Assembly: GCA_018175075.1 (NCBI GenBank)
Contig: GCA_018175075.1_4100.1
Source: a phage
Direction: 5' to 3' (one strand)
Length of the DNA: 64,000 nt
Shown here: positions 1 through 64,000 of the stretch, in pieces
Layout: each line of letters starts with the position of its first letter
Numbering within the stretch: the stretch's first letter is position 1
Translations under genes and position numbers: made by a program
The notes under the pieces: generated by a model
Database searches by the model: none
The model's input: the letters and a program-made list of their open reading frames with translations, nothing else
What the model was told of the DNA's origin: nothing

Positions 1-165
1 CCTATTAGGAGTGGCAGTGTGAATAACAAAGAGTGGGAAGATTACCGCAAGAAGTGCCGAGAGTTTGATAAAGAACTCACAGGTGCAGTGAACGGGGTAA
101 TGTGGGTATCTGCAATTATTGCAGTACTTGGTTTGGGTGCTATTATTATTAATAAATTATTGTAA
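1..165 (+). CDS. 3' end of CDS entering from upstream; C-terminal TM helix
   Basis: frame 1 open from window edge to TAA 163-165; ...VMWVSAIIAVLGLGAIIINKLL. Confidence 0.4.
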   Translation, partial: PIRSGSVNNKEWEDYRKKCREFDKELTGAVNGVMWVSAIIAVLGLGAIIINKLL

Positions 166-173
166 GGACTAAT

Positions 174-374
174 ATGTTTACTTTATATCTTGCAGTAGTA
201 CTAACTAATGGTGAAATCACTCGCACCGTTGGTGAAGGTGTATATAAAACACCTGATCAGTGTTACTCTGTAACTCATTGGCCTCGTGATGCTGGTGATG
301 AATCTCGCACTGAATACAAATGTATGAAGGTTAAAGGTGACTTTGTAAATCTAAAGGTTATTGAGACTAAGTAA
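174..374 (+). CDS. hypothetical protein
   Basis: 66 aa; AAGGA SD; TAATG overlap with next gene. Confidence 0.6.
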   Translation: MFTLYLAVVLTNGEITRTVGEGVYKTPDQCYSVTHWPRDAGDESRTEYKCMKVKGDFVNLKVIETK

Positions 375-892
375 TGGATATTAATGAGTTGTTGAAATTA
401 GTGTTTAATCGTGAACGCCGCGATACAAGACCAATTGAATATCAAGATGTGATACGCATTGAAACTGATTTCTGTTATGGTAAAACAACTCATGACCTTT
501 TGAATCTCTCTGGAAAACGCTATGCTGATGTTTGTTTTTCAGAGAGAAGTGATGGTTCGGAAATAACGAGTACTGATATTGTTTGTTACGCACGCAGTGC
601 TGATAAATCTTATGAAATAGAACTTATATATTCCCCTAGTTCTAAAACAAATCATCACCGCCATATTTTATATGATGTTTACACACCACCTGGTATTGCT
701 GAATATTTTGTTATTGATTATAGTACTGAAGAAAATGTGTTTCAACAAAGTTTGATTCATAACTTTGAGGTGAATGATCCATTAGTACCAAAGTTGTTCA
801 AACTACTTGACACCATAGATGTTGATTTTGAATTTGTTATGTGCATTAGAACTTCTTTATTCAATGAATTCATGGAACTTTTTAATATATGA
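374..892 (+). CDS. hypothetical protein
   Basis: 172 aa; start/stop coupled to both neighbours. Confidence 0.65.
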   Translation: MDINELLKLVFNRERRDTRPIEYQDVIRIETDFCYGKTTHDLLNLSGKRYADVCFSERSDGSEITSTDIVCYARSADKSYEIELIYSPSSKTNHHRHILYDVYTPPGIAEYFVIDYSTEENVFQQSLIHNFEVNDPLVPKLFKLLDTIDVDFEFVMCIRTSLFNEFMELFNI

Positions 893-1110
893 ATAGATAC
901 TATGTTGTGTATGAACACGTCTCTGAATTTAATAACATACGCGGGTTTTCCAGAGTAGTCACCAAGATGGATGTATTCATTCGTGCTCTTAGTGAAGTAG
1001 ATGCACTGTTTAAATTGTTTGATGAAATTACAAAGTATAACACACCTAAAACACACCGCTATGTGGAAACTGTACATAGCATTATGCTAACTGAAAGTGA
1101 TGAGGAATGA
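889..1110 (+). CDS. hypothetical protein
   Basis: 73 aa; ATGA overlap with upstream stop. Confidence 0.6.
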   Translation: MNRYYVVYEHVSEFNNIRGFSRVVTKMDVFIRALSEVDALFKLFDEITKYNTPKTHRYVETVHSIMLTESDEE

Positions 1111-1113
1111 TAA

Positions 1114-1332
1114 ATGAATTTATATCTAGTTGAAGGTTTAGTACAAGTCTATAAACCAGAAGGTGAAGGTCAACGTTTTTCACACGTAGAAGAATTTAAG
1201 TACGTTGTACAGGCTGATGGTCAGTACGATGCGGAAATTCAAGTAGATGAATCATTCCGTAAGAAAAATGAAATTGGTAAATTTCAATACCAGAACTTAC
1301 AATATAAAGTATGGCCTAGTATAAATGACTAA
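1114..1332 (+). CDS. hypothetical protein
   Basis: 72 aa; GAGGA SD. Confidence 0.6.
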   Translation: MNLYLVEGLVQVYKPEGEGQRFSHVEEFKYVVQADGQYDAEIQVDESFRKKNEIGKFQYQNLQYKVWPSIND

Positions 1333-1540
1333 GATGTGGTGGTGTCATGGTGTATATAACGTGTATGTAAATGGTAGATATAAAATGTCTAGTACCTATG
1401 CAAGACGTGTTAATGCGAACAACCAAGTTGATGCTGCTTGTGAGATCATTGAGTGGTATGCTGAGTTCAATGCACCTGACTATATGTACGAAATAGTTAC
1501 AATAAATGTTGTACAAATCGATACATCTTTGATACAATAA
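1325..1540 (+). CDS. hypothetical protein
   Basis: 71 aa; 8-nt overlap upstream; alternative ATG at 1385. Confidence 0.45.
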   Translation: MTKMWWCHGVYNVYVNGRYKMSSTYARRVNANNQVDAACEIIEWYAEFNAPDYMYEIVTINVVQIDTSLIQ

Positions 1541-1572
1541 CCACATCAAAAAAATTGCATCTGAGGATACTT

Positions 1573-2235
1573 ATGTTAGTTAATCTTAATTTCATCACTT
1601 CACCTGACTGGGCATTACGTGGAGTTTCTTTAAACTTCAAGGAAACTATGTTTGACTACATTGGTGAGTGTACATTGGTAAATGCAACTTTTGATCCAAA
1701 TCATCCGTTTTGGGCTGAAATTCATGATCCAAATGTAAACAACAATACATCTGTTATGACTATTGTCCAGACTAAACATGCAGGTATCCTTGCAGGTTAT
1801 CGACCTGCACATGCAATTGAACACTTCACTGATTACGATGTCGTGGATGAATACCCAATGATCCATGAAGATGGAAGTCTATACACATCTGAAGACTTCC
1901 GTGCTATCTTTAATAGTACTGATGATATTCTACCAAGTGGACGTCCACGTCCTGAGTCTTATCTTATGCATCCATCTTATGGTGTAGCAGATACGCTTGA
2001 ACAGATTATGAATAAGTACAAGAACCTAATTGAAGGTCCAGAAGAAATTGTCCTGTGCTATCACCCAGTACTGAAGTCTGAACAACCAAAGGATGGTGGA
2101 TGGCGTTGGCATAAGAATGGTGATTATATTGGTACTAAACGAAGTAAAGAACGTTTTGAGTACTTGTATGATGAACCAGATGTTGATGTGGTTTTGTGTT
2201 ATAATTTTATTAAGGTGAAAAAGAAATGTATCTAG
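1573..2235 (+). CDS. hypothetical protein
   Basis: 220 aa from first ATG (track uses TTG at 1555). Confidence 0.65.
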   Translation: MLVNLNFITSPDWALRGVSLNFKETMFDYIGECTLVNATFDPNHPFWAEIHDPNVNNNTSVMTIVQTKHAGILAGYRPAHAIEHFTDYDVVDEYPMIHEDGSLYTSEDFRAIFNSTDDILPSGRPRPESYLMHPSYGVADTLEQIMNKYKNLIEGPEEIVLCYHPVLKSEQPKDGGWRWHKNGDYIGTKRSKERFEYLYDEPDVDVVLCYNFIKVKKKCI

Positions 2236-2465
2236 TACTAAGTTTTGTTGTTGCACTATTGTTTATGTTTTATCCTACACTAGTAGCATTAGCCACTAAA
2301 CGACCGATTGTAGATATCACTACTGTATTCTTGCTAAACGTGGCATTAGTACTGGTTTCTATTATCATTCCCGTGAGCTTTACTGTTATTGATATTATTT
2401 CGGTATTACTCTTCGTAATCAGTTATCTTATGCTTATTGAAGAAAAACCAGTTGACAACCATTAG
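2226..2465 (+). CDS. small membrane protein
   Basis: 79 aa, three hydrophobic helices. Confidence 0.6.
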   Translation: MYLVLSFVVALLFMFYPTLVALATKRPIVDITTVFLLNVALVLVSIIIPVSFTVIDIISVLLFVISYLMLIEEKPVDNH

Positions 2466-2479
2466 TAGTACTGTATAAT
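2452..2479 (+). promoter_or_regulatory. sigma70-type promoter
   Basis: TTGACA-N16-TGTATAAT with AGTACT abutting the extended -10; overlaps the 3' end of 2226 gene. Confidence 0.55.
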
Positions 2480-2525
2480 GGTTCCTGTAGTCTGAAACTT
2501 AACACTTAAACTTGAGGTAAAAAAT

Positions 2526-2852
2526 ATGCTATCAGTACTAATTTCAATTCCGTCTTTAATTCTGATTTGGCTTCTGGTTTACGAATGCTTTATTACTGAT
2601 GATAATGATAAAAAAGAGTTCTCTGAGTTGTTTATGCTTGATTCACCGATTGTGCGTATTTTCTATACAGTCGTTGTGGTTTCAGTAATTGTATGGGTTT
2701 TGAGTTTTATCTTCCCACTCGGTGCAGTAGTTAAAACTTTGGATTTAGTTGAGAACTTTGTTGCAATTATGTGGCTAATCAAAGCACTATTTGCAGGAAA
2801 TGTTAAAATTTGGATTGATATTATCAAATTCAAGTTCACGAATAAGATGTAA
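2526..2852 (+). CDS. small membrane protein
   Basis: 108 aa, hydrophobic helices; GAGG SD. Confidence 0.6.
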   Translation: MLSVLISIPSLILIWLLVYECFITDDNDKKEFSELFMLDSPIVRIFYTVVVVSVIVWVLSFIFPLGAVVKTLDLVENFVAIMWLIKALFAGNVKIWIDIIKFKFTNKM

Positions 2853-2878
2853 CAGTCAAAATACCTCTATAGTATTAA

Positions 2879-2915
2879 ATACTTCTGTACATATATATAG
2901 TACAGAAGTATTTCT
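2879..2915 (+). terminator. intrinsic terminator
   Basis: 12-bp stem ATACTTCTGTAC/GTACAGAAGTAT followed by TTTCT. Confidence 0.6.
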
Positions 2916-2930
2916 CGTTAGAGGTTTGTT

Positions 2931-3290
2931 ATGAAAAGTTATATAAAATTAATAGCACTTGTGTGTGCATTATTTTCATGTTTTAGTTATGGTGCAGCAG
3001 CAGAAACATATTGTCGTAGTACTAAGGGAACGTGGCATGTATTGACTAACGACCCTAGAAATGGTAAAAATATAGTTGTTGATGGCGTGATTTATCGTTT
3101 TAAAGTAGAAAGTATTATTGGTAATAAAAAAATCTCGACTTATAGAGATGATTCTGGTACATTAGCAAACGTAATATTAATTGTAGACCCAAGAACTGGT
3201 AATGGTGATATCTATATAGTAATTTACTTGGACTCATCGGTACGCCGTGACCTAGATATAGATAAATTGAACTTACACTGTGAAATATAG
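2931..3290 (+). CDS. secreted small protein, two-Cys family
   Basis: signal peptide MKSYIKLIALVCALFSCFSYGAAA; Cys near both ends of mature part (YCRS...LHCEI). Confidence 0.65.
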   Translation: MKSYIKLIALVCALFSCFSYGAAAETYCRSTKGTWHVLTNDPRNGKNIVVDGVIYRFKVESIIGNKKISTYRDDSGTLANVILIVDPRTGNGDIYIVIYLDSSVRRDLDIDKLNLHCEI

Positions 3291-3301
3291 GACTTAAAAA
3301 A

Positions 3302-3679
3302 ATGGTAAACACTATTTTACTTTTGTTGTTGAATATTCCAATTATTCTGTCTTTTTTAATTTCTATTTTTATGGCAGGATATTGTTTAGTTGCAGTAATT
3401 CATTTTATTTTAACAAACAAATATGTCCTAATTTCTAAGCTTGATTCTATTTTTGCTTGCGATTCAATGGCTTATAACTTATGGTTAATTTGTTCTTGCA
3501 TTATGGGAGTAACTTTCCTTCTGCATGTATTTGATGTCCTTGACCAAAAGTTCGTATACATCAGTACTGGATTGGCTCTTTATCCTGCTACGTGGTACTT
3601 GATTTACGTTGGTGATATATGGTATAGTACTTATAAAGAATATCAGTACAAGAAATCACTTAACGTTGGAGGAAAATAA
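3302..3679 (+). CDS. membrane protein
   Basis: 125 aa, about 4 hydrophobic helices; AGGA SD. Confidence 0.6.
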   Translation: MVNTILLLLLNIPIILSFLISIFMAGYCLVAVIHFILTNKYVLISKLDSIFACDSMAYNLWLICSCIMGVTFLLHVFDVLDQKFVYISTGLALYPATWYLIYVGDIWYSTYKEYQYKKSLNVGGK

Positions 3680-3681
3680 TC

Positions 3682-4032
3682 ATGAAAATTATTTTATTTT
3701 TTGTATGTATGTTAATGTGTGGATTGTCATATGCTGAACCATTGGAAGGTTTAGTTTGTACAGATGGTAATATTAAACATATCTATCAAGGTGATAGTGA
3801 CGATCGAGATATTGTATATATTGATGGACAATCATATACGTTTGTTAAAGAGCATACAGTAGGCGACATTAGCTTCACTGAGTTTTCTAACGACACAGAC
3901 CCTAACTTCTTAGCGTTTATTGAAGTAGATGTATATGAAGATAGTAATGGCACACAATATGCTAAATTAGTTATGATGCGTCGTGGTGCTAAAGAAACTA
4001 GTTTTGGTGGCTTGTGTAAATATAAGGATTGA
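3682..4032 (+). CDS. secreted small protein, two-Cys family
   Basis: signal peptide ...MCGLSYAEP; LVCTDG...GLCKYKD; GGAGG SD. Confidence 0.65.
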   Translation: MKIILFFVCMLMCGLSYAEPLEGLVCTDGNIKHIYQGDSDDRDIVYIDGQSYTFVKEHTVGDISFTEFSNDTDPNFLAFIEVDVYEDSNGTQYAKLVMMRRGAKETSFGGLCKYKD

Positions 4033-4036
4033 TATT

Positions 4037-4228
4037 ATGTTGATTTATCAAAGTGATAATATTCGTGTTATGCAGCATCCCTACTTACAAATCTTTGATG
4101 TGCAGCAGTATATGGAAGGTGATGACCCAAGAACCTATGGTCGTAAGTATGATTACTTCACTGTAAAGCAGTGTAATAATATTAACGAAGTACGACAATT
4201 AGTTCAAGAACTTCAAAACAAAGGTTGA
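4037..4228 (+). CDS. hypothetical protein
   Basis: 63 aa from ATG with AAGGA SD (track start 3983 overlaps upstream gene). Confidence 0.55.
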   Translation: MLIYQSDNIRVMQHPYLQIFDVQQYMEGDDPRTYGRKYDYFTVKQCNNINEVRQLVQELQNKG

Positions 4229-4254
4229 CTTCGGTCAGCCTTTTTTGTTATAAT
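4223..4254 (+). promoter_or_regulatory. fused terminator-promoter hairpin module
   Basis: GGTTGAC-TTCG-GTCAGCC + T6; TTGACT in the stem is a -35, TATAAT 18 nt downstream. Confidence 0.65.
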
Positions 4255-4282
4255 TCTCTTAATAAATTAGAGGATTTTAATT

Positions 4283-4723
4283 ATGTATGTATATCGTTTT
4301 GAACTTAAATTTAGTTACATTGAACCTAACTTAGATCCTGCACGAACTGTAGGTCCGTTTGCACGGTATTCAACCAGATACAGTACTAAAAATGGATTTG
4401 ACCGTTTGCTCATGACTACACCTTCTCAATTCCAACCTGAACCAACTGAGGATGGGATCTATTCAATCAAAAGTGGATGGGTATTTGGCTGTCAAAGTTT
4501 GAAAGATTTGTTCAGATTCTTCACTATGGACTTAGGTAAATTGCATCGTGCTGGGTTTGCTATATCTGTATATGAAGTTCCAGACCACCATGTAGACATT
4601 GGTCGTAATCAGGTTCAGTACTATTGCGGTAGTGCTAAATTAGTTCGTATCATGTCAGTTAAGGAAGCAAAGGATGAGTTCCGACAAAGTAAAAGAGAAA
4701 CACATGAGGTAATATATGGATAA
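4283..4723 (+). CDS. hypothetical protein
   Basis: 146 aa; AGAGGA SD; first gene after hairpin-promoter at 4223. Confidence 0.65.
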   Translation: MYVYRFELKFSYIEPNLDPARTVGPFARYSTRYSTKNGFDRLLMTTPSQFQPEPTEDGIYSIKSGWVFGCQSLKDLFRFFTMDLGKLHRAGFAISVYEVPDHHVDIGRNQVQYYCGSAKLVRIMSVKEAKDEFRQSKRETHEVIYG

Positions 4724-5060
4724 AACTCAAATAGAATTAAAGAAATTTGTTTCATTCTATCTTCCTGATGACCCACGTAATTCACAAAAAGATATTGAAT
4801 ATTATAATATCCTATCTAAACAGTTAATGAGAAAGTTTCAACAGTGTTTAACTATATTCAATACAGATGGAAGACGTAGATACCGAATCGTTTCAATGAA
4901 TGATGAAAACGCAAATTTCTTTGATTACGATGTGGTTTTTAGAGCATATAATGATGATCGTATAAAATTAAATTATGATCAAATTATACTTGACCTGAAT
5001 GTTATATGTGTTATAATCACTCACGTAGCCGAACTTAATGGTTTTAAAGAATGGTATTGA
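4716..5060 (+). CDS. hypothetical protein
   Basis: 114 aa; GAGG SD inside upstream gene. Confidence 0.6.
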   Translation: MDKTQIELKKFVSFYLPDDPRNSQKDIEYYNILSKQLMRKFQQCLTIFNTDGRRRYRIVSMNDENANFFDYDVVFRAYNDDRIKLNYDQIILDLNVICVIITHVAELNGFKEWY

Positions 5061-5074
5061 ATAGAGGATAACAT

Positions 5075-5341
5075 ATGAAGCTTAAATTACAATATAATGG
5101 ATTTACTTTACGTAATGATACTGAATTTATTAATCGTTCTCCTGGTGCTGAACTGTTTTTACGAGAGATGAACATTCCTTTCATCATTACTACAGTGGGC
5201 GACCGTGAAGTTCTACAATACGCAGAGCATCCGATCATTGATGTTCCTTGGTACTCTGAGCATATGTACATGGATATGGCACGTCGCTACAACTGTAAGT
5301 TCGTAGTTGAAGGTGATAAAATTACAGTCGAATTTAAATAA
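5075..5341 (+). CDS. hypothetical protein
   Basis: 88 aa; AGAGGA SD. Confidence 0.6.
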   Translation: MKLKLQYNGFTLRNDTEFINRSPGAELFLREMNIPFIITTVGDREVLQYAEHPIIDVPWYSEHMYMDMARRYNCKFVVEGDKITVEFK

Positions 5342-5352
5342 GGTAAATTAAA

Positions 5353-5646
5353 ATGATCAGTACTTCAGTTAATGAAAGCATCGTCGCTGACGTAGAAATG
5401 GTTAAAGAATGTGCAGATGAAACTCTTCGTGATATGTACATTAATGATTTAATTACTGAATACGGTAGTCGTGGTGTACACGAATTTATTCGTTTAAGTG
5501 GAGAGTTGATGAAAAATCGAATTCGTATGAAGCTTAACGTACATCCAAAAGCATGGGCATTTACATTAAAATACGCAGAAGATATTGTTAATTTGCGTCG
5601 AACTGAAGTATATGAACGTTTGCACAATGGTATGTTAGATAAATGA
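5353..5646 (+). CDS. hypothetical protein
   Basis: 97 aa; AAGG SD; followed by terminator. Confidence 0.6.
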   Translation: MISTSVNESIVADVEMVKECADETLRDMYINDLITEYGSRGVHEFIRLSGELMKNRIRMKLNVHPKAWAFTLKYAEDIVNLRRTEVYERLHNGMLDK

Positions 5647-5655
5647 TTGTAAAAT

Positions 5656-5682
5656 AGGAATTCTTAAATGAATTCCTTTTTG
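5656..5682 (+). terminator. intrinsic terminator
   Basis: AGGAATTC-TTAAAT-GAATTCCT + T5. Confidence 0.65.
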
Positions 5683-5698
5683 TTTATAAGGTATAGTA

Positions 5699-5920
5699 AT
5701 GAAATATATAGTACTTGTACTGATATTATTCAGTACTGTTGTAAGTGCTAAACAAAAAGAATATGTTAAATGTATAAATTATGAAGAGAAATATGTTGAA
5801 ACATATAAAAAAAGTATAATTAAAAACGTTTCGATTACTAACAGAGCAACAATCATTGTACTTAAAAATGGGTTAATTATGCTATATAAACCACACGTTA
5901 AATGTGAAATTATTAATTGA
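5699..5920 (+). CDS. secreted small protein, two-Cys family
   Basis: signal peptide MKYIVLVLILFSTVVSAKQ; YVKCIN...HVKCEIIN. Confidence 0.6.
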   Translation: MKYIVLVLILFSTVVSAKQKEYVKCINYEEKYVETYKKSIIKNVSITNRATIIVLKNGLIMLYKPHVKCEIIN

Positions 5921-5927
5921 GGAAATT

Positions 5928-6500
5928 ATGAATCGTAAAGGTCGTTTTAAAGTATCAAAAAAGAACAAAAGTTCTAGGTTTAAACCTATTGTTTTAACAG
6001 TTAAATCTAACAAAGATTTAACTGCACTTAGTAAAAAGATAATTTCATCTAAGATTGAAGTATCATACGTAAATTCATTAAAATATATGAATGTCAAACC
6101 ACTGGACCAACTCATTTCACTTATATTTGAACGTAATGATTTTGAGATATCAGTAGATGATTATAGAGCCTATAATGCTGGTTTCATTAATGTTACTTGT
6201 AATAAAAAACTAACTGAGTTGGAAAATTTGTCATGTATAATAAATCTAGATAAAGGTGTTGTGAAGTACCATTTTGTACATTTCACTAATATCAATAATG
6301 GAATGGGTGTACAATCCAGACCTATAGTGCCTACGTGTGATGTTACTAAATTAGCAAAGCTCAATGATGAAGAATATTTTCAAGAAAGCATTGTAACTGA
6401 GCATTTAGATGATATAATAGCTACTTACAAAGAATGCATATGGGTGTTGAATGCTATAAAACCTAAATTGTGTTTAATGAATATTGTTCGTGATTTATGA
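5928..6500 (+). CDS. hypothetical protein, basic N-terminus
   Basis: 190 aa from ATG with GAGGA SD (track start 5904 overlaps upstream stop). Confidence 0.6.
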   Translation: MNRKGRFKVSKKNKSSRFKPIVLTVKSNKDLTALSKKIISSKIEVSYVNSLKYMNVKPLDQLISLIFERNDFEISVDDYRAYNAGFINVTCNKKLTELENLSCIINLDKGVVKYHFVHFTNINNGMGVQSRPIVPTCDVTKLAKLNDEEYFQESIVTEHLDDIIATYKECIWVLNAIKPKLCLMNIVRDL

Positions 6501-6513
6501 ATGGGGAATCGTA

Positions 6514-6957
6514 ATGAGTTGGGTAAATGTTAATAGTATTGAACTTAACGAACAAGATATTTTTGCATTTGTAAATTTAACTAATAACACAGTACTAAAA
6601 GGGCGTTTGTTCAGTGCTAGTGATGGGTACAAATGGATCTCTTTGATGGATGATAGTGGTGTGATTTATAATGTAATGCAATTACCCCAATGGGTATATA
6701 GTAACACTGCTGACGATGTTCTTACCGCAGTTATGCGTGAGTTTGAAAAACTCCCAGGTGGTGATATCAAAAACAAAGTTTTTAATGCAGAACGTAAAAA
6801 TTATACAGCACAGCAATTGGAATCCCTTGCCATTGCTGCTTATCAAGCTGCTATTAAGAAGCCAGAGTGCGTTATTCTTAAGTATGTACCAGACTTAAAA
6901 CTTACGTTGGAAAACATGGATGCATTCATTTTTACATCTGAACTTGATCAGTACTAA
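6514..6957 (+). CDS. hypothetical protein
   Basis: 147 aa from MSWVNV; track start 6484 overlaps upstream gene. Confidence 0.6.
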   Translation: MSWVNVNSIELNEQDIFAFVNLTNNTVLKGRLFSASDGYKWISLMDDSGVIYNVMQLPQWVYSNTADDVLTAVMREFEKLPGGDIKNKVFNAERKNYTAQQLESLAIAAYQAAIKKPECVILKYVPDLKLTLENMDAFIFTSELDQY

Positions 6958-7072
6958 TTTAACTTTGGGACAACCATTCTTATTATGATATAATGTTTTA
7001 TGTCATTCGATATAAATGACAACGGAACTATAAATATTATAGTAAAATTTATCTCTTATAGGAGTTATAAAA

Positions 7073-7456
7073 ATGGTTGATAAATGGAATAAGAAAGATC
7101 CATCACATGATGTTGATATTTCTGGTCTAGACAATGCACATAAGCACAAGTATCTAGATTCACTAGGTCTTCTAAAACCAGACCAAAGTCTTGCACATGA
7201 TCGTCCATCCCGTGAAAAAGCATTTAGCCTAGAATCACTAGGTCATGAGCTTAATCGTGTGTTTGAGGATCACCCAATCTATGTACGTGATATTATCGAG
7301 AAACTTAAAGTAACTCCTAAAGAGCACTTTAAAGCAACTGTACACTCTGCATTCCGTGCATTACATGAATCTCTAAAGAAAACTCACAATCTTCGTAAAA
7401 TTCATGATGAAATCGTGAATGCAATCGAAAGTGAAAAACATAAGTTCAAGAAGTAA
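7073..7456 (+). CDS. hypothetical protein (short paralog of 8800..10059)
   Basis: AGGAG SD; KYLDSLGLLKPDQ and IIEKLKVTPKEHFKA motifs shared with 8800 gene. Confidence 0.65.
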   Translation: MVDKWNKKDPSHDVDISGLDNAHKHKYLDSLGLLKPDQSLAHDRPSREKAFSLESLGHELNRVFEDHPIYVRDIIEKLKVTPKEHFKATVHSAFRALHESLKKTHNLRKIHDEIVNAIESEKHKFKK

Positions 7457-7461
7457 TAAAA

Positions 7462-7494
7462 GGGTTGACTAAGGTCAGCCCTTTGTTGTATCAT
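7462..7494 (+). promoter_or_regulatory. fused terminator-promoter hairpin module
   Basis: GGGTTGAC-TAAG-GTCAGCCC + TTTGTT; TTGACT -35, TATCAT -10. Confidence 0.55.
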
Positions 7495-7523
7495 AACTTC
7501 TCAATATAACTGAGGTATCATAT

Positions 7524-7637
7524 ATGCAAGGTTTGAAATTTGTAGTTGCTGCACTCATCGCTGCTGTTGTAGTGGGTACAGTATGTTATTCAATTGACAC
7601 CTATATCAATACACCTAGTGTTGAACAAACCAAATAA
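7524..7637 (+). CDS. 37-aa single-pass membrane peptide
   Basis: below track cutoff; GAGG SD; VVAALIAAVVVGTV helix; first ORF after hairpin-promoter at 7462. Confidence 0.4.
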   Translation: MQGLKFVVAALIAAVVVGTVCYSIDTYINTPSVEQTK

Positions 7638-7645
7638 GGGATATC

Positions 7646-7909
7646 ATGGCTGAAACATTATCACTATATGCGTTAGTACTGTTATTTGTCGGATTTCTTC
7701 CCGCACTCATTACAGCCATTCGTGTTGTTAAACATGAAGCTGCATTGATTGTATGTAGTATTGGGTCGAACATTCTATTGTATTTCTTTTTGACAAATAC
7801 TATTGTACTGTTTGCTTTCTTTATCATGATTCTGTGGGTACTTGTAATTCTCGGATTCTTCATTTGGTCATTGGTTGATCCTAAGAAAAAATCAGGAGAA
7901 GTGAAATGA
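7646..7909 (+). CDS. small membrane protein
   Basis: 87 aa, three hydrophobic helices. Confidence 0.6.
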   Translation: MAETLSLYALVLLFVGFLPALITAIRVVKHEAALIVCSIGSNILLYFFLTNTIVLFAFFIMILWVLVILGFFIWSLVDPKKKSGEVK

Positions 7910-8202
7910 AATTAATTATAGCAATGATAATGTGTTTGGCTTTCCCTGTACTGGCTACTCCTAATCTGGACTGCACACTGTTGCGTTCAGATGGTGACAC
8001 ACTTGAAATCAACACATATGAACTCTTTGGTCCAAGTGTAGTGGAGAATGAAACCACCTACAATTTCAAAGCTATTGACTTTGAAGGTAATGTTCCAGTA
8101 CTAACTACAATGACTATTGACAAAACTACTTTACTCGGACGAATCACCACACAACGCGGAGAAAGTAAAACATTCACAGCGAAAGCTGACTGTAACTACT
8201 AA
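7906..8202 (+). CDS. secreted small protein, two-Cys family
   Basis: signal peptide MKLIIAMIMCLAFPVLATP; LDCTL...KADCNY. Confidence 0.65.
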   Translation: MKLIIAMIMCLAFPVLATPNLDCTLLRSDGDTLEINTYELFGPSVVENETTYNFKAIDFEGNVPVLTTMTIDKTTLLGRITTQRGESKTFTAKADCNY

Positions 8203-8223
8203 TGGTATAGTACAGTGAAAATA

Positions 8224-8254
8224 GGGTTGACTTCGGTCAACCTTTATATATAAT
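8224..8254 (+). promoter_or_regulatory. fused terminator-promoter hairpin module
   Basis: GGGTTGAC-TTCG-GTCAACCT; TTGACT-N16-TATAAT. Confidence 0.6.
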
Positions 8255-8267
8255 GGAAGAAATAAAC

Positions 8268-8795
8268 ATGGAACGTTGGAAATTAATTCCTGATTATGAC
8301 TATTCAATTTCTGATCATGGAAGAGTAAGAAACGAACAAACTGGATATATAAGTTGTGGATTTAAAAATAAAGATGGGTATGTGAAGGTCGATTTGTATC
8401 GCAATTCTGTGAAAAATAGAAAGGCGATTCATCGACTAGTAGCTGAAGCATTTTTACCACCACCCACACAGAAACAGTTACAGTGGGCGAGTAGAACAAA
8501 GAAAAAAGTTGTTCACATAAACCATAAAGATTGTAATAGAAGTAACAATCACTATTTGAATTTGGAATGGAACACAGCATCTGAAAACGTACTATATTCT
8601 TATTCACATGGTAACGCAACAACTAATCGTGGTGCTGCTGTGTTGACATGGGAAATTGTAAGAGAAATAAGAAAAGATTATAATGATAATTATAATGATG
8701 TGATAGAATATGCACGAGAAAATTGTAATAAATACCGTGTATGTAAAAAAACAATACGTCGTATTTTATACAATCAAACATGGATAGAGGATTAA
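8268..8795 (+). CDS. HNH homing endonuclease (NUMOD4-like N-terminus + HNH_3-type core)
   Basis: WKLIPDYDYSISDHGRVRN...; VVHINHKDCNRSNNHYLNLEWNTASEN; the 8253 ATG lies in the -10 box, so 8268 is preferred. Confidence 0.85.
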   Translation: MERWKLIPDYDYSISDHGRVRNEQTGYISCGFKNKDGYVKVDLYRNSVKNRKAIHRLVAEAFLPPPTQKQLQWASRTKKKVVHINHKDCNRSNNHYLNLEWNTASENVLYSYSHGNATTNRGAAVLTWEIVREIRKDYNDNYNDVIEYARENCNKYRVCKKTIRRILYNQTWIED

Positions 8796-8799
8796 AAAT

Positions 8800-10059
8800 A
8801 TGCCACAAGATAATGGGGATATGAAACATCGTAATGGTGGACTAGTACAACACTCGGATAAATGGGCCGACCGAAATCGTCGCAAAAATAGTTATCAAGC
8901 AGGACAAGGTTCACGTGGTTCCAGAAACCAAGGAACGGGACTTGCTGGTAAGGCAAACGCAGAAGCAGGTGAAGTTAAGAGTACTGAGAACATGACTGAG
9001 CTAGAAAAGCTACGTTATGTTAATTCATTGGGACTTCTTAATGCTACACAAAAACAACGTCTAGCTGATATGGAACGTGAAGAAAAAGAAAAGTCTGCTC
9101 CTGCGAAAGAAGAACCAAAACAAGAAGCACCAAAGGCGGTTAACCCTGTCAAAGAACTGTCTGATAAGTTAGGTAAGATTTTTGCTAATAAACCACAACT
9201 TATCCAAGGTATTGTGAAAGAATTGCAATCTGTACCTAAAGAAGAATTAAAAGTCAAAGCACAAGCTGTACTTGATGCAATGAGTGGAAATACCAGTACT
9301 GAACCAACTGAAGTATTCAGTACTATAATGCGTGCACTTGAAGGTACGCAACAAGGTGATGTGCCTGCACAAGAGGAAGTAAGTCTTGAAAGCGTACTTA
9401 AAACATTTGATAGTATTGGTAAAGAAGACCGTGCTAATGCTCAACAAGTTAAGAATGTACTAGCTAAGTTAGAAAACCGTCTGGAAGGTAAAGACGATAA
9501 GATTAAATTAGTATCTGATGCAGTTAACGATGCACTTAAATCTTATGTACAAGGTGAAAAGAGTCGTTTTGTAACTGCAATGGATGCTGCATTCAATACT
9601 ATGAAAAAGTATGAAGCTGATCATGGTGAGAAGGTTACACGAGATGGTTATCTGATGCGTGATGATGAAGAAGGTGCAGTAGAACAGAATGATGTTCATT
9701 CAGACGAAGAAATTGATGACATGGAAGCTGAACTGTCACAAGACCGCCAAATGACTGAAAAATCCCATAACGAACTACAGAAATTAATGCAATGGGTTGC
9801 AGATGTTGGTGAAAAAGCTGGTGCTGATAAGAAGAGTATAAACCGAAATCTTAGTTGGATTAAAGATAAAGTTGGTAACAACGCTCGTAAACTACAAAAA
9901 GCGTGGACTGATGTAGTGAATGGTGCTGTTGACATTGATGTTGAATCCGGTGAGGCATATGATTATGCATTGACTACACTTGATGACTCTTTCCGTGATT
10001 ACGAAAATGGAAATGTAACTCCTTGGGAAAAGGATATCATGAGCAAATACGGTAAATGA
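8800..10059 (+). CDS. acidic low-complexity protein
   Basis: 419 aa, E/K/D/A-rich; AGAGGA SD; LRYVNSLGLLNATQ motif. Confidence 0.65.
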   Translation: MPQDNGDMKHRNGGLVQHSDKWADRNRRKNSYQAGQGSRGSRNQGTGLAGKANAEAGEVKSTENMTELEKLRYVNSLGLLNATQKQRLADMEREEKEKSAPAKEEPKQEAPKAVNPVKELSDKLGKIFANKPQLIQGIVKELQSVPKEELKVKAQAVLDAMSGNTSTEPTEVFSTIMRALEGTQQGDVPAQEEVSLESVLKTFDSIGKEDRANAQQVKNVLAKLENRLEGKDDKIKLVSDAVNDALKSYVQGEKSRFVTAMDAAFNTMKKYEADHGEKVTRDGYLMRDDEEGAVEQNDVHSDEEIDDMEAELSQDRQMTEKSHNELQKLMQWVADVGEKAGADKKSINRNLSWIKDKVGNNARKLQKAWTDVVNGAVDIDVESGEAYDYALTTLDDSFRDYENGNVTPWEKDIMSKYGK

Positions 10060-10069
10060 TAAAACAAAA

Positions 10070-10095
10070 GGTTGACTTCGGTCAGCCTTTTTTTT
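10070..10095 (+). terminator. intrinsic terminator of the same hairpin family
   Basis: GGTTGAC-TTCG-GTCAGCC + T8; no good -10 downstream. Confidence 0.65.
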
Positions 10096-10131
10096 GTAAA
10101 TACAAAAGAGGAATTAAGAAGAGGGATTACA

Positions 10132-10383
10132 ATGAAAAAATATATTATATTTGGAATTGTATTATTTTCCAGTACTGCTTATGGTGCAGATTATCATTGC
10201 TCCGTAGCAAGGCAGGATTTCAGAAATGGGGAGTTCTATACTACCTCATACACAAAAGGAATAATACACGACACCGACAGAACTATTGGATTTAATGTGT
10301 TTGACAACAAAGATTCATATACTTCAGGTATACTATCTGAGCATAAGACTGATGTAATGGGAATAGAAAAAGAGTTCCGGTGA
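10132..10383 (+). CDS. secreted small protein (two-Cys family, possibly truncated)
   Basis: signal peptide MKKYIIFGIVLFSSTAYGADY; only the N-proximal Cys is present. Confidence 0.55.
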   Translation: MKKYIIFGIVLFSSTAYGADYHCSVARQDFRNGEFYTTSYTKGIIHDTDRTIGFNVFDNKDSYTSGILSEHKTDVMGIEKEFR

Positions 10384-10393
10384 TTCAGTAGTA

Positions 10394-10717
10394 ATGTGCA
10401 ATGACATTGAAAGTACTAAAACAATTTATTATAATAATGAACGTAACTATCGTTTTCATAATTTAACCACAAATAAAAGTTTACTATTTTACAATTGTAA
10501 AGAAGTAATACTCCCATCAGACAATAGCTGTACTCCAACTAATCAACCCCCAGCACAATGTAATACTCCCTCTGAACCTGATAAAAATAAAAAAGACAAA
10601 GATAAAGATAAAAAAGAAGACAAAAAACCTTTAAAAGATAAAAAGAAAGATAAAAAACCTAATCCGTTTAAAAATAATAAACCAGCACAACCCGATATGA
10701 CATGTAAAATAAAATAA
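10394..10717 (+). CDS. hypothetical protein with KD-rich tail
   Basis: 107 aa; no SD; FYNCKEV then KDKDKDKK repeats. Confidence 0.4.
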   Translation: MCNDIESTKTIYYNNERNYRFHNLTTNKSLLFYNCKEVILPSDNSCTPTNQPPAQCNTPSEPDKNKKDKDKDKKEDKKPLKDKKKDKKPNPFKNNKPAQPDMTCKIK

Positions 10718-10726
10718 GGATATATA

Positions 10727-11146
10727 ATGAAAAAGATTTTTTTAAGTATTATTTTAGTACTTTTTAGTTTTAATGTATATGCAGCAGATGCTAAACAGGT
10801 TGCAAATACAGTAAAAGATGTTATAGTAGATAATGCTCCTACATTAGAGGAAATTGGGGTAAAAACTTGTGATATAGTAATATATAATTTAGTTAATGAT
10901 GAACGAGTTATGTTGAATACGTATGAACAAGTAGTCCCATTGGTTGAATCTGGTGATGCTTTTAGCTTTACATATAAAGTTAAATTAACAGGAGGGGTTG
11001 AAGTTAATCTTGACATTGATACCGCTTCAGTACTAAAAGATAAACTAGGATATGTGTTCAATCGTATTCGTGAAGAAGGTCATCTTAAGTATGTTTATGA
11101 AAGTAAAATACTAAAACGTGCAATAGTTATAGAAAACTGTAAATGA
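10727..11146 (+). CDS. secreted small protein, two-Cys family
   Basis: signal peptide ...FSFNVYAADA; internal Cys and C-terminal ENCK. Confidence 0.65.
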   Translation: MKKIFLSIILVLFSFNVYAADAKQVANTVKDVIVDNAPTLEEIGVKTCDIVIYNLVNDERVMLNTYEQVVPLVESGDAFSFTYKVKLTGGVEVNLDIDTASVLKDKLGYVFNRIREEGHLKYVYESKILKRAIVIENCK

Positions 11147-11154
11147 TAATAAAA

Positions 11155-11187
11155 GGGTTGACTTCGGTCAGCCTTTTTTGTTATGAT
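11155..11187 (+). promoter_or_regulatory. fused terminator-promoter hairpin module
   Basis: GGTTGAC-TTCG-GTCAGCC + T6; TTGACT-N18-TATGAT. Confidence 0.6.
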
Positions 11188-11215
11188 GTTGGTATTAACT
11201 ACAGAGGATAAAGTA

Positions 11216-11857
11216 ATGACTAAGCAAGACATATTCAAAACTTTAATTGACATTTTGCGTCCATCAAAAACTCGTTGTGCGATGGAGTTTGATATTCCTT
11301 ATGCTGAACGCGTAATCTTTCCACAAGTTAAAGCTGCTGGACTTACTTTGCTTGGAATGGGGATGTACTCTGTAGTAGTTGAACATAAAAACTATCATGG
11401 ACGTGCATTTAAAGTAACCACTTCACGCTGGGATGGTTTTCGTGCTTATGCAAAGTACTGCATTGAAAACGCAGGAACCAAGTTTCTTCCAGTGATCTAC
11501 AGTGCCAACGAACAAGGAAACTTTGGATGGTATGAGATGGACAAGTACTATCCTATAATTAAACAAAAAAATAATTATGATGACTTTGTTAGTACTAAAA
11601 TTGGAGATTTATATTCTTATGCACATGCTGGTCAGTACGCTACTTCAGTGAATGATATGCGTGGAAATTCTGAAGAGATTGCTATTGCAACGGTCGCTGC
11701 TAACATCATGAAAGAGTTTCACGGGCGTTTTGTACCAGACATTCATTCAAGTAATGTGATGATGGATAAAGATGGCAATGTATTCATTACTGATCCTCTT
11801 TCGTGTGATGTACGTAGAGAAATACCAGTTACTGAAGAAGATCCAGTTTTTTATTGA
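11216..11857 (+). CDS. protein-kinase-like protein (mini-kinase 1)
   Basis: LLGMGMYSVVV...RAFKV (G-loop/Lys), PDIHSSNVMMDKDGNVFITDP (catalytic loop, DxG); GAGGA SD. Confidence 0.55.
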   Translation: MTKQDIFKTLIDILRPSKTRCAMEFDIPYAERVIFPQVKAAGLTLLGMGMYSVVVEHKNYHGRAFKVTTSRWDGFRAYAKYCIENAGTKFLPVIYSANEQGNFGWYEMDKYYPIIKQKNNYDDFVSTKIGDLYSYAHAGQYATSVNDMRGNSEEIAIATVAANIMKEFHGRFVPDIHSSNVMMDKDGNVFITDPLSCDVRREIPVTEEDPVFY

Positions 11858-11918
11858 CAGAACTGATGTTCTGGTGTATTCTTAATAAACCATAAAAATT
11901 GCGGTAAAGGATAAAATC

Positions 11919-12200
11919 ATGCGTTCATTTGAAAACTTAATAGGTAAGCATCTTTTATCTGAAATTGATGCAGACGTTAAAGAATTATCCAAATCAAAAA
12001 GTTACATTCATTTGGATGAACTGTTTATTAAGTACGGTGAGATTGGTTTTAAGTCATTATTTGTTTTTACTATGAAAGTACATAGTTTAAAGTACTTCGA
12101 TTTGAGTTCTAAAGATGGTGAACCGAATCTATATTACATGTATTACCTTAAGAACAAAGATGAAGCTAATACATTACTCTCTGAATATATATTGGGGTAA
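11919..12200 (+). CDS. hypothetical protein
   Basis: 93 aa; AAGGA SD. Confidence 0.6.
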   Translation: MRSFENLIGKHLLSEIDADVKELSKSKSYIHLDELFIKYGEIGFKSLFVFTMKVHSLKYFDLSSKDGEPNLYYMYYLKNKDEANTLLSEYILG

Positions 12201-12202
12201 AA

Positions 12203-12541
12203 ATGGAACAATATTTTGAATTAATAAACAAAGTATCATTTTATGTAGTATCTTTGGTTTGGGTGTATTATATGTTTTGCTATATTATTGCATTCTTCCG
12301 ATATACTACTTTATATGAACGTATCTACTATGATGCCCCAATTTCATTCTTGATGTTTTGTGCATGTACGTGGGGAATATTAGAAGTACTGATATGTGGG
12401 TATAGTACTGATGAATTAAATCTGGTATCGGTGTTGACTGGGTTTTCATTTGTTGTTATGATAGCTGCCGTTCCAGTATGGTTGTTCTTTGGACTAGTTC
12501 ATCGCATTGATATATGGCGTTCTAATATCCCTGAAAAGTAA
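12203..12541 (+). CDS. membrane protein, TM-FK paralog family
   Basis: 112 aa; TM1 then AFFRY motif; tail WRSNIPEK. Confidence 0.65.
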   Translation: MEQYFELINKVSFYVVSLVWVYYMFCYIIAFFRYTTLYERIYYDAPISFLMFCACTWGILEVLICGYSTDELNLVSVLTGFSFVVMIAAVPVWLFFGLVHRIDIWRSNIPEK

Positions 12542-12550
12542 GGATTGGAA

Positions 12551-12892
12551 ATGATTTATTACACTAACATGTTTGCCTATGCTGTTGCTTGCATTTACAT
12601 TGTTTACTTCTTATTCGGTGGAGTACTGTGCTTCTTTAAGTACAAAACGTTGTTCAACCGAATGTACCCAAATCATCCAATTGTAGTTGTACTTTTGATT
12701 CTTTCAGTTTCTCAAATAATCGTTGAAACTACAATGGGTATCAGTAGTGTACATTATAGTTTTGGCACTATAGTAATTATTACTATGCTTATTGCATACA
12801 TTTTAGTACTTGGATATGGTATCTTTGGTAATATTGGTATGAAAATGTATCATCGAATTAAAACATTACGTGATAATCTACCGGAGCGTTGA
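12551..12892 (+). CDS. membrane protein, TM-FK paralog family
   Basis: ATG start (track uses TTG at 12545); CFFKYKTLFNRMYP; tail LRDNLPER. Confidence 0.65.
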   Translation: MIYYTNMFAYAVACIYIVYFLFGGVLCFFKYKTLFNRMYPNHPIVVVLLILSVSQIIVETTMGISSVHYSFGTIVIITMLIAYILVLGYGIFGNIGMKMYHRIKTLRDNLPER

Positions 12893-12893
12893 T

Positions 12894-13238
12894 ATGTATA
12901 ATTTGAACCTAATCTCATATATTATAACAACACTGTTTACATTCTATGCCTTTGTTGGTATAATCCTACTGTACTTTAAATTTTATAAAGTGTTTAACCG
13001 TTTCTATCCTTCAATGGAGAATGAGTTTTTCTTTGTGTTGTACGTAGGTTACACATTAATGGCTACATGTTTCACTGTAGCCGATGGTGTCATCGGCATT
13101 AAAACTGATTCCCCAAATGGTAGTACGCTGGTTGCATTTATTCTTACTGGATTCCTTGCAACTTATATTGCCTTCATTACAACATGGTCAGTGGTTGAAT
13201 TTCTCTTGCGACTACGAAAGAATATGCCGAATCGATAG
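12894..13238 (+). CDS. membrane protein, TM-FK paralog family
   Basis: GGAG SD; LYFKFYKVFNRFYP; tail LRKNMPNR. Confidence 0.65.
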   Translation: MYNLNLISYIITTLFTFYAFVGIILLYFKFYKVFNRFYPSMENEFFFVLYVGYTLMATCFTVADGVIGIKTDSPNGSTLVAFILTGFLATYIAFITTWSVVEFLLRLRKNMPNR

Positions 13239-13247
13239 GAGACATAT

Positions 13248-13502
13248 ATGTTTGCGTTGCGTAATAAAAACACTAAAGAATTATTATGTATTGATACCGT
13301 ATGGGATTGTGCGGGATCAACTACAGTTCTTGAAGAAGGAACTGGATATTGCGTGTTTGTTGTTCATGATAGGAATGAACTCGAATTATTACTTGCTGAG
13401 TTCAATGCTGGTGGTAATCCTAACAGTACTGAATACCCTGAGATTATCAATCCAGCACCACCAGGCTCTTATGAAATTCTACAACTGTGGGAGTTGAAGT
13501 AA
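13248..13502 (+). CDS. hypothetical protein (paralog of 15366..15635)
   Basis: 84 aa; AGGAG SD; MFALRNKN... resembles MYALYNKE... Confidence 0.6.
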   Translation: MFALRNKNTKELLCIDTVWDCAGSTTVLEEGTGYCVFVVHDRNELELLLAEFNAGGNPNSTEYPEIINPAPPGSYEILQLWELK

Positions 13503-13882
13503 TGCGTCAAATGCACAAAGTAACCGAGCTAAACAAGCGTCTGGTTAAACAATCAATGTTCGAGGATAAAGAGTCTTATTATAACTTTAAACGTGCTGTA
13601 GAGGCTGCTATCCACATTCAGAAGCTTAAAGAACGTGGTTGTATTATTCTGGAAAATGGGTCGGAAGTTGTAACGGATGACTTTAGTGTAGCGTTTGATG
13701 TTTCACCTGACGGGACGCTATCAATGCCCCGCTTAGGAACTGGAAACATGACTGTTTGGGTTGGCTTCACTATGGGGAATGTACCTGGTACTGTGTACGT
13801 AGATGATGCGGAATTGAAAGACAGTTTCAAAAACTTATCTTATCTTGAACCACAATACGCACATGAAATGAATTTATTTTGA
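13502..13882 (+). CDS. hypothetical protein
   Basis: 126 aa from MRQMHK; TAATG coupling. Confidence 0.6.
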   Translation: MRQMHKVTELNKRLVKQSMFEDKESYYNFKRAVEAAIHIQKLKERGCIILENGSEVVTDDFSVAFDVSPDGTLSMPRLGTGNMTVWVGFTMGNVPGTVYVDDAELKDSFKNLSYLEPQYAHEMNLF

Positions 13883-13883
13883 G

Positions 13884-13941
13884 TTGACAAACACATTCAG
13901 TACTGTATAATGCTTATCAAGGGGATGAACTTCTCATCCCT
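13884..13941 (+). promoter_or_regulatory. promoter + 5'UTR hairpin unit
   Basis: TTGACA-N16-TGTATAAT, then GGGATGA-ACTTC-TCATCCC, then GAGGA SD. Confidence 0.6.
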
Positions 13942-13958
13942 ACAATCGAGGAACTACC

Positions 13959-14513
13959 ATGATTACTTTTAAGAAAACTGCTAACCACATCCATGAAATC
14001 TACATTAACGGTCACAAAGCTGGCCTTCTTCGTTTACTCGCCCATCATCCTGATGTTACCGTATCTGATAATGAACCTAAAGATTGGCGTGTATTTTTCT
14101 TTGGAAAGTACAGTGATTTTCAAGTATCAAACCTGAAGAACATTCGTTCAGTATGCACGTTAACTGAAATTAAAGAAAAGTTAGAAAAAGCATTGAAAAC
14201 TAATCCAGATGGTGTTCTTCCACCTGATAACTTTGTAGAGAAAGGTTATGCATTAGCTCATTTCAAAGATGGTACTATTCAATCTATCAGTACTGAATAT
14301 GAATATCAATGGACTGAGTACTTCACTTATGGATCGCGTAATACATTGATGGCTTCACGTAGTAAATTGGAAGAAGTACTGACTCGTATGAATGAACGCG
14401 AACGTCAATTTTATGACAAACCAGAAATGTGGAGTTCAACTTACATTGACCGTATTGACTATGTTATTATGACTCCAATCTTTGACACTGCTTACTATGA
14501 TTCTTTGAAATAA
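13959..14513 (+). CDS. hypothetical protein
   Basis: 184 aa; own promoter + GGGATGA/TCATCCC leader hairpin + GAGGA SD. Confidence 0.65.
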   Translation: MITFKKTANHIHEIYINGHKAGLLRLLAHHPDVTVSDNEPKDWRVFFFGKYSDFQVSNLKNIRSVCTLTEIKEKLEKALKTNPDGVLPPDNFVEKGYALAHFKDGTIQSISTEYEYQWTEYFTYGSRNTLMASRSKLEEVLTRMNERERQFYDKPEMWSSTYIDRIDYVIMTPIFDTAYYDSLK

Positions 14514-14524
14514 GGATAACTTAT

Positions 14525-14701
14525 ATGAAACTACGTACTCGTAATCGACTGATGGATGCACTGTACCATGAACAGCTTTCACTGAATGAAGTGAAGCGAC
14601 AGTTAATGTACACATATCTGTTACCCGCTCGCATTGCAAAACAACGTGCTAAAGAATTGCTGAAAGAAGCAATCGAGTACTGGGAATCTGATTCGTACTA
14701 A
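14525..14701 (+). CDS. hypothetical small protein
   Basis: 58 aa, below track cutoff; AAGGA SD; MKLRTRNRLMDALYHEQ... Confidence 0.45.
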   Translation: MKLRTRNRLMDALYHEQLSLNEVKRQLMYTYLLPARIAKQRAKELLKEAIEYWESDSY

Positions 14702-14729
14702 TTGTCACGTTAATTAAGTGAGGCGATAA

Positions 14730-14981
14730 ATGAAAATTTTATTAGTTCTAATACTACTAATTGTTTTACCATTTACGTTAGTATCCCCTGAACTTGCATG
14801 GAATGTGTTTGTGTACTTACTATGTACTATTGTAGTAAATGGTATCTTGTTCTTAGTTCTATTCATAAATGGAATAGGACACGGTGGAGGATGGACCAGT
14901 ACTGCTGATATTGTACATAAAACCACTATGTCTTTATTTGTAGTGTGGAATTTATTCTGGACTTGGTTTGTGTTCTTCTAA
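14730..14981 (+). CDS. small membrane protein
   Basis: 83 aa, three hydrophobic helices; GAGG SD. Confidence 0.6.
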   Translation: MKILLVLILLIVLPFTLVSPELAWNVFVYLLCTIVVNGILFLVLFINGIGHGGGWTSTADIVHKTTMSLFVVWNLFWTWFVFF

Positions 14982-14992
14982 TTAAAAAAAAT

Positions 14993-15364
14993 ATGAATAT
15001 AGATTTGAAAGGTGCAACACGAACTGTCATACTCATTGGGGAATATGCTATCAAGATTCCAACCTTTAAAAGTTGGAAGCTATTCTTAACAGGGATGATA
15101 GCTAACCTCAATGAATGTTCGTGGATGCAGTACTCCAAGCGTAGTAATAGTGGTATCTGCCCTACGTTGTGGTCATCATGTACTGGACTAGTAACTGTAC
15201 AGAAACGTTGTAAGCCAGTACAACATAGGGGTTTATTTTGGGTGGAGTTGTGTGCTTTAGCATTGGATTCAGAGTTAAGTACTGACTTCTTCTATTCAGA
15301 TGCGAAGCCAGAAAACTTTGGGTATCTGTGTGGTAAGTTGGTTAAACTTGATTATGGAGATTAA
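14993..15364 (+). CDS. protein-kinase-like protein (mini-kinase 2, 123 aa)
   Basis: GEYAIKIP (VAIK-like Lys), SDAKPENFG...KLVKLDYGD (DxKxxN + DxG); start at MNIDLKG. Confidence 0.45.
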   Translation: MNIDLKGATRTVILIGEYAIKIPTFKSWKLFLTGMIANLNECSWMQYSKRSNSGICPTLWSSCTGLVTVQKRCKPVQHRGLFWVELCALALDSELSTDFFYSDAKPENFGYLCGKLVKLDYGD

Positions 15365-15365
15365 T

Positions 15366-15635
15366 ATGTACGCACTGTATAATAAAGAAAAGAAACGATT
15401 TGCTAAGGTTGAAATTTCGATTGATACATTTGACATGTTGGAGTACTGTATTGTAACGGACTTATATGCTAACTTGTATTACGTTCTTGATGACGTATCA
15501 GTACTGCAACGATTGCTTGAGAATTCCAAAAGTCAATGCCAGGACATCCATGATGGTTCATCTTATGAAACACCTGAGTGTCCCCACGGGCAACTCGATG
15601 GGTATGAGATTGTTAAGTTGGGAATTGTTGAGTAA
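15366..15635 (+). CDS. hypothetical protein (paralog of 13248..13502)
   Basis: 89 aa; GGAG SD; start at MYALYNK. Confidence 0.6.
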   Translation: MYALYNKEKKRFAKVEISIDTFDMLEYCIVTDLYANLYYVLDDVSVLQRLLENSKSQCQDIHDGSSYETPECPHGQLDGYEIVKLGIVE

Positions 15636-15641
15636 AAGGTA

Positions 15642-15670
15642 TTGACACCGTACTCATTTAACTGTATTAT
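15642..15670 (+). promoter_or_regulatory. sigma70-type promoter
   Basis: TTGACA-N17-TATTAT. Confidence 0.55.
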
Positions 15671-15700
15671 GTATGTACACCAACTAATGAGGAATCGGAA

Positions 15701-16060
15701 ATGGCATCTTTATCTGAAATCACTGAACTGAATCCACTGGTAATTAGTACTGTTCAACGCACCAAGACGTTTTACTTCCGTCCTGCTGATGGATGGAAAC
15801 GTGGAATGAATGGTGACTATCGAGTACTGGAAGATTCGCTCATCGAGCGTATCAACTCTGAACTACAGAAGTATGAAGGTGTTAAAGTTGTCCGTTCAAC
15901 TTCTCGTTATTTTGAGTACTACATTGAGTCTTCAACTGTAAATGAAAACTCATCATTCTCGGTGGATAACACTGATATTCTTCGCAATGCAGTTGGTTTG
16001 CTATGCAACATTGCAGAAGAAATGGGATTAACTATCACCACAATGAGTGAGTTAGAATAG
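15701..16060 (+). CDS. hypothetical protein
   Basis: 119 aa; TTGACA-N17-TATTAT promoter at 15642; GAGGA SD. Confidence 0.6.
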   Translation: MASLSEITELNPLVISTVQRTKTFYFRPADGWKRGMNGDYRVLEDSLIERINSELQKYEGVKVVRSTSRYFEYYIESSTVNENSSFSVDNTDILRNAVGLLCNIAEEMGLTITTMSELE

Positions 16061-16070
16061 AATAAAAAAA

Positions 16071-16102
16071 GGGTTGACTTAGGTCGGCCCTTTTGCTATT
16101 AT
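16071..16102 (+). promoter_or_regulatory. fused terminator-promoter hairpin module
   Basis: GGGTTGAC-TTAG-GTCGGCCC + T4; TTGACT-N17-TATTAT. Confidence 0.65.
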
Positions 16103-16130
16103 ATCTATATCGAAACGAAGGAGACAAACC

Positions 16131-16904
16131 ATGACCCGTCAAGAGAAAGCAATCCAAATCGAAAAAAACTTCAATAGCATGATGGCTGCACTGGAATGCC
16201 TTCTTGATACACAAGCTAACTCTATCAACTCTCTGATCGTATCAGGTAAAGGTGGTGTTGGTAAAACTTATAACGTTGACCAACGGTTGCAGAAAGCTGA
16301 TGATAACTTTGAAATCGACTACAAGAAAATCAGTGGTAAAGTAACTACTTTGGGTCTGTACGAAGCACTGTATCGTTCACGTCATGCCGCATCAGTACTG
16401 TTACTTGATGACGTTGATATCTTCTCTGACGAGACTAACATTGATTTGCTTAAAGCTGTGTTGGATACGTCAGAGAAGCGTGTAGTTTCTTACGCGACTT
16501 CTGCTAAGTACCTGGAACAGCAGGGTATCCCTAAGCAGTTTGAATTCCGTGGTAAAGTAATCTTTCTGACTAACAAAAACCTGTCACAGATTGCTAAAGG
16601 TAAAAGCAGCTTAGCACCACACATCGATGCACTGATCACTCGTAGTATCTTTGTTGACCTGCAACTGTTCACCAACGAAGAAGTGATGATTCACATTGAG
16701 AACATCATGAACAAAACTAACATCCTTGAAAACAATGGTGTTAACAAAAATGGTTGTAAAGCAATCCTGAATTGGATGCTGAACAACGAAGAACGTTTGC
16801 GTAGTCCATCACTGCGTATGCCAGTACTGATCGCTGGTTTGTATAATAAATTCCCATACGATTGGGAATCAATGGCAGAGAATATGTTCCTTGAGAAAAT
16901 TTAA
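16131..16904 (+). CDS. P-loop NTPase (AAA-like)
   Basis: Walker A SGKGGVGKT, Walker B VLLLDDVD; AAGGAG SD. Confidence 0.8.
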   Translation: MTRQEKAIQIEKNFNSMMAALECLLDTQANSINSLIVSGKGGVGKTYNVDQRLQKADDNFEIDYKKISGKVTTLGLYEALYRSRHAASVLLLDDVDIFSDETNIDLLKAVLDTSEKRVVSYATSAKYLEQQGIPKQFEFRGKVIFLTNKNLSQIAKGKSSLAPHIDALITRSIFVDLQLFTNEEVMIHIENIMNKTNILENNGVNKNGCKAILNWMLNNEERLRSPSLRMPVLIAGLYNKFPYDWESMAENMFLEKI

Positions 16905-16913
16905 TTACATGTA

Positions 16914-16942
16914 TTGACAGTACTACACTATGGTAGTACTAT
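16914..16942 (+). promoter_or_regulatory. sigma70-type promoter
   Basis: TTGACA-N17-TACTAT, two AGTACT sites in the spacer. Confidence 0.5.
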
Positions 16943-16971
16943 AACTTAATATTCACCACCGGAGATACGAT

Positions 16972-17310
16972 ATGCTTGAGTTTTTTAATTCAGATACAAT
17001 GATTAGTATTACTTTGATTTATCTGTTTGGTTTTTTCTTTTATCATGCACTGGTTGTAGTACTGTGGTATTTTAAAAAGAAAATTGTTTTTAAACTGTAT
17101 CCAGTAAGGAATTCATCACTAGTTCTTTACACACTAGTTCAAGGTTTGTTTGCAATTGTTGGTCTTATGGCACACTTAATTTATTGTGCCAATCCTCACT
17201 TGAACTCAATCTCACAATATATTGTATTCTTTGGGTTGTTCATTTGGTTAGTTGTATACTTAATCCATCTCATTATTCATGGTAGAGATAAAATTCGCGG
17301 AGACTTCTAA
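16972..17310 (+). CDS. membrane protein, TM-FK paralog family
   Basis: 112 aa; VLWYFKKKIVFKLYP; GGAG SD. Confidence 0.65.
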   Translation: MLEFFNSDTMISITLIYLFGFFFYHALVVVLWYFKKKIVFKLYPVRNSSLVLYTLVQGLFAIVGLMAHLIYCANPHLNSISQYIVFFGLFIWLVVYLIHLIIHGRDKIRGDF

Positions 17311-17657
17311 TGTTTGAAGCTTATCTTGAGTTTTTAAGGAGTAGTTCAGTTGCACATTCACTTGCAGGGATTATTCTAACAACTTATGTATCATTTTGGG
17401 TAGTTATGTTTCTAGGATGGTATTTTAAACGACAATTCTATAAACGTAATGGTGAAGATTTTATGAATTCTGCCATTAATCAATCGTTGTTTGCATCAAC
17501 ATTGATTGCATGTATTGTAGCAACACTCACAGGAAAGGTACTACCAGCTTTTTCCGCAGTTTACGGCACACTTGGGATGATATGTTTAACTTTTATATTG
17601 ACCATTAAAATTTGTTGTGTTATGATTGAACTTCGAAATAAGATACCGGAGGAATGA
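17310..17657 (+). CDS. membrane protein, TM-FK paralog family
   Basis: 115 aa; GWYFKRQFYKR; tail LRNKIPEE. Confidence 0.65.
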   Translation: MFEAYLEFLRSSSVAHSLAGIILTTYVSFWVVMFLGWYFKRQFYKRNGEDFMNSAINQSLFASTLIACIVATLTGKVLPAFSAVYGTLGMICLTFILTIKICCVMIELRNKIPEE

Positions 17658-17992
17658 TGGAGTACTTTATTGATTTACTGCCGTGGTATATGAAAGTTAG
17701 TACCATGTACTATATTATTAGTGCTGGATTCTACTTTCTGATGTGGTTCTTTAAACGACCAATTTCAGTATTCATCGCTGATAACATGCTGCAATTAAAA
17801 TTACACGCATGGTTTGGTATGGCGATGATTATGCCTATTATTCACTACTCAATGATTAGTAGAGGTTTCCGTTCTAATGGTGAACCAATTGTATTAGTAT
17901 TCTATTGGGGTTCAACTATTGCATATGTAAGTTTGTTGTTGTTCCCAGTCGTTCATAAGTTACGTGCTAAAGTTCCTGATGCGAGGTACTAA
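17654..17992 (+). CDS. membrane protein, TM-FK paralog family
   Basis: 112 aa; MWFFKRPISVF; tail LRAKVPDARY. Confidence 0.65.
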   Translation: MMEYFIDLLPWYMKVSTMYYIISAGFYFLMWFFKRPISVFIADNMLQLKLHAWFGMAMIMPIIHYSMISRGFRSNGEPIVLVFYWGSTIAYVSLLLFPVVHKLRAKVPDARY

Positions 17993-18306
17993 TGGATATA
18001 GTAACATTGATTTACACGTTGTATTCATTCTATTTCATTATGTGTTGGGTTGGATTTTTATTTGTACTCAAGATGTTTGATTATGTTGAAAAACAGATAA
18101 AAGAATTTTGTATTCCTTTTATCGGTTCAACCATTATTAGTGTTTCTTGTGTGTATTTTTTGGTTTTTGATCCACCAGATAACACTGCAATGATTGACTT
18201 GATGTTACTACCAACAACTGTTACTTTTTTATGTAGTCTGATGCCGCCGATTAGCCGTGGACTAACAGAATTTAGACGCAATCAAAAGCGTAAACGAGGG
18301 ATGTAA
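17992..18306 (+). CDS. membrane protein, TM-FK paralog family (diverged)
   Basis: 104 aa; tail RRNQKRKRGM. Confidence 0.6.
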   Translation: MDIVTLIYTLYSFYFIMCWVGFLFVLKMFDYVEKQIKEFCIPFIGSTIISVSCVYFLVFDPPDNTAMIDLMLLPTTVTFLCSLMPPISRGLTEFRRNQKRKRGM

Positions 18307-18674
18307 TGGAAATTGCTCTTATTATCTTAACTGCTATGCTGTTTATTAGTACTGTGGTTATAATTGGTAAATTCTTTTGTGTATCATTTTTAGAAACGGT
18401 ATACGATGAAATTGCTGATGATTATGAATTACAAGCCGGATTTTTCATTACGTATTGGCTTAGTTTATTTTGTCTAGTCATTGCTTGGATTTTACATATC
18501 TTTAAATGGGGTATGGTAGACGGTGATCCTATTATGGCAATTATTGTTCTAGTGTTTGGTATCCTTGGTGGTGCAGTGCATAATCTAATGGTTATCTGGC
18601 AAACTGTTCAATATGTTTTGGTTCCCTATTTCGAAAAGATGCACAGTACAATTAAAAAACGTAAACGAGGTTAG
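18306..18674 (+). CDS. membrane protein, TM-FK paralog family (diverged)
   Basis: 122 aa; tail IKKRKRG. Confidence 0.6.
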   Translation: MEIALIILTAMLFISTVVIIGKFFCVSFLETVYDEIADDYELQAGFFITYWLSLFCLVIAWILHIFKWGMVDGDPIMAIIVLVFGILGGAVHNLMVIWQTVQYVLVPYFEKMHSTIKKRKRG

Positions 18675-18675
18675 T

Positions 18676-19038
18676 ATGAACGGGATAGAATTATCTTTTG
18701 TTGGTCAATTACTAGTAATGGCGTATACATTTATCTTCTCACTGAATGCATTCGTGTGCATTGGGAAGTACTTCCATAAGCGACCATTATCAAATATATA
18801 TGATGTAATCCAAAAGAGATATAGTCCAGCATATACTGTGTTGGGTACAGTATTCAATTTTGGTTTTATTGTATTAATAATTGGACTGTTCACATCCTCT
18901 TTGAATACAATAACCTTCGGTCTTATGATATGTTCATTGGTATTAGCCGTAATTATATGTTGTTTAGTACTGCACCTTGTGGTACTATTGTATATAAAGA
19001 TCTCTGAAATCCACCAACGTTTGGGTATGAGGAAATAA
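18676..19038 (+). CDS. membrane protein, TM-FK paralog family
   Basis: GAGG SD; start MNGIELSF (track start 18613 overlaps upstream gene); GKYFHKRPL. Confidence 0.6.
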   Translation: MNGIELSFVGQLLVMAYTFIFSLNAFVCIGKYFHKRPLSNIYDVIQKRYSPAYTVLGTVFNFGFIVLIIGLFTSSLNTITFGLMICSLVLAVIICCLVLHLVVLLYIKISEIHQRLGMRK

Positions 19039-19039
19039 T

Positions 19040-19411
19040 ATGAGTTACCGTGAGATATTTTCCATTATTTCAATTATTATGTTCAGTACTGGAACACTGG
19101 TATGGTTATTATACTTCTTCTGTATTAATCCAGTGTATAATATGTTATGTAATATTAAATCAAGTGCCGGATATATCACTTTTATGGTCTTTATGGGATA
19201 TTATTGTCTAAGCATTTTAGGTGTTGTTTTGGTTGTTATATTTGATGTGGGACCAAATAGTGATGGTATGGAAATACATGAATTAATAACCATGTTTGGA
19301 TGTATGATACCAACAGCACTACTGTTTGTAGCTACTGGTAGTGGATTGATAAAATTATATAATTATTTAAAATCCATTCATAATTCCATTCATAATAAGC
19401 GTATGTCATAA
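19040..19411 (+). CDS. membrane protein, TM-FK paralog family (diverged)
   Basis: 123 aa; GAGGA SD; hydrophobic helices, basic tail. Confidence 0.6.
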   Translation: MSYREIFSIISIIMFSTGTLVWLLYFFCINPVYNMLCNIKSSAGYITFMVFMGYYCLSILGVVLVVIFDVGPNSDGMEIHELITMFGCMIPTALLFVATGSGLIKLYNYLKSIHNSIHNKRMS

Positions 19412-19428
19412 TAAAAAATCCAGTACTA

Positions 19429-19450
19429 TTAAGTACTGGATGTATAAGGA
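19429..19450. terminator. palindromic hairpin between convergent gene blocks
   Basis: TCCAGTAC-TATTAA-GTACTGGA, no U-tract. Confidence 0.4.
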
Positions 19451-19453
19451 GTT

Positions 19454-20116
19454 ATGATGAAATCAAAATTAGGTTTGTTTTATAAAAACTATTTTGTTAA
19501 ACAACGTAAATTTATAAAAAAATATTTCTCTGGCGAGAAGTCTAGTCCTATAATCTTTAAAAGACCAAGTTATAATACTTACTTAGCTGGTGCTAAACAG
19601 TCTAAGAAATTTATTACTCTTTTACATAAAAACAAAATTAAAGCTTCTTATGTTGAAACGAGAAGAAACTCATCAATAACTCCTGGTGATTTTATTGAGT
19701 ACGGATGTTTCAATATTAAGTACAATGATAATACATACTTTATGGATATTGATTGTAATACATCCAATCTTTTTAACATTGTAGTAAATCCATTAAAACA
19801 ATATAATGTTTATGGTGATTCTATTATCAAATTAATCAAAAACAAAGATAGCTTTGATTTTGAAATAAATGTTTTAGATGATAATTTTGACGAAGTACCA
19901 GTAAACCCTGAAATCTGTGATATTTTAAACAGTTTAAAAGGTAGTACCTACACTATATCATCTGATTTAATGTTTCAGTACTCATTAATCCATAAAGATA
20001 TTGAAAAGTATATTGAATGCTCCAAAATTTTGAATTATCTTTACGATGAATTTAAAAAGAGTTCTAAAATAACCGCATACACTTTGTACAATATTCCTAA
20101 AATGGTGAATCTTTGA
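19454..20116 (+). CDS. hypothetical protein, basic N-terminus
   Basis: 220 aa; AAGGAG SD; last + strand gene, converges on the - strand array. Confidence 0.6.
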   Translation: MMKSKLGLFYKNYFVKQRKFIKKYFSGEKSSPIIFKRPSYNTYLAGAKQSKKFITLLHKNKIKASYVETRRNSSITPGDFIEYGCFNIKYNDNTYFMDIDCNTSNLFNIVVNPLKQYNVYGDSIIKLIKNKDSFDFEINVLDDNFDEVPVNPEICDILNSLKGSTYTISSDLMFQYSLIHKDIEKYIECSKILNYLYDEFKKSSKITAYTLYNIPKMVNL

Positions 20117-20993
20117 CAAATACAGTACTGGCAACTCCACCGTCTGTAACATATTGTCCAGTACTGTAAATTTGTATACCATCGGTTAAGTAAGTTCTGT
20201 ATAAAGTTGCTGTAACATATACGTTATTCATATTCATCTCTATTGGTAGTACACATTTGGTATAGGCTGAGACATCTGTTTGTGTACCTATACCTAATTG
20301 ACCTGCGTTATCGCCTGTGTTATAACCAGTTGCGTAAACACCTAATGAAGTTATAATATGATTAGAAAAATATGAATAACCCACACTGCTTCTTATTATA
20401 TCACCTGGTGCTTGTGTTGTTTGTCTTAACGAAATATATGTTTGTGATGTAGAACCATTTGCTAACTGACCAAAGTATTGTCCACCACCATGATATGCAA
20501 ATAATTTATTACTACTATTATTACTTGCTATAGCAAAAGCGAAGTAACTTGAGTTTGTTGTATAATCTTTCACCGTATAGGTATTAGTTATTTGAGAACA
20601 TAACGTGTACTTTGAATATAACGTCATGTCGGTTGTACCTACGCCTGATATTGCACCAGTATAATACAATCTCCCATCGGTTCCAATAAATCCTTGCATA
20701 AGAAAATTTGCCAGTATTTTGGATGGTGTTACTCCAGTAGGTACTGTTCCTTGTACAAATGATGAAAGTGAATCGGTACTTCTACCATTTCCCAGTTGTC
20801 CATAACTACCATAACCCGTATTCCATATCGTGTTGTCTGTACATAATACGCTTAATGCACCTGCACTAACTGCAATTTGTTTTATTGTTTTTCCAAGTGC
20901 TGTTATCCTATCAAACACTATCTTTGCAGAAGCCCACGTTGTTGACTTATCAGTTGATAAACCGAATGATGCACCATTTCCAGCATACCACAT
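20097..20993 (-). CDS. RCC1-like repeat protein, C-terminal part of a frameshifted gene
   Basis: GYGSYGQLGNG, DNAGQLGIGT; frame stays open upstream of the listed Met to about 21058. Confidence 0.7.
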   Translation of the reverse strand: MWYAGNGASFGLSTDKSTTWASAKIVFDRITALGKTIKQIAVSAGALSVLCTDNTIWNTGYGSYGQLGNGRSTDSLSSFVQGTVPTGVTPSKILANFLMQGFIGTDGRLYYTGAISGVGTTDMTLYSKYTLCSQITNTYTVKDYTTNSSYFAFAIASNNSSNKLFAYHGGGQYFGQLANGSTSQTYISLRQTTQAPGDIIRSSVGYSYFSNHIITSLGVYATGYNTGDNAGQLGIGTQTDVSAYTKCVLPIEMNMNNVYVTATLYRTYLTDGIQIYSTGQYVTDGGVASTVFVKDSPF

Positions 20994-21024
20994 CGTATTA
21001 TCTTTCTTTTTAATTAATGTTGAC

Positions 21025-21249
21025 TCATACCCGAACCCATAGATCTTCTACGTTTGTATTGCACAAAACCCATTTGGTTTGTGTTATAATATTACCTATA
21101 CCCATTTGCCCAAACTCTTGAGAGCCTCTACTGTACAACGTACCATCTGACATAAGGGCAAAAACTGTTGTATCAGATGAAGCTATTTTTGTAACAGAAG
21201 GTTGTATGTTCTTTTTTGATGATGTGATAATTCTTCCAAAGGGTAGCAT
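21025..21249 (-). CDS. RCC1-like repeat protein, N-terminal fragment (MLPF leader)
   Basis: GGAGG SD; MLPFGRIITS...QEFGQMGIGN; ends EDLWVRV* where paralogs continue. Confidence 0.65.
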   Translation of the reverse strand: MLPFGRIITSSKKNIQPSVTKIASSDTTVFALMSDGTLYSRGSQEFGQMGIGNIITQTKWVLCNTNVEDLWVRV

Positions 21250-21320
21250 TGTATCCTCCAAATGTAAATCGTTATTATATTTAGGACAAAAAAATGCCAG
21301 TACAAAATACTGGCTTTATT
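21250..21320 (-). promoter_or_regulatory. RCC1-array cassette (diverged copy)
   Basis: GCCAGTAT-TTT-GTACTGGC hairpin, TATAAT, GGAGG SD. Confidence 0.5.
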
Positions 21321-22526
21321 TTATATACCACGACTGGGTATTTTATATAATTGAAATTTAGTGTAATAATCAGAAACTGTTGTACCTGTCGCTTGTGGGA
21401 TATAGCCACTCAAATACACATCCCCTTGATTATCCATATACACATTTGTACATTCACTTGGACAGAATAACTCGATGCTGCCAACTTTAGGTGCATCAAC
21501 TGGAACTACAAATGTAGTACTTGATGTTGTATTACCGCGACCGAGCCTACCATATGTGTTTATACCACACATATAAAGTGAATTGTTAGTTTTAACCGTA
21601 AGACCACCATATGTTAATGAATTTGATTTCATTATCATATCATCTGATATTGGTAGAGTGGAGATTGTAGATAATACTGTCCCTGATGAAGCGGCTGAAC
21701 CATTACCCAAGTTACCTTCCGATTGAATCCCACTTGCACGAACTGTATATGTATTATTCGTGTTGTGTTTAGATACAACCCATGATGCACTCCCACCAAG
21801 TTCATAATGTATAACAGTATTGTTGGCTAATGCACCCATTTGTGTCCATACTCTAATGTTAGTTTCACCATTACTTATACCAAGTGAACCCCATGTGTTT
21901 TGACCAGTTACCCAAAGTGTTTTATCAATTTTCTGCACAATCACTGCACTTGAACCTGTTTTTACACTATCCACATTCGTATTAATTGAAGTAAATGTTG
22001 ATAATCTTGTGGTTGTGTTATTACCAAAATATCCCTGTGTATTTGCCCCCATTCCATATAGCGTACCATTTTGAAGTAAAACAAAAATACCCTCCCCTAC
22101 AATTTGAATGTCCTTAATTTGCGACAATTGTGTTGCATTGAATACTGATGTAAAATATGAAGTACAATCAGTATAAGTACTGACAGTACTTAATCCTGCA
22201 CCAATAGCTCTACCTACGCCACTGTAATAAAATTTATTATCTTCGGTTTGGATTAAATTAAAAGAACCTTGGGCTGTTCTAAAACGTTTTACATTTTGGT
22301 ATATTAAAGTCCACTCTTTTACTTTCGCATTAGGTACACCATTTCCGAATCCATAGTTTTGTGAACTAGTTCCACCTATACCCATTAAGTCTCCATTTTT
22401 ATATAATAGTAAGAGTGCTGTTGCTGGAATAACTGACGCACTATAACCATTGTAAATAAAGATTTCTTTCACTTCAGGAACTTTCATTTTATTTGCGTAT
22501 TTTATCATCCTTGGAAAAGGTAACAT
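21321..22526 (-). CDS. RCC1-like beta-propeller protein with MLPF leader
   Basis: MLPFPRMIKYAN; NTWGSLGISNG, GINTYGRLGRGN, QSEGNLGNGS. Confidence 0.8.
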   Translation of the reverse strand: MLPFPRMIKYANKMKVPEVKEIFIYNGYSASVIPATALLLLYKNGDLMGIGGTSSQNYGFGNGVPNAKVKEWTLIYQNVKRFRTAQGSFNLIQTEDNKFYYSGVGRAIGAGLSTVSTYTDCTSYFTSVFNATQLSQIKDIQIVGEGIFVLLQNGTLYGMGANTQGYFGNNTTTRLSTFTSINTNVDSVKTGSSAVIVQKIDKTLWVTGQNTWGSLGISNGETNIRVWTQMGALANNTVIHYELGGSASWVVSKHNTNNTYTVRASGIQSEGNLGNGSAASSGTVLSTISTLPISDDMIMKSNSLTYGGLTVKTNNSLYMCGINTYGRLGRGNTTSSTTFVVPVDAPKVGSIELFCPSECTNVYMDNQGDVYLSGYIPQATGTTVSDYYTKFQLYKIPSRGI

Positions 22527-22597
22527 AAAATCCTCCTTTATTCATTATACTATATTTAATCAAAAAGAAAAGCCAGTGTTAAGTACTGGCATAAAAT
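22527..22597 (-). promoter_or_regulatory. RCC1-array cassette: hairpin + promoter + SD
   Basis: mRNA sense GCCAGTACTTAACACTGGC...TTAAATATAGTATAATGAATAAAGGAGG. Confidence 0.6.
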
Positions 22598-23767
22598 CTA
22601 AGCAGAAGGCATATTCTTCATCTTAATAAATGAAAATTGTGTACCAGTATTTGTGGTTTGATCAGTAAAATATGAATTACTCCCAGCCCAGTACAATTCA
22701 TTATTGACTATACAATATATAACAGAACTCGAACTCTGTGAATACACACGACTTATATTTGATTGTTCTACTCCAGTACTGAACTGAACTACCCCCAACT
22801 GTGAACTTGGTATTACATTAGTTGGTCTACCTAAACCGTTAACACCCGCTCCACCACCACATGTATATACTCCAGTACTATCAGTTGATATATTAACATA
22901 ACCATTTCCGGCATTTTCAAATAGTATTTCACTGGGAACAACACCAAATCCTGTAAGATCTATTTTCCTGAATGTAGTGTAAACAGTAGAACCACCAACA
23001 CCTCTTCCACCATAATCATTAGAACCAGCCATATAGATACTATATCCAGAACTTCCTAAACATAATAACTGTACGTTGTCATATAAAATTTGCATAGATA
23101 TAACGTTATCAGGAATACTCAATACCGTAAAAGTAGTTAAAGAAGAACTTCCAATATTACTACCAACCGATGTTCCACATCTGTAGTACTTACCGCCTTT
23201 TATATAATGGAACGATGAACCGCCTAACTTATGTGCTCCTATTTCACTTACCCCAGTATCTATAAGAATGGGAGATACAACTTTGTTATTAACACCTAAC
23301 TCAGATCTACTGTTCATACCGAACCCATATAAACGACCATCTAACATCAATATTAGTGTACTACCTGACGTACCTGCTGACGTAAATTCTATATTCTTTA
23401 TTTGCGACACGTCAATACCTACAAATAATGAAGTTACTTCAGTCCAGTTAACATATGAACCACTAGCCCCAAAATATCCACCCATGTATAGTCCGGCACA
23501 ATATAACTTATTATCAACCGTCTTTATTAATGTACCGGATACACACGCCCAAAAATCATCAACTTCATAGGGTACATGTACCCAACCACCTAATACATCA
23601 CTATCATTCCCTGTTCCTAATTTGTAGTTCGATCCAGAACCACGCATATACATATTCCCTGTACTATAAAGTAATCCGACATGTAATTGACTACCATCCA
23701 ATTTCTTTATTTCGGGAAGAGTTGGTTTAATATTTCCGTACTTTAACATTCTTCCAAAAGGTAACAT
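22598..23767 (-). CDS. RCC1-like beta-propeller protein with MLPF leader
   Basis: start at MLPFGRMLKYGNI behind GGAGG; GSNYKLGTGND, NSRSELGVNN. Confidence 0.8.
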   Translation of the reverse strand: MLPFGRMLKYGNIKPTLPEIKKLDGSQLHVGLLYSTGNMYMRGSGSNYKLGTGNDSDVLGGWVHVPYEVDDFWACVSGTLIKTVDNKLYCAGLYMGGYFGASGSYVNWTEVTSLFVGIDVSQIKNIEFTSAGTSGSTLILMLDGRLYGFGMNSRSELGVNNKVVSPILIDTGVSEIGAHKLGGSSFHYIKGGKYYRCGTSVGSNIGSSSLTTFTVLSIPDNVISMQILYDNVQLLCLGSSGYSIYMAGSNDYGGRGVGGSTVYTTFRKIDLTGFGVVPSEILFENAGNGYVNISTDSTGVYTCGGGAGVNGLGRPTNVIPSSQLGVVQFSTGVEQSNISRVYSQSSSSVIYCIVNNELYWAGSNSYFTDQTTNTGTQFSFIKMKNMPSA

Positions 23768-23845
23768 AATTCCTCCTTTATTCATTATACTATATTTAAT
23801 ACAAATAAGAAAGCCAGTACAAAGTACTGGCATAGTTTTATAGTA
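23768..23845 (-). promoter_or_regulatory. RCC1-array cassette: hairpin + promoter + SD
   Basis: GCCAGTAC-TTT-GTACTGGC then TTAAATATAGTATAATGAATAAAGGAGG. Confidence 0.6.
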
Positions 23846-24955
23846 TTATTTCGGCATTGTAATTGCAGACCATGAGTTCGTGGTAATAGGACCTGGCACA
23901 TACAAAAAAGAACCACAAGCATAAATTTGATTATTACCATCAAATACTATACTAAAATGTGCACATGTGTATAATGCTGATTTTTCTGGGTTGTAATTAT
24001 CTAAAGTTAGTGTATTGGTGAATCTACTCAAACCACCACCAGAACCATTTCTACCAAATTCACCAGTACTGTATATCTTTCCTTCGGTTGTTGCGTACAT
24101 ATTAACATATGAAGTCGCACTTGATTTTGATATTTTATGTATCTTACTATCAATAGTAGTGGAGTTAAATGCAAATGGATATACTTGTGTGTTCGTTGTA
24201 ATACCGTTACCAAGTTGACCAATATACTGCCAACCTGCGTTGTATATATTGCTGGCTGAATAAGCAAGAGTACCAGTACTGTTACCACCAAATAGTTTAA
24301 CACTTGTTAACCTGCTTACTAGTGTAGTATACTGTCCGGGACTTACGCCAAGTGAACCATATCCACTGCTCCCGCAACCGAGAAGTTCATTATTTGATGT
24401 TAATATTAATGTGTTATTCTGTGTACCCAATATATCAAGGACTGTATTAGCTCCGGTATTAACAACTGAAACAAAAGTACTCTGAACCGTGGAATACCCA
24501 CCACCGAGTGAATAGTTACCATTCATGCCTCTACCATAAACAATCGAACCACTAGCATCAACGTAGTGCATTGTATCTGCACCAATTGATATCATTTTAA
24601 TATTAGATATATGTGGAAATGAAGAAGTAACATTCAAACCACCCAACGGAATCATAGTATTTCCTGTGCCTAATTGTGTGGTAACTCCATGCATTATGAA
24701 TTCTTCACCCTTGAGATAAAGAATATTGTACGCACCAGCCCATGCATCAGTAACACCTTCTGAAATTAATATCCAAGTATTTCTTGTTGCTGTATTTTCA
24801 ACGTTTAACTGCAAATACGTATTAACCCCACAACCATAAAGTGAGCCATCGCCATAGAGGACGTACAAATTATCAAGACCGCACAGAACTTTCTTTATCT
24901 TTGGAGCTTCAGGTGCAATATTTCCGTACTTAACCATTCTAGCAAAAGGTAACAT
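23846..24955 (-). CDS. RCC1-like beta-propeller protein with MLPF leader
   Basis: MLPFARMVKYGNI; SGYGSLGVS, QYIGQLGNGIT. Confidence 0.8.
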   Translation of the reverse strand: MLPFARMVKYGNIAPEAPKIKKVLCGLDNLYVLYGDGSLYGCGVNTYLQLNVENTATRNTWILISEGVTDAWAGAYNILYLKGEEFIMHGVTTQLGTGNTMIPLGGLNVTSSFPHISNIKMISIGADTMHYVDASGSIVYGRGMNGNYSLGGGYSTVQSTFVSVVNTGANTVLDILGTQNNTLILTSNNELLGCGSSGYGSLGVSPGQYTTLVSRLTSVKLFGGNSTGTLAYSASNIYNAGWQYIGQLGNGITTNTQVYPFAFNSTTIDSKIHKISKSSATSYVNMYATTEGKIYSTGEFGRNGSGGGLSRFTNTLTLDNYNPEKSALYTCAHFSIVFDGNNQIYACGSFLYVPGPITTNSWSAITMPK

Positions 24956-24965
24956 AAATTCCTCC

Positions 24966-25367
24966 TTAAATTTGTGGCAATTGGTATTCAGTTAAAGTCC
25001 ATGTACCAACAACTGTCCCTACTGGAGACATACCAGTGTAGTATAATTTCCCACTCACATATGCAAATAATGCATTGTCATTCGCAGCAACCAACGATGT
25101 TGACGGATCATAAACTACAGAATTTGGAAATTGTGCTTGGACGAAAATTGAAGCATTATTAGATGAATTGTTACCAAGCTGTCCATAATTATTATACCCT
25201 GTTCCAAAAATACGACTTCCATTTCTATATAATAATCCCCTAGGGTTTTGTGAATATGTTTGTATAAATTCAAAATCGGAAACATTAGTTAATTGTAAAT
25301 AAGTACTTTGTGGCGTTAAAGATATCTTATTAGTATTAGATAGAACACCATTTCCTAATTGTCCGTG
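24966..25367 (-). pseudogene. RCC1-like protein, displaced C-terminal 133 codons of the 25336..26145 gene
   Basis: stop-free frame, no usable ATG: HGQLGNGVLSNT...NNYGQLGNNSS...TLTEYQLPQI*. Confidence 0.65.
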
Positions 25368-26145
25368 AATTTTGTGACCCTACACCATATAGCGGATAAG
25401 TATTATCTACATTAAGAACTATACCCAACATATTGTTATATGAAATTATATCAACTGGGTACTGGCCTGTAGGAAAACTATACTTTGTCCAACTCGTCAA
25501 AGTATCAGTAGCAGAACCAGTTAACAATGTACCAGTACTAGTTTTACCACATCTCCATGCTGAATTATCATTTTTAATTATCCAAGTTGGACTATTGAAA
25601 AATGAACTAACCTTTTTAACATTAATATTAACCTGTGTAAATGATGTAAGTGTAGATGAACTACTACCCAACTCATAGGTTGAATTATCACCTATTGCGT
25701 AAAGAACACTATCATTTGTTAGTAAAAACATATTACGAACATTTGGATATATCTCCTTGATATTATCCACATTAAAACCTGAAAAATAAGACGTACAATC
25801 AACAAATGTAGTACTTTGAACTGCCCTAGATGTACCAGTCCAAAAGTTCCAACCTGCATAATAAAATTTATTATCATTGGTCTGAACTAAGCTATATGAA
25901 GCATTCCTTGTGCACCAAAAATTTTTCACATTTTGCATTAAGCGAACCCATTTGGTCTGTGTCGTTGTATTTCCAAGACCGAATATACCAGCATTGTTAC
26001 CGCCAATACCCCACAAATCACCGTTCTTATACAGAATCATCAATGTGTTGTTGGTAAAAGCCGATGGTGCTTGCATTTTAATTACATTAGATTCATATAC
26101 AGGTGCTATATTCCCGTACTTTAACATTCTCCCAAAAGGTAACAT
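25336..26145 (-). CDS. RCC1-like repeat protein with MLPF leader, truncated by frameshift
   Basis: MLPFGRMLKYGNI; NNAGIFGLGNT, DNSTYELGSSS; ends GVGSQNSRTIRKWCSI* inside a repeat motif. Confidence 0.75.
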   Translation of the reverse strand: MLPFGRMLKYGNIAPVYESNVIKMQAPSAFTNNTLMILYKNGDLWGIGGNNAGIFGLGNTTTQTKWVRLMQNVKNFWCTRNASYSLVQTNDNKFYYAGWNFWTGTSRAVQSTTFVDCTSYFSGFNVDNIKEIYPNVRNMFLLTNDSVLYAIGDNSTYELGSSSSTLTSFTQVNINVKKVSSFFNSPTWIIKNDNSAWRCGKTSTGTLLTGSATDTLTSWTKYSFPTGQYPVDIISYNNMLGIVLNVDNTYPLYGVGSQNSRTIRKWCSI

Positions 26146-26153
26146 ATTCCCTC

Positions 26154-27329
26154 CTATTCCGGTAAAATCATTTTCTTCATTTTAACTTGTTGTGTACCTG
26201 GACTCTGTTCCTGAAACATAGACCCGTTACCACACCAGTACACCTCATTAGTACCCACTAACGCGTATAACACACCAGAACCACCTTGTACTGAAAATGC
26301 ATTAACATCTGGTGCAACATCCATATCCTCATATTGTACCTGGTGGTAATAAGATCTTTCTGATGCAGTAGTAACAGGCCAACCAAGAGGAACACCACTA
26401 CCACATGTATAAAGTTTACCATTCTGTGTCATTGCCATTATAAAATAATTCAAACTGTGATTGTTCATCGACCCAGCATCTGGTATAATACCACTAATTG
26501 CAGGAGTGGTACTAAATGGACTCATGATAATAGTAGTGTCGCCATACCCTATTCCTAAACAATAATCAGTGTTTTTTCCAGCAGTATATACATTAATCTT
26601 ATTTCTATTGGATGTAAGTACTGAAGTGGTTTCAGGAGTACATGAAATACCAATAACTGTTCCAGATATATCAGTACTTACTGTAAATGTGGATAGTTTA
26701 GATGAACTTGAACCTAGGTTATAACTTGCATTATTACCACATCTGTAATATTGTCCATTTTTTACAAAATGGAAAGCACCACCCGACTGTGTTCCTGCGA
26801 TTAAAGTAACACCCGTGTTAATCAAAATAGGTGTTGATTTTATTCCAGTAACACCCAATTCACCCCCAGCATTACGGCCTATCCCATATAAGTTACCATC
26901 ACTTAACAGAATTAACAAAGAACCATTGGATGCGGTAGTTTCGGTAGAAGCTATATCTTGAACTGTAGTAAGGCTTGGAATTGTAGACAATATAGATGTA
27001 ATATTAGTCCATCCGGGAACAGGTGATGCAGATACACCGACATAGTTCATTTGCCCTGCTAAGTAAAATTCTCCGTCAGTCGTAAGTATAATTGTCCCTG
27101 CGAATAAACACCAAACATTAGAAACTTTATATGGACACTGTACCCACCCATTTTGTACATACTCCGTACTATTATTTCCTAGCCTATAATGTGCACCACT
27201 TCCACGTAGATATAAGTTACCACTATCAAATAACATACCCATATGTGATGACGATGTACTAATCTTTAATACACCAGAAGGTGCAGGTTTAATATTTCCA
27301 TACTTAACCATTCTTGCAAAAGGTAACAT
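26154..27329 (-). CDS. RCC1-like beta-propeller protein with MLPF leader
   Basis: start at MLPFARMVKYGNI; GAHYRLGNNS, RNAGGELGVTG. Confidence 0.8.
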   Translation of the reverse strand: MLPFARMVKYGNIKPAPSGVLKISTSSSHMGMLFDSGNLYLRGSGAHYRLGNNSTEYVQNGWVQCPYKVSNVWCLFAGTIILTTDGEFYLAGQMNYVGVSASPVPGWTNITSILSTIPSLTTVQDIASTETTASNGSLLILLSDGNLYGIGRNAGGELGVTGIKSTPILINTGVTLIAGTQSGGAFHFVKNGQYYRCGNNASYNLGSSSSKLSTFTVSTDISGTVIGISCTPETTSVLTSNRNKINVYTAGKNTDYCLGIGYGDTTIIMSPFSTTPAISGIIPDAGSMNNHSLNYFIMAMTQNGKLYTCGSGVPLGWPVTTASERSYYHQVQYEDMDVAPDVNAFSVQGGSGVLYALVGTNEVYWCGNGSMFQEQSPGTQQVKMKKMILPE

Positions 27330-27399
27330 ATTTCCTCCTTTATTCATTATACTATATTTAATCAAAAAGAAAAGCCAGTACTCTGTACTGGCCTATATT
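27330..27399 (-). promoter_or_regulatory. RCC1-array cassette: hairpin + promoter + SD
   Basis: same ~70-bp cassette. Confidence 0.6.
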
Positions 27400-28137
27400 T
27401 TAGACTGAATTGTTAGGATAATATCTCCCACGTCCCCATATTATTCGCACAGCACCACCACCAGCAGCCGTATAAGAAAAATTATCCCATATACTACCAC
27501 CACCACCATACATCTTACCAGCACCACCACTACCAGCACCACCATTATATGAACCATCGTATCTACCGCCAATACCATTAGCACCTTGAACAATGATACC
27601 AGTACCACCACCCGTACCAATGAACGAGGTATTATAGAATGCACCACCACCACCGCCGCCGCCAGCACCATTTTCACCAGTGATTGCATCTCCGTTACCA
27701 CCTTTACCAGTGTAGCCACCAGCACCACCACCAATGACTGCACCACCACTTACACCAGCGTTGCCCCCATTACCACCACCATCATTAATAGCGTTAGCAG
27801 CTTTCCCACCTAGTCCACCAACCCTATATTCACCAGTGAAGCTAACACATAGTTTTTCAGTTCCACGATATAAACCGTTTTCAACTGCTGTAGTAGTGTT
27901 GGGATGTGTAAGAGAAACACTTAAGTACTCACCACTAGTAACCGGAATATTATTACGCCACGATAAGCCGCCACCAGCACCACGTTGACCACCCGGCGAA
28001 ATAACACATACTGATATTTCGGTAACGCCAGCAGGAACTGTAAATTGTGTTGTTCCTATTGTCGTGATTAATTGTTCACCATGTGGCTTATATTCAATTT
28101 TATTCCCGTACTTAACCATTCTTCCAAAAGGTAACAT
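27400..28137 (-). CDS. glycine-rich (Gly_rich-type) protein with the same MLPF leader
   Basis: MLPFGRMVKYGN; FTVPAGVTEISVCVISPGGQRGAGGG then GGxGG tracts; no RCC1 motifs. Confidence 0.75.
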   Translation of the reverse strand: MLPFGRMVKYGNKIEYKPHGEQLITTIGTTQFTVPAGVTEISVCVISPGGQRGAGGGLSWRNNIPVTSGEYLSVSLTHPNTTTAVENGLYRGTEKLCVSFTGEYRVGGLGGKAANAINDGGGNGGNAGVSGGAVIGGGAGGYTGKGGNGDAITGENGAGGGGGGGAFYNTSFIGTGGGTGIIVQGANGIGGRYDGSYNGGAGSGGAGKMYGGGGSIWDNFSYTAAGGGAVRIIWGRGRYYPNNSV

Positions 28138-28210
28138 AATTCCCTCCTTTATTCATTATAATATATTTAATACAAAAAAGAAAAGCCAGTACTCTGTACT
28201 GGCTTTTACA
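28138..28210 (-). promoter_or_regulatory. RCC1-array cassette: hairpin + promoter + SD
   Basis: same ~70-bp cassette. Confidence 0.6.
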
Positions 28211-29401
28211 TTACAATTGTCTAGGTGTATCCAGTACATATCTATTTGTACGAGGACCACCATCATCATGCGTTCCGGTTGAATATATATTTTTCATATC
28301 AGCAGTTAGGAAAGTACGATACGAACCGCGATATATTTTAATTTTATCATACATAGAATATGTTATTCCTGACGGCAATGGACATGCAGTAAATTTACCA
28401 ATGGTAACATTAGAACCAACACCTAATGTACCAGCATAACCACTCGCATTTAAACCAGTTGCATATACACCTGTACTCGTAACTAGTATACTAGATTGTG
28501 ATGCATATCCAGTATGGATTGAATAATAAGTTCCTGATGGTAATGTAGTACTATTATTCCCTAATACTGCTAGTGCTGTACTATTCGTAGTGTTATTACC
28601 CCATGCCCCATTATTAGCTAATCCACCAACTAGAAACTGACGTGCTCCTGTATTTGGATTCTCCACTAAAGCACTGACAGCACCAAATGAACAAACAGTA
28701 TATTGTAATGTTTTTGTATATGTGGTACTTGGCTTATACAAAGTATATTCATTAAATGGTGTCCATGTGGTACTAGTACTTATGCCAGATGTACTACCAC
28801 CAATATATAAATTATTTTGTGTATCAAAAAACATTGCACAGTAATTTGTTGACTGTATTTGTGCAATATCTACATCTGGTGTTACCGCTTTAACAAATGA
28901 ACCATCTGATATTTGATAAGTAGTTCCTGTACCATCTGCGAATTGTCTAGCACTATTCCACCCTGTACTCCATATTGTATTATTATCCATTAAGAAAGTA
29001 AACCACGTAGTACCTGCATACATCTGTTTAATTGAAGTACTTGAACTTTGTGTGTACAAATTTTCAATATATTGGTTATAACTTAAAAATGATGTAGTAC
29101 TAGTTTCTAAACCAATATGACTACCATATCCACAATAAAAATAATTTAAGTCATTATCTTGTACTAACAAAGTTCCTTGTGTCATCCAGCAATCTTTGAC
29201 ATTTTCTCTAATTAATGTCCACGACCTTACTGCATTATTATTTCCTCTACCAAACTTCCCATAACTATTACTGCCTCGTGCGTATAGTTGACCGTCGGTA
29301 TAAAGTACAACAACCTCAGTATCAGTTGGTATTATTTTCTTAATTTGTAGTGGTACAGGCACAATATTCCCATAATTCATCATTCTTGCAAAAGGTAACA
29401 T
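28211..29401 (-). CDS. RCC1-like beta-propeller protein with MLPF leader
   Basis: MLPFARMMNYGNI; SNSYGKFGRGNN, GYAGTLGVGS. Confidence 0.8.
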   Translation of the reverse strand: MLPFARMMNYGNIVPVPLQIKKIIPTDTEVVVLYTDGQLYARGSNSYGKFGRGNNNAVRSWTLIRENVKDCWMTQGTLLVQDNDLNYFYCGYGSHIGLETSTTSFLSYNQYIENLYTQSSSTSIKQMYAGTTWFTFLMDNNTIWSTGWNSARQFADGTGTTYQISDGSFVKAVTPDVDIAQIQSTNYCAMFFDTQNNLYIGGSTSGISTSTTWTPFNEYTLYKPSTTYTKTLQYTVCSFGAVSALVENPNTGARQFLVGGLANNGAWGNNTTNSTALAVLGNNSTTLPSGTYYSIHTGYASQSSILVTSTGVYATGLNASGYAGTLGVGSNVTIGKFTACPLPSGITYSMYDKIKIYRGSYRTFLTADMKNIYSTGTHDDGGPRTNRYVLDTPRQL

Positions 29402-29472
29402 AATTCCCCTCCTTATTCATTATACTATATTTAATACAAATAAGAAAGCCAGTATCAAGTACTGGCCTATAT
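29402..29472 (-). promoter_or_regulatory. RCC1-array cassette: hairpin + promoter + SD
   Basis: same ~70-bp cassette. Confidence 0.6.
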
Positions 29473-30642
29473 TTAAACTGGCGAATCTAATATAAATTCT
29501 AAACTACTAATGCCACCATATGTGACATCTGTTCCCGTGCTATATACAAAATTACCATCAGTTATATAAGTTCGGTTATAACTACCTGCCATCTGTGACT
29601 TACTATAATCAAACCCATCAGGTACGATTGCTTTGGTATATACTAATGCATTAGTAGATGTACCAATACCTAACATACCAGCTTGTGTAGATTGATTGTA
29701 GCCGCAACAATATATACCATCTGTTGTAGCAATAACTTGGTTATAATATGAAGTATTGTTAGCAATGCTTACTACATCACCAGGTGGCATTAGTGATGCT
29801 GTTTGTACCTCAAATGCTCTATAATCTTTGAGAGAACCATCTTTCCCATCTGCTTGTGCACCAAATATTCTTGAACCACCATTTGCGATGATAGTTTTAC
29901 CAGTGGGATCAGTGCCTATTGCCATTGCCATTGAAGTACCATTATTCACATAGTACTTTATATTAATTGTATTACTTAAGCTGGTAGGAGCACCATAATA
30001 TATATTATATAACTTACTTCCTGAACTTGTAACTGCATTGACTCTTCCTGTATAAAATAACCATCCTTGGTTTGTAACATAACCGTGCATTAAATTACTT
30101 GCAAACAATTTAACAGGTAATTGATTTGCTGCGGTAGGAACAGTACTTTTGACGAATCTACCAGAAACATGGTTAATTGTTGTCCCATCACCCAACTGAC
30201 CATCCGACCCTACTCCAGTACTCCATATTGTTTGGTCTGATAGTAACACACTTGTAGTCTGATAACTAACGGCTATATCTAATATTGGTAATGTTAATGT
30301 ATTGAATATAGGCATAGCAGATGTCCATATTGATACTCCTGACCCTTTCATACCAACAGTTGTTGAACTTCCACTGTACCATATTTCATTATTGCTTTTC
30401 TTAACAACTATCGACGTGGCACCCATCCAAAAATCTTCAACACCAGAAGTACTAAAAGTCCATGTAGTAACAGTATTTTTGTGACCTAAACCCAAAATAC
30501 CATATGCATTATCACCACGCACATATAAATCACCACTGTTTGTTAAAACAGCAACATTATAGTTGTTAGCAAGTATTTTTTTAATATTTGGTTTATCAGG
30601 TGCAATATTCCCGTACTTAAACATCCTCGCAAAAGGTAACAT
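29473..30642 (-). CDS. RCC1-like beta-propeller protein with MLPF leader
   Basis: MLPFARMFKYGNI; DNAYGILGLGH, GSDGQLGDGT, TQAGMLGIGT. Confidence 0.8.
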   Translation of the reverse strand: MLPFARMFKYGNIAPDKPNIKKILANNYNVAVLTNSGDLYVRGDNAYGILGLGHKNTVTTWTFSTSGVEDFWMGATSIVVKKSNNEIWYSGSSTTVGMKGSGVSIWTSAMPIFNTLTLPILDIAVSYQTTSVLLSDQTIWSTGVGSDGQLGDGTTINHVSGRFVKSTVPTAANQLPVKLFASNLMHGYVTNQGWLFYTGRVNAVTSSGSKLYNIYYGAPTSLSNTINIKYYVNNGTSMAMAIGTDPTGKTIIANGGSRIFGAQADGKDGSLKDYRAFEVQTASLMPPGDVVSIANNTSYYNQVIATTDGIYCCGYNQSTQAGMLGIGTSTNALVYTKAIVPDGFDYSKSQMAGSYNRTYITDGNFVYSTGTDVTYGGISSLEFILDSPV

Positions 30643-30711
30643 ATTTCCTCCTTATTCATTATACTATATTTAATACAAATAAGAATGCCAGTATCAAGTA
30701 CTGGCATTATG
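30643..30711 (-). promoter_or_regulatory. RCC1-array cassette: hairpin + promoter + SD
   Basis: same ~70-bp cassette. Confidence 0.6.
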
Positions 30712-31821
30712 TTATTTTGGTAAATCAATTTTAGTAAAGACTGCAACATCTGCACTTGCACCTGGAATGGCGTAATACGATCCAGTACTATATACATTCC
30801 CGTCTTTGGTTAATAATGATGTTAATCCGTCACTAAAAGCAACATCACTAATCTCACTAACTTCTACAGGTAATTGTAAATTAGCAGCACTATAGATAGC
30901 ACCCGTTTGAGAATTGTTTAATCCCAAACCACGGTTTCCCCCAATACCTTTCTGATATGCACTAGTTAATATAATTTGCGTAGCCGTGCTTGTTGCCTCT
31001 GAATTTGTCATAAACAAAGGTGAATTATTAGGTAAAGTACTTACAGGAACTGCTTTGAATGTAGTTGAATCTGAACTAAGAAAGTTTGGAGTTGTACCAC
31101 ATGTGAAATATGATGTACCATTATAGTAATTGAGTGTATGTCCACCAATAGCTGCATCTATTACACCAGAACTACGCAGTCCCCAAATGTTAACTTGTGT
31201 TCTGTTCCCTGTGCCATGTAATCCACGGTCATTCCACCCTGAACTATATAACTTATTATCTATGCTAATATACATACTATCATTAGGAGTAGACATAACT
31301 TTACGCACATTAGAAGCACATAGTGTTAATGTATATATTGATGAAGAACCAATCCCCAATACACCACGGTATCCATTAGCCCCAGCACCATAGAGTACTG
31401 AACTTGAACTTAGTACAAATATTACACCACTATTGCATACAATATTAGCAATTTGATTCACTGGTATTGTATTTGTAAACCACTCGGTTCTATCAACTAA
31501 TGTAGTACTGTAAGAAGTAGTTGTAGAAGATGTGAACCAGTACGTTTGACCTGATGTCCATATCGTATTATCATTTTTAATAATAACAAGTGTTCGTCCT
31601 CCAGTGAAAAAATTAGAAACATCTGCACTTACTAATATCCATGAAGATACCGTGTTGGTATTACCATTTCCAGATTCACCACCTTGATTTCTGCCTATGT
31701 AATACAATTCATGTGAATCAGTCAATACGAATTGACCTTGAGTAGAAGCACCAACTTTAATTATATTTTTAGGACCAGAGGTAATATTCCCATAATCAAA
31801 TAGTCTTACAAAAGGTAACAT
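30712..31821 (-). CDS. RCC1-like beta-propeller protein with MLPF leader
   Basis: start at MLPFVRLFDYGNI behind GGAGGG; RNQGGESGNGNT, NGYRGVLGIGS. Confidence 0.8.
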   Translation of the reverse strand: MLPFVRLFDYGNITSGPKNIIKVGASTQGQFVLTDSHELYYIGRNQGGESGNGNTNTVSSWILVSADVSNFFTGGRTLVIIKNDNTIWTSGQTYWFTSSTTTSYSTTLVDRTEWFTNTIPVNQIANIVCNSGVIFVLSSSSVLYGAGANGYRGVLGIGSSSIYTLTLCASNVRKVMSTPNDSMYISIDNKLYSSGWNDRGLHGTGNRTQVNIWGLRSSGVIDAAIGGHTLNYYNGTSYFTCGTTPNFLSSDSTTFKAVPVSTLPNNSPLFMTNSEATSTATQIILTSAYQKGIGGNRGLGLNNSQTGAIYSAANLQLPVEVSEISDVAFSDGLTSLLTKDGNVYSTGSYYAIPGASADVAVFTKIDLPK

Positions 31822-31829
31822 ATTCCCTC

Positions 31830-33032
31830 CTATTGTTGCCATAACTGCGTTGGCATTAATGTTAGTGTAGTAATACTATAAGTGCCATCAGGCAATCTAC
31901 CACCATTACCATTCCAGCCACCACATGCATATAATTTATAATCTTTAGTAATTATTATGGTTCTGCTCCAATCTTTAGATGCCATAAGAACATTGTCATA
32001 ACCACCACTTATTGCACTAAGATTAAAAATAGCCCAAGTCTTAACTAATGTATTAGTTCCATTACCTTCTTGACCATATGAGTTAGGACCACTACTTCTA
32101 ACATATGGTGCGTATTGTGCCATAGGTGAACCAATTGATGCATTTCCCATATTACTTGGACAAATAAAATTACTGTACTTACTTACATCAACCGTGACCG
32201 ATGTATTCCTAATTGGTGTTAGCTGATTTACTGATGTAGTCGTACCATTACCAGCTTGTCCAGTATTGTTAGACCCACTATAATATACAGGCCCACCAGT
32301 AGTAAACCACCAAGTAACATTGTATGTAGTACTAATATGTTCTACATTACTAATCACGAATTTGTTCAAATATACAACAGAACTACCACCACATCCACTT
32401 TCACCAAAGTTATCCTTACCACAAAACCATGCATCTTTATTTGATTTAATATAGTGCGTTCCTTGTAATGAACATGCCATATCTATAACTTCACCCATAT
32501 TAGTCATAACTGTTAGTGTAGGGATTGAATTTTGATTACCCGACCCACATTCACCATTAGTATTTTTTCCACACGCAATTACTCTACCATCTGTTAATAA
32601 TATTCTAGTACTTTCACCTATATATACACTCTTGATCATATTAGCCATTACGCCAATTTTATTAAATGAAGCAGTAACATCAGTCCATGTTCTCAAATAA
32701 CCACTAACAGGTGTTGCATCTCCATAATCAGAAAATGCACCCACCGACCCAGTGTAGTATATTTTATTATCCAAATCAACCATCAATGAACCATGAACAC
32801 CCAGCCAATAGGCTGCACAGTTACGTGCAAGTACAGTAAATGACGGAACTGCTGCTGAATTCCCAAGACCAAATTGAGACATGTTATTACTACCATAACC
32901 ATATAAAGTATTAGTTGGGCTATGTAGATACATACAGTTTGTATAATGTTGTTGTAAAACATCTGAGAACTCTATAGGTTCTGGCCCTGGTGCAATATTA
33001 CCGTACTTAACCATTCTAGCAAAAGGTAACAT
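31830..33032 (-). CDS. RCC1-like beta-propeller protein with MLPF leader
   Basis: MLPFARMVKYGNI; NNMSQFGLGN, NNTGQAGNGT, NSYGQEGNGT. Confidence 0.8.
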   Translation of the reverse strand: MLPFARMVKYGNIAPGPEPIEFSDVLQQHYTNCMYLHSPTNTLYGYGSNNMSQFGLGNSAAVPSFTVLARNCAAYWLGVHGSLMVDLDNKIYYTGSVGAFSDYGDATPVSGYLRTWTDVTASFNKIGVMANMIKSVYIGESTRILLTDGRVIACGKNTNGECGSGNQNSIPTLTVMTNMGEVIDMACSLQGTHYIKSNKDAWFCGKDNFGESGCGGSSVVYLNKFVISNVEHISTTYNVTWWFTTGGPVYYSGSNNTGQAGNGTTTSVNQLTPIRNTSVTVDVSKYSNFICPSNMGNASIGSPMAQYAPYVRSSGPNSYGQEGNGTNTLVKTWAIFNLSAISGGYDNVLMASKDWSRTIIITKDYKLYACGGWNGNGGRLPDGTYSITTLTLMPTQLWQQ

Positions 33033-33104
33033 ATTTCCCTCCTTTATTCATTATATTATATTTAATCAAAAATAAAAGCCAGTACTTGAGTACTGGCATA
33101 TCAA
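33033..33104 (-). promoter_or_regulatory. RCC1-array cassette: hairpin + promoter + SD
   Basis: same ~70-bp cassette. Confidence 0.6.
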
Positions 33105-34271
33105 TTACGAAAAACGTGGATCATCAAGAACAAACACGGTACTACTTGGACCACCTTGTGTGGTGACAGCACTAGTACTGTAAAGAAAGTTACCATCTGT
33201 CATATAAGTTCTACGATTCGTACAAATAACTCTTACTTTATTCATATCGATATCAGGATTAGGTAATGGACATGAAGTATACACTGATACATCAGTACTT
33301 GTTCCTATTCCCAGCGTACCTTCATTTGTGGTTGAACCGCTATTCAACCCACTAGCATATATACCACTGCTTGTAATAACAAAAGTGGCGTAGAATGGAG
33401 AACCTTCACCTATATTTAATTTAGTTCCAGGTGGTTGTCTTGCCGCAGCAACCGCACCATATGCTTTCCCACCAGATGTGGCAAGATTACCAAGAGCACC
33501 ATACTGTTGTTGTCCACCATTATACACTGTGTTAGTGCCATCACTGTTAGTGTGGATACCAATAGAATTATAGTTACTGTTGCTATATACTAAAGCGGCA
33601 TTAGAAGTAACTGTATTTCGTGTATATACTTTATATTGTTGGGTAAAATTACCACTAGTGGACGTACCCTGTACAGTTCCAGTGTAGTATATATATCCGT
33701 CTGTACCAATGAATGAGTGCATAACACTACCTGCAAAAATTTTTTCTGGAGTAACACCTGACGGTATTGTTGATTGTACAAATCTACCCACTACATTTGT
33801 TGTTGTATTATTTCCCAATTGACCGGAGTCACCATAACCACTTGACCATATGGTATTGTTCTCAAGAAGAACACTAATTGATAATCTTGATAAAGCTATT
33901 TCTTTAACATCACTTTCTAATGTATCAAAAAATGAAGTACAATTTGTCCAAGTGTTCACTACGCTAGAACTAACACCAATTTGTTTATTATCACCAGAAC
34001 TATAATAATTCCCATCATATGTTTGTATAAGTATAACAGAACCACCAACCCATACTTTATCAACTGAACCAAACGTTCTTGTCCATGTGGTAACTATATC
34101 CCCGCTATTATTACCCAATCCAAAGCAACCACTACTATCTACGCCTCGTACATATAAATCTCCTGAAGTCATCAGAACTGCACAGAATGATTGTGCACCT
34201 TTAACATCTTTAATTGGCTCTGGTTCAGGTGCAACATTTCCATAATCAAACATTCTAACAAAAGGTAACAT
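33105..34271 (-). CDS. RCC1-like beta-propeller protein with MLPF leader
   Basis: start at MLPFVRMFDYGNV; DSSGCFGLGNN, GDSGQLGNNT, NEGTLGIGT. Confidence 0.8.
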   Translation of the reverse strand: MLPFVRMFDYGNVAPEPEPIKDVKGAQSFCAVLMTSGDLYVRGVDSSGCFGLGNNSGDIVTTWTRTFGSVDKVWVGGSVILIQTYDGNYYSSGDNKQIGVSSSVVNTWTNCTSFFDTLESDVKEIALSRLSISVLLENNTIWSSGYGDSGQLGNNTTTNVVGRFVQSTIPSGVTPEKIFAGSVMHSFIGTDGYIYYTGTVQGTSTSGNFTQQYKVYTRNTVTSNAALVYSNSNYNSIGIHTNSDGTNTVYNGGQQQYGALGNLATSGGKAYGAVAAARQPPGTKLNIGEGSPFYATFVITSSGIYASGLNSGSTTNEGTLGIGTSTDVSVYTSCPLPNPDIDMNKVRVICTNRRTYMTDGNFLYSTSAVTTQGGPSSTVFVLDDPRFS

Positions 34272-34319
34272 ATTTCCTCCTTTATTCATTATATCATATT
34301 TACCCCATAAACAAAACCC

Positions 34320-34348
34320 TTGACAACCTTCCAGTACTGGTGTACTAT
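34320..34348 (+). promoter_or_regulatory. sigma70-type promoter of the small-gene array (divergent from RCC1 array)
   Basis: TTGACA-N17-TACTAT, CAGTACTGG in the spacer. Confidence 0.55.
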
Positions 34349-34373
34349 AGAAGGAATATAAGGAGAACTACAC

Positions 34374-34601
34374 ATGACAAATACTCTTAAGTACTACATT
34401 AATACTCTAAATGAACTAGAGTACGCGAAGTTTCTCGCGGATAGTTCGTGGCTAATTGAGCTAAAAAATTATAATAGTCCAGGATGCACCCTTATGATGA
34501 ACAATGCAATTGATACCCTCATTGTGAGTATTTTACACAGCAACATCTGCGGGGATAGAAACAAACAATTATCAAAAATCTTAGTACTGCTATCTATATG
34601 A
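34374..34601 (+). CDS. small protein, YY/LIYRY tandem family
   Basis: 75 aa; AAGGAG SD after the 34320 promoter; MTNTLKYYINTL... Confidence 0.6.
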   Translation: MTNTLKYYINTLNELEYAKFLADSSWLIELKNYNSPGCTLMMNNAIDTLIVSILHSNICGDRNKQLSKILVLLSI

Positions 34602-34801
34602 ATATCGAACAGTACTACATCGATGCACTACCAACAAAAGGTCTACGTGAAAGCCTACTGCATACACAAACTAATTTCAAACACCTCAAACGTAGCCCTA
34701 AACTCCTGAACTCGTACAGGAATAATAACATAAGAAATGCTTTACAAGGGGTAGAATGTATGCAATACTATTACATCCTTACCCTATTAATCGAGTACTA
34801 A
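34598..34801 (+). CDS. small protein, YY/LIYRY tandem family
   Basis: MNIEQYYIDALP...LTLLIEY; ATGA coupling. Confidence 0.6.
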   Translation: MNIEQYYIDALPTKGLRESLLHTQTNFKHLKRSPKLLNSYRNNNIRNALQGVECMQYYYILTLLIEY

Positions 34802-34802
34802 T

Positions 34803-35012
34803 ATGAATACTGAACATAAAGAATTCTACACCAAATACCTTAGCAACGAAGAACAATTGTTTCTAAGGAGTGTATCACCTGTAAGTACCAATACTCAATT
34901 CGGTAGAGATTGCTTTAATAATTGTATACGTAGTACTCTAGAAGCAATCGAATGCAATAACAAAAATATTATGTACTCAGGTTTAATAGGACTAATATAT
35001 TTCTATGAATAA
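34803..35012 (+). CDS. small protein, YY/LIYRY tandem family
   Basis: MNTEHKEFYTKYL...GLIYFYE; close paralog of 38188. Confidence 0.65.
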   Translation: MNTEHKEFYTKYLSNEEQLFLRSVSPVSTNTQFGRDCFNNCIRSTLEAIECNNKNIMYSGLIGLIYFYE

Positions 35013-35199
35013 TCATAAAGATTTCTATTGTAGTAAACTACCCAAACAAGAACAGCTATCATTCTCTTTAGCACCACCTATGAGAAAGGATAATCTGTAT
35101 TATAATTACGATTTCAGGATGGTGACACGTTATGCAATAGAACATCAGTTCCCTGAAACTAAGTACCGCTCTATCCTGAACCTCATCTTTAAGTTCTAA
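35005..35199 (+). CDS. small protein, YY/LIYRY tandem family
   Basis: MNNHKDFYCSKLP...; paralog of 38390. Confidence 0.6.
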   Translation: MNNHKDFYCSKLPKQEQLSFSLAPPMRKDNLYYNYDFRMVTRYAIEHQFPETKYRSILNLIFKF

Positions 35200-35251
35200 A
35201 AGGTACACCAGGGACCGAGTACTTTAATATAGTAAGGCTAATTACATTATA

Positions 35252-35437
35252 ATGAATCATATAAGCTACTACTACCAACAACTATCCGACAGAGACAAGT
35301 ACAGTCACAACTCCCATGTGTGGTACTACAAACGCGGCAGTATAAGAGACAAACAACATTACTTCTGTATTTCTATTAAAGAAGCACTGACAACTAAGTA
35401 CACGTACCGAGCAGTACTTAAACTTATTGAAATGTAA
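35252..35437 (+). CDS. small protein, YY/LIYRY family (VLKLI subgroup)
   Basis: MNHISYYYQQLSD...YRAVLKLIEM. Confidence 0.6.
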   Translation: MNHISYYYQQLSDRDKYSHNSHVWYYKRGSIRDKQHYFCISIKEALTTKYTYRAVLKLIEM

Positions 35438-35447
35438 AGAGAATACT

Positions 35448-35630
35448 ATGAACATTGAATTGTACTTAAGTAAATTACAGCCTGGCGATAGATTCATCTA
35501 CAATAAGTTCGAATTCAACTACAAGAACGGGAGCAACAAATATCGTCGAGGATACCTATATACAAGCACAAGAGATGCACAAAACGAAAAGTACACATAC
35601 AGAGAAGTACTTAAACTAATCTCTATTTGA
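35448..35630 (+). CDS. small protein, YY/LIYRY family (VLKLI subgroup)
   Basis: MNIELYLSKLQP...EKYTYREVLKLISI. Confidence 0.6.
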   Translation: MNIELYLSKLQPGDRFIYNKFEFNYKNGSNKYRRGYLYTSTRDAQNEKYTYREVLKLISI

Positions 35631-35638
35631 GGTAATAT

Positions 35639-35824
35639 ATGAATACATTTGAGTACTATACCAATAAACTATCTATGCCTGAAAGATCTCATCTCTATGT
35701 GTGGAGAAATGCGTATAAAAGCGGCAATAAACTTATACAAAGAAATTCCCTTACAGTGTGTACAAATTTAATTAAAGCAGAGTACCGCACATATATTGAA
35801 GTACTGAAACTAATCTCTATCTAA
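35639..35824 (+). CDS. small protein, YY/LIYRY family (VLKLI subgroup)
   Basis: MNTFEYYTNKLS...YIEVLKLISI; GAGG SD. Confidence 0.6.
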   Translation: MNTFEYYTNKLSMPERSHLYVWRNAYKSGNKLIQRNSLTVCTNLIKAEYRTYIEVLKLISI

Positions 35825-35832
35825 GGTACTCT

Positions 35833-36012
35833 ATGCAAGAATTCTATATCTATAAACTTCAGCACAAAGATAGATACAACTATAATAAATTCCAAAGGTA
35901 CTACACAGTCGGGAACAAAAGAGATAAAAAACGATACTTTCTATCATGTACAGTAGAAGCACAAAACGAAAAGTACACGTACAGAGAAGTACTGAAACTC
36001 ATCTCTATGTAA
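35833..36012 (+). CDS. small protein, YY/LIYRY family (VLKLI subgroup)
   Basis: 59 aa, below track cutoff: MQEFYIYKLQ...EKYTYREVLKLISM; AAGG SD. Confidence 0.55.
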   Translation: MQEFYIYKLQHKDRYNYNKFQRYYTVGNKRDKKRYFLSCTVEAQNEKYTYREVLKLISM

Positions 36013-36020
36013 GGAATAAT

Positions 36021-36200
36021 ATGCAAGAATACTATATAGAACACATAAGCATTAAAGACCGTTTCATGTACGACACCTTCGTGAAGTACTACAACCTGGC
36101 AACTAACAGTACTAAAAATATTAATCTCAATAGCTGCATTCATCACGCACTAACAAAAGATAATCCCTTCAGGGAAATCCTCGCACTAGCATCTGTATAA
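36021..36200 (+). CDS. small protein, YY/LIYRY family (VLKLI subgroup)
   Basis: MQEYYIEHISIK...FREILALASV; AAGGA SD. Confidence 0.6.
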   Translation: MQEYYIEHISIKDRFMYDTFVKYYNLATNSTKNINLNSCIHHALTKDNPFREILALASV

Positions 36201-36210
36201 AGGAAACCAA

Positions 36211-36870
36211 ATGAAACTTAATGCACACAGCAAACAATACCTTAAGCACTTTAAGTACCTCAACAGTATTCAAGCAGAATCTTTTACACCAGCATATACG
36301 TATCACCCAAATGTACTAAAGAAACGAAATAAAAAGAAAAAATCCAGAAATGTTCTCGTATCTAAGAACCTCAAATCGTACTTGAAGAAAAATAATATAG
36401 CTCTTGCTTTTATTAATATCTATAATACTGATTTAAAAGTATTGAGTACTAATACCAGCACAAAAGCACTAAAGAATGCATCTATCTATATACACATGGA
36501 TAATATCCCGTGCACTATAATTCTATCTTTCGGGAATGTATACTTCTTCGGGAATTGTAATAGCACCCATGATATCAGTACTGCACAATTCCAAATCGGC
36601 GATATGTACTGCATGGGTTCAGAAAAAATACACGATAACATGCACTTCTTCCAAAAGCAACGTACTAACGAAACTGATACAGTACTGCAATTCCTCAAAG
36701 AACTAGAACACAAAGAATTATCCGAGGAAGAAGAATTCATGTACAGTACTGTAATCGATAATCCAGAACTCTATAAAAACGCGTACAAACTAACAAAACA
36801 TGTACAGGAACTTATCAGTACTGATAAGAAATTTCATCACCTCATTACGTATATTTCAAACTATGTATAA
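36211..36870 (+). CDS. hypothetical protein, basic N-terminus (interrupts the small-gene array)
   Basis: 219 aa; AAGGA SD. Confidence 0.6.
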   Translation: MKLNAHSKQYLKHFKYLNSIQAESFTPAYTYHPNVLKKRNKKKKSRNVLVSKNLKSYLKKNNIALAFINIYNTDLKVLSTNTSTKALKNASIYIHMDNIPCTIILSFGNVYFFGNCNSTHDISTAQFQIGDMYCMGSEKIHDNMHFFQKQRTNETDTVLQFLKELEHKELSEEEEFMYSTVIDNPELYKNAYKLTKHVQELISTDKKFHHLITYISNYV

Positions 36871-37045
36871 AGAATACTACAAAGATAAAATCCCAATGCA
36901 TCTACAACACCATATACCAAACGTTGCATTGGGTATCAAAGATCACGCAAAGATAATGTTCCAACAATGTACTAAGTACACGCTCATATACGATGATAAT
37001 CCATATATGCTGTACTACGTAGTAATGCTAACATTCAGGTACTAA
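36863..37045 (+). CDS. small protein, YY/LIYRY tandem family
   Basis: MYKEYYKDKIPMHL...VVMLTFRY. Confidence 0.6.
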   Translation: MYKEYYKDKIPMHLQHHIPNVALGIKDHAKIMFQQCTKYTLIYDDNPYMLYYVVMLTFRY

Positions 37046-37046
37046 T

Positions 37047-37226
37047 ATGAATACTTATAAAGAATTCTACCTCTCGTACCTTAATTCCGATATAGTAACA
37101 TCCAATACATTCAGTACTAAAATTATCTATAATGAATTAATGAAAGAATGTATTAAAGGTGCTATTAACCCTAAAGATACGTATGACTTGTACTATGCAG
37201 TACTAACCCTTGTTTTCACGAAATAA
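37047..37226 (+). CDS. small protein, YY/LIYRY tandem family
   Basis: 59 aa, below track cutoff: MNTYKEFYLSYL...AVLTLVFTK. Confidence 0.55.
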   Translation: MNTYKEFYLSYLNSDIVTSNTFSTKIIYNELMKECIKGAINPKDTYDLYYAVLTLVFTK

Positions 37227-37234
37227 CACATAAT

Positions 37235-37426
37235 ATGAATAACCACAAAGAATACTACATAGAGAAACTCCCAATGTATCTCCAACACCTTGTACCAACA
37301 GAACCATTGGGTATAGAAAAAAACTACGAAAAAGACTACTTCATTCAGTGCACTAAATCCTCGATATATATTGAAGACTATAATCGAGTACTGTATCACA
37401 TCCTTTTACTAATATATAGGTACTAA
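37235..37426 (+). CDS. small protein, YY/LIYRY tandem family
   Basis: MNNHKEYYIEKLPMYL...ILLLIYRY. Confidence 0.65.
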   Translation: MNNHKEYYIEKLPMYLQHLVPTEPLGIEKNYEKDYFIQCTKSSIYIEDYNRVLYHILLLIYRY

Positions 37427-37427
37427 T

Positions 37428-37610
37428 ATGCACAAAGAATACTACACACAATTTCTCCCCAGCATTTTTGAACACTACGCCAGATACAAAGTCCCTATGG
37501 ATAACGATTTGGCAGTACTGGGATTCAATAACTGCATAGAACGAAGTATAGAAAATAGTAGTAGTTATGACCAGCTATATAACACTATCCTACTTATATT
37601 CAGGTACTAA
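37428..37610 (+). CDS. small protein, YY/LIYRY tandem family
   Basis: MHKEYYTQFLP...TILLIFRY; AGGTACTAATATG junction. Confidence 0.65.
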   Translation: MHKEYYTQFLPSIFEHYARYKVPMDNDLAVLGFNNCIERSIENSSSYDQLYNTILLIFRY

Positions 37611-37611
37611 T

Positions 37612-37800
37612 ATGCATAAAGAATACTACACAAAATATTTCCCAATGTACCTCAGTACTAATCTATTAGATAAACCTCGCGGTATCAATGCACAAAACGA
37701 TAAAGTGTATTTTACTATGTGTACTAAAGCATGTATACTAGATTTTGACAGCTACCATCGAGTACTGTATCATACCCTGTACCTAGCTTTCGTATTCTAA
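37612..37800 (+). CDS. small protein, YY/LIYRY tandem family
   Basis: MHKEYYTKYFPMYL...; same junction. Confidence 0.65.
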   Translation: MHKEYYTKYFPMYLSTNLLDKPRGINAQNDKVYFTMCTKACILDFDSYHRVLYHTLYLAFVF

Positions 37801-37809
37801 AAGAACAAT

Positions 37810-37995
37810 ATGCATAAAGAATTCTACTTAAGCCATCTCGATCTAAACTCCCAAATGCTTATACCACTAATCCCAATAGATATCAAGGATAAGAAAAATA
37901 CCGAACAATTCATTTACCATACACAGTGTGCGATCACCCCAAATTACATTCCATATGAATTGTACTACATTATCGCCCTAATATATAGGTACTAA
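37810..37995 (+). CDS. small protein, YY/LIYRY tandem family
   Basis: MHKEFYLSHL...IIALIYRY. Confidence 0.65.
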   Translation: MHKEFYLSHLDLNSQMLIPLIPIDIKDKKNTEQFIYHTQCAITPNYIPYELYYIIALIYRY

Positions 37996-37996
37996 T

Positions 37997-38182
37997 ATGC
38001 ATAGAGAATACTACACACAATTTGTTAAAGGGAACTACAAACATGCCGTACCCAGAACCCCTTTAAATTCTCATGACCCAAGTACTATATTCTTGTTTAA
38101 TGACGCAATACGTACAGTACTCAATACTAAAGATGAAGATGTGCAGTACGTATTCTTACTATTACTTATATACAGACACTAA
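37997..38182 (+). CDS. small protein, YY/LIYRY tandem family
   Basis: MHREYYTQFV...FLLLLIYRH. Confidence 0.65.
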   Translation: MHREYYTQFVKGNYKHAVPRTPLNSHDPSTIFLFNDAIRTVLNTKDEDVQYVFLLLLIYRH

Positions 38183-38187
38183 CTAAT

Positions 38188-38397
38188 ATGAATAAAGAAC
38201 ATAAAGAATTCTACTCCAAATACATAAGCCCCTCAGAACAAATGTTTCTAAGAACTACTCCACCTTTAAGTACTAATACATTTTTCGGCAGAGTATGCTA
38301 CAATAATTGTATTCAAATGACTTTAAACGCAAACGAAGATGGTAACAGTACTAACCTGTACTCAGGTATCATAGGTATACTATTCCTGTATGAATAA
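38188..38397 (+). CDS. small protein, YY/LIYRY tandem family
   Basis: MNKEHKEFYSKYI...GILFLYE; paralog of 34803. Confidence 0.65.
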   Translation: MNKEHKEFYSKYISPSEQMFLRTTPPLSTNTFFGRVCYNNCIQMTLNANEDGNSTNLYSGIIGILFLYE

Positions 38398-38581
38398 TTA
38401 CAAAGACTTCTATTTGAATACACTACCTACTGTACTTTCTCTAAGTGCTCAATGTAAAATCCCGCTGGATAATGCTTACGCCAGATATAGCTATTCCATA
38501 ACTGTTAATCGATGTATAGAGAATCATTGCAGTACTAACACTAGTACTATCATATTAATTAATAGAGAATACTATGTATAA
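38390..38581 (+). CDS. small protein, YY/LIYRY tandem family
   Basis: MNNYKDFYLNTLP... Confidence 0.6.
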   Translation: MNNYKDFYLNTLPTVLSLSAQCKIPLDNAYARYSYSITVNRCIENHCSTNTSTIILINREYYV

Positions 38582-38765
38582 AAACTTCTATATAAGTAAA
38601 CTAAAAGAAAATGAACAAGTATGGATTAGATCTATAATTCCACTGGCATTTAATAGATATGCATTTAACAGATGTACCGAGATTGCTATAGACCCTTATA
38701 ATATTAAAGAGAATGTACAGTATAATCAGTACTACTATATCTTAATGCTTATATATAGAAAGTAA
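38574..38765 (+). CDS. small protein, YY/LIYRY tandem family
   Basis: MYKNFYISKLKE...YILMLIYRK; last gene of the array. Confidence 0.6.
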   Translation: MYKNFYISKLKENEQVWIRSIIPLAFNRYAFNRCTEIAIDPYNIKENVQYNQYYYILMLIYRK

Positions 38766-38782
38766 TTAAACACATAGAGACA

Positions 38783-38872
38783 GGGGAAGCTCCTAGTGAA
38801 CAACCTTTATGTACAGGCGAATTGTTAAAATTCAGCCTGGACAAATGCGATCACTAGGATTCTCCCCAGGCT
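38783..38872 (+). other. long-range inverted repeat / structured element after the small-gene array
   Basis: GGGGA..TCCTAGTGA (38783-99) pairs with TCACTAGGA..TCCCC (38851-67); AGCCTGG/CCAGGCT alternative stem. Confidence 0.4.
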
Positions 38873-39403
38873 AAACCCCGTAATCATAGGTAGTCATAAG
38901 TAATCATATATAAACATTTATATGAGCACCGTAGAATCACAGAATGATTATATATGATTCAGTACTGATTAGTATAGACAAGATTGCTCAAGAATGCACG
39001 GAAATGTGTGTGAATGATTCAGTACTGATATCCCACTAAGTAGGCAGAGGAAGTCTGCCGTACTTTGTAGTTTCCAAGCTCCTTTTCCATTTTGCAAATT
39101 ACATCAAATGTAATCAAAAGTAATCACACAATGATTAGTACTGAATTATTACTTTCACCTTAATTACAATTACCCTTTTACCCTTCGGGGTAAAATTCCA
39201 TTACCCCTTGAGGCTCCAGCAAAAAGTTGGTTAGTACTCCATCCTAAATCTCGATCCTAAAAATTTTGGAGTACCTATGAAATAAAAGTTGGATCTTCGA
39301 AAGTTGAAATTTACGTTGGGACGTTTATGATTTGTGGGATATAATGATGTTTGTAGTCGGGTAGTTCTCAAGAATATCAGTACTGAATGATGAAAGAAAG
39401 CTA

Positions 39404-39431
39404 TTGACTTTATGATTCAGTACTGTATAAT
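39404..39431 (+). promoter_or_regulatory. orphan promoter in the ORF-free hub
   Basis: TTGACT-N16-TGTATAAT-GTTTTACAT, same class as the mini-gene promoters. Confidence 0.55.
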
Positions 39432-39437
39432 GTTTTA

Positions 39438-39550
39438 CATAGAGAGATGAGTTGCCGCAAACAATTCATTCACTCTACTTCCTGTCGTGAGACAGTACAG
39501 AAAGATAGTTCCTCCTATGGGTGGTACATCTTTTAGAACCTCTTTTTTCG
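39438..39550 (+). ncRNA. candidate non-coding transcript (or 29-aa peptide mRNA, ORF 39447..39536)
   Basis: runs from the orphan promoter to T6 at 39543-48; contains CTGTC-GTGA-GACAG hairpin. Confidence 0.3.
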
Positions 39551-39819
39551 TAATATGAACAGTACTGATATTAACAGAATGGTGTCAGTACTGATTTTAA
39601 TTTAATGCATTATGCCACCAGCACAAGCTGGTGGATTCCCTCTAACAGTATTCAGTACTACATGATGGTCTTCATCCTCCTAGGGTAACATAGTGAGGGC
39701 TATGATGGCAGTACTGAATACTCCCTTTCAAAAGATAGATCTATGGTATAGTACTGACGGATTTTGGGCGTAGTTACCCTGGATGGATTTTGGGCGTAGA
39801 TATGTCTAGCCCTCCAGAA

Positions 39820-39950
39820 GTCTGGAAGTAAAGATGGCTATCCATCTAGACGGCTAAACGGCTAGATTTCTGGATGGCTGGATGGCTAGACGTTTGGACG
39901 GCTAAACGGCTAGATGGTTACACGTCTGGAAGTATAGACGGCTAAATCAA
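39820..39950 (+). repeat. iteron-like direct repeats
   Basis: GACGGCTAAACGGCTAGAT x2 (39849, 39897) + GACGGCTAAAT (39938); GGATGGCT x3; GTCTGGAAGTA x2; A/T tract follows. Confidence 0.6.
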
Positions 39951-40094
39951 AATTTTATTTTGTTTTTTCCAATAGTTCCCCTACCGCGTGGGGATAGTTT
40001 CCCCGCAGTATCTGGTGTTAGATTTTTCTGAATCTGGAATCATTATCTTATAAACTGGGGGCAATGTCAACGGCCTGGACGGATATTTTTAAAA

Positions 40095-40195
40095 ATTTTT
40101 TCAGTACTGAATTTTGGGCGTAACTATGCACCCGGTGGGCTGGAGTCTTTCTCGACTTGATGGAACTATTATACAGTACTGGAAAAATAAAGCAA
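40095..40195 (-). ncRNA. GGGTGC-core promoter-proximal RNA element, copy 1 (with promoter)
   Basis: TTGCTT-N16-TATAAT then ..GUCGAGAAAGAC..AGCCCACCGGGUGC..UACGCCCAAAAU. Confidence 0.35.
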
Positions 40196-40319
40196 TACCC
40201 TGGATGAAAAAAGTTTTAATTAATTTGCTTGCCATCCTGGGCCGGACTATGGTACTATAATTCAGTACTGAGAAAGTGCGTTAACCTGCTAGGGTGCGGG
40301 AGTGTATCCTTTTTTTATA

Positions 40320-40410
40320 TCTTGAATTTTGGGCGTAATTCCGCACCCTCTGGGGTTTCCGCTTTCTCGCGTCTATGTAGTAATTATACGCTTTTTCAGG
40401 ATCAAGTCAA
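40320..40410 (-). ncRNA. GGGTGC-core RNA element, copy 2 (with promoter)
   Basis: TTGACT-N16-TATAAT then ..CGCGAGAAAGCG..CCCCAGAGGGUGC..UACGCCCAAAAU. Confidence 0.35.
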
Positions 40411-40561
40411 TACCTAAAAACAAATAATTGAAAATAATTTAACGCGTTTAAACGGCCCGTAACGCCCTGGAATGATTAGAATGGTGCAAATGTATAGCTT
40501 AGGTGTATTAATGCGTTAGAATGCGTCTGAGGCCGTTTTATGGGGTGTAGTAGTGATTTGG

Positions 40562-40654
40562 TTGATTCAGTACTGAATAATAGTACTCCTATATAGAAAG
40601 ATAGTTCCCCTGGATTGATTCAGTACTGAATAATAGTACTCCTATATAGAAAGA
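40562..40654 (+). repeat. tandem direct repeat, period 53 bp
   Basis: TTGATTCAGTACTGAATAATAGTACTCCTATATAGAAAGA at 40562 and 40615. Confidence 0.7.
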
Positions 40655-40685
40655 AAACTATTTTAAAAGTACATGTAGAAAGTAC

Positions 40686-40745
40686 TTGCACCGTACTGAT
40701 AAAAGCGTATAATGTTTTACATCGAGAGCGGGAACACTTCCCGCT
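40686..40745 (+). promoter_or_regulatory. mini-gene promoter + 5'UTR hairpin unit
   Basis: AGTACTTGCAC..TATAATGTTTTACATC + AGCGGGAA-CAC-TTCCCGCT. Confidence 0.6.
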
Positions 40746-40768
40746 ACACTTTAAAAGAGATGAAAACG

Positions 40769-41131
40769 ATGGCGACTCAAATCAATAAAATCATGCTTAA
40801 CCTGGTAAACTTCCGCGATGAGATGAAAGGTCTTCCGGCTGAAACTGTAAAAATTCACATTGCAGCTTATCGGGAACTTATTGCAATGTTGCCGCTTAAG
40901 CGTGAACAATACGCCGCTACTTTGATGCTGGATTCAATGATCCATGTAATGATCTCAAATGATTTAACGATGGTTTATCAGTACATGGGAGAAAATTTCG
41001 CGGTGTGTAGTAAGCCAGTACCAGGGATGGCAACTACTGAGGAATTGCACGGTTTAAATTTAAAGCAAGATGCATGGGATAATATGCCTCGTTTCCTGGT
41101 ATGGGCTGACAGTGGCAAAATTTACAAATAA
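40769..41131 (+). CDS. hypothetical protein
   Basis: 120 aa from MATQINK; the track start 40712 lies inside the -10 box. Confidence 0.6.
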   Translation: MATQINKIMLNLVNFRDEMKGLPAETVKIHIAAYRELIAMLPLKREQYAATLMLDSMIHVMISNDLTMVYQYMGENFAVCSKPVPGMATTEELHGLNLKQDAWDNMPRFLVWADSGKIYK

Positions 41132-41145
41132 GTTTAATAAAGTAC

Positions 41146-41204
41146 TTGCAAACTATGTTTAATGGCGTATAATGTTTTACATCAGGTGGGGAATAGTTCC
41201 CCAC
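41146..41204 (+). promoter_or_regulatory. mini-gene promoter + 5'UTR hairpin unit
   Basis: TTGCAA-N16-TATAATGTTTTACATC + GTGGGGAA-TAG-TTCCCCAC. Confidence 0.6.
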
Positions 41205-41224
41205 TATATAAGAGGATTAAAAAA

Positions 41225-41464
41225 ATGGCTAAATCAAAAATGTTCTTAGGTCACAAAAACAAAACTCATTGGAATGTAAGCCTGTGGATTAATAACGATG
41301 AGGGATTGTATCGGTTGGCCCTGGATTTTATTAACGACAACACTAATCGCAATGATGCGGCCCGTCATATGATGTTATTTTTAGAACAGACTGGACAAGA
41401 TAAAACACCGGACGGATTCAAATATAGCACTACTGCGATCCGTGCGGCGATGGTTGGAATGTAA
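41225..41464 (+). CDS. hypothetical protein (paralog of 43265..43504)
   Basis: MAKSKMFLGHKNKTHWNVSLWINNDEGLY...TPDGFKYSTTAIRAAMVGM. Confidence 0.7.
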   Translation: MAKSKMFLGHKNKTHWNVSLWINNDEGLYRLALDFINDNTNRNDAARHMMLFLEQTGQDKTPDGFKYSTTAIRAAMVGM

Positions 41465-41554
41465 TAGAATAGAATTTATTTAAAGTACTATCGCAAAAAA
41501 TGATAGTACTTTATAATAGTGTTTTATTCATACACCAACGATAAGGGCAACAGC

Positions 41555-41818
41555 ATGAATATTAAGTATTTTGCGACGCGTGAACAAGCTCGGATCGCTG
41601 CACGCCAGGACGGGGCAACGTTTAAAGATATGGGCGTACAATCGGAACGTGGTAAACGTTGGGCCATTGTAAAGCGTAGTACCGCCAGATCATTACAGTA
41701 CTGGTTAGCGGCCTTAAAAAGTCCCGATAGTGTATCGCGTCGAGTGGTAGAAATAAAGCTCGACCGAAAGGGCAACCGCGTGACCGTGTACCGTACTAAA
41801 AAGATTGCAGTACTATAA
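41555..41818 (+). CDS. hypothetical protein (paralog of 54831..55226)
   Basis: MNIKYFATREQARIAARQDGATFKDMG...DRKGNRVTVYRTKK. Confidence 0.65.
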   Translation: MNIKYFATREQARIAARQDGATFKDMGVQSERGKRWAIVKRSTARSLQYWLAALKSPDSVSRRVVEIKLDRKGNRVTVYRTKKIAVL

Positions 41819-41826
41819 AAAAGTAC

Positions 41827-41885
41827 TTGCAAACTCTGTTTAATGGCGTATAATGTTTTACATCGAGAGCGGGAACACTTCCCGC
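41827..41885 (+). promoter_or_regulatory. mini-gene promoter + 5'UTR hairpin unit
   Basis: TTGCAA-N16-TATAATGTTTTACATC + GCGGGAA-CAC-TTCCCGC. Confidence 0.6.
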
Positions 41886-41906
41886 CTATAACCTGGAGTA
41901 ATAAAA

Positions 41907-42137
41907 ATGACTAATATGTATATGACTGAAGTTAAAACCGTAAAAGATACTACCACAAATAAAGTTACTTACTTACAGCGGATCTGTGGTGTATGGCAAC
42001 GTATCAGCAAATCAAAGTACTATAAATTAACATCATATGCAAACCGTTCTGATTCATTCAGTACTGAAATAAAAGGTAATAAAGTACACCAATACGGCAC
42101 TTATTATTATTACAGCCTGGACGCGATTGCAGTATAA
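41907..42137 (+). CDS. hypothetical protein
   Basis: 76 aa; promoter + GCGGGAA/TTCCCGC hairpin + GGAG SD. Confidence 0.65.
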   Translation: MTNMYMTEVKTVKDTTTNKVTYLQRICGVWQRISKSKYYKLTSYANRSDSFSTEIKGNKVHQYGTYYYYSLDAIAV

Positions 42138-42167
42138 GCAGTTTACAAATCTTTACAATTGCCGGTA

Positions 42168-42260
42168 TTGACTTATTTTGTCAGTACTGGCATAATGTAT
42201 TCATTGGCAGATAAGCCGTAGCCCATAGGGTGCGGGAGTGTATCTATAGAAAAATTAGTT
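42168..42260 (+). ncRNA. GGGTGC-core RNA element, copy 3 (with promoter)
   Basis: TTGACT-N17-CATAAT then ..GGCAGAUAAGCC..GCCCAUAGGGUGC. Confidence 0.35.
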
Positions 42261-42340
42261 TAGTATAGTTACAATTGTGCACCCGGTGGGTTAGCTGTTG
42301 TCATGGGGTATATTATGCCAGTACTGGATAGTGCTGTCAA
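42250..42340 (-). ncRNA. GGGTGC-core RNA element, copy 4 (with promoter), convergent with copy 3
   Basis: TTGACA-N17-CATAAT then ..ACCCACCGGGUGCACAAUUGUAACUAU. Confidence 0.35.
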
Positions 42341-42384
42341 TACTTTTTTAATATTCAGTACTGAAAACTATTTTTAAAAAGTAC

Positions 42385-42530
42385 TTGCAAACTATGTTTA
42401 AAGGCGTATAATGTTTTACATCAGGACGGGGAACGAAATAAGTAACTTCCCGTTAAGTAGCCCAGGAGTAAGGCACACGAAAAACTCCCCTGATAAAATA
42501 GTTTGACAATTGTTTTTAAAAGCGTATAAT
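42385..42530 (+). ncRNA. conserved ~80-nt leader RNA L1 between tandem promoters
   Basis: TTGCAA..TATAAT, AUCAGG..ACGGGGAA/UUCCCGU..UAAGUAG..GGAG/CUCC..CCUGAU, then TTGACA-N16-TATAAT. Confidence 0.4.
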
Positions 42531-42562
42531 ACTTACATCAACTACTGAATGAGGGTTACAAA

Positions 42563-43174
42563 ATGAAAACTATCACTACTACTACTTTCGTTATGGATTT
42601 TTCTGAATTGAACGCAGAACAAAAAACGTCAGCTATCGAACTGGTTCGGGAACGTGAAAAAAACTCAAACGACAATTATTTTTCTGAAAGTGAAATTGAA
42701 TACTATAAAGAAACAGTACTACCGGAATATGGCATTAATGACGCTGAAATACAATTCAGTGGCTTTTGGTCCCAGGGTGACGGTGCATCAATCAGTACTG
42801 ACCACGTTGACGCAGTGAAGTTTTTACGCAAGGTAAGAGCATTAACTAAGTATCGCTCAATCCGTCACCTGCTGAATGAAGATGATTTGGCGATGAGTGT
42901 AAAGCGTTCGCACTCCCACTACTCGCATGAGAATACTGTAAGCGGGTACATTGAATCGGCTTACACTGATTTAACCGCAAAACAAGAAACGTTAGTTAAT
43001 GAGCTTGAGGAACTACTCACTGAAACTATTCGTGAATTGTCCCGCAAGTTGTACCGTGATTTAGAGAATGCATATGAGGATCAATTCACCACTGAAAACA
43101 TTACGGCACTGATTGAGGGTAACGAATATCAATTCAATGTTATTGATGGCGTAGTAGAATCAATCGAATATTAA
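42563..43174 (+). CDS. hypothetical acidic protein
   Basis: 203 aa; FSGFWSQGDGASI motif; tandem promoters + conserved leader upstream. Confidence 0.7.
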   Translation: MKTITTTTFVMDFSELNAEQKTSAIELVREREKNSNDNYFSESEIEYYKETVLPEYGINDAEIQFSGFWSQGDGASISTDHVDAVKFLRKVRALTKYRSIRHLLNEDDLAMSVKRSHSHYSHENTVSGYIESAYTDLTAKQETLVNELEELLTETIRELSRKLYRDLENAYEDQFTTENITALIEGNEYQFNVIDGVVESIEY

Positions 43175-43185
43175 TTTAAAAAGTA

Positions 43186-43245
43186 CTTGCAAACTAAGTT
43201 TAAAAGCGTATAATACTTTATATCGAGGCGGGGAATGGTTCCCCG
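43186..43245 (+). promoter_or_regulatory. mini-gene promoter + 5'UTR hairpin unit
   Basis: TTGCAA-N16-TATAAT + GCGGGGAA-TGG-TTCCCCGC. Confidence 0.6.
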
Positions 43246-43264
43246 CTCAAACGAGGATTTAAAA

Positions 43265-43504
43265 ATGGCTAGTACTAAAACTTACAACGGTCACAAAAAC
43301 AAAACTCATTGGAATGTAAGCCTTTGGATTAATAACGGTGAGTCATTGTATCGGCTTGCTCAAAGTTGCATCGCACAAAGTAGAACTAAAGATATTGCTG
43401 CGGAATGTATGTACCGCAGATTAAAAGCCAACGGTACTACTACAACGCCGGACGGCTTTAAGTATAGCACTACTGCGATCCGTGCTGCAATGGTTGGAAT
43501 GTAA
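43265..43504 (+). CDS. hypothetical protein (paralog of 41225..41464)
   Basis: MASTKTYNGHKNKTHWNVSLWINNGESLY... Confidence 0.7.
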   Translation: MASTKTYNGHKNKTHWNVSLWINNGESLYRLAQSCIAQSRTKDIAAECMYRRLKANGTTTTPDGFKYSTTAIRAAMVGM

Positions 43505-43561
43505 TATTCAGTACTGAGATAATGGCGGGGAATGGTTCCCGCCTTTACTGAGGGTTATCTA

Positions 43562-43849
43562 ATGAGTAAAGTAATAAAGTACAATGTGTTAAGTAAATCA
43601 TTGTCTATCAGTGAATGCACCGATGGTTTTTGGATGTACGATGAAACGCGTGGCATGAATTTAGCTATGCGTGCAAAAACTGCTGAGGCGGCGTATATTC
43701 AAGCACTGGAATACTACCAGGAACGTTTAAAGGAAGTAGAAGAAGATTATAAAAGCCTCAAAGCGAAAGTAGATCATTTCGTCGGTCAATTCGTGGAAGA
43801 CAACGACGAGGACGGGCACTACTGCGACCGTTGCGGATCTTACAGTTAA
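43562..43849 (+). CDS. hypothetical protein
   Basis: 95 aa; leader hairpin GGCGGGGAA/TTCCCGCC; GAGGG SD. Confidence 0.65.
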   Translation: MSKVIKYNVLSKSLSISECTDGFWMYDETRGMNLAMRAKTAEAAYIQALEYYQERLKEVEEDYKSLKAKVDHFVGQFVEDNDEDGHYCDRCGSYS

Positions 43850-43866
43850 GTACTAAGGATTATATA

Positions 43867-44079
43867 ATGAGTGATTTAATTGAACGTATCAAAGAGCTTG
43901 AAGAAAAAGAATTGCAGTTGATCGGGTTACGGAATAAAGTATTCCATGATTTAGGTGGCTTTATTAATGCCTGGGATAGTGGCGATCCTGATGCGTTACC
44001 TGCTAACCGCCAGGCGATGATCAATGATGTGCGTGGTGTCTTTGAGTATGTTTTAAAAGTACTAGACACTAAGCAATAA
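43867..44079 (+). CDS. hypothetical protein
   Basis: 70 aa from MSDLIERIKE; AAGGA SD. Confidence 0.6.
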   Translation: MSDLIERIKELEEKELQLIGLRNKVFHDLGGFINAWDSGDPDALPANRQAMINDVRGVFEYVLKVLDTKQ

Positions 44080-44140
44080 AGGCGTATAATACTTTATATT
44101 GGTACTGACAAACATTATAAGCGATTCAGGAGCTTTAATC

Positions 44141-44326
44141 ATGACAACATTATCTGAGGTTATCCGCGTTCAAGCTGCAAAGGCTGGAATGACTGTTATC
44201 AATGTAGGGATCAAGATTGAGATCTCCCCTAACGAGTTGCAAGGGATTCCCGATCCTACTAGCTGGGATCGTGCTGGGCGAATGATGCGTAATGCTTCAT
44301 TACTGGACGGTACAAAATTTAATTAA
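44141..44326 (+). CDS. hypothetical protein
   Basis: 61 aa from MTTLSEV; AGGAG SD. Confidence 0.6.
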   Translation: MTTLSEVIRVQAAKAGMTVINVGIKIEISPNELQGIPDPTSWDRAGRMMRNASLLDGTKFN

Positions 44327-44333
44327 AAAGTAC

Positions 44334-44392
44334 TTGCAATTAGTTTTTAGTACTGTATAATGGTTTACATCAAAGGGAGAAATGGTTCTCCC
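44334..44392 (+). promoter_or_regulatory. mini-gene promoter + 5'UTR hairpin unit
   Basis: TTGCAA-N16-TGTATAAT + GGGAGAA-ATGG-TTCTCCC. Confidence 0.6.
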
Positions 44393-44411
44393 TGGTAATG
44401 AGGAAAATAAA

Positions 44412-44633
44412 ATGGCTAATATCACTACTCTTTCCCAACTGGAAGCACTGGTTAAATCTATGCGGGAACATGCCGACAAAATCGGCGTACAAGATCCAGC
44501 CGTTTGCTTCTGCGACGAAATGAATGATGATACACTGGTAATAGCAGAAGTCCAGGACGTTTCTAACTATTCCTCGCGTTACACTGGCGGCGTAGCAAAT
44601 AAAGGTGACTTCTGTTTATACCTTACAAAATAA
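44412..44633 (+). CDS. hypothetical protein
   Basis: 73 aa from MANITT; promoter+hairpin; terminator follows. Confidence 0.65.
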   Translation: MANITTLSQLEALVKSMREHADKIGVQDPAVCFCDEMNDDTLVIAEVQDVSNYSSRYTGGVANKGDFCLYLTK

Positions 44634-44638
44634 CAACG

Positions 44639-44668
44639 CGGGGAGATAATAACTCCCCGTTACTTTTT
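44639..44668 (+). terminator. intrinsic terminator
   Basis: CGGGGAG-ATAATAA-CTCCCCG + TTACTTTTT. Confidence 0.6.
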
Positions 44669-44768
44669 CAGTACTGAATCATTTAATAGACGGATCTCGG
44701 CACCCGGTGGGTTAGTGACTGTTTCGTCTTGATGTAGTAATTATGCCAGTACTGGATGCACTTGTCAA
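44639..44768 (-). ncRNA. GGGTGC-core small RNA candidate, copy 5 (promoter to hairpin)
   Basis: TTGACA-N17-CATAAT (44763-44740); ..GACGAAACAGUC..ACCCACCGGGUGC..; ends at CGGGGAG/CTCCCCG hairpin. Confidence 0.4.
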
Positions 44769-44876
44769 CAACTATTTTTCAAATACTTTTTATTAAAATA
44801 CTTGCAATTAGTTTTTAAACGCGTATAATGTTTTGCATAGGGGGAGCGGTTCCCCTGGTAACTAAGGAATAATAAA

Positions 44877-45113
44877 ATGCTTGAACAAATCAAATCAACG
44901 TCTGCGAATGTAACGGGAACGGTAGCACACTTTACTAGTGATGAATCGCGGGGCGTTCCCTATTGTGCTGTACATGTAAACACTGAGGGTAACTACTGGT
45001 TTACGGTTTACGGATCATATTCATTTGGACGGCCTGGACATCAAAAAATTCTGGATAAAGTACAGCCAACGGGTAAAAATATCACTGCTGAAATGTTTTA
45101 TAAAAAATCATAA
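44877..45113 (+). CDS. hypothetical protein
   Basis: 78 aa; promoter+hairpin+AAGGA SD. Confidence 0.65.
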   Translation: MLEQIKSTSANVTGTVAHFTSDESRGVPYCAVHVNTEGNYWFTVYGSYSFGRPGHQKILDKVQPTGKNITAEMFYKKS

Positions 45114-45198
45114 AGTACTTGATAATAGTTTTTAGTACTGTATAATATTTTACATCGCAAGGGGGGAGCGGTTCCCCCTGGTAACTAAGGATAATCAA

Positions 45199-45498
45199 AT
45201 GAAAATTGCAATCATCGCCCTGGCTTTATCTGTTTCCTCTTTCGCTGTTAATGCGTCGTTAGATGTAAGTAGTGAAAAATTCATTCAGTGCACTGTAGCG
45301 ATGACCAATGAAAGTACTGGCGAGATTGTTTTAAAGGATTTAGAGATCCAGCCAGAAGCATTTAAAAACGGGCCGTTCCATGAAGAAGACGAAAAAGGTA
45401 GCACGACAATTTATTACGATGCAAGTACTAAACGCGGTTCGGTCACTGTTATGGATACTGAGAAAGTAACGCATTCCGGCGTTATTAATTGCCGTTGA
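45199..45498 (+). CDS. secreted small protein, two-Cys type
   Basis: signal peptide MKIAIIALALSVSSFAVNAS; FIQCTV...GVINCR. Confidence 0.65.
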   Translation: MKIAIIALALSVSSFAVNASLDVSSEKFIQCTVAMTNESTGEIVLKDLEIQPEAFKNGPFHEEDEKGSTTIYYDASTKRGSVTVMDTEKVTHSGVINCR

Positions 45499-45519
45499 TA
45501 GATACTACGGGGTAACATC

Positions 45520-45750
45520 ATGACTAAGCGAATTGTTTTACTTAACGAAAGCAGTACTACACAACTACTTAACGCCGTGCATTATGATATTGAAACGAGC
45601 GTTAATCTTATCAGTACTGTAGTACTGTTGGACACTGGAAAGGTCGCCAATGATAAAGCGATTGCAGGTATATTAACGGATCTTGAGCCTGGTAGCAGTG
45701 CACCAATAACGTTAAATGGTAAAGTGTTTAATATTTTACTCACTGATTAA
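45520..45750 (+). CDS. hypothetical protein
   Basis: 76 aa; followed by strong terminator. Confidence 0.6.
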   Translation: MTKRIVLLNESSTTQLLNAVHYDIETSVNLISTVVLLDTGKVANDKAIAGILTDLEPGSSAPITLNGKVFNILLTD

Positions 45751-45756
45751 GTACAT

Positions 45757-45779
45757 AGCCCACCTGGTGGGCTTTTTTG
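45757..45779 (+). terminator. intrinsic terminator
   Basis: AGCCCAC-CTG-GTGGGCT + T6. Confidence 0.7.
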
Positions 45780-45867
45780 TTTTTGTAGTATCGTAGTACT
45801 GAGATACTTTGAAAATAGTTTTAAAAAAATAGTTGACATTACCGCAAAAAGGCGTAGAATATATTAC

Positions 45868-45940
45868 ATCAAGACGGGGAGCACTAAGTAGACCGCCAGT
45901 AAGTCGAACGAAAAACTGGACACGTCGAGAAAACTTTGAT
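45868..45940 (+). ncRNA. leader RNA L3 (diverged copy)
   Basis: AUCAA-GACG..UAAGUAG..CCAGU-loop-ACUGG..CGUC..UUGAU nested pairs after TTGACA-N16-TAGAAT. Confidence 0.35.
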
Positions 45941-45983
45941 ACACTAATAAACGTAAACTAAACTTTAATTGAGGATTTATAAA

Positions 45984-46466
45984 ATGGCTAATGTAAAATC
46001 ATTCATCAAAGCACTGGTAGCAAATGAAACTAACGTCGCGGCTGAGATCCTGGCTGAACTGGATAACGATACCATGAAAGCGGTACGCAATAATTTTAAC
46101 ATCGCTTACAGTACTGCGAAAGAACTACAAGCAAATAAAGCGGCAGAAATTGAAGCGGCAAAGGCGGCCCGTGAAGCAGAACTACAAGCAACAATTGAAA
46201 GTATTCAGGCGGCAGTAGTTGGATTGGATCTGGAAGTAGTTACAGAGATGGCACAAAAAGCCCTGGCGAAAAAGTACGGTGAAGATAAGCCAGAAGTAAA
46301 AGCTAAAAAATGGATTCAAGAACGTGTAGCGGTAGTACTTGATAACGGGGAAGAATATCTGATTCCGGTGCGTGGTAACTGCATTGCGGTAGTACTGGAT
46401 GCGATTAACTCCAGTGGTATGACTCGCGAGGAATGGATCGAAGCTCATCGCAAAGTTGAAGCATAA
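45984..46466 (+). CDS. hypothetical Ala/Glu-rich helical protein
   Basis: 160 aa from MANVKSF; GAGGA SD; ~110-nt structured leader. Confidence 0.65.
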   Translation: MANVKSFIKALVANETNVAAEILAELDNDTMKAVRNNFNIAYSTAKELQANKAAEIEAAKAAREAELQATIESIQAAVVGLDLEVVTEMAQKALAKKYGEDKPEVKAKKWIQERVAVVLDNGEEYLIPVRGNCIAVVLDAINSSGMTREEWIEAHRKVEA

Positions 46467-46487
46467 CAATTAAAGTACTGAATCATT

Positions 46488-46514
46488 AGCCCACTTATAC
46501 AGTGGGCTTTTTTG
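46488..46514 (+). terminator. intrinsic terminator
   Basis: AGCCCACT-TATAC-AGTGGGCT + T6. Confidence 0.7.
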
Positions 46515-46750
46515 TGTTTATCGTTTACCAGGCCACCAGCACCGCCTAGAAACGATTCTAACGTATTAAACTGTTTATCTGATGCATTGCCCTAGCTGGT
46601 GGCGTTAAAGTCGTTAGAATGCGATTGAGTGCGTTTAAAGTATTTTGCAAAAAGTAATAAAAAGTACTTGCACGATTAAGAGATTAGCGTATAATGTTTT
46701 ACATCGAGAGGGGGAAACGGTTCTCCTTCCAAATCAAAGGAATCAAAACA

Positions 46751-46978
46751 ATGGCTATTATCATTACTCGCGTATCTGGTACTACTGGCAACGAACAAGT
46801 AGTTGCAGTCATTACCAACAAGGAAGGTGCGGAATTGCAAAATGCAATGAATACCTGGGCCGTTAATGAGTTCGGTCAGTGGGCAAGTGTAGCATACATT
46901 GAAACCTATCAAGTGCCGTCGATTAGTTTAACTGATTTGGGCGTTGAGCGTATCCTTTGCCTTGATGAATTAAATTAA
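46751..46978 (+). CDS. hypothetical protein
   Basis: 75 aa from MAIIITRV; track start is a -10 box artefact. Confidence 0.65.
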   Translation: MAIIITRVSGTTGNEQVVAVITNKEGAELQNAMNTWAVNEFGQWASVAYIETYQVPSISLTDLGVERILCLDELN

Positions 46979-47064
46979 AAAAGTACTTGCAAAGTAAATC
47001 GAATAAAGTATAATACATTACATCAAGGGGAGAAAATGGTTCTCCCCACTACAAGGAAACTAAA

Positions 47065-47208
47065 ATGAAAACTTGTCAATGTGGTCAGAAATCTATTACT
47101 GGTTTAAAGCGGGGCGTTGCTCTTTGCCAGTACCATTATAATTTACAAGTATGGGGTAAAGAATGGGCCGACCAGGTGGAAGCAGCAAAGAAAGCAAAAA
47201 GTAAGTAA
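47065..47208 (+). CDS. 47-aa Cys-rich small protein
   Basis: below track cutoff; promoter+hairpin+AAGGA SD; MKTCQCGQ...ALCQYH. Confidence 0.5.
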   Translation: MKTCQCGQKSITGLKRGVALCQYHYNLQVWGKEWADQVEAAKKAKSK

Positions 47209-47268
47209 AAATATTATCACAGTACTATTGACATAGTTTGATAGTACTGGCATAATAGATTTTATCAA
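47207..47268 (+). repeat. type-2 ~60-bp promoter repeat
   Basis: AAAATATTATCACAGTACTATTGACATAGTTTGATAGTACTGGCATAAT..; TTGACA-N17-CATAAT. Confidence 0.6.
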
Positions 47269-47287
47269 AACAACTGAGGAAAATAAA

Positions 47288-47500
47288 ATGGCTATCATCA
47301 CTAAAATCAAAGTTAACAAGACTATCGTTAAACTGGCAGAAGTGAAAGAAGGTTATAAAGTATCTTGGTGCGGTATGTATCGGACGTTCGCAGATATAGA
47401 TGATGCAATCAATTACTACACTGACACGGTTAAAAACTTTGTTCGTGCTGATGTGGTTATGGCAGTGGCAACATATAAAGCAGCGAAAGAAAGTAAGTAA
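47288..47500 (+). CDS. hypothetical protein (paralog of 50419..50598)
   Basis: MAIITKIKVNK...; type-2 promoter repeat upstream. Confidence 0.65.
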   Translation: MAIITKIKVNKTIVKLAEVKEGYKVSWCGMYRTFADIDDAINYYTDTVKNFVRADVVMAVATYKAAKESK

Positions 47501-47560
47501 AAATATTATCACAGTACTATTGACATAGTTTGATAGTACTGGCATAATAGATTTTATCAA
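47499..47560 (+). repeat. type-2 ~60-bp promoter repeat
   Basis: near-identical to 47207 copy, including the upstream gene's last codons (AGTAAGTAA). Confidence 0.6.
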
Positions 47561-47589
47561 GACAACATATTAATTTAAGGAATACAAAA

Positions 47590-47913
47590 ATGGCTAAAAC
47601 TATCATTAACACCGTTTCCCTGGCTGCAATCCGTGCAATCAATGTTGACGGTAAACGTTGGACTGATTCATATGGCAATACTTATCATTCTTGTCATGTA
47701 AGCGTTGAACTGGATAACGGTTTGAATGATCTGGCGGTTGAATCATTTACTTATGGCTATGAAGATGCATATCAACAAACGGCGTTATCTCTCTTAAAGG
47801 AATCAGTAGACGGGCTTAATACTGATGAAACCTCCCTTACTCGTTTGTGTAATGATTTGTCTATCCCGTTGCATTGTACTGTACAGAATGTTAAACGCAA
47901 AAAAGATCTTTAA
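47590..47913 (+). CDS. hypothetical protein (paralog of 54412..54735)
   Basis: DGKRWTDSYGNTYHSCHVS...FTYGYEDAY...VKRKKDL. Confidence 0.7.
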   Translation: MAKTIINTVSLAAIRAINVDGKRWTDSYGNTYHSCHVSVELDNGLNDLAVESFTYGYEDAYQQTALSLLKESVDGLNTDETSLTRLCNDLSIPLHCTVQNVKRKKDL

Positions 47914-47993
47914 TTAGCTTTACTTTATGCAGATACTTTGATATAGTGTCTGCATAGGGGAAAGAAATTAAATTAACTTAAGAGGATCGTATA

Positions 47994-48263
47994 ATGAAAA
48001 ATATCAGTACTTTAATCGACGCAGGTACACATGTTCGGCGGTCTATGGTTGCAACCAGTACTACAAAACAAGTAGCGAGCGGTTATCTTGTATTTGTGCA
48101 CGATGGTAAACTCCTGGAACGTTCAATCAATTTTGATGTTAAAAACAATTGCCGTTTTATTATCTTTAAGCGTGAACAATATAAAATCGATTTGCCAGCA
48201 AAGCCCATTAGCGGGGCGTACAACGTGCAATCATTGTTTGAGCGTCAACCTTACACCTATTAA
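47994..48263 (+). CDS. hypothetical protein
   Basis: 89 aa; AGAGGA SD. Confidence 0.6.
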   Translation: MKNISTLIDAGTHVRRSMVATSTTKQVASGYLVFVHDGKLLERSINFDVKNNCRFIIFKREQYKIDLPAKPISGAYNVQSLFERQPYTY

Positions 48264-48314
48264 TCAAAACATCGTTAGCGGTCGTTTTAGGCCGCTTATA
48301 TTGGGGATTATACC

Positions 48315-48587
48315 ATGAACGTTAATCAAGTACTGAATGAGATCGAAAGCATCATTAAACCGATGAAGCGTACTGATGCTATGTTAACACCGGAAGAATG
48401 CCGCCTTTATGAGCGTTACAGCGTCGAACAAGTCCAGGCAATGGCTATGGCTACCCCAGCCGTTAAACCGCCTGAGAATGCGTTACAGGACGTTACAGGG
48501 GATTATATCATCAATCCAGTACTAGGGAAGATGGCTGCAATCACCGAAGATCAACAAGACTACTTAAGCCAGTACTTAAAAGGTTAA
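48315..48587 (+). CDS. hypothetical protein
   Basis: 90 aa. Confidence 0.6.
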   Translation: MNVNQVLNEIESIIKPMKRTDAMLTPEECRLYERYSVEQVQAMAMATPAVKPPENALQDVTGDYIINPVLGKMAAITEDQQDYLSQYLKG

Positions 48588-48592
48588 TTAAT

Positions 48593-48802
48593 ATGCTTAC
48601 TGTACAGGATAAGATCGACATCTTAAAGGTTAATATGTATGTGATTGATGCAGTACCTGGTAAAGTATTTGCATACGATGACACCACTGTAAGCGATTTC
48701 TACTATAGCCAGGCCGTGGGGGATCTTTCTGTACAGTCGGTTATTGAAAACGTAGTTAATGCAGCGTATGAGCATTTACTTTCAAATAGTACTTGCAATT
48801 AG
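48593..48802 (+). CDS. hypothetical protein
   Basis: 69 aa; last codons (STCN*) double as the next -35 region. Confidence 0.6.
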   Translation: MLTVQDKIDILKVNMYVIDAVPGKVFAYDDTTVSDFYYSQAVGDLSVQSVIENVVNAAYEHLLSNSTCN

Positions 48803-48871
48803 TTTTTAAACGCGTATAATGTTTTACATGAAGGGGAGAAATGATTCTCCCCACTAATTAAGGAATATGAA

Positions 48872-49018
48872 ATGAAAGCATCAAAAAAGAGTACTAACAA
48901 GAAAGCACGTTCAACCTTAGATGGGGTATTCCCTTTACGTTTCGTTGATGAAGTGGTTTCCTACCCGCCTGGCCTTACTCCTGAGATGGTAGAAAGTTTG
49001 CGTAAATCTAAAAAATAG
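48872..49018 (+). CDS. 48-aa basic small protein
   Basis: below track cutoff; promoter+GGGGAGAA/TTCTCCCC hairpin+AAGGA SD. Confidence 0.5.
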   Translation: MKASKKSTNKKARSTLDGVFPLRFVDEVVSYPPGLTPEMVESLRKSKK

Positions 49019-49021
49019 TAC

Positions 49022-49081
49022 TTGCAATTAGTTTTTAGTACTGTATAATGTTTTACATGAAGGGGAGAAATGATTCTCCCC
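49022..49081 (+). promoter_or_regulatory. mini-gene promoter + 5'UTR hairpin unit
   Basis: TTGCAA-N16-TGTATAATGTTTTACAT + GGGGAGAA-ATGA-TTCTCCCC. Confidence 0.6.
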
Positions 49082-49099
49082 AATAACAGGAGAAACAAA

Positions 49100-49252
49100 A
49101 TGAAACAATACAACGCTCGGTTTGATGTTACTATCGGTAACGGCAAAGGTCAATTCTCTTTCAGTACTCGCCGCAGTTATACAGAAAACTTCCTGCGTAA
49201 TTGTGCACTGACCGCCGCACAAATTAAACATTACTTTCAGGCTAAAAAATGA
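49100..49252 (+). CDS. 50-aa small protein
   Basis: start MKQYNARF after promoter+hairpin; track start is an artefact. Confidence 0.55.
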   Translation: MKQYNARFDVTIGNGKGQFSFSTRRSYTENFLRNCALTAAQIKHYFQAKK

Positions 49253-49338
49253 AATCATTAGCTTATTACAGTTCGGCCCTGGTCGGTGCATTGATCGCGG
49301 CATTGTTAGTAACCTATCTATTCTTTATGGTGATTTAA
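49249..49338 (+). CDS. 29-aa single-pass membrane peptide
   Basis: ATGA coupling; MKSLAYYSSALVGALIAALLVTYLFFMVI. Confidence 0.4.
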   Translation: MKSLAYYSSALVGALIAALLVTYLFFMVI

Positions 49339-49473
49339 ATGAATCCTAACGGTATAATTTACAGTACTCCTAAAACGAAAGCAGACAAGGTAAACGCTAA
49401 AAAAGCGAAAGTAAAGGAGTACATCAAGCAAGGCATGACGCGAAAGGCCGCAGTACTTAAAGCTAAAAAATAA
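49339..49473 (+). CDS. 44-aa Lys-rich small protein
   Basis: ATG directly after upstream TAA; followed by hairpin-promoter at 49484. Confidence 0.4.
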   Translation: MNPNGIIYSTPKTKADKVNAKKAKVKEYIKQGMTRKAAVLKAKK

Positions 49474-49483
49474 ATGAAAAAAG

Positions 49484-49570
49484 TGGTTGACTTCGGTCAG
49501 CCATTTTGCTATTATATATTCATTGAGAGATAGCTCACTAGCCCACAGGGTGCGGAAGTGTATCTATTAT
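49484..49570 (+). promoter_or_regulatory. fused terminator-promoter hairpin + GGGTGC-core element, copy 6
   Basis: TGGTTGAC-TTCG-GTCAGCCA; TTGACT-N17-TATTAT; ..UGAGAGAUAGCUCA..GCCCACAGGGUGC. Confidence 0.55.
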
Positions 49571-49687
49571 ATAAGTATTGAGTACTGAAAACTATTTTTA
49601 AAAAGTACTTGCAAACTATCTCAATAGGCGTATAATGTTTTACATCGAAAGGGGAAACGGTTTCCCCTGGTAATAAGGAAACAAATC

Positions 49688-50029
49688 ATGACTATTGCAA
49701 TTGCTCAATCTAACTTTGAAAATGAAATCATCGCTCAGACACTGCGTTTAAGTGATGGTCGGGCCGAAATTAATTACGGTTTCAATTCAGGCGGTTGTGA
49801 AAAATATCAGTACTTTGTAACGGCTGATGGCGGTGTCCTGGGTATCAATACAGTTATTGTAAACATACAGAAAATTAATTTCAATGATCCAGACGATAGC
49901 CAGTTTTACATCACAGGCGTAGACGTGAACTATGAGGATGACTCACTAACTGATGATCACACTGGCGAGCGGTTAGAAAGTGCATACGGTGAAGATGATT
50001 ATCAGTCCGGTCCAGAAGATTTCGAATAA
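49688..50029 (+). CDS. hypothetical acidic protein
   Basis: 113 aa; promoter+hairpin+AAGGA SD. Confidence 0.65.
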   Translation: MTIAIAQSNFENEIIAQTLRLSDGRAEINYGFNSGGCEKYQYFVTADGGVLGINTVIVNIQKINFNDPDDSQFYITGVDVNYEDDSLTDDHTGERLESAYGEDDYQSGPEDFE

Positions 50030-50122
50030 TATAAAAAATAGTTTGACAATAGATTATAGTACTGTATAATAGTTTACATCAAGGGGAGAAATGATTCTCC
50101 CCACTAACAGAGAGAAAACAAA

Positions 50123-50335
50123 ATGGCTAATATCTGCACTGTACTGAAAAATGCAAAACAAGTTTTATTTTCTGATCACGATCATTTAAACAAGGATATT
50201 ACTGGCGTTCGGAATATCAAAGATGTAAAAAGTGTTATGGGTATCTATTGCAATATGAAACGTGTTGGAACGTTCGGCGACAAAGTACTATACCAGGCAG
50301 GGGATTACAATTTTACACTGACTATCATTAACTAA
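50123..50335 (+). CDS. hypothetical protein
   Basis: 70 aa; promoter+hairpin. Confidence 0.65.
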   Translation: MANICTVLKNAKQVLFSDHDHLNKDITGVRNIKDVKSVMGIYCNMKRVGTFGDKVLYQAGDYNFTLTIIN

Positions 50336-50395
50336 AAATATTATCACAGTACTATTGACATAGTTTGATAGTACTGACATAATAACTTTTATCAA
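50334..50395 (+). repeat. type-2 ~60-bp promoter repeat
   Basis: same repeat; -10 CATAAT. Confidence 0.6.
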
Positions 50396-50418
50396 CTACA
50401 CTACTAAGGAATTAAAAA

Positions 50419-50598
50419 ATGGCTATCATCGCAAAAACTGAAATCGTTGGTCTGGATTCTATCATCATGACGTTTGAAGATCAAAAAGGTATGTATGTAG
50501 TTTCATATGGTGATTATGTTCGGGAGTATGAAACGGTAGACGAAGCCTTTGAAAGTTATATTCGCCAGGTGAATAAAGCATACGACGACTACCGCTAA
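50419..50598 (+). CDS. hypothetical protein (paralog of 47288..47500)
   Basis: 59 aa, below track cutoff: MAIIAKTEIVG...; type-2 promoter repeat. Confidence 0.55.
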   Translation: MAIIAKTEIVGLDSIIMTFEDQKGMYVVSYGDYVREYETVDEAFESYIRQVNKAYDDYR

Positions 50599-50655
50599 AA
50601 TATATTACCAGTACTATTGACAACGTTTGATAGTACTGTATAATAAGTTTTATAA
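50597..50655 (+). repeat. type-2 promoter repeat (variant)
   Basis: ..CCAGTACTATTGACAACGTTTGATAGTACTGTATAAT. Confidence 0.55.
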
Positions 50656-50688
50656 ACAGTAGTTAACTTAACCTAAGAGAGAAATAAA

Positions 50689-50832
50689 ATGATCGCACTG
50701 GATTCATTCATCGACGCAGTACTGGCAAAAACTGGCGAGGATCTGACCGCAGAACAATACGCAATGATCGAGCAATGCCAGCAAGACGGTAAATCGGTGA
50801 AAGATACTGTTAAGATTATCCGCAAGATGTAA
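50689..50832 (+). CDS. 47-aa small protein
   Basis: below track cutoff; AGAGAG SD-like; MIALDSFIDAVLAKTG... Confidence 0.45.
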   Translation: MIALDSFIDAVLAKTGEDLTAEQYAMIEQCQQDGKSVKDTVKIIRKM

Positions 50833-50937
50833 TATTATAGCCCACTGGTTAACGCTGGTGGGCTTTAATTCATTACCCTATACAATGCCAGTACTAAACC
50901 GTTTATCTCGTTAGAATGCATTACAGGACGTTTGACA

Positions 50938-51135
50938 ATGATTAGCATGAAATCAGTACAAAAACAAATAGAAACATTATCAAAAATTAAACGTAAACAG
51001 TACTCGTTAGAATATACAATCAATGGTAACTATCATCTAATGAAAGAAAATAATTTTATAGTCATTGATGAATCATTGCAAATCATTAGTATAGTACTGA
51101 AAGCATTAATTAATGATAGAAAAAAATTAAAATAA
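50938..51135 (+). CDS. hypothetical protein
   Basis: 65 aa from first ATG; atypically AT-rich; weak signals. Confidence 0.35.
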   Translation: MISMKSVQKQIETLSKIKRKQYSLEYTINGNYHLMKENNFIVIDESLQIISIVLKALINDRKKLK

Positions 51136-51139
51136 TCTA

Positions 51140-51235
51140 TTGACAATATCCTCCAGTACTGGCATAATACTTACATCAAGACGAGAACGTCACTAACCCA
51201 TAGGGTGCACAAATGTAACTATATAACATCGATCA
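51140..51235 (+). ncRNA. GGGTGC-core RNA element, copy 7 (with promoter)
   Basis: TTGACA-N17-CATAAT then ..GACGAGAACGUC..ACCCAUAGGGUGCACAAAUGUAACUAU. Confidence 0.35.
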
Positions 51236-51303
51236 ATAAATGATCAAAAAAGTACTGGATCAATTTAGCATAAGGCGTATAATTCTGATCAATTCTTGAT
51301 CAA
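51231..51303 (+). promoter_or_regulatory. GATCAA cluster around a promoter (operator / Dam-site candidate)
   Basis: five GATCAA in 73 bp; TATAAT at 51278-83; palindrome TGATCAATTCTTGATCA at 51286-51302. Confidence 0.45.
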
Positions 51304-51464
51304 AGGCAATATACGCAGTTGAATTTATATAGACAGTACAAAGGCGTTACTATCCGTGGTAATGCTGGTGGATATGTAGTATCATGTGGTTTGAATAAGA
51401 TTAGCACTAGTAGTATTATTGTAGCATTACAGTACTATAGTATTTTTATAATGAGGTTAAAATA

Positions 51465-51722
51465 ATGGCAGTAGGATACGCGAAAGACGGGGCCGAACAA
51501 GACGAGATTAACGCAGTGATTCAGGCCGCCGTTAACCACGCTAGAAAGCAAATTAACGCACAAAGAGAATCACTAGTACATTGCCTCGACTGCGGCGATA
51601 AAATCCCTGAGAATCGACGCCAGGCCGTTATAGGGTGCATGTATTGTATTACTTGCCAGGCGGATCATGATAGTACTTTTAAAAGAGATCCGCGTAATTG
51701 TTGGCATAGATCTATGAGATAA
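51465..51722 (+). CDS. TraR/DksA-family C4 zinc-finger protein
   Basis: CLDCGDKIPENRRQAVIGCMYCITCQ = CxxC-N17-CxxC with the IPxxRR motif. Confidence 0.8.
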   Translation: MAVGYAKDGAEQDEINAVIQAAVNHARKQINAQRESLVHCLDCGDKIPENRRQAVIGCMYCITCQADHDSTFKRDPRNCWHRSMR

Positions 51723-51786
51723 AAAGTAATTGACAGTACTGAAAGATAGTGTATAATGTTTTATATCTTAAATGAGGATAGAAATC

Positions 51787-52143
51787 ATGGGAATACAACA
51801 TATCACGCGTACTACTGACAATGGCGAGATCACTGGTTATCAGGTACAGGGCAAAGTAGCACAATTGCAGTACTGGTTTGTTAAACGTGGAATCATTGCA
51901 CCGGATCTTGATTATGACCGTGTTGCTTTCATTGATTCTCTTTATGTTGATCCTGATAGTCGGGGCAATGGTGAAGGTAACGAATTAATGAATGCCTTTA
52001 TCGATGCCGCCGATGATTCAGATTGTATCATCTTAGAATGCGATACGGGAGAAGATAACGCCTTTAATCTTAAAGAATGGTACGAAGGTTTCGGATTCGA
52101 GGTATTGATAGATAGTGAATATCCTATCATGATTTTATCATAG
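51787..52143 (+). CDS. GNAT-family N-acetyltransferase
   Basis: YVDPDSRGNGEGNELMNAFID (motif A-like), WYEGFGFE; GAGGA SD. Confidence 0.7.
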   Translation: MGIQHITRTTDNGEITGYQVQGKVAQLQYWFVKRGIIAPDLDYDRVAFIDSLYVDPDSRGNGEGNELMNAFIDAADDSDCIILECDTGEDNAFNLKEWYEGFGFEVLIDSEYPIMILS

Positions 52144-52215
52144 TACTTGCATTTAGTTTTCAGTACTGTTATAGTACTTACATCAAGGGGAAACATCTTC
52201 CCCTACTAAGAGGAA

Positions 52216-52410
52216 ATGAAAATGGAAAACTTATCAAGTATTTTAGTACAAGATGATTTCGGTAATCCTGGAAGTGCTATCATAGTTCGGGGCAATAAAG
52301 CAACGTTTGTTATTGCTGGTGGACCCGTACAGCGTAGCATTAAAAATAATGCTGTTACCATTAATAATGTACGCTATCGCTTAGATAAAGAATTAATTCA
52401 TAAACTGTAA
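52216..52410 (+). CDS. hypothetical protein
   Basis: 64 aa (or start 52222); promoter+GGGGAA/TTCCCC hairpin. Confidence 0.6.
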   Translation: MKMENLSSILVQDDFGNPGSAIIVRGNKATFVIAGGPVQRSIKNNAVTINNVRYRLDKELIHKL

Positions 52411-52437
52411 TATTAATTTAATAGAGGATAACAATAA

Positions 52438-52761
52438 ATGTACATTCATACTACTATCACAAAGGAAGTCCGTTGCCAGTTCGAAAGTATTCCGGGCGTA
52501 TGTTTCATCACTGGTACGTTTTCCCCTGGTGATCGTGATAATCCAGTACTGTTACAATTACGCCATCCATCATGGGATAAAGCATTTGATCTACCGTTGA
52601 ATGAATTCGCAACTACTGCTGAAAAGTACATTAAAAATATTCGCGAGAATGATCGACTATTCATTAATGCTTTTAGTGATTCCGCGTTAAGCGAGATCCA
52701 CGGTGTATTGGTTGCAATCATGGAATCAATGGAGAAAACTAAATTCAAACAAGGTGAATAA
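52438..52761 (+). CDS. hypothetical protein
   Basis: 107 aa; AGAGGA SD. Confidence 0.65.
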   Translation: MYIHTTITKEVRCQFESIPGVCFITGTFSPGDRDNPVLLQLRHPSWDKAFDLPLNEFATTAEKYIKNIRENDRLFINAFSDSALSEIHGVLVAIMESMEKTKFKQGE

Positions 52762-52844
52762 AAACTATTGACAAGATAATCTAGTACTGTATAATAAGTT
52801 ACATGAAGGGGAGAAATGATTCTCCCCACTGAGAGGAAAGAAAA

Positions 52845-53057
52845 ATGCAAGGTCAACTAATCGTTCGTAAATGGTCTGATACTAACGCTAAACCGTGGGA
52901 TGTACAATACATCGGCCCCAATGGTGAATCCAGATATCAACCAGGTGTAACGCATAGTACTGAGCAATTCGCCGCCGCTCATCGTGAACGTCTGTTACAA
53001 TCAATGCAGCAAGGTTCCGGTGAAAAATTCATTCAGGATCATTGGCTGAAAGATTAA
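52845..53057 (+). CDS. hypothetical protein
   Basis: 70 aa; promoter+hairpin+GAGAGG SD. Confidence 0.65.
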   Translation: MQGQLIVRKWSDTNAKPWDVQYIGPNGESRYQPGVTHSTEQFAAAHRERLLQSMQQGSGEKFIQDHWLKD

Positions 53058-53143
53058 AAAGTACTTGCACAGTACTGAATAAAGTGTATAATGTTTTATA
53101 TCGGAAGGGGAATAGTTCCCCTCCCAACAAAGAGGAAAGTATA

Positions 53144-53317
53144 ATGATCCAAGTAGAATTATCAGTACTGAAAGATCTGTTTTATCGGTTAGGTACTAAT
53201 GGCGAGTATCCTAAAAGTGATACCGCAAAACTTTTTGTATCACTCGACTTATGGCAACGCGAACAATTAGTAATGTCCTGGCGTAAAGGTAAAGCAGATC
53301 GCGAGGTGAAAGCATGA
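53144..53317 (+). CDS. hypothetical protein
   Basis: 57 aa from MIQVELSVL; promoter+hairpin. Confidence 0.55.
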   Translation: MIQVELSVLKDLFYRLGTNGEYPKSDTAKLFVSLDLWQREQLVMSWRKGKADREVKA

Positions 53318-53463
53318 AAGAATTCTTATTCGAAGTAGTGTTTCAAGGTGTCGGTAGTAACCAACTGATTCGATCAAGTGGTTACAATGTCAACCAGGCA
53401 TGGAATAACATTAAACAAATGTACCCGAACGCTATCACCTATCGCAACCCGAAAGAAGTTTAA
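53314..53463 (+). CDS. 49-aa small protein
   Basis: ATGA coupling; MKEFLFEVVFQGVGSNQ... Confidence 0.45.
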   Translation: MKEFLFEVVFQGVGSNQLIRSSGYNVNQAWNNIKQMYPNAITYRNPKEV

Positions 53464-53477
53464 AAATAATTGAAAAA

Positions 53478-53560
53478 GGGATTGACTCCGGTCAGTCCCT
53501 TTGCTATTATATACGCATAGAAACAAATCAGCCCACCGGGTGCATAAATGTATCTATTGT
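53478..53560 (+). promoter_or_regulatory. fused terminator-promoter hairpin + GGGTGC-core element, copy 8
   Basis: GGGATTGAC-TCCG-GTCAGTCCC; TTGACT-N17-TATTAT; ..GCCCACCGGGUGC.. Confidence 0.55.
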
Positions 53561-53600
53561 TTGCTGGTGGCTAGTACTGAAAACTATTTTAAAAAAGTAC

Positions 53601-53744
53601 TTGCATTGTACTTAGAATAAAGTATAATGTTTTACATCAGGACGGGGAACGAAACAAGTAACCCCGTTAAGTAGTCCAGGAGTAAGACATACGAAAAACT
53701 CCCCTGATAAAATAGTTTGACAATAGAAAGTAAACGAGTATAAT
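53601..53744 (+). ncRNA. conserved ~80-nt leader RNA L2 between tandem promoters
   Basis: near-copy of L1 with ACGGGG/CCCCGU stem variant; downstream gene unrelated to that of L1. Confidence 0.4.
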
Positions 53745-53777
53745 ACTCACATCAACCACTGATAAGGAAACATAAAA

Positions 53778-54053
53778 ATGCGGATTCTACTGACAGCTAA
53801 CGAAATCGAACAAGTACTGACTACTAACCTGGAAGACTGGAAACGTGAAGCAGATATCCAGGCGGTTCAACAGCTTAACGATGAGTTAACGCCGGATGAC
53901 TTAAGCAAGATTGTAGATCCTCAATTCTACGAAGATATCCACGACACCGCGTTAAGCGTCGAGGATGTACTAGATAAGCACTACATTGATATTGATTTGC
54001 AGGTTTACGGTCGTAAAAACTTTATCACTATTCACGACATTTACAATAATTAA
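53778..54053 (+). CDS. hypothetical acidic protein
   Basis: 91 aa; tandem promoters + conserved leader upstream. Confidence 0.65.
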   Translation: MRILLTANEIEQVLTTNLEDWKREADIQAVQQLNDELTPDDLSKIVDPQFYEDIHDTALSVEDVLDKHYIDIDLQVYGRKNFITIHDIYNN

Positions 54054-54056
54054 GTA

Positions 54057-54118
54057 TTGACAAAGTATCTTAGTACTGTATAATAGTTTACATCGAGTGA
54101 GGGGAAACGGTTCCCCTC
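54057..54118 (+). promoter_or_regulatory. mini-gene promoter + 5'UTR hairpin unit
   Basis: TTGACA-N16-TGTATAAT + GAGGGGAA-ACGG-TTCCCCTC; near-identical copy at 54328-54390. Confidence 0.6.
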
Positions 54119-54141
54119 CTAACAAAGAGAGAGAAATAAAA

Positions 54142-54324
54142 ATGGCTAAGTGCACTATCTGCAAGAAAGAAATAGTATTAGTTCCAAGTGCCCGTGAACG
54201 TGCCGCTCGGTTCGGTGGCAAAGCGTCAGACTATACAAAAATGTTTACTACCCATGCAGCTTGCCAGGTAGCAAAACGTTCACAAGAAAGCGTAGAATTA
54301 ATGCGTAAACTTTCCAAAAAATAA
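54142..54324 (+). CDS. small Cys-containing protein (possible Zn ribbon)
   Basis: MAKCTICKKEIVLVP...THAACQV; promoter+hairpin. Confidence 0.6.
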   Translation: MAKCTICKKEIVLVPSARERAARFGGKASDYTKMFTTHAACQVAKRSQESVELMRKLSKK

Positions 54325-54411
54325 GTATTGACAAAGTATCTTAGTACTGTATAATAGTTTACATCAAGTGAGGGGAATGGTTCCCCTCCTAACTAAAAGA
54401 GAGAAATAAAA

Positions 54412-54735
54412 ATGGCTATGATCCTTGCCCAGAAAGTAGAATTGAAAATTGTAACCTCATTTGACATTAACGTTAATCGGTGGACTGATTCACACGGCAA
54501 TACTTACCACTCTTGCTACGTGTCTGCGTTAATTGGCGACCGCTGGGAAGACCTGGGACATGAAACCTTTACATACGGTTACGGCACACAAGGCGAATAC
54601 ACGGGCTTGGAGATCATTAAAGAAACCGTTATAGGTTTCAACCCGAAAGAAAAAGTTATTCACCAAATCGAAAAAGAGATTAACAAAGAAATAACAGTTC
54701 GATACAACGATGTAAAACGTAAGAAAGACATGTAA
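54412..54735 (+). CDS. hypothetical protein (paralog of 47590..47913)
   Basis: NRWTDSHGNTYHSCYVS...FTYGYGTQ...VKRKKDM. Confidence 0.7.
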   Translation: MAMILAQKVELKIVTSFDINVNRWTDSHGNTYHSCYVSALIGDRWEDLGHETFTYGYGTQGEYTGLEIIKETVIGFNPKEKVIHQIEKEINKEITVRYNDVKRKKDM

Positions 54736-54830
54736 TAGAATCCATTTAAAGTACTATTTGACATTGCCCAGATAGTACTTTATAATAGACTCTAACTTGT
54801 AGTACTAACTTAACTAATAGGATGTATACC

Positions 54831-55226
54831 ATGATTACTAAATTCTACGCTACCCGTGAAGCTGCCCGTATTGTTGCACGCGAGGAAGGAGCAGCATTTA
54901 AAGACATGGGCAAAGATGCACCGAAAGGCCAACGCTGGGCCGTACAGTTCAAAGAGATCTCTGATATTGTGAATTCACCTGAGCCAGTACTAACAGCAGC
55001 AGAACTAAAACGAGCGGATATGCTGGCGGCAATACTTGACGCACAAGATGAGTTTATCGCTGGTTCTGATATCAAAGTACAGGTAAACCACACCGCATGG
55101 ACTCACGCGGATCACCTGGCAAACCTTAAGCGTCCAAGTGAACTGATTCGCAACCAGAAAGAGATCCGACATGATCGTAAGGGTAATCGTGTAACAGTAT
55201 ACAGTAAACGCCGCCAGGTTATCTAA
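54831..55226 (+). CDS. hypothetical protein (paralog of 41555..41818)
   Basis: MITKFYATREAARIVAREEGAAFKDMG...DRKGNRVTVYSKRR. Confidence 0.65.
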   Translation: MITKFYATREAARIVAREEGAAFKDMGKDAPKGQRWAVQFKEISDIVNSPEPVLTAAELKRADMLAAILDAQDEFIAGSDIKVQVNHTAWTHADHLANLKRPSELIRNQKEIRHDRKGNRVTVYSKRRQVI

Positions 55227-55248
55227 TAACTTGCAGTACTAACAACAC

Positions 55249-55273
55249 GGCGGGATCAGTTCCCGCCTTTTTT
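55249..55273 (+). terminator. intrinsic terminator
   Basis: GGCGGGA-TCAG-TTCCCGCC + T6. Confidence 0.7.
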
Positions 55274-55287
55274 ATAGGACAAACAAA

Positions 55288-55542
55288 ATGATTAAGGTTC
55301 AACTATATAAAGATAACATCTTACGGGTACACTATAAAGCACCTCAGAGAATCATCACAAAGGCCGTACAGCTTGCTAATGAGTTTATTAATGGTAACCT
55401 ATTACCTAGGAAGTTAAGCAACGGGAAACTGCGTGTAATCGACGTGGACACTAACAACAGGATAGTAATCGAGAACACAGGAAAGATAAACCTTTATGAG
55501 CATCAACAATACAATAAGAAAATAAAACTAATATCACGTTGA
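55288..55542 (+). CDS. hypothetical protein
   Basis: 84 aa; follows terminator at 55249. Confidence 0.6.
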   Translation: MIKVQLYKDNILRVHYKAPQRIITKAVQLANEFINGNLLPRKLSNGKLRVIDVDTNNRIVIENTGKINLYEHQQYNKKIKLISR

Positions 55543-55595
55543 CAGTACTCAAATGTTTTAGTACTATGTACACATACCAACACGGGAGAAACAAA

Positions 55596-55814
55596 ATGAA
55601 ATTATCTAAAATCGAAAAGAAAACTATTGATGAAGCAGTTAAGCACGGTTATACCTTTCGTAATGATTCACATTTTACCAATTTTCAACAAGGGTATCGT
55701 ACTATTAAAAAACTAATTGACAAAGGTTTATTAGTTGAAGTCAATAACGGTAACGGTATCGAGTATCAACCAACACAAGACGCATTTTATTTTAAGAAAT
55801 ATAATATTATCTAA
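55596..55814 (+). CDS. hypothetical protein
   Basis: 72 aa from MKLSKIEKK; TTGACA-N17-TACTAT promoter at 55540. Confidence 0.6.
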   Translation: MKLSKIEKKTIDEAVKHGYTFRNDSHFTNFQQGYRTIKKLIDKGLLVEVNNGNGIEYQPTQDAFYFKKYNII

Positions 55815-55872
55815 TTGACAGTACTCAAATGTTTTAGTACTATATGTACATACCAACACGGGGAGAAACAAA

Positions 55873-56115
55873 ATGATTACTTTAGAAAAACGTATCAAAG
55901 AAACTACATCGCTGGTGGAACTGTTAACAGTACTGAAATGTAAAACAACACCATTCAGCACGCCGGACTTTATTAATATGGTTGATGTTAATGGTCGCTA
56001 TCGTATCACGGTCGTGAATGGTGCGGCGAAAGTATTCAGTACTAAAAACACTAAGGAAGTGATCCACGCCGTTAATGTTAAAAAAGTAGTTGCCATTGAT
56101 AGTAAAGTACTGTAA
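55873..56115 (+). CDS. hypothetical protein
   Basis: 80 aa; near-identical copy of the 55540 promoter upstream. Confidence 0.6.
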   Translation: MITLEKRIKETTSLVELLTVLKCKTTPFSTPDFINMVDVNGRYRITVVNGAAKVFSTKNTKEVIHAVNVKKVVAIDSKVL

Positions 56116-56146
56116 GATAGTTTCATTAACTCAAGGAGTAAATGCA

Positions 56147-56731
56147 ATGCGTAATTATACTAAATTCATCCGTACACTGTCAGAAATGGAAACCAACAAA
56201 GAGATCCTTTCAGCTTGTCGGTTAGCTGGCCTGGAGATCATCGGGGCGGGATCTTCCCGTATAGTTTTCGCTTTAAATGATCGGTTAGTGATTAAGGTCG
56301 CGAATTGTGATGCGGGTGTAGAACAAAATGAAACTGAATGTAAGGTATGGAATTTTTTAGACTATGACCGCCCTCAGTTGAAACAGTACTTTGCAAAGGT
56401 GCATATGCATTTATGCGATCCTGATAATATGTTTATCGTTATGGATCGGTTGAGTACTGCAAGCAAAGGCAGTGTGAAGCACGTTAACGCGTGCAATGAA
56501 TTAAAGTACAATATTAAACGTAATGCAATCGAACGCCAGCACCGCTTTGCTGATGCACTACAACACGTTGATGATACATTATCAACACTAACGATAAGAG
56601 ATATCAGAAAACAGAATATCGGCCAGGATCGTAATGGACTTATTAAAGTACTTGATTACGGTTTAACCCGCAATATCTGGAATCAGTACTATAAAAAGCG
56701 TGATGTAGCAGCAAGTAAGGTAACACGATAA
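56147..56731 (+). CDS. protein-kinase-like protein (mini-kinase 3)
   Basis: IIGAGSSRIVF...LVIKVA; RDIRKQNIGQDRNGLIKVLDYG; AAGGAG SD. Confidence 0.55.
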   Translation: MRNYTKFIRTLSEMETNKEILSACRLAGLEIIGAGSSRIVFALNDRLVIKVANCDAGVEQNETECKVWNFLDYDRPQLKQYFAKVHMHLCDPDNMFIVMDRLSTASKGSVKHVNACNELKYNIKRNAIERQHRFADALQHVDDTLSTLTIRDIRKQNIGQDRNGLIKVLDYGLTRNIWNQYYKKRDVAASKVTR

Positions 56732-56745
56732 AAAAGATTAAAAAA

Positions 56746-56832
56746 GGGATTGACTCCGGTCAGTCCCTTTGCTATTATATATTCATTGAGAGATAACTCA
56801 CTGACCCATAGGGTGCATAAGTGTATCTATTA
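56746..56832 (+). promoter_or_regulatory. fused terminator-promoter hairpin + GGGTGC-core element, copy 9
   Basis: same hairpin; TTGACT-N17-TATTAT; ..UGAGAGAUAACUCA..ACCCAUAGGGUGC. Confidence 0.55.
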
Positions 56833-56953
56833 TATAAGTATTCAGTACTGGAAACTATTTTTAAAAAGTACTTGCATTGTACTTAGAATCAAGTATAATG
56901 TTTTATATCGAGAGGGGGAAATGGTTCTCCCTGGTACATTAAGGAATAAAATC

Positions 56954-57175
56954 ATGACTACAATGACTTGCATTCACGCTTCAAACCTGCTTAATGATGC
57001 GGCCTTTAATGTTGATTCAGAATATCAATGTTATCGGGATGAAAATAAAAAAGTTTTTGTAGTTGATAATAATGGTTTCCATATTGAATTACAATCCGGC
57101 TTCACTGGTGTTGATGGTAAATCAGTATGGGGCGTACAGGATGATAAAGGTACATATCATTTTAAACGTAATTAA
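56954..57175 (+). CDS. hypothetical protein
   Basis: 73 aa from MTTMTCIH; the long track ORF runs through the regulatory module. Confidence 0.6.
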   Translation: MTTMTCIHASNLLNDAAFNVDSEYQCYRDENKKVFVVDNNGFHIELQSGFTGVDGKSVWGVQDDKGTYHFKRN

Positions 57176-57261
57176 GTATTGACAAAGTATATCAGTACTG
57201 TATAATAGTTTACATCAAGGGGAGAATAGTTCTCCCCACACCAATAAAAGGAAACAAAATT

Positions 57262-57534
57262 ATGTCCAGCTACTCCGCTACTATGATCATTAAAGATATG
57301 AACGGTAATCCTACTTCTGCTGGTGGATCATTTGGAAACATTAATTTAGATGGTCGGTTATCCATGCAATCAGCCATTGATGCAGCTAAAGAAGTTTTTA
57401 AGAATGAATGTACTGTAAGCAAGCTGGATTATATGGGATTCGCTATCGAGAAAACTAATCGTTTTGTGAACTACAAAAAGCCTATGATGATTGATACTAA
57501 CCTGAAAGCTAACGAAGTGGAATACTTATTATGA
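57262..57534 (+). CDS. hypothetical protein
   Basis: 90 aa; promoter+hairpin. Confidence 0.65.
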   Translation: MSSYSATMIIKDMNGNPTSAGGSFGNINLDGRLSMQSAIDAAKEVFKNECTVSKLDYMGFAIEKTNRFVNYKKPMMIDTNLKANEVEYLL

Positions 57535-57722
57535 CAGTAGAAGAAGTTAAAAAAGTACTGGCAGTACTACGCTATCATAATCATTGTAAGGTGAAGAATG
57601 ATCCTGATTATCTTGATTCATCCCTGGAGGAAGACACCTTAAACGCGATAAGCTATATGCAAACATTAGCAAAGCGTATGACCGAAAAGAATAGGCCGGA
57701 CTATATAGGAAATAAAATTTAA
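57531..57722 (+). CDS. hypothetical protein
   Basis: 63 aa; ATGA coupling. Confidence 0.6.
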   Translation: MTVEEVKKVLAVLRYHNHCKVKNDPDYLDSSLEEDTLNAISYMQTLAKRMTEKNRPDYIGNKI

Positions 57723-57809
57723 AAAGTACTTGCATTGTAGTTAGATTAACGTATAATGTTTTATATCGAGAGGGGGAAATGGTTTCCCCTCAAGTCCAGG
57801 AGATACACC

Positions 57810-58073
57810 ATGAACACTATCGAAATCACTATCAATGCACACGTATACGACAACGTAGTACTGCAAACTACTATGACCGCTAATGATACCAGTACTTTGC
57901 GGAATACTGTTATTAGTGCCGTATGTGCTGCAATCGGTGATGTCGCCCTGGAAAATGCAAAACACGTAAACGATGGTTTCACTATGTGCAAACGTGATAA
58001 CGCAAAACATATCATCGTGGAAGGTTACGGCGGTGTAGAATTTAATGTTTATATGAAAAAAGTACTTGCATAA
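57810..58073 (+). CDS. hypothetical protein
   Basis: 87 aa from MNTIEITI; 3' end (KKVLA*) overlaps the next -35. Confidence 0.65.
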   Translation: MNTIEITINAHVYDNVVLQTTMTANDTSTLRNTVISAVCAAIGDVALENAKHVNDGFTMCKRDNAKHIIVEGYGGVEFNVYMKKVLA

Positions 58074-58140
58074 TAACTAAAACAAAGTATAATGTTTTGC
58101 ATAGGGGGAGATATCCTCCCCCACTAAAAGGAGTAATAAA

Positions 58141-58365
58141 ATGGCTAACTTTGATGAACTGATGCGGGAAGTAGCTACCCTGGCAGAAGAGAAGAAATCA
58201 TTCGATTCTATCTATAACACCGCTCACCGTGATTCAGTACTGGCATGTACTCAGGATCAAAAAGATGAACTAATCGCCACCTATCATGAAGCATGGAAGT
58301 ACTACCGCCAATGGGAGAAAGAAGAAAGCGAGTCTACCATCAACGGCATCAATAATCTAATCTAA
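58141..58365 (+). CDS. hypothetical protein
   Basis: 74 aa; promoter+GGGGGAG/CTCCCCC hairpin. Confidence 0.65.
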   Translation: MANFDELMREVATLAEEKKSFDSIYNTAHRDSVLACTQDQKDELIATYHEAWKYYRQWEKEESESTINGINNLI

Positions 58366-58371
58366 AAGTTT

Positions 58372-58425
58372 TATTTCAGTACTATTGACATAGCTTGATA
58401 GTACTGATGTAATAACTTTACTAAC
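58372..58425 (+). repeat. type-2 promoter repeat (variant)
   Basis: ..TCAGTACTATTGACATAGCTTGATAGTACTGATGTAAT. Confidence 0.55.
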
Positions 58426-58441
58426 TACAAGGGGAAACATC

Positions 58442-58699
58442 ATGGAACAATTCACACAATATCGGGTAAATCCTCAAGCTATGGCCTACGTAGAAGACCA
58501 TAAAACGTTACCAGTACTGCAACCAGTTAAAGGCCATATCTATCGTGGCCTTGCCTGGGATACGGCCCAGGATGGATATAAAACCGTCGCAGTGGGGATG
58601 TATTGCGGGAATGGTGAATGGTTTGATCCTAACAATCCGATTGCACTTGACAGTACTGAAAAAATGAAATGGGCCGACTACATCGAAGATATTTCATAA
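58442..58699 (+). CDS. hypothetical protein
   Basis: 85 aa; type-2 promoter repeat upstream. Confidence 0.6.
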   Translation: MEQFTQYRVNPQAMAYVEDHKTLPVLQPVKGHIYRGLAWDTAQDGYKTVAVGMYCGNGEWFDPNNPIALDSTEKMKWADYIEDIS

Positions 58700-58789
58700 A
58701 AACTATTTGACAGTACTAACCAGTAATGTATAATGTTTTACATAGAGCGGGGGAATAGTTCTCCCGCCAATAGTTTGGAGTAAAACATT

Positions 58790-58990
58790 ATGTCTATCGC
58801 TATCGCCCTGGTTGAAGTACTGAAAGAAGCTAAAGCCAACCTTATCGATGTACAGATTAAGGAATTGCAAAACGGCTTAATCGGCTGTACTTGTACCGCT
58901 GGCGGTGCGGCAGACTATCGAGAACACGAATCACTCGAATCACTGGTTCGGTATCTTACCATGATCGTTGATGATTGGAGAATCATCTAA
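58790..58990 (+). CDS. hypothetical protein
   Basis: 66 aa; promoter+hairpin. Confidence 0.6.
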   Translation: MSIAIALVEVLKEAKANLIDVQIKELQNGLIGCTCTAGGAADYREHESLESLVRYLTMIVDDWRII

Positions 58991-59009
58991 CAAAAAAAGA
59001 ATAAAAAAA

Positions 59010-59090
59010 GGGATTGACTCCGGTCAGTCCCTTTGCTATTATATACGCATAGACAAAAACTAGCCCACAGGGTGCATAAGTGTATCCAAA
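59010..59090 (+). promoter_or_regulatory. fused terminator-promoter hairpin + GGGTGC-core element, copy 10
   Basis: same hairpin; TTGACT-N17-TATTAT; ..UAGACAAAAACUA..GCCCACAGGGUGC. Confidence 0.55.
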
Positions 59091-59238
59091 ATATATAGTT
59101 AATAACGGTGAGTAACTATCTGCTGGTGGAGTGAAAACTATTAATAAAAAAAAGTATTGACAAAGTATATCAGTACTGCAATAATGTATCTCGTAGGGCG
59201 GCAATGGTGCGACGGCCCACAAAGTTAGGAGATTCAAA

Positions 59239-59571
59239 ATGACTACTTCAATCGCTATCGTTAAAGCTTTCATCCGTACTAATGTTTCCTCTGTATTCAT
59301 CGACGGCCTCGACCGTAACGTAGAATACTCAATCATTATCGCACAAACGGCAAACGGTTCTCGGTACATCCTGAATGATAGTGAAGCAAATCACTACTAC
59401 TTCACTAAAGCCACTGGCTTTAAACGCATCGATGCTGATGTAGTATACGCTAAGATGAATAAGCTGGTAGACAAGATTAACGCGAAAGGTACTATCGATT
59501 TACAGTACTGGACCGAAACCGATCCAGAATATGGATCTCACCGCTACCTGAATCCAGGTATTAAAATGTAA
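59239..59571 (+). CDS. hypothetical protein
   Basis: 110 aa; TTGACA promoter at 59158; AGGAG SD. Confidence 0.65.
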   Translation: MTTSIAIVKAFIRTNVSSVFIDGLDRNVEYSIIIAQTANGSRYILNDSEANHYYFTKATGFKRIDADVVYAKMNKLVDKINAKGTIDLQYWTETDPEYGSHRYLNPGIKM

Positions 59572-59578
59572 AAAGTAC

Positions 59579-59640
59579 TTGCATAGTACTTAGAATCAAG
59601 TATAATGTTTTACATAGAGAGGGGGAAATGGTTCTCCCTC
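59579..59640 (+). promoter_or_regulatory. mini-gene promoter + 5'UTR hairpin unit
   Basis: TTGCAT-N16-TATAATGTTTTACAT + GAGGGGGAA-ATGG-TTCTCCCTC. Confidence 0.6.
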
Positions 59641-59660
59641 CTACTTTAAGGAGTATTATC

Positions 59661-60062
59661 ATGACCTTCACTATCACTTCTTACGCTGACGTTTTAGTAC
59701 TGGCCCGGACTTTTGGTAAAGCTGGCCTTGAACACGCTGTAAGTAATGGTCATATGCACCCTGAATATTGCCGCATCATTGGAAGCTGTAAACGTTGGGC
59801 CGTGTCCCGTAACATTGAGATTGAAAACTTCAATGACGGTAACAACGAATATACAGTTGATGCAGTATTCGAATCCGTTGATCTCGGCGGTATCTATAAC
59901 ACTAACCTGAATGATGTGCGTATCGTTCGCACGGGGTTCGGTGCTTATGATGTATCTATCCGTGAAGCTATGGACAAGGGATACATTAGCAAGGACCAGT
60001 TAGCTTACATCATGCAGCAAACTAAGGAACGTAACGAAGCACGTACTATCTTAGGGCTGTAA
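59661..60062 (+). CDS. hypothetical protein
   Basis: 133 aa from MTFTITSY; promoter+hairpin+AAGGAG SD. Confidence 0.65.
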   Translation: MTFTITSYADVLVLARTFGKAGLEHAVSNGHMHPEYCRIIGSCKRWAVSRNIEIENFNDGNNEYTVDAVFESVDLGGIYNTNLNDVRIVRTGFGAYDVSIREAMDKGYISKDQLAYIMQQTKERNEARTILGL

Positions 60063-60130
60063 GCAATACACATCACCAAACATCATAGGCCGCTCTCTAG
60101 CGGCCTTAACTATATCAGGAGGGCATACAT

Positions 60131-60340
60131 ATGTTCTATACAGTATACAGCGTTCTAGGCACTATTGCAGGCGTACATGATAACGTCAATGATGCTATGC
60201 GTACAGTACTGCAACAGGTTCCACTAAAGCCTAAGACCATTAAGCAGATGACAGCACGACTAACCAGGGCGACCGATGGCGTGGAAGTATGGCAGGACTA
60301 CGGGGATACACAGATAATCGTTAGCGTAACGAAGGATTAA
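60131..60340 (+). CDS. hypothetical protein
   Basis: 69 aa; AGGAGG SD; last gene of the G+C-richer block. Confidence 0.6.
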   Translation: MFYTVYSVLGTIAGVHDNVNDAMRTVLQQVPLKPKTIKQMTARLTRATDGVEVWQDYGDTQIIVSVTKD

Positions 60341-60368
60341 TGCGTAAAGGGATCTAGTACTGATTCAG

Positions 60369-60434
60369 AAAAAAGTCAAGGCGTTTTTAAAATTATGCGT
60401 TAAAAAAATGCATAGGTAATCCCTTGACTTTTTT
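60369..60434. repeat. 13-bp inverted repeat at the block boundary
   Basis: AAAAAAGTCAAGG (60369-81) / CCTTGACTTTTTT (60422-34). Confidence 0.5.
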
Positions 60435-60531
60435 GAAATAAAAGGGATTGGACTATGGCAAAATGCGTAGGGGGCTAAAGGGCGGGTAACCTTAGCGACT
60501 TCGATAAAGGGGTATTACGAATAAAATGTTA

Positions 60532-60559
60532 TTGACTTTTTATATGAATCGTATAAAAT
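60532..60559 (+). promoter_or_regulatory. sigma70-type promoter of the GTNYQ array
   Basis: TTGACT-N16-TAAAAT, about 30 nt upstream of 60590. Confidence 0.45.
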
Positions 60560-60589
60560 ATGATTGATATTAATTTTAAGGGAGTCCCT

Positions 60590-60787
60590 ATGCGTATTTT
60601 AACTAAAGAACAGCACCACGAAAGACTTATCAATAACATGGCTATGATAATGTATAAGTCCCATGACCGTGGTATTGCCTATAAGCGTGAATTAATTATG
60701 GCACTATTCATTGGAACTAACTTTCAGGAAAGGTATGTCAACGATTGGATTTGGTATTTAATTGAAGATATAACGAGTAAACTATGA
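60590..60787 (+). CDS. small protein, GTNYQ tandem family
   Basis: MRILTKEQHHERL...FIGTNFQERYV...ITSKL; promoter at 60532. Confidence 0.65.
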   Translation: MRILTKEQHHERLINNMAMIMYKSHDRGIAYKRELIMALFIGTNFQERYVNDWIWYLIEDITSKL

Positions 60788-60984
60788 AAATGCGTATTTT
60801 AAATAAAGAAGAATATCAATCACTGTTACGTAAAAACTACGTAAAGATTTACAACACAGACACACATGTAGAACGAATGGAGTTATACCTTTTGATTACA
60901 TTGGGAACAAACTATCAGGGTAGATGGGTGTGGCAATATATGGATACATTGAAAAATAAAATATTGTCCACGAGGAAACAATGA
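60784..60984 (+). CDS. small protein, GTNYQ tandem family
   Basis: MKMRILNKEEYQSLL...TLGTNYQGRWV; ATGA coupling. Confidence 0.65.
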   Translation: MKMRILNKEEYQSLLRKNYVKIYNTDTHVERMELYLLITLGTNYQGRWVWQYMDTLKNKILSTRKQ

Positions 60985-61190
60985 AAACTATAACACGAAC
61001 CCAATCATACGGTCTTATCTTGAAATACATGGACTTAATGGTGGATATCAGCAAAGACCTGCCTAAAACTGAAATTGAAGTTGCAAGAGCAGAGATCCGC
61101 ATGTTGGCTGTACTGAACACAAACCATCAGGAAGAGTATGTTCAAGATTGGATTCGATTTTTAATAGAAGATATTAAGAGTAAACTATGA
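60981..61190 (+). CDS. small protein, GTNYQ tandem family
   Basis: ...IRMLAVLNTNHQEEYV...IKSKL. Confidence 0.65.
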   Translation: MKTITRTQSYGLILKYMDLMVDISKDLPKTEIEVARAEIRMLAVLNTNHQEEYVQDWIRFLIEDIKSKL

Positions 61191-61399
61191 TTATATTAAC
61201 ACCTGAAGAATATAAGAAACGTTTTAAATCTGTCCAGGCTGAAATATTACTTATATACCTTTCAAATGCAGATCTTAACTTATCAAGGGTAATGGAGAAG
61301 GATTTACTTATGGGTGCATTTTTGGATACAGACTTTCAGGAGTATTATGTAGGAGAATACTTTATTGCACTTCAGAACCACATTAAGAGTAAACTATGA
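61187..61399 (+). CDS. small protein, GTNYQ tandem family
   Basis: MIILTPEEYKKRF...FLDTDFQEYYV...IKSKL. Confidence 0.65.
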   Translation: MIILTPEEYKKRFKSVQAEILLIYLSNADLNLSRVMEKDLLMGAFLDTDFQEYYVGEYFIALQNHIKSKL

Positions 61400-61611
61400 T
61401 TATTCTAGAAAAATCATATCAATATACTGAACGCATCGCTGCCAGACAACTTGAAATCCTCATAATATACGAAGAGACTTCTGATTTAAACTTAGCCGAG
61501 GTATTGGAAAATGAAATACTTTTGGGTGCATTCTTGGGAACAGACTATCAGGAGTATTATGAGGAAAAGTATTTGTCATCTCTTGAGAAATACGTCAGGA
61601 GCAAACTATGA
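61396..61611 (+). CDS. small protein, GTNYQ tandem family
   Basis: MIILEKSYQYTERI...FLGTDYQEYYE...VRSKL. Confidence 0.65.
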   Translation: MIILEKSYQYTERIAARQLEILIIYEETSDLNLAEVLENEILLGAFLGTDYQEYYEEKYLSSLEKYVRSKL

Positions 61612-61835
61612 AACATTTAAGTAATATAGAGAAGAATAAAATTATCATTGCTGTAATAAACAAATATTTTACACTTCCACAAAAAGAATGTTTATCTATA
61701 AGGGAACACAGGATAAACACCACCGAGATTCGCATGTTGGCTGTACTGGGGACTAACTTCCAAGAAGGCTATGTTCATGAGCACATCGTTGCACTCACTA
61801 ATTACATAATGGACAAATGTAATGAACATCATTAA
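61608..61835 (+). CDS. small protein, GTNYQ tandem family
   Basis: ...IRMLAVLGTNFQEGYV. Confidence 0.65.
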   Translation: MKHLSNIEKNKIIIAVINKYFTLPQKECLSIREHRINTTEIRMLAVLGTNFQEGYVHEHIVALTNYIMDKCNEHH

Positions 61836-62046
61836 TAACTTTGAATACGAGGCCCGTGCTAAGAGTGCCAGAAAAAAAGAGAACACCATTTACTTCACTA
61901 TGATGTACTTACAATGGACTGAAATTGAAGAAAAGGTTGCTGAAGTATGGATGTTGGAATTCATGGGGACGCAGTATCAGAATAGGTTTGCGGGTGAGTA
62001 TATCAATGTTCTTATGAAACAAATAGAAAGAAAGGAAAAGAACTAA
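61822..62046 (+). CDS. small protein, GTNYQ tandem family
   Basis: ...MLEFMGTQYQNRFA. Confidence 0.6.
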   Translation: MNIINNFEYEARAKSARKKENTIYFTMMYLQWTEIEEKVAEVWMLEFMGTQYQNRFAGEYINVLMKQIERKEKN

Positions 62047-62204
62047 TGGTTTTCATTAACATATCTGACCAACTCGATACTAAACTAGAAGTCGAGCAGA
62101 GTGAGGGATGGATGTTGTACTTTCTTGGAACTTCTCATCAGAATTTTTATATCCATGAACACATAGTTGCACTCACAAATCTAATAAGGGATAAATGTAA
62201 ATGA
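62046..62204 (+). CDS. small protein, GTNYQ family, N-terminally truncated member
   Basis: 52 aa, below track cutoff: ...MLYFLGTSHQNFYIHEHIVALTNLI. Confidence 0.45.
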   Translation: MVFINISDQLDTKLEVEQSEGWMLYFLGTSHQNFYIHEHIVALTNLIRDKCK

Positions 62205-62458
62205 AACACTTGACGAACGATGAATATTCACTTAGAATTCGAAAGCTCACCCCAGAAGCAAGAGTAATCTACGATGACGATGCACTTTCATGGAACGAGA
62301 TGAAAGTTAAAGTTCATGAGCTATGGTTGCTGTACTTTGTGGGAACCCAATATCAAGAGAAATATTGTACCGATTATCTTGAACAACTAATGGATCTTAT
62401 ACAGATAAAACTAAATGAACGAATTGTGGAAAAATATGAAAACTTTATCAAGCTCTGA
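62201..62458 (+). CDS. small protein, GTNYQ tandem family
   Basis: MKHLTNDEYSLRI...LLYFVGTQYQEKYC. Confidence 0.65.
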   Translation: MKHLTNDEYSLRIRKLTPEARVIYDDDALSWNEMKVKVHELWLLYFVGTQYQEKYCTDYLEQLMDLIQIKLNERIVEKYENFIKL

Positions 62459-62687
62459 GTATCAAGCCGCCCTCTTCTCTATTCTTAACACCCTTAGAAA
62501 AAACTATGCATTACATGGTGCACCTGAATTGGATGTTATCAACGGTGATGTTTATCTTATGAAATTCATTGGAACAAACTATCAAGAACTGTTCATTCTA
62601 CGATACCTATCAGCATTAAGAAACCAAATCCAATATAAAACCGTCAAGGCCAAAAAAGAATGGAATAAACAATGCGACAAAGACTAA
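62436..62687 (+). CDS. small protein, GTNYQ tandem family
   Basis: MKTLSSSEYQAAL...MKFIGTNYQELFI. Confidence 0.6.
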   Translation: MKTLSSSEYQAALFSILNTLRKNYALHGAPELDVINGDVYLMKFIGTNYQELFILRYLSALRNQIQYKTVKAKKEWNKQCDKD

Positions 62688-62923
62688 ATCACAAAATGTA
62701 TTGTAAACTATTGCAGACACTGGCACAGAAACACTATGACACTGTATCTGAAATATTACCCTATGATATCATGCGTTTAATTCATAGTGAGGCAGAGATG
62801 CTTGTACTGATGACAGGCACTGATAAAAAAGCAATTGCCAAATCAATAGATATGTTCATCGAAGCACAATGTCAACACATTAGAACCGAGATATGGAGAC
62901 GAGAGAATGATAACACTAAATGA
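62672..62923 (+). CDS. small protein, GTNYQ family (diverged)
   Basis: ...EMLVLMTGTDKKAIA; same size and position. Confidence 0.55.
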   Translation: MRQRLNHKMYCKLLQTLAQKHYDTVSEILPYDIMRLIHSEAEMLVLMTGTDKKAIAKSIDMFIEAQCQHIRTEIWRRENDNTK

Positions 62924-63122
62924 GTTTCAGTATCATTGGAGGTTACAAGCTATAAGAAGGAAAGTTGTTAGTATTTCTTTAGACAAGTCTATTGCACAAG
63001 AGGACAAATGTGTTATAATAGCTGAAATGAAGTTGGGTGCTTTCGTAGGAACAAACTATCAAAACATCTACACTGACGTATTGTTAAGTGCCTTACGTAA
63101 CAAGGTGATATCTAAAGAATGA
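62907..63122 (+). CDS. small protein, GTNYQ tandem family
   Basis: MITLNEFQYHWRL...LGAFVGTNYQNIYT. Confidence 0.65.
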   Translation: MITLNEFQYHWRLQAIRRKVVSISLDKSIAQEDKCVIIAEMKLGAFVGTNYQNIYTDVLLSALRNKVISKE

Positions 63123-63337
63123 GAAAATTACAAGGCTTTGAATACATCAGACTCCTGAAAACATGTGCCAACAGAAGAGTAAAGATTCAATCTGATAAGA
63201 GCATCCCTGCCAACCTAAAACATGCAATGGTAGCTGAACTCTATGCAGGGGCACTCATAGGGACAAACTATCAACAAATGTATATAGACATGTGGGTTGA
63301 TGCATTAGTCAAGGTGACCCAAAGTAAATGCAAATGA
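63119..63337 (+). CDS. small protein, GTNYQ tandem family
   Basis: ...YAGALIGTNYQQMYI. Confidence 0.65.
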   Translation: MRKLQGFEYIRLLKTCANRRVKIQSDKSIPANLKHAMVAELYAGALIGTNYQQMYIDMWVDALVKVTQSKCK

Positions 63338-63546
63338 TTAATTTAAGTAAAGATGAATATTATGAACGTCTTGCAAAAACTTATCCAGCACGTAACGCCG
63401 TTTATAATAGTAACATTATTGAACGCTCAAAGAAGTTGATTGTAGTAAATGAGATTAAGATGCTTTCAGTCTTAGGAACAAACTATCAAGAGAATGCTGT
63501 ACTGTTGTTAATTGATGCCCTCCAGAGAGAGATACAAAGTAAATGA
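63328..63546 (+). CDS. small protein, GTNYQ tandem family
   Basis: MQMINLSKDEYYERL...MLSVLGTNYQENAV. Confidence 0.65.
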   Translation: MQMINLSKDEYYERLAKTYPARNAVYNSNIIERSKKLIVVNEIKMLSVLGTNYQENAVLLLIDALQREIQSK

Positions 63547-63791
63547 TTCATTTATCTTACCATGATTATCAAAAACGTTTAAATGCATCAAGGGATATAA
63601 GGATTCAAATCTTCAATAACAAAAAATTGAAACCTGACACCAGAAGAATCAAAATGATAGAAGCAGAGTTATGCAACTTCCTGGGGACGAACTATCAGGC
63701 AGGTAAGGTAAAAAACTATCTTAGAGAACTAATGATTTGTATCGAAAATAAATGTGAGGTTGATGAACATGCAAATGATCAATTTAAGTAA
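63543..63791 (+). CDS. small protein, GTNYQ tandem family
   Basis: ...ELCNFLGTNYQAGKV. Confidence 0.65.
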   Translation: MIHLSYHDYQKRLNASRDIRIQIFNNKKLKPDTRRIKMIEAELCNFLGTNYQAGKVKNYLRELMICIENKCEVDEHANDQFK

Positions 63792-64000
63792 AGATGAATA
63801 TACCGAGCGTATGACAAAAATTACGCACAAACGTAATACAATCTATCACAACCCAGAAATCCAACACAGTAAGAAAATGATTATGATGCGTGAGTTAAAG
63901 ATGGGTGTATTCTTAGGAACAAACTATCAAGATACAGAAGTAAATCGCTTAATCGCGGAGTTACTACTGGAAATCAAAGGTAAGCTGTACTTTCATCAAA
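63769..64000 (+). CDS. small protein, GTNYQ tandem family (3' end outside window)
   Basis: MQMINLSKDEYTERM...MGVFLGTNYQDTEV; open to window edge. Confidence 0.6.
   Translation, partial: MQMINLSKDEYTERMTKITHKRNTIYHNPEIQHSKKMIMMRELKMGVFLGTNYQDTEVNRLIAELLLEIKGKLYFHQ

Follow-up and report, generated by a model that had tools for sequence, protein, structure and literature searches.

Two putative small structured-RNA genes lie tail to tail in the terminal repeat of a jumbo coliphage

The DNA analysed here, referred to as the window, is a stretch of 64,000 nucleotides from a phage contig (NCBI GenBank assembly GCA_018175075.1), and judging by its sequence it comes from an Asteriusvirus jumbo coliphage of the PBECO4/121Q type. 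In BLAST searches the region of the window under study is 94-98% identical to the Asteriusvirus jumbo coliphages vB_Ec-M-J, G17, PBECO4 and 121Q. The locus at 42168-42340 has its counterpart within the annotated direct terminal repeat of vB_Ec-M-J (positions 1-21525, about 21.5 kb), and alignment places window position 39039, the start of the terminal repeat, at position 1 of both vB_Ec-M-J and E9.1. Within the terminal repeat, the locus is situated about 3.2 kb inward of the left end of the genome, whose outermost part is formed by an ORF-free stretch at about 39039-40700, called the hub. All plausible genes of the terminal repeat are encoded on the + strand. The locus occupies a 425-bp gap between the + strand ORFs 41907-42137 and 42563-43174, a gap (42137-42563) that holds no ORF of at least 40 aa, the longest ORFs there having at most 31 aa.

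Two strong promoters that fire into each other across this gap had been described in the earlier note (TTGACT-N17-CATAAT on the + strand and TTGACA-N17-CATAAT on the - strand), and a consensus scan agrees, scoring the + promoter at 10/12 and the - promoter at 11/12, each with the TG of an extended -10. The features of the locus are as follows, HP1 and HP2 denoting the two short hairpins of the RNA model described below.

42168..42196, + strand: promoter of the + unit, with the -35 TTGACT at 42168-42173, a 17-bp spacer and the extended -10 TGgCATAAT (-10 at 42191-42196)
42197..42253, + strand: putative small-RNA unit, covariance-model match of 54.8 bits (E 7e-11)
42246..42266, no strand: A/T-rich spacer of 21 bp between both HP2 hairpins, without an intrinsic terminator; other phages have the palindrome AGTACT there
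42259..42315, - strand: putative small-RNA unit, covariance-model match of 43.7 bits (E 5e-8)
42312..42340, - strand: promoter of the - unit, with the -35 TTGACA at 42340-42335 and the -10 CATAAT at 42317-42312

Both promoter spacers contain CAGTACTG, at 42182-42189 in the + unit and at 42319-42326 in the - unit. In eight Asteriusvirus orthologues the + promoter is invariant; the - promoter retains its -35 in 8/8 and a good -10 hexamer, likewise in 8/8, the sequence of which varies (for example TATAAT in CMSTMSU). Neither of the facing promoters has an ORF of at least 40 aa downstream of it in the intergenic region, and the - promoter is directed towards ORF 41907-42137 in antisense orientation. 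Transcription of the + unit would start near 42203, at the A of CAT, and that of the - unit near 42304-42305. A scan for intrinsic terminators (a G+C-rich hairpin followed by a U-run) found none from 42168 to 42340, and if unterminated, the two transcripts would therefore overlap at about 42203-42305 and be complementary over about 100 nt, as had been proposed for this case.

Each promoter is followed by a GGGTGC core, GCCCATAGGGTGC at 42221-42233 and GCACCCGGTGGGT at 42279-42291. Reading of the sequence bears out both cores as well as the imperfect inverted repeat that they were said to form, with arms complementary at 10 of 13 positions and 45 bp between them, and the similar head-on arms that had been pointed out in the hub (AGGGTGCGG at 40291 and CCGCACCCT at 40341) are also present. 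While the promoters, the cores, the repeat and the likeness to the hub thus hold, the earlier note missed that each promoter with its core is one member of a dispersed, conserved multi-copy family of structured RNA genes.

The motif CCCANNGGGTGC occurs exactly ten times in the window (11 times if up to one mismatch is allowed), compared with an expectation of 0.86. Aligned on the motif, all copies are built alike: the promoter precedes the motif by about 30 nt, and beyond the motif come 4 nt that vary and a (G/A/T)TGTATCTAT-like sequence. A covariance model (R1; 57 members, 58 positions, comprising HP1, CCCA-NN-GGGUGC and HP2), run over the window with the filters off, returns 10 strong matches (41.7-69 bits) and one degenerate match (19 bits), all of them at 40108-59095 and hence within the terminal repeat, and no convincing match in the remaining 43 kb. 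Four of the ten strong copies are antisense to all genes of the terminal repeat. Besides the two units listed above, the copies in the window are the following.

40108..40165, - strand: single member (A), 43.1 bits; HP2 is GGGUG/CGCCC
40258..40380, both strands: convergent pair of the hub, paralogous to the pair at 42168-42340; the gap between model ends is 5 nt, as at 42253/42259
40258-40317, + strand: + copy of the hub pair, degenerate, 19 bits; HP2 followed by U7 forms an intrinsic terminator (40291-40310 in the scan)
40323-40380, - strand: - unit of the hub pair, 41.7 bits; promoter at 40410-40383
44680..44737, - strand: single member (D), 51.2 bits; promoter at 44768-44740
49516..49573, + strand: single member, 69 bits
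51171..51228, + strand: single member, 53.1 bits
53507..53563, + strand: single member, 53.3 bits; -35 of the promoter within the terminator hairpin of the upstream gene
56779..56836, + strand: single member, 67.4 bits; -35 of the promoter within the upstream terminator hairpin
59039..59095, + strand: single member, 58.2 bits; -35 of the promoter within the upstream terminator hairpin

Units of the family lie near the genome end, beside an 8-bp tandem array. Member D is followed after about 20 nt by a terminator-like hairpin (44659-44639) that the scan found on both strands. In several + copies the -35 TTGACT forms part of the hairpin (GGGATTGACTCCGGTCAGTCCCTTTGCTATTAT) at which the preceding gene terminates, so that such a unit would begin anew after upstream transcription ends. 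The association with promoters extends to the family as a whole: when a TTGACA-N16-18-TATAAT promoter was scored for which the distance between the -10 and the model start is constant, 70 of 80 non-redundant units reached at least 10/12, compared with 33 of 2000 random control 44-mers from the same DNA (1.65%). At the other end of the units, a T-run of at least 4 is present in only 16/82 family tails, on account of which HP2 was rejected as a general intrinsic terminator; a few copies have a U-run after HP2. Most single units on the + strand reach the promoter of the next gene without an intervening terminator, and instead of free small RNAs such units may represent 5' leaders that belong to longer mRNAs.

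Within a unit the order is promoter, start at the A of CAT, HP1, a linker of 3-4 nt, the core CCCA-YA-GGGUGC and HP2, the distance from the start to the end of HP2 being about 40-45 nt; the two hairpins are short, with 3-5 bp and 5-6 bp in the 58-position model. In the + unit of the locus, HP1 lies at 42205-42218 (UGGC-AGAUAA-GCCG), the core CCCAUAGGGUGC at 42222-42233, and HP2 is formed by pairing of 42228-42233 with 42240-42245, followed by the tail AUAG. The - unit has the core CCCACCGGGUGC at 42290-42279 and an HP2 in which 42284-42279 pairs with 42272-42267; like a minority of copies, this unit (42259..42315) carries a C/A-rich, unstructured leader (CAUGACAACAGCUAA) in place of HP1. The inverted repeat at the locus is accordingly the invariant family core CCCA-NN-GGGUGC read on opposite strands and no structure in its own right, a by-product that arises because two paralogues lie tail to tail.

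HP1 begins 2-5 nt past the inferred +1, and its sequence differs between copies while the pairing is kept, with 32 distinct stems (for example UGGC/GCCG, UGAG/CUCA, GACG/CGUC, CGC/GCG, GGAG/CUCC and AGACA/UGUCU) closing purine-rich loops such as AGAUAA, GAGAAA, GCGAAA and AGAACAA. All four modelled pairs have changes on both sides, amounting to 116 such cells versus 53±5 after shuffling (0/500 shuffles reach the observed value), and the covariation score is 0.381, compared with 0.208 for shuffled pairs and a maximum of 0.094 for slid partners. Since the model alignment was fitted to the structure, an alignment-free test was added, which scores the best hairpin whose end lies 2-6 nt ahead of the core; the mean is 7.9, whereas 500 shuffles of the leaders gave 3.9±0.4 and never exceeded 5.3. 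In HP2, the invariant GGGUG(C) of the core is base-paired to a segment further downstream, for instance GUAUCU (consensus RYRYCY). Its cells are paired in 90-91% of cases versus 31-68% in slid registers, and the variation is essentially pairing-preserving, with U or C opposite G and A or G opposite U (GU/GC, UA/UG). HP2 can form only on the transcribed strand, because most of its pairs are G·U and become C·A on the complement.

RNAalifold prefers an alternative mini-hairpin, RCCC-AYA-GGGU, for which there is one compensatory variant (CCU/AGG). HP2 and this mini-hairpin are both weak and mutually exclusive, the GGGU being common to the two, and the RNA might switch between them. Two other elements were discarded. 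A pairing of the HP1 loop, AGAUA:UAUCU, that appears in the minimum-energy fold does not covary in other HP1 classes, and a mini-ORF in HP2, (G/A/U)UG-UAU-CUA-UAG, is not conserved among members and has a Shine-Dalgarno-like GGAG that abuts the start codon.

The same data bear on whether the locus acts as DNA, the RNA being incidental, either as a cruciform, as a recombination or inversion site (both raised in the earlier note), as a protein site made of two inverted CCCANNGGGTGC boxes or as a transcription-primed origin. Such a role would be in keeping with a 12-bp core that is invariant save for its two central N, as in many DNA-binding sites, with the position of units near the genome end beside the tandem array, and with single strands that fold as DNA at -16.2 and -13.7 kcal/mol; moreover, T4-type origins use promoter-driven R-loops. 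However, a two-sided cruciform is impossible where the G·U pairs of HP2 turn into C·A on the other strand, the covariation of HP1 is confined to one strand and follows the orientation of the promoter, no more than 10/13 positions of the arms match around an interrupted centre of 45 bp, and the DNA folds are interrupted over 103 nt. Comparison of the locus across 36 relatives, which had been proposed as a check, revealed neither inversions nor insertions at the site, and the majority of the family consists of single units. A DNA-level element is hence highly improbable as the explanation of the locus, and the cruciform or recombination site is not supported in view of the G·U-dependent helices, the imperfect repeat with its long interrupted centre and the lack of rearrangements in relatives. 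Recognition of the core at the DNA level is nevertheless possible, since the core is invariant and not covarying.

An apparent insertion in some relatives, where BLAST matches in two pieces spanned about 1.47 kb, was also dismissed, as the flanking genes are 429 bp apart in E9.1 versus 426 here. The first approximately 100 bases of the BLAST query contain a repeated early promoter, and the extra piece is probably this promoter matching an upstream copy.

Outside of the Asteriusviruses, BLAST finds the + unit together with its promoter in the Klebsiella phages RaK2, K64-1 and Muenster, and also in Pectobacterium phage CBB, Cronobacter phage GAP32 and Salmonella phage Munch. A pattern scan of IMG/VR adds many further copies, located on jumbo contigs that measure about 345-380 kb, and in total there are 91 model matches across RaK2-like genomes and contigs. 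The family is conserved across at least three genera, and its core is invariant in phages of five host genera. No match to the model was obtained in 620 kb of unrelated viral DNA, and an attempt to widen the family by means of an HP1 14-mer gave 120 chance matches without a single model match, which then served as a negative control. Eight diverged Asteriusviruses keep the promoter positions, the cores and largely the HP2 arms, with a core deletion in the unverified CMSTMSU record, and the changes among these orthologues are located in the HP2 loops, the spacer and the leader/HP1 cassette. In 121Q, TH47 and A4 the leader AUUG-AAACGAA-CAAU replaces UGGC-AGAUAA-GCCG in the + unit, and in WPEC3 and EJP2 the leader of the - unit is replaced by one that bears an HP1, GAC-GAGAAA-GUC. 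The leader is exchanged as a cassette, which points to recombination among family members.

Searches for known relatives of the RNA gave no assignment. Rfam 15 has no match over the whole window at gathering thresholds, and within 40000-42450 matches with E up to 10 are at chance level, none being aligned with either unit (the two that overlap the locus start and end elsewhere). ARAGORN finds no tRNA or tmRNA in the window, and the family model does not match E. coli ssrA, so that a likeness to tmRNA pseudoknot PK1 (CCCAAGGUGC) was rejected together with a tRNA/tmRNA identity. A host counterpart or mimic was likewise discarded, a BLAST search of 5,426 E. coli genomes having returned nothing. 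A search of 596 Gb of bacterial genomes with the core-plus-HP2 pattern yielded 12 scattered matches, all of at most 32.6 bits and none enterobacterial. An EcoKI site (AAC-N6-GTGC) in TAACCCACCGGGTGC was dismissed, as the spacing is N7. The literature searched for the motif and for small RNAs of RaK2-like phages contains no description, exact-motif searches returning unrelated primers and sequences only; the paper on CBB lists RpoD-like promoters alone, and the ncRNAs that the PA5oct paper reports from the terminal repeat are unrelated. Because there is no match in Rfam, in E. coli or in the literature and matches in bacterial genomes are at chance level only, we class these RNAs as a new family within a known kind, the phage-encoded small RNAs, which is unusual in its many copies, its restriction to the terminal repeat and its convergent pairs.

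Close neighbours in the list of model matches are almost all convergent, with pairs in GAP32, CBB, 121Q and several uncultured contigs; there is no divergent pair within 400 bp and one tandem pair in that range, 157 bp apart. The tail-to-tail gaps between model ends take few values, namely 5 nt (eight cases and the hub pair of this genome), 16 nt (two) and 23 nt (four), and the paired units carry differing HP1 cassettes. In several pairs the palindrome AGTACT is the centre of symmetry, the pair at 42168-42340 having a degenerate centre. Of 83 units, 54 have AGTACT within 48 nt after HP2, the distances peaking at 5-9 nt, whereas the control figure is 24%, and a shared palindromic 3' element would account for the fixed spacing of the pairs. 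Read-through RNA is predicted to fold with -42.7 kcal/mol from the + strand (z -6.3) and -28.8 kcal/mol from the - strand (z -5.2). The counterparts of the + unit in RaK2, CBB, GAP32 and Munch have no convergent partner, which argues that the RNA unit and not the pair is the basic entity.

This last point weighs against a second possibility given in the earlier note, that the pair produces regulatory sense and antisense RNAs or forms an interference switch in which the firing of one promoter represses the other. The arrangement would permit it: the starts are about 100 bp apart without a terminator between them, the two transcripts would be complementary if made in full length, different genera share the geometry of the pairs, and the CAGTACTG shared by both spacers is a possible operator. 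A known case of this kind is found in coliphage 186, where the convergent sigma70 promoters pR and pL give transcripts that overlap by about 60-100 nt; these promoters differ in strength, and each drives an operon of opposite developmental fate. At our locus, each promoter would drive only a paralogous small RNA, no gene and no alternative operon follows either of them, and the two are similarly close to consensus with no obvious asymmetry; a developmental switch of the 186 type was rejected in the absence of any ORF of at least 40 aa downstream of either promoter in the intergenic region. Furthermore, most members, including the counterparts in RaK2, CBB, GAP32 and Munch, are single, and single copies would go unexplained, while selection acts on the structure within each RNA and not on complementarity between RNAs. 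Transcription from both sides and collision are thus compatible with the missing terminator and the conserved geometry, but a regulatory switch is quite unlikely given the mostly single members and the lack of a downstream gene. For these latter two reasons, the sense/antisense overlap is probably a way of forming 3' ends.

The proximity to promoters also invites comparison with cis-acting phage RNAs, in which case the units would control early read-through, either as put- or nut-like elements that modify the transcribing polymerase (processive antitermination) or as attenuators, in which the CCC:GGG mini-hairpin competes with HP2. The put RNA of HK022 is an early-region RNA just downstream of a strong sigma70 promoter, comprises two hairpins and needs a defined fold (PMC9378689). 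The family units resemble it in being putative phage early-region RNAs with two hairpins after a strong sigma70 promoter, each element beginning almost at +1 as in putL, yet put is about 70 nt long with two long irregular stems, far longer than the hairpins here, and is present twice per genome, compared with units of about 45-58 nt with short hairpins in about 10 copies. A comparison by eye revealed no evident sequence likeness between put and the family. Moreover, put, which binds the beta' zinc-binding domain and suppresses termination, is always co-oriented with the operon that it antiterminates. Every family copy adjoins a promoter, and 4/10 of the strong copies oppose all genes in the repeat.

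The purine-rich loops of HP1 recall the boxB of lambdoid nut sites, which likewise has a short variable stem and a purine-rich GNRA-type loop, a likeness to be taken as a lead only. Nut sites have no counterpart of CCCAYAGGGUGC, some family units face against the genes, and no boxA core is present in the terminal repeat: an identification with a lambdoid nut site (a boxA like CGCUCUUUA plus boxB) was rejected, as GCTCTTTA occurs three times in the window, at chance level, in each case before position 7400 and never in the repeat. A cis-acting role is further suggested by the GGGU that pairs with either CCC or the 3' arm of HP2, by the single + units, which follow directly on an upstream terminator and precede the next gene, and by the U-run after HP2 in a few copies. 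The downstream genes, however, have promoters of their own, and unit D runs into the terminator-like hairpin that is found on both strands. On balance, an antitermination or attenuator role of the units appears unlikely.

The explanation that we favour, with a probability of roughly 0.65, is that the locus consists of two paralogous small structured-RNA genes, arranged tail to tail, which belong to a phage-specific family and are most likely immediate-early. By analogy with T5, the terminal repeat probably enters the cell first, and once the repeat is inside, host RNA polymerase would immediately use each of the strong sigma70-type promoters. Either promoter would give rise to a short RNA, conserved only up to about 40-45 nt from the start. 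The elongation complexes coming from the two sides would have to meet within the 21-bp spacer, where a head-on collision or roadblock could set the 3' ends. Alternatively, read-through RNA might be processed, for which its long imperfect hairpin and its complementarity to the partner transcript would suit RNase III. Because no intrinsic terminator is present between the HP2 hairpins, the 3' ends probably arise by one of these routes, collision or blocking on the one hand or processing on the other.

As regards function, it is plausible, with lower confidence than for the genes themselves, that the RNAs act in trans as abundant immediate-early transcripts and that a conserved protein, of the host or of the phage, is bound by their invariant core. 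A trans-acting role is favoured by the copy number, the near-consensus host-type promoters and the restriction to the terminal repeat, and also by the occurrence on both strands, the 5'-proximal hairpin and the invariant core. With about 10 copies per repeat, virion DNA would contain about 20. More tentatively, these RNAs may constitute a multi-copy immediate-early class confined to the terminal repeats of RaK2-like phages and act stoichiometrically on a protein through the CCCA-YA-GGGUGC hairpin, be it as decoys, in anti-defence or by modifying polymerase, with the convergent pairs as collision-terminated modules that share a palindromic 3' element; we regard this fuller picture as possible but doubtful. 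Scans with Pfam and PHROGs detected no RNA-binding domain among 49 ORFs of the terminal repeat.

Phage decoy RNAs, such as RNA anti-CRISPRs and pseudo-ToxI, offer a conceptual analogy only, in that they too are small, structured, multi-copy RNAs with their own promoters; the family copies are dispersed and not in tandem, unlike those RNAs, and we know of no similarity of the family to CRISPR repeats or ToxI. A closer precedent by location comes from the related jumbo phage PA5oct, for which RNA-seq showed that two non-coding RNAs of the terminal repeat, ncRNA001 and ncRNA002 (236 and 451 nt), are highly transcribed throughout infection (PMC7318152). Like the family, these are non-coding RNAs in a long terminal repeat, but they are much longer, and they were rejected as expressed homologues, the best model match in the PA5oct repeat being 14 bits with an E of 0.7.

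Conservation, copy number, strong promoters and probable early entry together suggest an RNA that is needed fast and in quantity during host takeover. Phage-encoded small RNAs are still poorly catalogued, and the family supplies candidates defined by start sites, structures and an invariant motif through which a group of phages employed in therapy and biocontrol might take over the host or counter its defences by means of RNA. The annotation of jumbo-phage terminal repeats consists almost wholly of the entry 'hypothetical protein', and several GenBank records place small hypothetical ORFs on top of family units, an annotation that the RNA family corrects for the units now covered in this way.

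Alignment of window 42138-42372, which contains the convergent RNA pair (two tail-to-tail units with promoters at 42168-42196 on the + strand and 42312-42340 on the - strand), with 121Q, TH47, A4, WPEC3 and EJP2 revealed that the leader/HP1 segment of both units, the leader with the 5' hairpin ahead of the invariant core, is swapped as a cassette, with orthologues that are nearly identical elsewhere carrying different versions of it. Judged from these alignments, such an exchange implies that the dispersed copies of the small-RNA family would undergo gene conversion. Small hypothetical-protein ORFs have been annotated over the pair in several GenBank records:

121Q: gene 270
A4: A4_267
WPEC3: CDS064 and CDS065
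E9.1: CDS0011

Indels and cassette swaps keep the annotated frames from being conserved between relatives, and these ORFs are probably mis-annotations.

Hairpins with the shape of intrinsic terminators also provide the -35 and -10 elements for the small-RNA promoter that follows, as exemplified by GGGATTGACTCCGGTCAGTCCC followed by TTTGCTATTAT, and the same overlap is kept in RaK2, GAP32, CBB and Munch. A second repeated module, present in at least 10 copies, is a standard early-gene promoter, AAAAAGTACTTGCAA-N16-TATAAT, followed by the 5' leader hairpin CGGGGAA-NNN-TTCCCCG directly ahead of the ribosome-binding site. In addition, the palindrome CAGTACTG occurs at 64 sites in the window where about 1 would be expected, frequently in promoter spacers, where it provides the TG of an extended -10.

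~49490-49515, ~53478-53506, ~56750-56778, ~59010-59038: hairpin/promoter overlaps
40678, 41138, 41819, 42377, 43179, 44326 and others: standard early-gene promoter modules
42182, 42319, 42356, 40102, 40174, 40263: examples of the palindrome CAGTACTG

The palindrome could serve some protein as an operator or as a roadblock site. Within the 48 nt after an RNA unit, AGTACT is present in 65% of cases, compared with 24% of controls.

At 42385-42500 lies an orphan standard promoter, complete with leader hairpin and AGGAG, that has no start codon downstream. Next comes a promoter matching the consensus perfectly (12/12, at 42503-42530), which serves ORF 42563; the orphan region looks like what is left of a gene that has been lost. 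The ORFs at 41162-41464 and 43235-43504 are paralogues: between 41221-41466 and 43261-43506, two segments are 84-89% identical, at an offset of exactly 2040 bp. Nearly all of the 49 + strand ORFs in the terminal repeat (window 40712-60340) are without known function, with Pfam matches that include a ParE-like toxin domain, a GNAT acetyltransferase, several DUFs and a DksA/TraR zinc finger, the last a possible RNA-polymerase modulator.

The Chi sequence GCTGGTGG is present in 15 copies in the window (0.69 expected), 11 of them inside the terminal repeat, an enrichment that may protect the linear ends against RecBCD.

39615-39634, 46533-46602, 50854-59129: Chi sites
13407, 27458-27978: further Chi sites

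Seven copies at 50854-59122 are all on the + strand, and an inverted double Chi lies ~580 bp in from the left genome end. In other phages, the spacer of some family promoters contains CCACCAGC.

Short repeat arrays adjoin the terminal repeats of T7-type genomes. Reminiscent of these are ~16 tandem 8-bp units (RGAYGGCT) at window 39816-39943, in the ORF-free hub at the extreme left of the genome and ~800 bp from its end, which could constitute a packaging or replication signal.

What the first reader, a model, noticed from the sequence alone, without database searches (positions are those of the whole stretch)
47207..58425. Five copies of a ~60-bp promoter repeat that includes the preceding gene's stop region
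AAAATATTATCACAGTACTATTGACATAGTTTGATAGTACTGGCATAATAGATTTTATCAA occurs at 47207, 47499 and 50334, with variants at 50597 and 58372. At 47207 and 47499 the repeat extends into the upstream coding ends (..AAAAGTAAGTAA / ..GAAAGTAAGTAA). Downstream genes include a paralog pair (47288 / 50419). This behaves like a portable expression cassette, consistent with cassette-mediated gene shuffling.
Basis: seen in the sequence. Interest (0 to 1): 0.3.

Follow-up and report, generated by a model that had tools for sequence, protein, structure and literature searches.

The report
Promoter cassettes that shuffle jumbo-phage genes
The five repeats are copies of one strong, palindromic early promoter in the ~21 kb terminal repeat of a jumbo coliphage, and comparison with related phages shows small genes being gained, lost and swapped between such promoter copies, as already described for T4-type phages.

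Summary
The 61-nt repeat is exact at 47208 and 47500, has 3 mismatches at 50335, and has diverged copies at 50587 and 58355 (none expected by chance).

The window comes from an Asteriusvirus-type jumbo coliphage (121Q/PBECO4 group). All five copies lie in its direct terminal repeat (window 39039-60492). There, about 45 consensus sigma70-type promoters each precede a small gene of unknown function. The five copies are one sub-class: TTGACA-N17-CATAAT with an extended -10, embedded in an imperfect palindrome (CAGTACTAT...ATAGTACTG) that encloses the -35 box.

Relatives support the cassette-shuffling idea:
- G17 has one copy where the window has copy-gene-copy, a clean 292-bp indel.
- phAPEC6 has a different gene behind copy 1.
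- Copy number varies from 3 to 5 per terminal repeat, and some copies are patchworks of others.
- An unrelated Vequintavirinae phage carries the same gene flanked by the repeat, with different neighbours.

This matches the PeSL "mobile regulatory cassettes" of T4-type phages, so it is a new member of a known kind. The claimed paralog pair is at best remote.

Unexplained: AGTACT, the core of the palindrome arms, is 10-24-fold over-represented, with sharply bounded AGTACT-free islands.

The parts
39039..60492 (+). Direct terminal repeat (DTR) of the phage genome, collapsed to one copy in this assembly. It is a region of small early-type genes, each with its own promoter cassette.
   Evidence: the tandem second copy in JP4 starts opposite window 39039 and the first copy ends opposite 60492. 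BF17 record position 1 aligns to 39039 and G17 record position 1 to 60492. Published DTR sizes are 20.7-21.5 kb (PMC13070987, PMC11895373, PMC6563267).
47198..47274 (+). D12 copy 1: -35 TTGACA 47228-47233, 17-nt spacer, TGg-CATAAT -10 at 47251-47256. Palindrome arms are CAGTACTAT and ATAGTACTG. It drives gene C.
   Evidence: 11/12 consensus match plus TG; fold -16.8 kcal/mol, z -4.8.
47288..47500 (+). Gene C (70 aa, phrog_35559, function unknown): the cargo between copies 1 and 2. It is present in about half of the Asteriusvirus-type genomes.
   Evidence: Absent from G17, CMSTMSU and phAPEC6.
47490..47566 (+). D12 copy 2 (99% identical to copy 1): -35 at 47520-47525, -10 at 47543-47548. It drives gene D (47590-47913, 107 aa, phrog_6246).
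47065..47208 (+). Gene B (47 aa, Cys-rich), upstream of copy 1. Absent from JP4 and SD-6_S16, where the deletion breakpoints lie at the start codons (47067|47277) and not in D12.
50325..50401 (+). D12 copy 3: -35 at 50355-50360, -10 CATAAT at 50378-50383. It lies between gene 50123-50335 and gene 50419-50598.
50587..50663 (+). D12 copy 4 (diverged): -35 at 50617-50622, 16-nt spacer, -10 TATAAT at 50639-50644. It drives gene 50689-50832 (47 aa).
   Evidence: 12/12 consensus match.
58355..58431 (+). D12 copy 5 (diverged): -35 at 58385-58390, -10 TGTAAT preceded by TGa at 58408-58413. It lies between gene 58141-58365 and gene 58442-58699. Its sequence is the same in all relatives checked.
48786..49071 (+). 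A second promoter-gene-promoter unit: class-A cassettes at 48786-48842 and 49015-49071 (91% identical) flank gene 48872-49018. The unit is missing in 121Q and SD-6_S16, with a 72-nt junction overlap in 121Q.
54040..54386 (+). A third promoter-gene-promoter unit: cassettes at 54040-54115 and 54311-54386 (89% identical) flank gene 54142-54324. One unit is missing in JP4, 121Q and phAPEC6, with a 103-108-nt junction overlap.
49477..49527 (+). Example of the class-D composite terminator/promoter: a GGTTGACT-TCGG-TCAGCC hairpin containing the -35 box, then TTTTGC and TATTAT. Further copies are at 53472, 56740 and 59004, and outside the DTR.
   Evidence: D11/D16; -15.9 kcal/mol; called terminator-like.

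Best explanation
Each repeat is a strong host-RNA-polymerase (sigma70) early promoter. It sits directly after the stop codon of one small gene and 28-44 nt before the start codon of the next. It lies inside the ~21.5 kb direct terminal repeat of an Asteriusvirus-type jumbo coliphage.

The promoter is built into an imperfect palindrome. The arms CAGTACTAT and ATAGTACTG enclose the -35 box, and an outer TATTAT/ATAATA helix is followed by UUUU. On read-through RNA from the upstream gene this can form a stem-loop.

The same 60-95 nt cassette recurs between unrelated genes, in one orientation and one register. It therefore provides homology for the phage's recombination system. Exchanges between copies delete, insert or replace the gene(s) between them, and every gene that moves arrives with a working promoter.

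Shown here: the anatomy, the conservation, the polymorphisms bounded by the cassettes, the patchwork copies and the occurrence across phage lineages. Inferred: promoter activity, any terminator or attenuator role of the stem-loop, and recombination rather than selection alone as the cause of the breakpoint pattern.
For: Promoter:
- 11-12 of 12 consensus positions, plus TG in register for copies 1-3.
- Fixed geometry: stop codon to -35 is 18-19 nt, and -10 to ATG is 28-44 nt.
- Both hexamers are conserved out to Erwinia phage Hallingskeid (9 copies) and Klebsiella phage Muenster.

Stem-loop:
- -16.8 kcal/mol, z = -4.8, with 0 of 200 shuffles as stable.
- The arms are invariant while the loop varies.
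- One A7_1 copy has AGCGCT/AGTGCT arms that keep the pairing (T-A to C-G; A-T to G.U on the sense strand).

Recombination:
- There is a clean 292-bp indel between copies 1 and 2 in G17 (95-nt overlap).
- In all, 7 of 28 events have 72-108 nt of junction overlap, and 6 of those overlaps consist of promoter cassette.
- The three most similar adjacent promoter pairs (0.93, 0.85, 0.77) are all indel-polymorphic, against 4 of 39 others.
- Near-identical promoter pairs flank unrelated genes in 4 of 4 cases.
- Copy 3 of 121Q combines parts of copies 2, 3 and 4, and copy 3 of phAPEC6 carries the -10 of copy 4.
- Cargo diverges while flanks stay conserved. Gene C is 84-98% identical against 95-100% for the D12 flanks. 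g50123 is 72% identical in G17 and Ecwhy_1, next to g50419 at 98-100%.

Portability:
- In Vequintavirinae phage A7_1, gene C is flanked by D12 on both sides but has different neighbours. It is 90% identical to the window's copy, closer than 121Q's copy at 84%.
Against: - Breakpoints are enriched in promoter cassettes relative to the whole region (15 of 52 against 11% expected, p = 3e-4). They are not significantly enriched relative to non-coding DNA alone (15 of 29 against 37%, p = 0.12). Selection against gene-disrupting deletions could therefore explain much of the pattern.
- Most events (about 19 of 26 inside the DTR) have little or no junction homology. One of these is the loss of gene B next to copy 1, whose breakpoints lie at the start codons.
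- The simple terminator scan does not call the D12 hairpin. It has too few G-C pairs, and the U-run follows only the outer helix.
- The covariation evidence for the stem is a single sequence.
- No expression data were available.
- The test on adjacent promoter pairs rests on 3 pairs, with a threshold chosen after seeing the data (Mann-Whitney p = 0.07).
Confidence: 0.7

Rival explanations
1. Functional constraint only. The copies look alike because each must be a very strong promoter carrying the same regulator-binding palindrome. Indels arise by random illegitimate deletion or insertion. Only those that remove or add whole gene units survive, so breakpoints pile up between genes without the repeats playing any mechanistic role.
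For: - Among non-coding breakpoints, promoter cores are not significantly enriched (p = 0.12).
- About 19 of 26 events in the DTR have junction homology of 14 nt or less.
- The arms and hexamers are invariant across genera, which shows strong purifying selection.
Against: - Identity between copies 1 and 2 runs 77-95 nt at 99%. It covers the spacer, the upstream AT-rich segment and the first part of the 5' UTR, which no promoter function requires, while orthologous genes differ by 2-28%.
- Seven events have 72-108 nt of junction overlap. This is what recombination between repeats leaves behind.
- Patchwork copies require exchange between copies.
Confidence: 0.2
2. The palindrome is primarily an operator. 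The two AGTACT boxes, 22 bp apart centre to centre and bracketing the -35 box, bind a dimeric phage (or host) protein that switches early promoters off or on. The repeat is a regulatory site and its recombination is incidental. This is compatible with the best explanation as an added function.
For: - AGTACT sits at fixed offsets in all promoter classes: -27, -7/-8 and -30 relative to the start of the -10 box.
- Both boxes overlap core promoter elements and are invariant in three jumbo-phage genera while the spacer varies.
- AGTACT is the most over-represented hexamer in the region (143 observed against 6.9 expected).
Against: - 58 of the 143 sites lie inside coding sequence, in all three frames. 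The motif is also ~10-fold enriched far from promoters, so it is not promoter-specific.
- The A7_1 variant changes both boxes while keeping the pairing, which favours structure over sequence-specific binding (n = 1).
- No candidate binding protein was identified.
Confidence: 0.3
3. A simple, recent local duplication in this one genome, with no general significance.
For: Copies 1 and 2 are 292 bp apart and 99% identical.
Against: - The repeat occurs in 50 phage records from four lineages, at 3-5 sites per terminal repeat.
- The genes following the two copies are unrelated (Smith-Waterman 19 against 24 +/- 4 for shuffles).
- The copy-gene-copy arrangement itself is shared by BF17, Ecwhy_1, 121Q and A7_1.
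Confidence: 0.02
4. An autonomous or non-autonomous mobile element (MITE-like, or a homing-endonuclease target) that inserts itself between genes.
For: The element is a short palindrome present in many copies and in unrelated phages.
Against: - It is always in one orientation and one register relative to the stop codon and the start codon.
- There are no target-site duplications.
- It has full promoter anatomy.
- No transposase or endonuclease gene travels with it.
Confidence: 0.03

Closest known systems
PeSLs (promoter-early stem-loops), the 'mobile regulatory cassettes' of T4-type phages (Arbiol et al. 2010, PMC2839356; Comeau et al. 2014, PMC4122927)
   Same: - A ~60-100 nt intergenic motif that starts at the upstream stop codon in an AT-rich stretch.
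- A consensus sigma70 early promoter with a stem-loop placed around or over the -35 or -10 box.
- An SD and start codon of a small ORFan gene at the 3' end.
- Dozens of copies concentrated in a plastic region.
- Indels and replacements between close relatives bounded by the motifs, including the 'gene flanked by two PeSLs versus a single PeSL' topology.
   Different: - The host phage is a Rak2-like jumbo phage, not a Tevenvirinae-type phage.
- The cassettes fill the long direct terminal repeat rather than internal hyperplastic regions.
- The D12 stem is AT-rich and built from a genome-wide hyper-abundant word (AGTACT), instead of polyG/polyC.
- Terminator activity and mini-circles are untested here.
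- The same cassette plus cargo also occurs in an unrelated subfamily (Vequintavirinae).
Terminal-repeat early regions of other large virulent phages: the T5 pre-early (first-step-transfer) region and the SPO1 host-takeover module (from my own knowledge)
   Same: A long direct terminal repeat packed with small genes of unknown or host-takeover function, each behind its own strong host-polymerase promoter.
   Different: No sequence relationship was tested. Neither two-step DNA transfer nor any host-takeover activity is shown for these genes.
RpoD-like early promoters with UP-like elements predicted in the Rak2-like phage CBB (Buttimer et al. 2017, PMC5259590)
   Same: The same phage group. Consensus sigma70 promoters with AT-rich upstream elements cluster on short hypothetical early genes, some of them in the terminal repeat.
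   Different: That paper reports 18 promoters from MEME. It does not describe the palindrome, the AGTACT boxes, promoter sub-classes, or any role in gene gain and loss.
Integron gene cassettes (attC / attI)
   Same: Single small genes are exchanged as units at short, imperfectly palindromic, repeated boundary sequences.
   Different: Integron cassettes are promoterless and are moved by a dedicated integrase acting on folded attC. Here each boundary is itself a promoter, no integrase is present, and general homologous recombination is the inferred agent.

Membership tests
PeSL (promoter-early stem-loop) cassettes | Consensus sigma70-type early promoter with an AT-rich upstream segment | tested here: met
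   TTGACA-N17-CATAAT with TG (11/12) for copies 1-3, and TTGACA-N16-TATAAT (12/12) for copy 4. The upstream segment is AAAATATTAT.
PeSL (promoter-early stem-loop) cassettes | A stable stem-loop within or overlapping the promoter | tested here: met
   A 12-bp stem encloses the -35 box, with an additional outer helix. Energy is -16.8 kcal/mol, z = -4.8, and 0 of 200 shuffles are as stable. The arms are conserved in 4 lineages.
PeSL (promoter-early stem-loop) cassettes | The stem-loop acts as a transcription terminator or attenuator | tested here: inconclusive
   The simple terminator scan does not call D12. A UUUU run follows the outer helix by 2 nt. A reporter assay is needed.
PeSL (promoter-early stem-loop) cassettes | Intergenic position, from the stop codon of one small ORFan to the SD/ATG of the next, with many copies in a plastic region | tested here: met
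   Stop codon to -35 is 18-19 nt and -10 to ATG is 28-44 nt. About 45 cassettes lie in 20 kb. The eight cargo genes with a PHROG match (gene B had none) fall in PHROG families of unknown function.
PeSL (promoter-early stem-loop) cassettes | Indels and replacements between close relatives bounded by the motifs | tested here: met
   The G17 single copy against the window's copy-gene-copy. Seven events have 72-108 nt of junction overlap. Cargo genes are replaced as alleles. Caveat: enrichment over other non-coding DNA is not significant (p = 0.12).
PeSL (promoter-early stem-loop) cassettes | Formation of encapsidated mini-circles by recombination between neighbouring cassettes | not testable with these tools
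   Requires outward-facing PCR or long reads from phage DNA.
PeSL (promoter-early stem-loop) cassettes | Host phage is a T4-type myovirus | tested here: not met
   The window is Asteriusvirus-type. Rak2-like phages are only distant T4 relatives (PMC5259590). This is a taxonomic limit of the original description, not a mechanistic feature.
Terminal-repeat early / host-takeover module (T5 pre-early, SPO1) | Located in the long direct terminal repeat | tested here: met
   The DTR maps to window 39039-60492, and all five copies lie inside it.
Terminal-repeat early / host-takeover module (T5 pre-early, SPO1) | Genes expressed first after infection and acting on the host | not testable with these tools
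   No expression or functional data. Eight of the nine genes adjacent to D12 copies match a PHROG of unknown function and gene B matches none.

The most novel reading that the evidence does not exclude
AGTACT forms the core of both arms of the promoter palindrome and sits at fixed positions in all promoter classes. It may be a lineage-wide recognition word for an unidentified DNA-binding or DNA-modifying factor of Rak2-like jumbo phages. It is 17-24-fold over-represented in the terminal repeats of Escherichia, Erwinia and Klebsiella jumbo phages and about 10-fold elsewhere. It occurs in all three codon frames, and it falls to zero in sharply bounded islands of 4-7 kb that start exactly at the right end of the terminal repeat. 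If so, the promoter palindromes would be one use of a genome-wide marking system (early-gene shut-off, self-recognition or chromosome organisation). The AGTACT-free islands would then be domains exempt from it, or recent imports.
Probability: 0.25. Interest if true: 0.65.

Novelty: new member of a known kind. Interest (0 to 1): 0.35.

Why it matters
It extends the PeSL idea from T4-type phages to the terminal repeats of Rak2-like jumbo phages. In that idea, repeated promoter/stem-loop cassettes both express small accessory genes and serve as the joints at which those genes are shuffled. The same cassette and cargo also occur in an unrelated coliphage subfamily. This gives a concrete, testable route by which virulent phages trade early, probably host-takeover or anti-defence, genes that arrive ready to be expressed. 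It also explains why the terminal-repeat region is the most variable part of otherwise collinear Asteriusvirus genomes. Practically, it offers a set of compact, very strong E. coli promoters and flags about 55 small early genes for functional screens. The finding itself is not surprising to a phage genomicist. The AGTACT enrichment noticed alongside it is the less expected part.

Tried and rejected
- **IMG/VR scan.** A scan for the repeat core returned only one genome (121Q). That collection was no use for comparison, so I used the GenBank phage collection instead.
- **Paralog check.** BLASTP of the claimed paralogs gave no alignment. I then used a Smith-Waterman shuffle test and PHROG assignment, and the pair is at best remotely related.
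- **Rfam.** At E <= 0.1 over the whole DTR, only two sub-threshold chance-level hits appeared. No known RNA family explains the repeats.
- **Terminator scan.** It does not call D12, so I do not claim terminator activity.
- **5'-UTR hairpin alignment.** RNAalifold on a MAFFT alignment of the class-A/B 5'-UTR hairpins gave a blurred consensus because the alignment is not structure-aware. I rely on the per-sequence perfect stems listed, and I do not quote covariation statistics for them.
- **Breakpoint enrichment.** It is significant against the whole region but not against non-coding DNA alone. I therefore do not use it as evidence of mechanism.
- **CMSTMSU.** I excluded this record (UNVERIFIED, apparently frameshift-rich) from the event counts.
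- **Rejected readings.** A tandem gene duplication origin fails because the flanked genes are unrelated. A transposon-like element fails because of the fixed orientation and register and the absence of target-site duplications.

Full report
**Observation.** None is expected in 100 dinucleotide-preserving shuffles. The repeat finder places five copies in one register (family D12): 47198-47274, 47490-47566 (99%), 50325-50401 (86%), 50587-50663 (61%) and 58355-58431 (71%). The same output shows that these five are a small part of something much larger. Families of 24, 18, 16 and 14 promoter-like repeats lie on the + strand between 39.4 and 59.6 kb.

**Source and setting.** The region is 95-97% identical to Asteriusvirus-type jumbo coliphages (BF17, JP4, Ecwhy_1, G17, phAPEC6, 121Q and others).
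- The JP4 record carries the region twice in tandem. The BF17 and G17 records begin at its two ends.
- This maps the direct terminal repeat (DTR) to window 39039-60492.
- That fits the published DTRs of about 20-21.5 kb, determined by read coverage, PhageTerm and restriction digests (PMC6563267, PMC11895373, PMC13070987).
- All five copies lie inside the DTR, which is collapsed to one copy in this assembly.

**Anatomy.** A consensus scan and feature map find about 45 sigma70-type promoters in the DTR. Almost every one starts 3-20 nt after a stop codon and lies 20-56 nt upstream of an SD and ATG of a small gene. There are four classes:
- **Class A:** AAAGTACTTGCA-N16-TATAATGTTTTACATC, followed by a G+C-rich 5'-UTR hairpin.
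- **Class B:** TTGACA...AGTACTG-TATAAT, followed by the same kind of hairpin.
- **Class C (the finding):** cAGTACTaTTGACA-N8-gatAGTACTGg-CATAAT, with a 17-nt spacer, TG in extended -10 register, and no 5'-UTR hairpin.
- **Class D:** an intrinsic-terminator hairpin (GGGTTGACT-TCGG-TCAGCCC-TTTT) whose stem contains the -35 box, followed by TATTAT.

The class-C element is itself an imperfect palindrome. As RNA it folds into a 12-bp stem around the -35 box plus an outer TATTAT/ATAATA helix, followed by GAUUUUAU. The energy is -16.8 kcal/mol and z = -4.8, with no shuffle as stable. The simple terminator scan does not call it.

**Distribution.** The 77-nt repeat is found in 50 phage records:
- all Asteriusvirus-type genomes, at 3-5 sites per DTR copy;
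- Erwinia phage Hallingskeid;
- the Klebsiella RaK2/K64-1/Muenster group, where it lies in a PhageTerm-predicted terminal repeat;
- three Vequintavirinae coliphages (A7_1, A5-4, W70).

Hallingskeid's DTR has nine class-C promoters with identical arms and variable loops, and Muenster has at least two. This is a conserved promoter class of Rak2-like jumbo phages, not a peculiarity of this genome.

**Test of the shuffling idea.** I chained alignments of window 38.5-61 kb to seven relatives and found 28 distinct indel or replacement events, mostly of one or two genes.

For the five copies themselves:
- G17 (and CMSTMSU) has gene B - one D12 - gene D, where the window, BF17, Ecwhy_1 and 121Q have B - D12 - C - D12 - D. 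The single G17 copy aligns to both window copies with a 95-nt overlap, a clean 292-bp difference.
- JP4 and SD-6_S16 lack gene B and copy 1, but their breakpoints lie at the start codons (47067|47277), with only 14 nt of overlap.
- phAPEC6 keeps copy 1 but has a different 114-aa gene behind it, in place of C - D12 - D.
- Copy 3 of 121Q is a patchwork. It combines copy 3's upstream part, copy 4's spacer, the -10 of copies 1/2 and copy 2's 5' UTR. Copy 3 of phAPEC6 carries copy 4's -10.

For other cassettes:
- The class-A pair at 48786/49015 and the pair at 54040/54311 show the same behaviour. One unit is missing in relatives, with 72 and 103-108 nt of junction overlap.
- G17 and Ecwhy_1 carry an extra gene between duplicated copies of the 57179 cassette (101-nt overlap).
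- In all, 7 of 28 events have 72-108 nt of junction overlap, and 6 of those overlaps consist of promoter cassette.
- The three adjacent promoter pairs with the highest mutual identity (0.93, 0.85, 0.77) are all indel-polymorphic, against 4 of 39 others.

The promoter pairs are not remnants of tandem gene duplication. In all four cases tested, the genes behind the two copies are unrelated.

Cargo alleles are exchanged independently of their neighbours:
- Gene C is 84-98% identical between genomes, while its D12 flanks are 95-100% identical.
- g50123 is 72% identical in G17 and Ecwhy_1, next to g50419 at 98-100%.

**Cross-lineage evidence.** In Vequintavirinae phage A7_1, a block of homologues of the DTR genes occurs in a different order. 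There, gene C is flanked by D12 on both sides. Upstream lies a homologue of the window's 50123 gene, which in the window precedes copy 3. Downstream lies a homologue of the 43235-43504 gene, which in the window has a class-A promoter. A7_1's gene C is 90% identical in DNA to the window's copy, closer than 121Q's (84%). Gene C occurs in only three Vequintavirinae records but in about half of the Asteriusvirus-type genomes. AGTACT is not enriched in the A7_1 locus (2.5-fold against 17-24-fold). Both points suggest transfer from a jumbo phage into the A7_1 lineage. The D12 copy upstream of C in A7_1 has AGCGCT and AGTGCT in place of the two AGTACT boxes. These changes keep the stem paired on the sense strand. 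This is a single instance of covariation, in favour of a structural role.

**Limits.** Of the 52 breakpoints inside the DTR, 37 lie within -42 to +95 of a -35 box. That interval is essentially the intergenic DNA plus the gene start. Against non-coding DNA alone the enrichment in promoter cores is not significant (15 of 29 against 37%, p = 0.12). Survivorship of gene-sparing deletions therefore explains part of the pattern. The case for recombination rests instead on the junction overlaps, the patchwork copies and the conserved-flank, divergent-cargo pattern. Promoter activity, terminator activity and mini-circles are untested.

- *Extension into the upstream coding ends.* This holds for 11 nt (AAAGTAAGTAA) at copies 1 and 2. 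But gene B in A7_1 ends AAAAGTAATTGA in front of a different promoter. Most of the shared string is therefore B's own sequence, and at most the last few bases were converted.
- *Paralog pair 47288/50419.* No BLASTP alignment is found and the two fall in different PHROG families. The Smith-Waterman excess is only modest once the shared MAII start is removed (p ~0.01). A7_1 carries homologues of both genes.

**Comparison with what is known.** The closest described system is the PeSL of T4-type phages (PMC2839356, PMC4122927). A PeSL is a strong sigma70 early promoter combined with a stem-loop placed between, over or next to the hexamers. It starts at the upstream stop codon and ends at the SD/ATG of an ORFan. 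It is concentrated in plastic regions and bounds the indels between close relatives, including the 'gene between two PeSLs versus one PeSL' topology. All sequence-level features are met here. Terminator activity is inconclusive and mini-circles are untestable. The host phage is a Rak2-like jumbo phage rather than a T4-type phage, and the cassettes fill the terminal repeat. The literature I could search on these jumbo phages reports the DTR and, for CBB, RpoD-like promoters with UP elements on early genes (PMC5259590). It does not report this architecture or its role in gene turnover. I file the finding as a new member of a known kind.

**Unexplained.** AGTACT, often as CAGTACTG, is the most over-represented hexamer in the DTR.
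- Counts: 143 observed against 6.9 expected in the DTR, and about 10-fold enriched in 1-38 kb.
- In the DTR it sits at fixed offsets in the promoters, but 58 sites lie in coding sequence, in all three frames.
- It is 17-24-fold enriched in every Asteriusvirus DTR, in Hallingskeid and in Muenster.
- Its density falls from about 7 per kb to zero exactly at the right DTR boundary, in the window and in all relatives covering it.
- In BF17, AGTACT-free islands of about 4 and 7 kb alternate with rich segments.
- I found no published account of this.

Noticed in passing
whole window; boundary at 60492; BF17 locus L012: AGTACT (core (C)AGTAC(T/A)) is 10-24-fold over-represented genome-wide in Rak2-like jumbo phages. 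It occurs in all codon frames. It drops to zero exactly at the right end of the terminal repeat (window 60.5-64 kb, and the same in phAPEC6, SD-6_S16 and BF17). In BF17, AGTACT-free islands of ~4 and ~7 kb alternate with rich segments.
   Followed up: partly
window 42192-42230, 49530-49560, 51185-51215, 53520-53555, 56790-56822, 59050-59086: There are six copies of a conserved motif, RCCCAYMGGGTGC...TGTAT, about 45-60 nt downstream of promoters that have no ORF behind them (mostly the class-D terminator/promoters). These may be short non-coding transcripts. No Rfam family matches.
   Followed up: partly
window 39816-39943: An array of about 16 head-to-tail 8-bp units (NGANGGCT) lies in a 1.7-kb non-coding stretch, about 0.8 kb inside the left end of the terminal repeat. 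It could be a packaging or replication site.
   Followed up: no
window 20000-38000, minus strand: At least ten tandem ~1.2-kb paralogous genes share conserved 5' ends (MLPFxxM..KYGNI), each with the same upstream region and a CAGTAC-containing terminator. Relatives annotate them as RCC1-like 'regulator of chromosome condensation', and their number differs between genomes.
   Followed up: partly
window 40700-59650, about 22 sites (e.g. 50082-50101): Class-A/B promoters are followed at about +10 by a perfect 5-8 bp G+C-rich hairpin. Its stem sequence differs from copy to copy (GGGGAGAA/TTCTCCCC, GCGGGGAA/TTCCCCGC, GTGGGGAA/TTCCCCAC and others) and no U-run follows. It looks like a conserved mRNA 5'-end structure rather than a terminator.
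   Followed up: partly
window 47590-47913 and 54412-54735: These two 107-aa genes are clear paralogs (..NRWTDSYGNTYHSC.V...FTYGY...VKRKKD). Each sits behind the second copy of a duplicated promoter pair.
   Followed up: partly
window 60560-63791 (and the arrays left of the DTR in JP4 L001:3630-8421 and G17 L003:1-3853): Arrays of 60-85-aa genes have overlapping stops and starts and no individual promoters. The array right of the DTR is AGTACT-free, whereas the arrays left of the DTR in relatives are AGTACT-rich.
   Followed up: partly
window 42168-42196: This class-C-like promoter (TTGACT-N17-CATAAT) has different 5' arm letters (TGCCGGTA...TACTGGCA) but still forms a stem around the -35 box.
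   Followed up: no

Follow-up and report, generated by a model that had tools for sequence, protein, structure and literature searches.

What would lead a phage to carry a small gene in a long series of diverged tandem copies, and what might the products of such a series do? The question is raised by positions 60590-64000 of a 64,000-nucleotide stretch of phage DNA (the window), which comes from an Asteriusvirus, a 121Q/PBECO4-like jumbo phage of E. coli. A sequence-only reading of the window had drawn attention to this array; its 121Q counterpart, almost certainly the same locus, is already mentioned in one sentence by Hua et al. (2017, mBio, PMC5646251). That mention comes without coordinates, family definition, structure, selection analysis or terminal-repeat position, and a literature search found no transcriptome, infected-cell proteome or genetics for any Asteriusvirus.

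A single family of small proteins makes up the array

A family HMM was built from 15 window members and searched against all six frames of the 64-kb window. It matches exactly the 16 array ORFs, with E values of 1e-18 to 1e-29 (1e-14 to 1e-29 for the family overall), and finds no other family member in those frames, the next best match having an E value of about 1; all 16 belong to one paralogous micro-protein family, as proposed earlier. The GTNYQ motif, which had been set to be tested by alignment, is reproduced by MAFFT: the T of the GT pair is invariant, and conservation is at least 90% for the Q and for a downstream L. The profile also shows a conserved N-terminus, M-x-I/L-L-x-x-x-E-Y. 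A C-terminal SKL, said to be frequent, is carried by only 4 of the 16 members, although a K is conserved (79% in the profile).

Six of the seven members tested match phrog_4148, a family of unannotated function, along its full length (E 4e-15 to 7e-24, profile positions 1-73). The entry is a bare sequence cluster without annotation, and the most diverged member, member 11 (62672-62923), lies outside it, having no PHROG match though the family HMM does match. No relatives of the family were found in Pfam, NCBIfam or the PDB or by fold, nor any homology or fold similarity to a known anti-defence, takeover or regulatory protein, and none of 15 members meaningfully matches the PADLOC defence-system HMMs.

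The ORF listing of 60590-64000 contains 15 complete ORFs of 52-90 amino acids, all on the + strand and head to tail, plus one cut at the window end, with no intergenic gaps across the array. ATGA overlaps occur at 8-9 of the 15 junctions; the others run from a 2-nt gap up to 44-nt overlaps, a span that depends on the start codon chosen. This agrees with the strict head-to-tail order and the mostly ATGA or short overlaps described before. The first start had been placed at 60590, and this choice stands, since ATGCGTATTTT and its Shine-Dalgarno sequence AAGGGAG (60578..60584, +, read from the sequence) are kept in relatives and an upstream ATG at 60560 is not conserved.

All members lie on the + strand and are matched by the family HMM. 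Member 1 (60590..60787, 65 aa, E 2e-22) is 100% identical to member 1 of phage G17 and is followed, through an ATGA overlap, by member 2 (60784..60984, 66 aa) and then by member 3 (60981..61190, 69 aa), which has the motif variant NTNHQ in the alignment. Member 4 (61187..61399, 70 aa) is the ortholog of G17 member 5, and member 5 (61396..61611, 71 aa, pI 4.4) that of G17 member 4, so the gene order is swapped relative to G17. Member 6 (61608..61835, 75 aa) has 73% identity to its G17 ortholog, while member 7 (61822..62046, 74 aa) is missing from phage UB, as is member 8 (62046..62204, 52 aa), a short form without helix 1 that is intact in other relatives (52-aa clusters P0082 and P0089). Then come member 9 (62201..62458, 85 aa, E 1.6e-29), whose structure was modelled, member 10 (62436..62687, 83 aa, or 90 aa from an alternative start at 62415) and member 11 (62672..62923, 83 aa, motif GTDKK, E 1.6e-21, ortholog dN/dS 0.22). 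Members 12 (62907..63122, 71 aa), 13 (63119..63337, 72 aa, pI 9.7), 14 (63328..63546, 72 aa) and 15 (63543..63791, 82 aa) are supported by orthologs as well. Member 16, cut by the window end (63769..64000, start about 63769), has G17 member 17 as its ortholog, and nothing in the window corresponds to G17 member 16.

The array lies at the inner edge of the terminal repeat

A block of higher G+C content (0.37-0.42, against 0.33-0.35 in its flanks) precedes the array. It is the equivalent, about 21 kb long (39039..60492, +), of the direct terminal repeat (DTR) of phage fEgEco12, which has been confirmed by PhageTerm and restriction digests (PMC13070987). Position 1 of fEgEco12 aligns to window position 39039 and its DTR end at 20,993 (also the record end) to 60492, with single HSPs crossing both boundaries; for the window phage these boundaries are set by relatives of 94-97% identity and not by reads. 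The window assembly is collapsed, with the DTR present once. In vB_Ec-M-J, whose DTR measures 21,525 bp, the match to window position 60500 starts at 21,534, placing gene 1 some 100 bp beyond the repeat; in Klebsiella phage Muenster the first member of the family has its start at 20,246, after a DTR that ends at 20,030. On these alignments the unique region opens with the array as its first operon, 40-100 bp inward of the left DTR boundary.

The other side of the block is occupied by a second small-protein family, phrog_11711 (34374..38765, +; 19 members by alignment and HMM count). It comprises the last unique-region genes before the right DTR copy and matches fEgEco12 g596-g613, a run that stops about 300 bp short of DTR-R. 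The two families had been called unrelated, with which an hhalign probability of 2% agrees. Their flanking of one block had also been singled out as a striking organisation. Two unrelated families do adjoin the block, but the arrangement has a plain explanation because the block is the DTR of about 21 kb, collapsed to one copy; in the virion the arrays are separated by about 330 kb, one at either end of the unique sequence. The DTR itself encodes a DksA-like factor, an acetyltransferase and a kinase-like protein.

Early host-manipulating genes are usually found beside phage terminal repeats. Phage SPO1 has a host-takeover module in its terminal redundancy and T5 has pre-early genes in its terminal repeat, and in both cases the genes lie within the repeat, are unrelated to one another and have individual promoters. 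The present locus resembles these modules in having many small genes of unknown fold at or beside a long DTR, behind what are here putative host-type promoters, and shares their location: the DTR ends at 60492 and the first gene starts at 60590, with the corresponding position in vB_Ec-M-J and Muenster. It differs in being a single family of about 30 copies whose overlapping genes form one operon, and in lying just outside the repeat.

Signals at the head of the array

A sigma-70-like promoter is predicted at 60532..60559 (+; TTGACT-16-TAAAAT, 10/12 in a consensus scan); the site, a consensus match only, is conserved in six of seven aligned genomes. The upstream sequence of PBECO4 differs and still reads TTGACA-17-TATGAT. 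The neighbourhood holds 13 perfect sigma-70 consensus promoters, again consensus matches only, against 0.19 expected, and 11 of them lie inside the DTR, all on the + strand. RpoD-type promoters before short ORFs beside the terminal repeat of the related phage CBB have been interpreted as marking an early host-takeover region (PMC5259590). Taken with the genes of the DTR, these promoters give the neighbourhood of the array an early-region character. The Shine-Dalgarno sequence of gene 1 is the strongest in the array, its duplex with the anti-Shine-Dalgarno having an energy of -7.9 kcal/mol, where the mean is -4.4 for the array and -2.0 for controls. The G17 annotation contains no terminator inside the array.

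Copy number differs between phage lineages

Megablast of the array stretch returned 84-90% identity to 30 or more genomes. The array had been expected to run past the window, and it does in its relatives: G17, slurp01, PBECO4, UB and fEgEco12 carry 27-30 contiguous copies in about 6.4 kb. Window positions 60590-64000 make up the first half of this long polycistronic operon. The HMM has 25 matches in 121Q, of which 23 are contiguous as gp319-gp341, the largest tandem array of that phage, and the array stretch matches 121Q 155,646-158,564 at 86.6% identity. RaK2 and Muenster, by contrast, have five dispersed copies each against about 30 in Asteriusvirus, some of the five being fused to another domain in sister-genus phages, and divergent uncultured lineages retain arrays of 12-16 copies. 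By these comparisons the expansion is lineage-specific, restricted to the E. coli lineage as opposed to the Klebsiella RaK2-type phages.

The copies are old and under purifying selection

The sole interpretation of the 121Q array in the literature is a filler or ratchet process (Hua et al., 2017, PMC5646251; repeated in PMC13282480), in which capsid enlargement is followed by padding through tandem duplication of a resident small gene, so that the copies have little or no individual function. Tandem duplication predicts that nearest paralogs are often immediate neighbours, and for 25 of 31 G17 members the best non-self match is in the same genome and often next door; a copy number tolerated from 5 (RaK2) to about 30 also suits a filler. 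The paralogs are, however, kept as positional orthologs, one to one between the window and G17, slurp01 and PBECO4, with a pooled dN/dS of 0.30-0.39. Within the GTxxQ motif 47 synonymous differences stand against 6 nonsynonymous ones (omega 0.03, compared with 0.3-0.5 in other regions), and padding DNA has no need of conserved codons. Moreover, paralogs with a median amino acid identity of only 29% (maximum 51%), at odds with the 'very similar' of Hua et al., all retain open frames, start signals and the fold core, and arrays of 12-16 persist in the divergent uncultured lineages. We consider filler an unlikely explanation. The substitution patterns indicate that the array genes are genuinely coding and under purifying selection; the overall dN/dS of 0.3-0.4, a coarse test in which ortholog pairs are not independent, gives no sign of the positive selection that might be expected from an arms race.

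Recent adaptive amplification (a 'genomic accordion') was also considered and rejected: it would give near-identical copies, whereas these copies are ancient, and purifying selection maintains each of them as a positional ortholog. At the nucleotide level the array's best matches to itself show 70-81% over 56-165 nt, leaving aside a few of 21-33 nt at junctions or in the motif.

Birth-and-death turnover had been suggested from one truncated and one diverged member. Gene content does vary between strains: compared with G17, the window phage lacks one gene and UB two, and one adjacent pair has changed places. The two members cited are not decaying, since orthologs of member 8 are intact in G17, slurp01 and PBECO4 at 98-100% identity and those of member 11 at 83-93%, with a further ortholog in UB at 90% and a dN/dS of about 0.2. 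Per-gene dS forms a mosaic from 0 to 0.6, and nucleotide coverage of the array stretch among 36 Asteriusvirus genomes falls from 100% to 1%. By these measures the locus behaves as accessory and fast in turnover.

A common predicted core under variable surfaces

A helical hairpin had been thought probable; the AlphaFold model of member 9 is instead a three-helix bundle (pLDDT 97.1; helices 6-24, 31-46 and 52-84) with a small N-terminal beta-bridge pairing residue 2 with the motif T, and a second model recovers the same N-terminal domain. Conserved profile positions are mostly hydrophobic and are spaced i, i+1, i+4, i+8, i+11 in helix 3. Nearly all members have a negative GRAVY, and none shows an evident membrane-like hydrophobic stretch. 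As modelled, the array proteins are soluble three-helix bundles of 52-90 aa.

The conserved N-terminus could be read as a capsid-targeting signal of T4-type internal proteins, packaged and injected with the DNA, and 121Q and phAPEC6 do have an inner body (PMC5646251, PMC7247149). We regard this as highly improbable: in the model the beta-bridge to the GT motif ties the N-terminal residues into the fold, the promoter context is early-type and not late, and the 62 proteins detected in phAPEC6 virions include no product of its 23 orthologous array genes (gp467c-gp489c), in data that come from another strain.

Among the paralogs net charge ranges from -8.5 to +8.8 and pI from 4.3 to 9.9. As pI exceeds 8 in 15 of 29 G17 members and the proteins are small helical bundles, they might bind nucleic acid, either as specific transcription factors or as DNA- or RNA-coating proteins that organise or regulate a very large genome. 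A similar proposal exists for Bacillus phage G, which has a lineage-specific expansion of about 35 zinc ribbons of unknown function (Iyer et al., 2021, PMC7824862). The two cases are alike in that, within a jumbo phage, one small-protein family has expanded to some 30 copies or more; they differ in fold, a zinc ribbon against a cysteine-poor three-helix bundle, as well as in host and phage lineage. No sequence or fold match to a helix-turn-helix or other known DNA-binding domain was found, and we judge a nucleic-acid-binding role improbable.

The members might alternatively be subunits of one hetero-oligomeric intracellular assembly, held in fixed ratios by coupling and co-assembling through the shared core. 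Such an assembly would account for the overlapping, coupled operon and for a conserved core face common to all with the other surface variable. A fixed multi-subunit machine would nevertheless resist the loss, swapping and replacement of members seen among close relatives, and in sister-genus phages five dispersed copies, some fused, suffice; this explanation seems to us quite unlikely.

A proposed panel of small binders

The explanation we favour, at a probability of about 0.45, is that the array supplies, early and through translational coupling, a panel of small binders that serve host takeover or counter-defence; the early timing, the coupling, the binder role and the targets are the parts that we infer. 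According to this proposal, host sigma-70 RNA polymerase would start at the conserved promoter-like site at 60532-60559, possibly with extra read-through from the consensus promoters in the repeat, so that the array would be made early, right after the terminal-repeat genes. Ribosomes would load at the strong Shine-Dalgarno of gene 1 and re-initiate at the ATGA and short-overlap junctions, giving coordinated synthesis of the paralogs. These would share one hydrophobic core and a GTxxQ turn tying the N-terminus to helix 3, while their surfaces would differ as widely as their pI values, a combination that is proposed to yield a panel of small stoichiometric binders. Their most likely role would be to inhibit or modulate proteins of the host or of competing phages, different paralogs acting on different targets. 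Counting against this reading are the searches that found no kinship with known anti-defence, takeover or regulatory proteins, the 10/12 consensus match of the head promoter and the dN/dS values without a sign of positive selection.

The MGF110, MGF360 and MGF505 families of African swine fever virus (ASFV) and the host-range families of poxviruses are terminal paralogs beside inverted repeats, with a demonstrated role in host range. Here, too, paralog families lie at both ends of the unique region beside terminal repeats, and copy number and content vary between isolates; the viruses compared are eukaryotic, however, with unrelated proteins and inverted, not direct, repeats, and for the phage a host-range role is hypothesised. 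This analogy raises the more tentative possibility that the two arrays at the DTR boundaries are the phage counterpart of those families, host-range-setting binder panels that would neutralise host defence or physiology, with the GTNYQ bundle as a new inhibitor scaffold and the repeat-edge position favouring unequal recombination and cassette exchange between co-infecting phages. Two of the present results are absent from the literature searched: the siting of this array at the inner edge of the repeat, opposite a second family unrelated to it, and the E. coli-lineage specificity of the expansion, with about 30 copies compared with 5 in RaK2-type phages.

In a phage genome of 350 kb, this one family accounts for about 5% of the genes. 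The array should be deletable, being compact, non-structural and naturally variable, and its position at the repeat edge together with its lineage-specific expansion makes the question of function experimentally tractable. Phages of this kind are being proposed for therapy against E. coli and Salmonella. If the array proteins do form a panel of binders aimed at host or defence proteins, many new small inhibitors could be drawn from them, and they would be among the determinants of host range.

A tandem array of small-protein genes

Fifteen complete ORFs (52-90 aa) and a sixteenth cut at the window edge occupy the + strand from 60590 to the end of the window, with zero intergenic space in the ORF listing. 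When ORFs from all six frames of the 64-kb window are searched with an HMM built from the 15 members, exactly these 16 match (E 1e-18 to 1e-29), the best non-family ORF scoring E ~1. The computed alignment has an invariant T in 'GT' and at least 90% conservation both at the Q three residues on and at a downstream L. The specificity of the HMM matches together with the computed motif indicates that the array is real and far beyond chance, and bears out the sequence-only reading, which had described at least 16 paralogous genes running from 60590 off the window end and sharing a GTNYQ motif. The array start at 60590 is supported by a Shine-Dalgarno (SD) sequence, AAGGGAG, and ATGCGTATTTT, both conserved in relatives; an alternative start at the upstream ATG at 60560 was rejected, as this ATG is not conserved in relatives. 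The head-to-tail order with ATGA or short overlaps was also as described, with ATGA stop/start overlaps at 8-9 of the 15 junctions and, according to the start codon chosen, anything between a 2-nt gap and a 44-nt overlap at the others.

As anticipated, the array continues past the window. An iterated family HMM finds 23-30 contiguous members across six sequenced relatives (slurp01, 30; G17 and PBECO4, 29 each; fEgEco12, 28; UB, 27; 121Q, 23), so that about half of the array, counted from its start, falls within the window, and each of these genomes carries ~2 extra members slightly downstream. CMSTMSU (MH494197.1) was left out of the copy counts; the array ORFs in its record are broken up in a manner suggestive of frameshift errors, and the entry, flagged UNVERIFIED_ORG, is unfit for gene-content comparisons. 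In GenBank the array stretch matches 36 phages at 84-90% identity, among them 121Q, PBECO4, G17, slurp01, phAPEC6 and fEgEco12, all of them jumbo phages of the Asteriusvirus type from E. coli or Salmonella, and the annotation beneath every matched region is 'hypothetical protein'.

An array in 121Q was reported without coordinates by Hua et al. (PMC5646251) and mentioned again in a 2026 review (PMC13282480). Since the GTNYQ family forms the largest tandem array of 121Q, the two are almost certainly identical, and the existence of the array is therefore already known. We found no mention of it in the Asteriusvirus genome papers searched (Sharanji, fEgEco12, UE-S1, phAPEC6, CBB), and the papers searched contain no definition of the family, predicted fold, selection pattern, lineage-specific expansion or position at the repeat boundary. 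The family expansion described in phage G is a different one, of zinc-ribbon proteins (PMC7824862).

The array adjoins the direct terminal repeat

The direct terminal repeat (DTR) of fEgEco12 is 20,993 bp long, as confirmed by PhageTerm and restriction digests (PMC13070987). In local alignments window position 39039 corresponds to fEgEco12 position 1 and position 60492 to the repeat end at 20,993, equally the end of the record, with both boundaries crossed by single alignments. The 'G+C-richer block' of the sequence-only reading is therefore the terminal repeat, which is present once because the window sequence represents the genome in collapsed (circular or concatemer-type) form. The unique region accordingly opens with the GTNYQ array as its first gene cluster: inward from the end of the left repeat at 60492, a promoter-like site lies at 40 bp and the first start codon at 98 bp. 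The second small-protein family, at 34.4-38.8 kb (fEgEco12 g596-g613), is the last cluster ahead of the right repeat copy. That two arrays flank one block, as had been claimed, is thus correct for the sequence as represented but not for packaged DNA, in which the arrays lie ~330 kb apart. In vB_Ec-M-J, whose DTR is 21,525 bp, the match to window position 60500 starts at position 21,534, placing gene 1 ~100 bp past the DTR end. For Klebsiella phage Muenster, PhageTerm places the repeat end at 20,030, and the first member of the family begins at 20,246. The arrangement of array next to repeat holds across genera.

The repeat block clearly has the look of an early region. Chance would give 0.19 perfect TTGACA-N16/17-TATAAT promoters in the window; 13 occur, all of them on the + strand, of which 11 fall inside 39039-60492, typically one per small gene. 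The block also encodes a DksA-like zinc-finger protein (51465-51722), a GNAT acetyltransferase (51772-52143) and a kinase-like protein (56090-56731), and in the related phage CBB a comparable region adjoining the terminal repeat was read as an early, host-takeover region (PMC5259590). At the head of the array is a single conserved promoter-like site that matches the consensus at 10 of 12 positions and is kept in PBECO4 despite different upstream sequence, and no terminators are annotated inside the array in G17. Judged by these features and by its overlapping ORFs, the array looks like one long coupled operon, organised unlike the repeat block.

Two repeated elements were also seen. There are 64 copies of an 8-bp palindrome, CAGTACTG, where chance predicts 0.97; they lie between positions 1 and 60211, most densely at 38960-46116 and 50717-60211, and none falls in the GTNYQ array; AGTACTGTATAAT, with one mismatch allowed, occurs 20 times against 0.42 expected. 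In most of the perfect sigma-70 promoters the motif lies in the spacer, immediately upstream of the -10 box, and a phage regulator of early promoters could use it as its operator. A 28-nt hairpin, AAAGGGATTGACTCCGGTCAGTCCCTTT, followed by GCTATTATAT, is repeated at 53475-53512, 56743-56780 and 59007-59044, with a variant at 49480-49517. Its stem holds a TTGACT -35 box, so that the module, found repeatedly between early genes, combines a terminator-like hairpin with a promoter. Searches of the window against Rfam and for tRNAs gave no hits.

A narrow family of predicted three-helix bundles

The sequence-only reading had guessed at a helical hairpin. Instead, the AlphaFold2 model from the 15-sequence alignment (pLDDT 97.1) is a three-helix bundle, with helices at residues 6-24, 31-46 and 52-84 and a one-residue beta-bridge joining residue 2 to the T of the motif. 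The positions conserved across the family (L2, E38, L/M41, L45, G46, T47, Q50, Y57, I58, L61, I65 and K68) are mainly hydrophobic and spaced along one helical face, and hence look fold-defining; the remainder of the protein is highly variable. Members are hydrophilic, with no obvious membrane segments, and range in pI from 4.3 to 9.9 and in net charge from -8.5 to +8.8. Sequence searches of Pfam, NCBIfam, PADLOC and the PDB gave no significant matches, PHROGs lists the family as phrog_4148 ('unknown function'), and Foldseek against BFVD returned solely the family's own members. Only 69 clusters came up when the profile was searched exhaustively against 1.84 billion representatives, marking the family as narrow. 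That the proteins are nucleic-acid-binding regulators or coating proteins is unlikely, given that one third of members are acidic and that they show no DNA-binding homology.

Some members outside Asteriusvirus carry a fused C-terminal domain of ~55 aa, predicted to be beta-beta-beta-alpha-beta. These are found in RaK2 (11992-12357 and 15636-15983), Muenster (15278-15625) and the compared loci L003 (8470-8838) and L007 (14699-15100). A RaK2-type fused member was modelled with a pLDDT of 87.7, and its extra domain has no matches in Pfam or, by Foldseek, in the PDB (best E 0.3).

Old paralogs under selection at a variable locus

The window members correspond one-to-one with G17 members 1-3, 5, 4, 6-15 and 17, in order save for one adjacent pair swapped; G17 member 16 has no counterpart in the window. 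Orthologs compared with four genomes give a pooled dN/dS of 0.30-0.39. Across pairs that are phylogenetically non-independent, the GTxxQ motif shows 47 synonymous and 6 nonsynonymous differences (omega 0.03), and helices and loops an omega of 0.3-0.5. SD-like pairing ahead of starts is enriched (mean -4.4 versus -2.0 kcal/mol in controls) and strongest for gene 1, a pattern that fits ribosomes initiating de novo on the first gene and re-initiating by coupling on those that follow. By these comparisons the array genes are evidently real. It is improbable that they are duplicated genome filler, a view contradicted by the long-term purifying selection on every copy. A truncated member of 52 aa (62046) and a diverged one (62672) had been taken to indicate birth-and-death turnover; both are intact and conserved in relatives, and so represent variants rather than decaying copies.

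Amino acid identity between paralogs has a median of 29% and a maximum of 51%, with no recent duplicates, and the paralogs are by this measure old. Klebsiella RaK2-type phages have only ~5 dispersed members (first 10 kb past the repeat), some with the fused C-terminal domain. Uncultured relatives have arrays of 12-16; sequenced phages cover the nucleotide sequence of one of these relatives at only 2-3% and that of another not at all. For 25 of the 31 members in G17 the best non-self match is within its own genome, often the neighbouring gene, which argues that most of the expansion took place by tandem duplication within the E. coli lineage. Within the window, adjacent copies were not significantly more similar than distant ones (p = 0.18).

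Between strains, array genes have been gained, lost or swapped, coverage of the 3.5-kb array stretch varies from 100% to 1%, and dS differs between adjacent genes from 0 to 0.6. Relative to fEgEco12 the array is 90-92% identical, with gaps, compared with 96-98% for the adjacent repeat. The locus is a hot spot between strains. Such gene-by-gene turnover is hard to reconcile with a single hetero-oligomeric assembly, as are the 5 copies of the sister genus, and we regard that arrangement as quite unlikely. Diverged paralogs share segments of 58-130 nt at 75-81% identity, mostly in the C-terminal parts of genes (60716-60787 with 61119-61190; 61770-61826 with 62148-62205; 61271-61399 with 61483-61611), which suggests partial gene conversion or chimeric copies. 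Recombination could occur at a junction sequence common to several members, AAGAGTAAACTATGA, the exchanged order of members 4 and 5 with respect to G17 being an example.

Other gene runs in the window

The tandem family at 34374-38765 (+) comprises 19 small proteins of 59-84 aa (phrog_11711; motif KEYY...C...Y..L.LI), interrupted by one 219-aa gene at 36211-36870, and has 16 copies in 121Q. It is unrelated to the GTNYQ family, as had been stated (profile-profile hhalign probability 2%). RCC1-like repeats (Pfam PF25390, PF00415) are shared by a run of ~11 paralogs of 245-411 aa at 20097-34289 (-); elsewhere these carry the annotation 'DNA condensation proteins', and in phAPEC6 several proteins so annotated are virion-associated. 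Seven head-to-tail ORFs of 104-141 aa lie at 16972-19411 (+), and the two tested match phrog_19454 and phrog_26405, both of 'unknown function'.

A possible role for the array

The anatomy, coding status, position and turnover of the array are shown; as to timing, coupling, binding and targets, we infer a scheme to which we give a probability of roughly 0.45. Host polymerase would transcribe the array early, and translational coupling across the operon would yield a panel of small three-helix-bundle proteins. With a common core and different surfaces, the paralogs would bind proteins of the host or of rival phages stoichiometrically, serving takeover or counter-defence. Injection of the proteins as internal components of the virion is highly improbable, the phAPEC6 orthologs (gp467c-gp489c) being absent from the 62 proteins of its virion proteome. 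The array is thus genuine and clearly defined, and had been reported before as a feature of a known phage genus. It is of interest for the uncommonly large family that it holds, for its location at the terminal-repeat boundary and for the ease with which it can now be tested.
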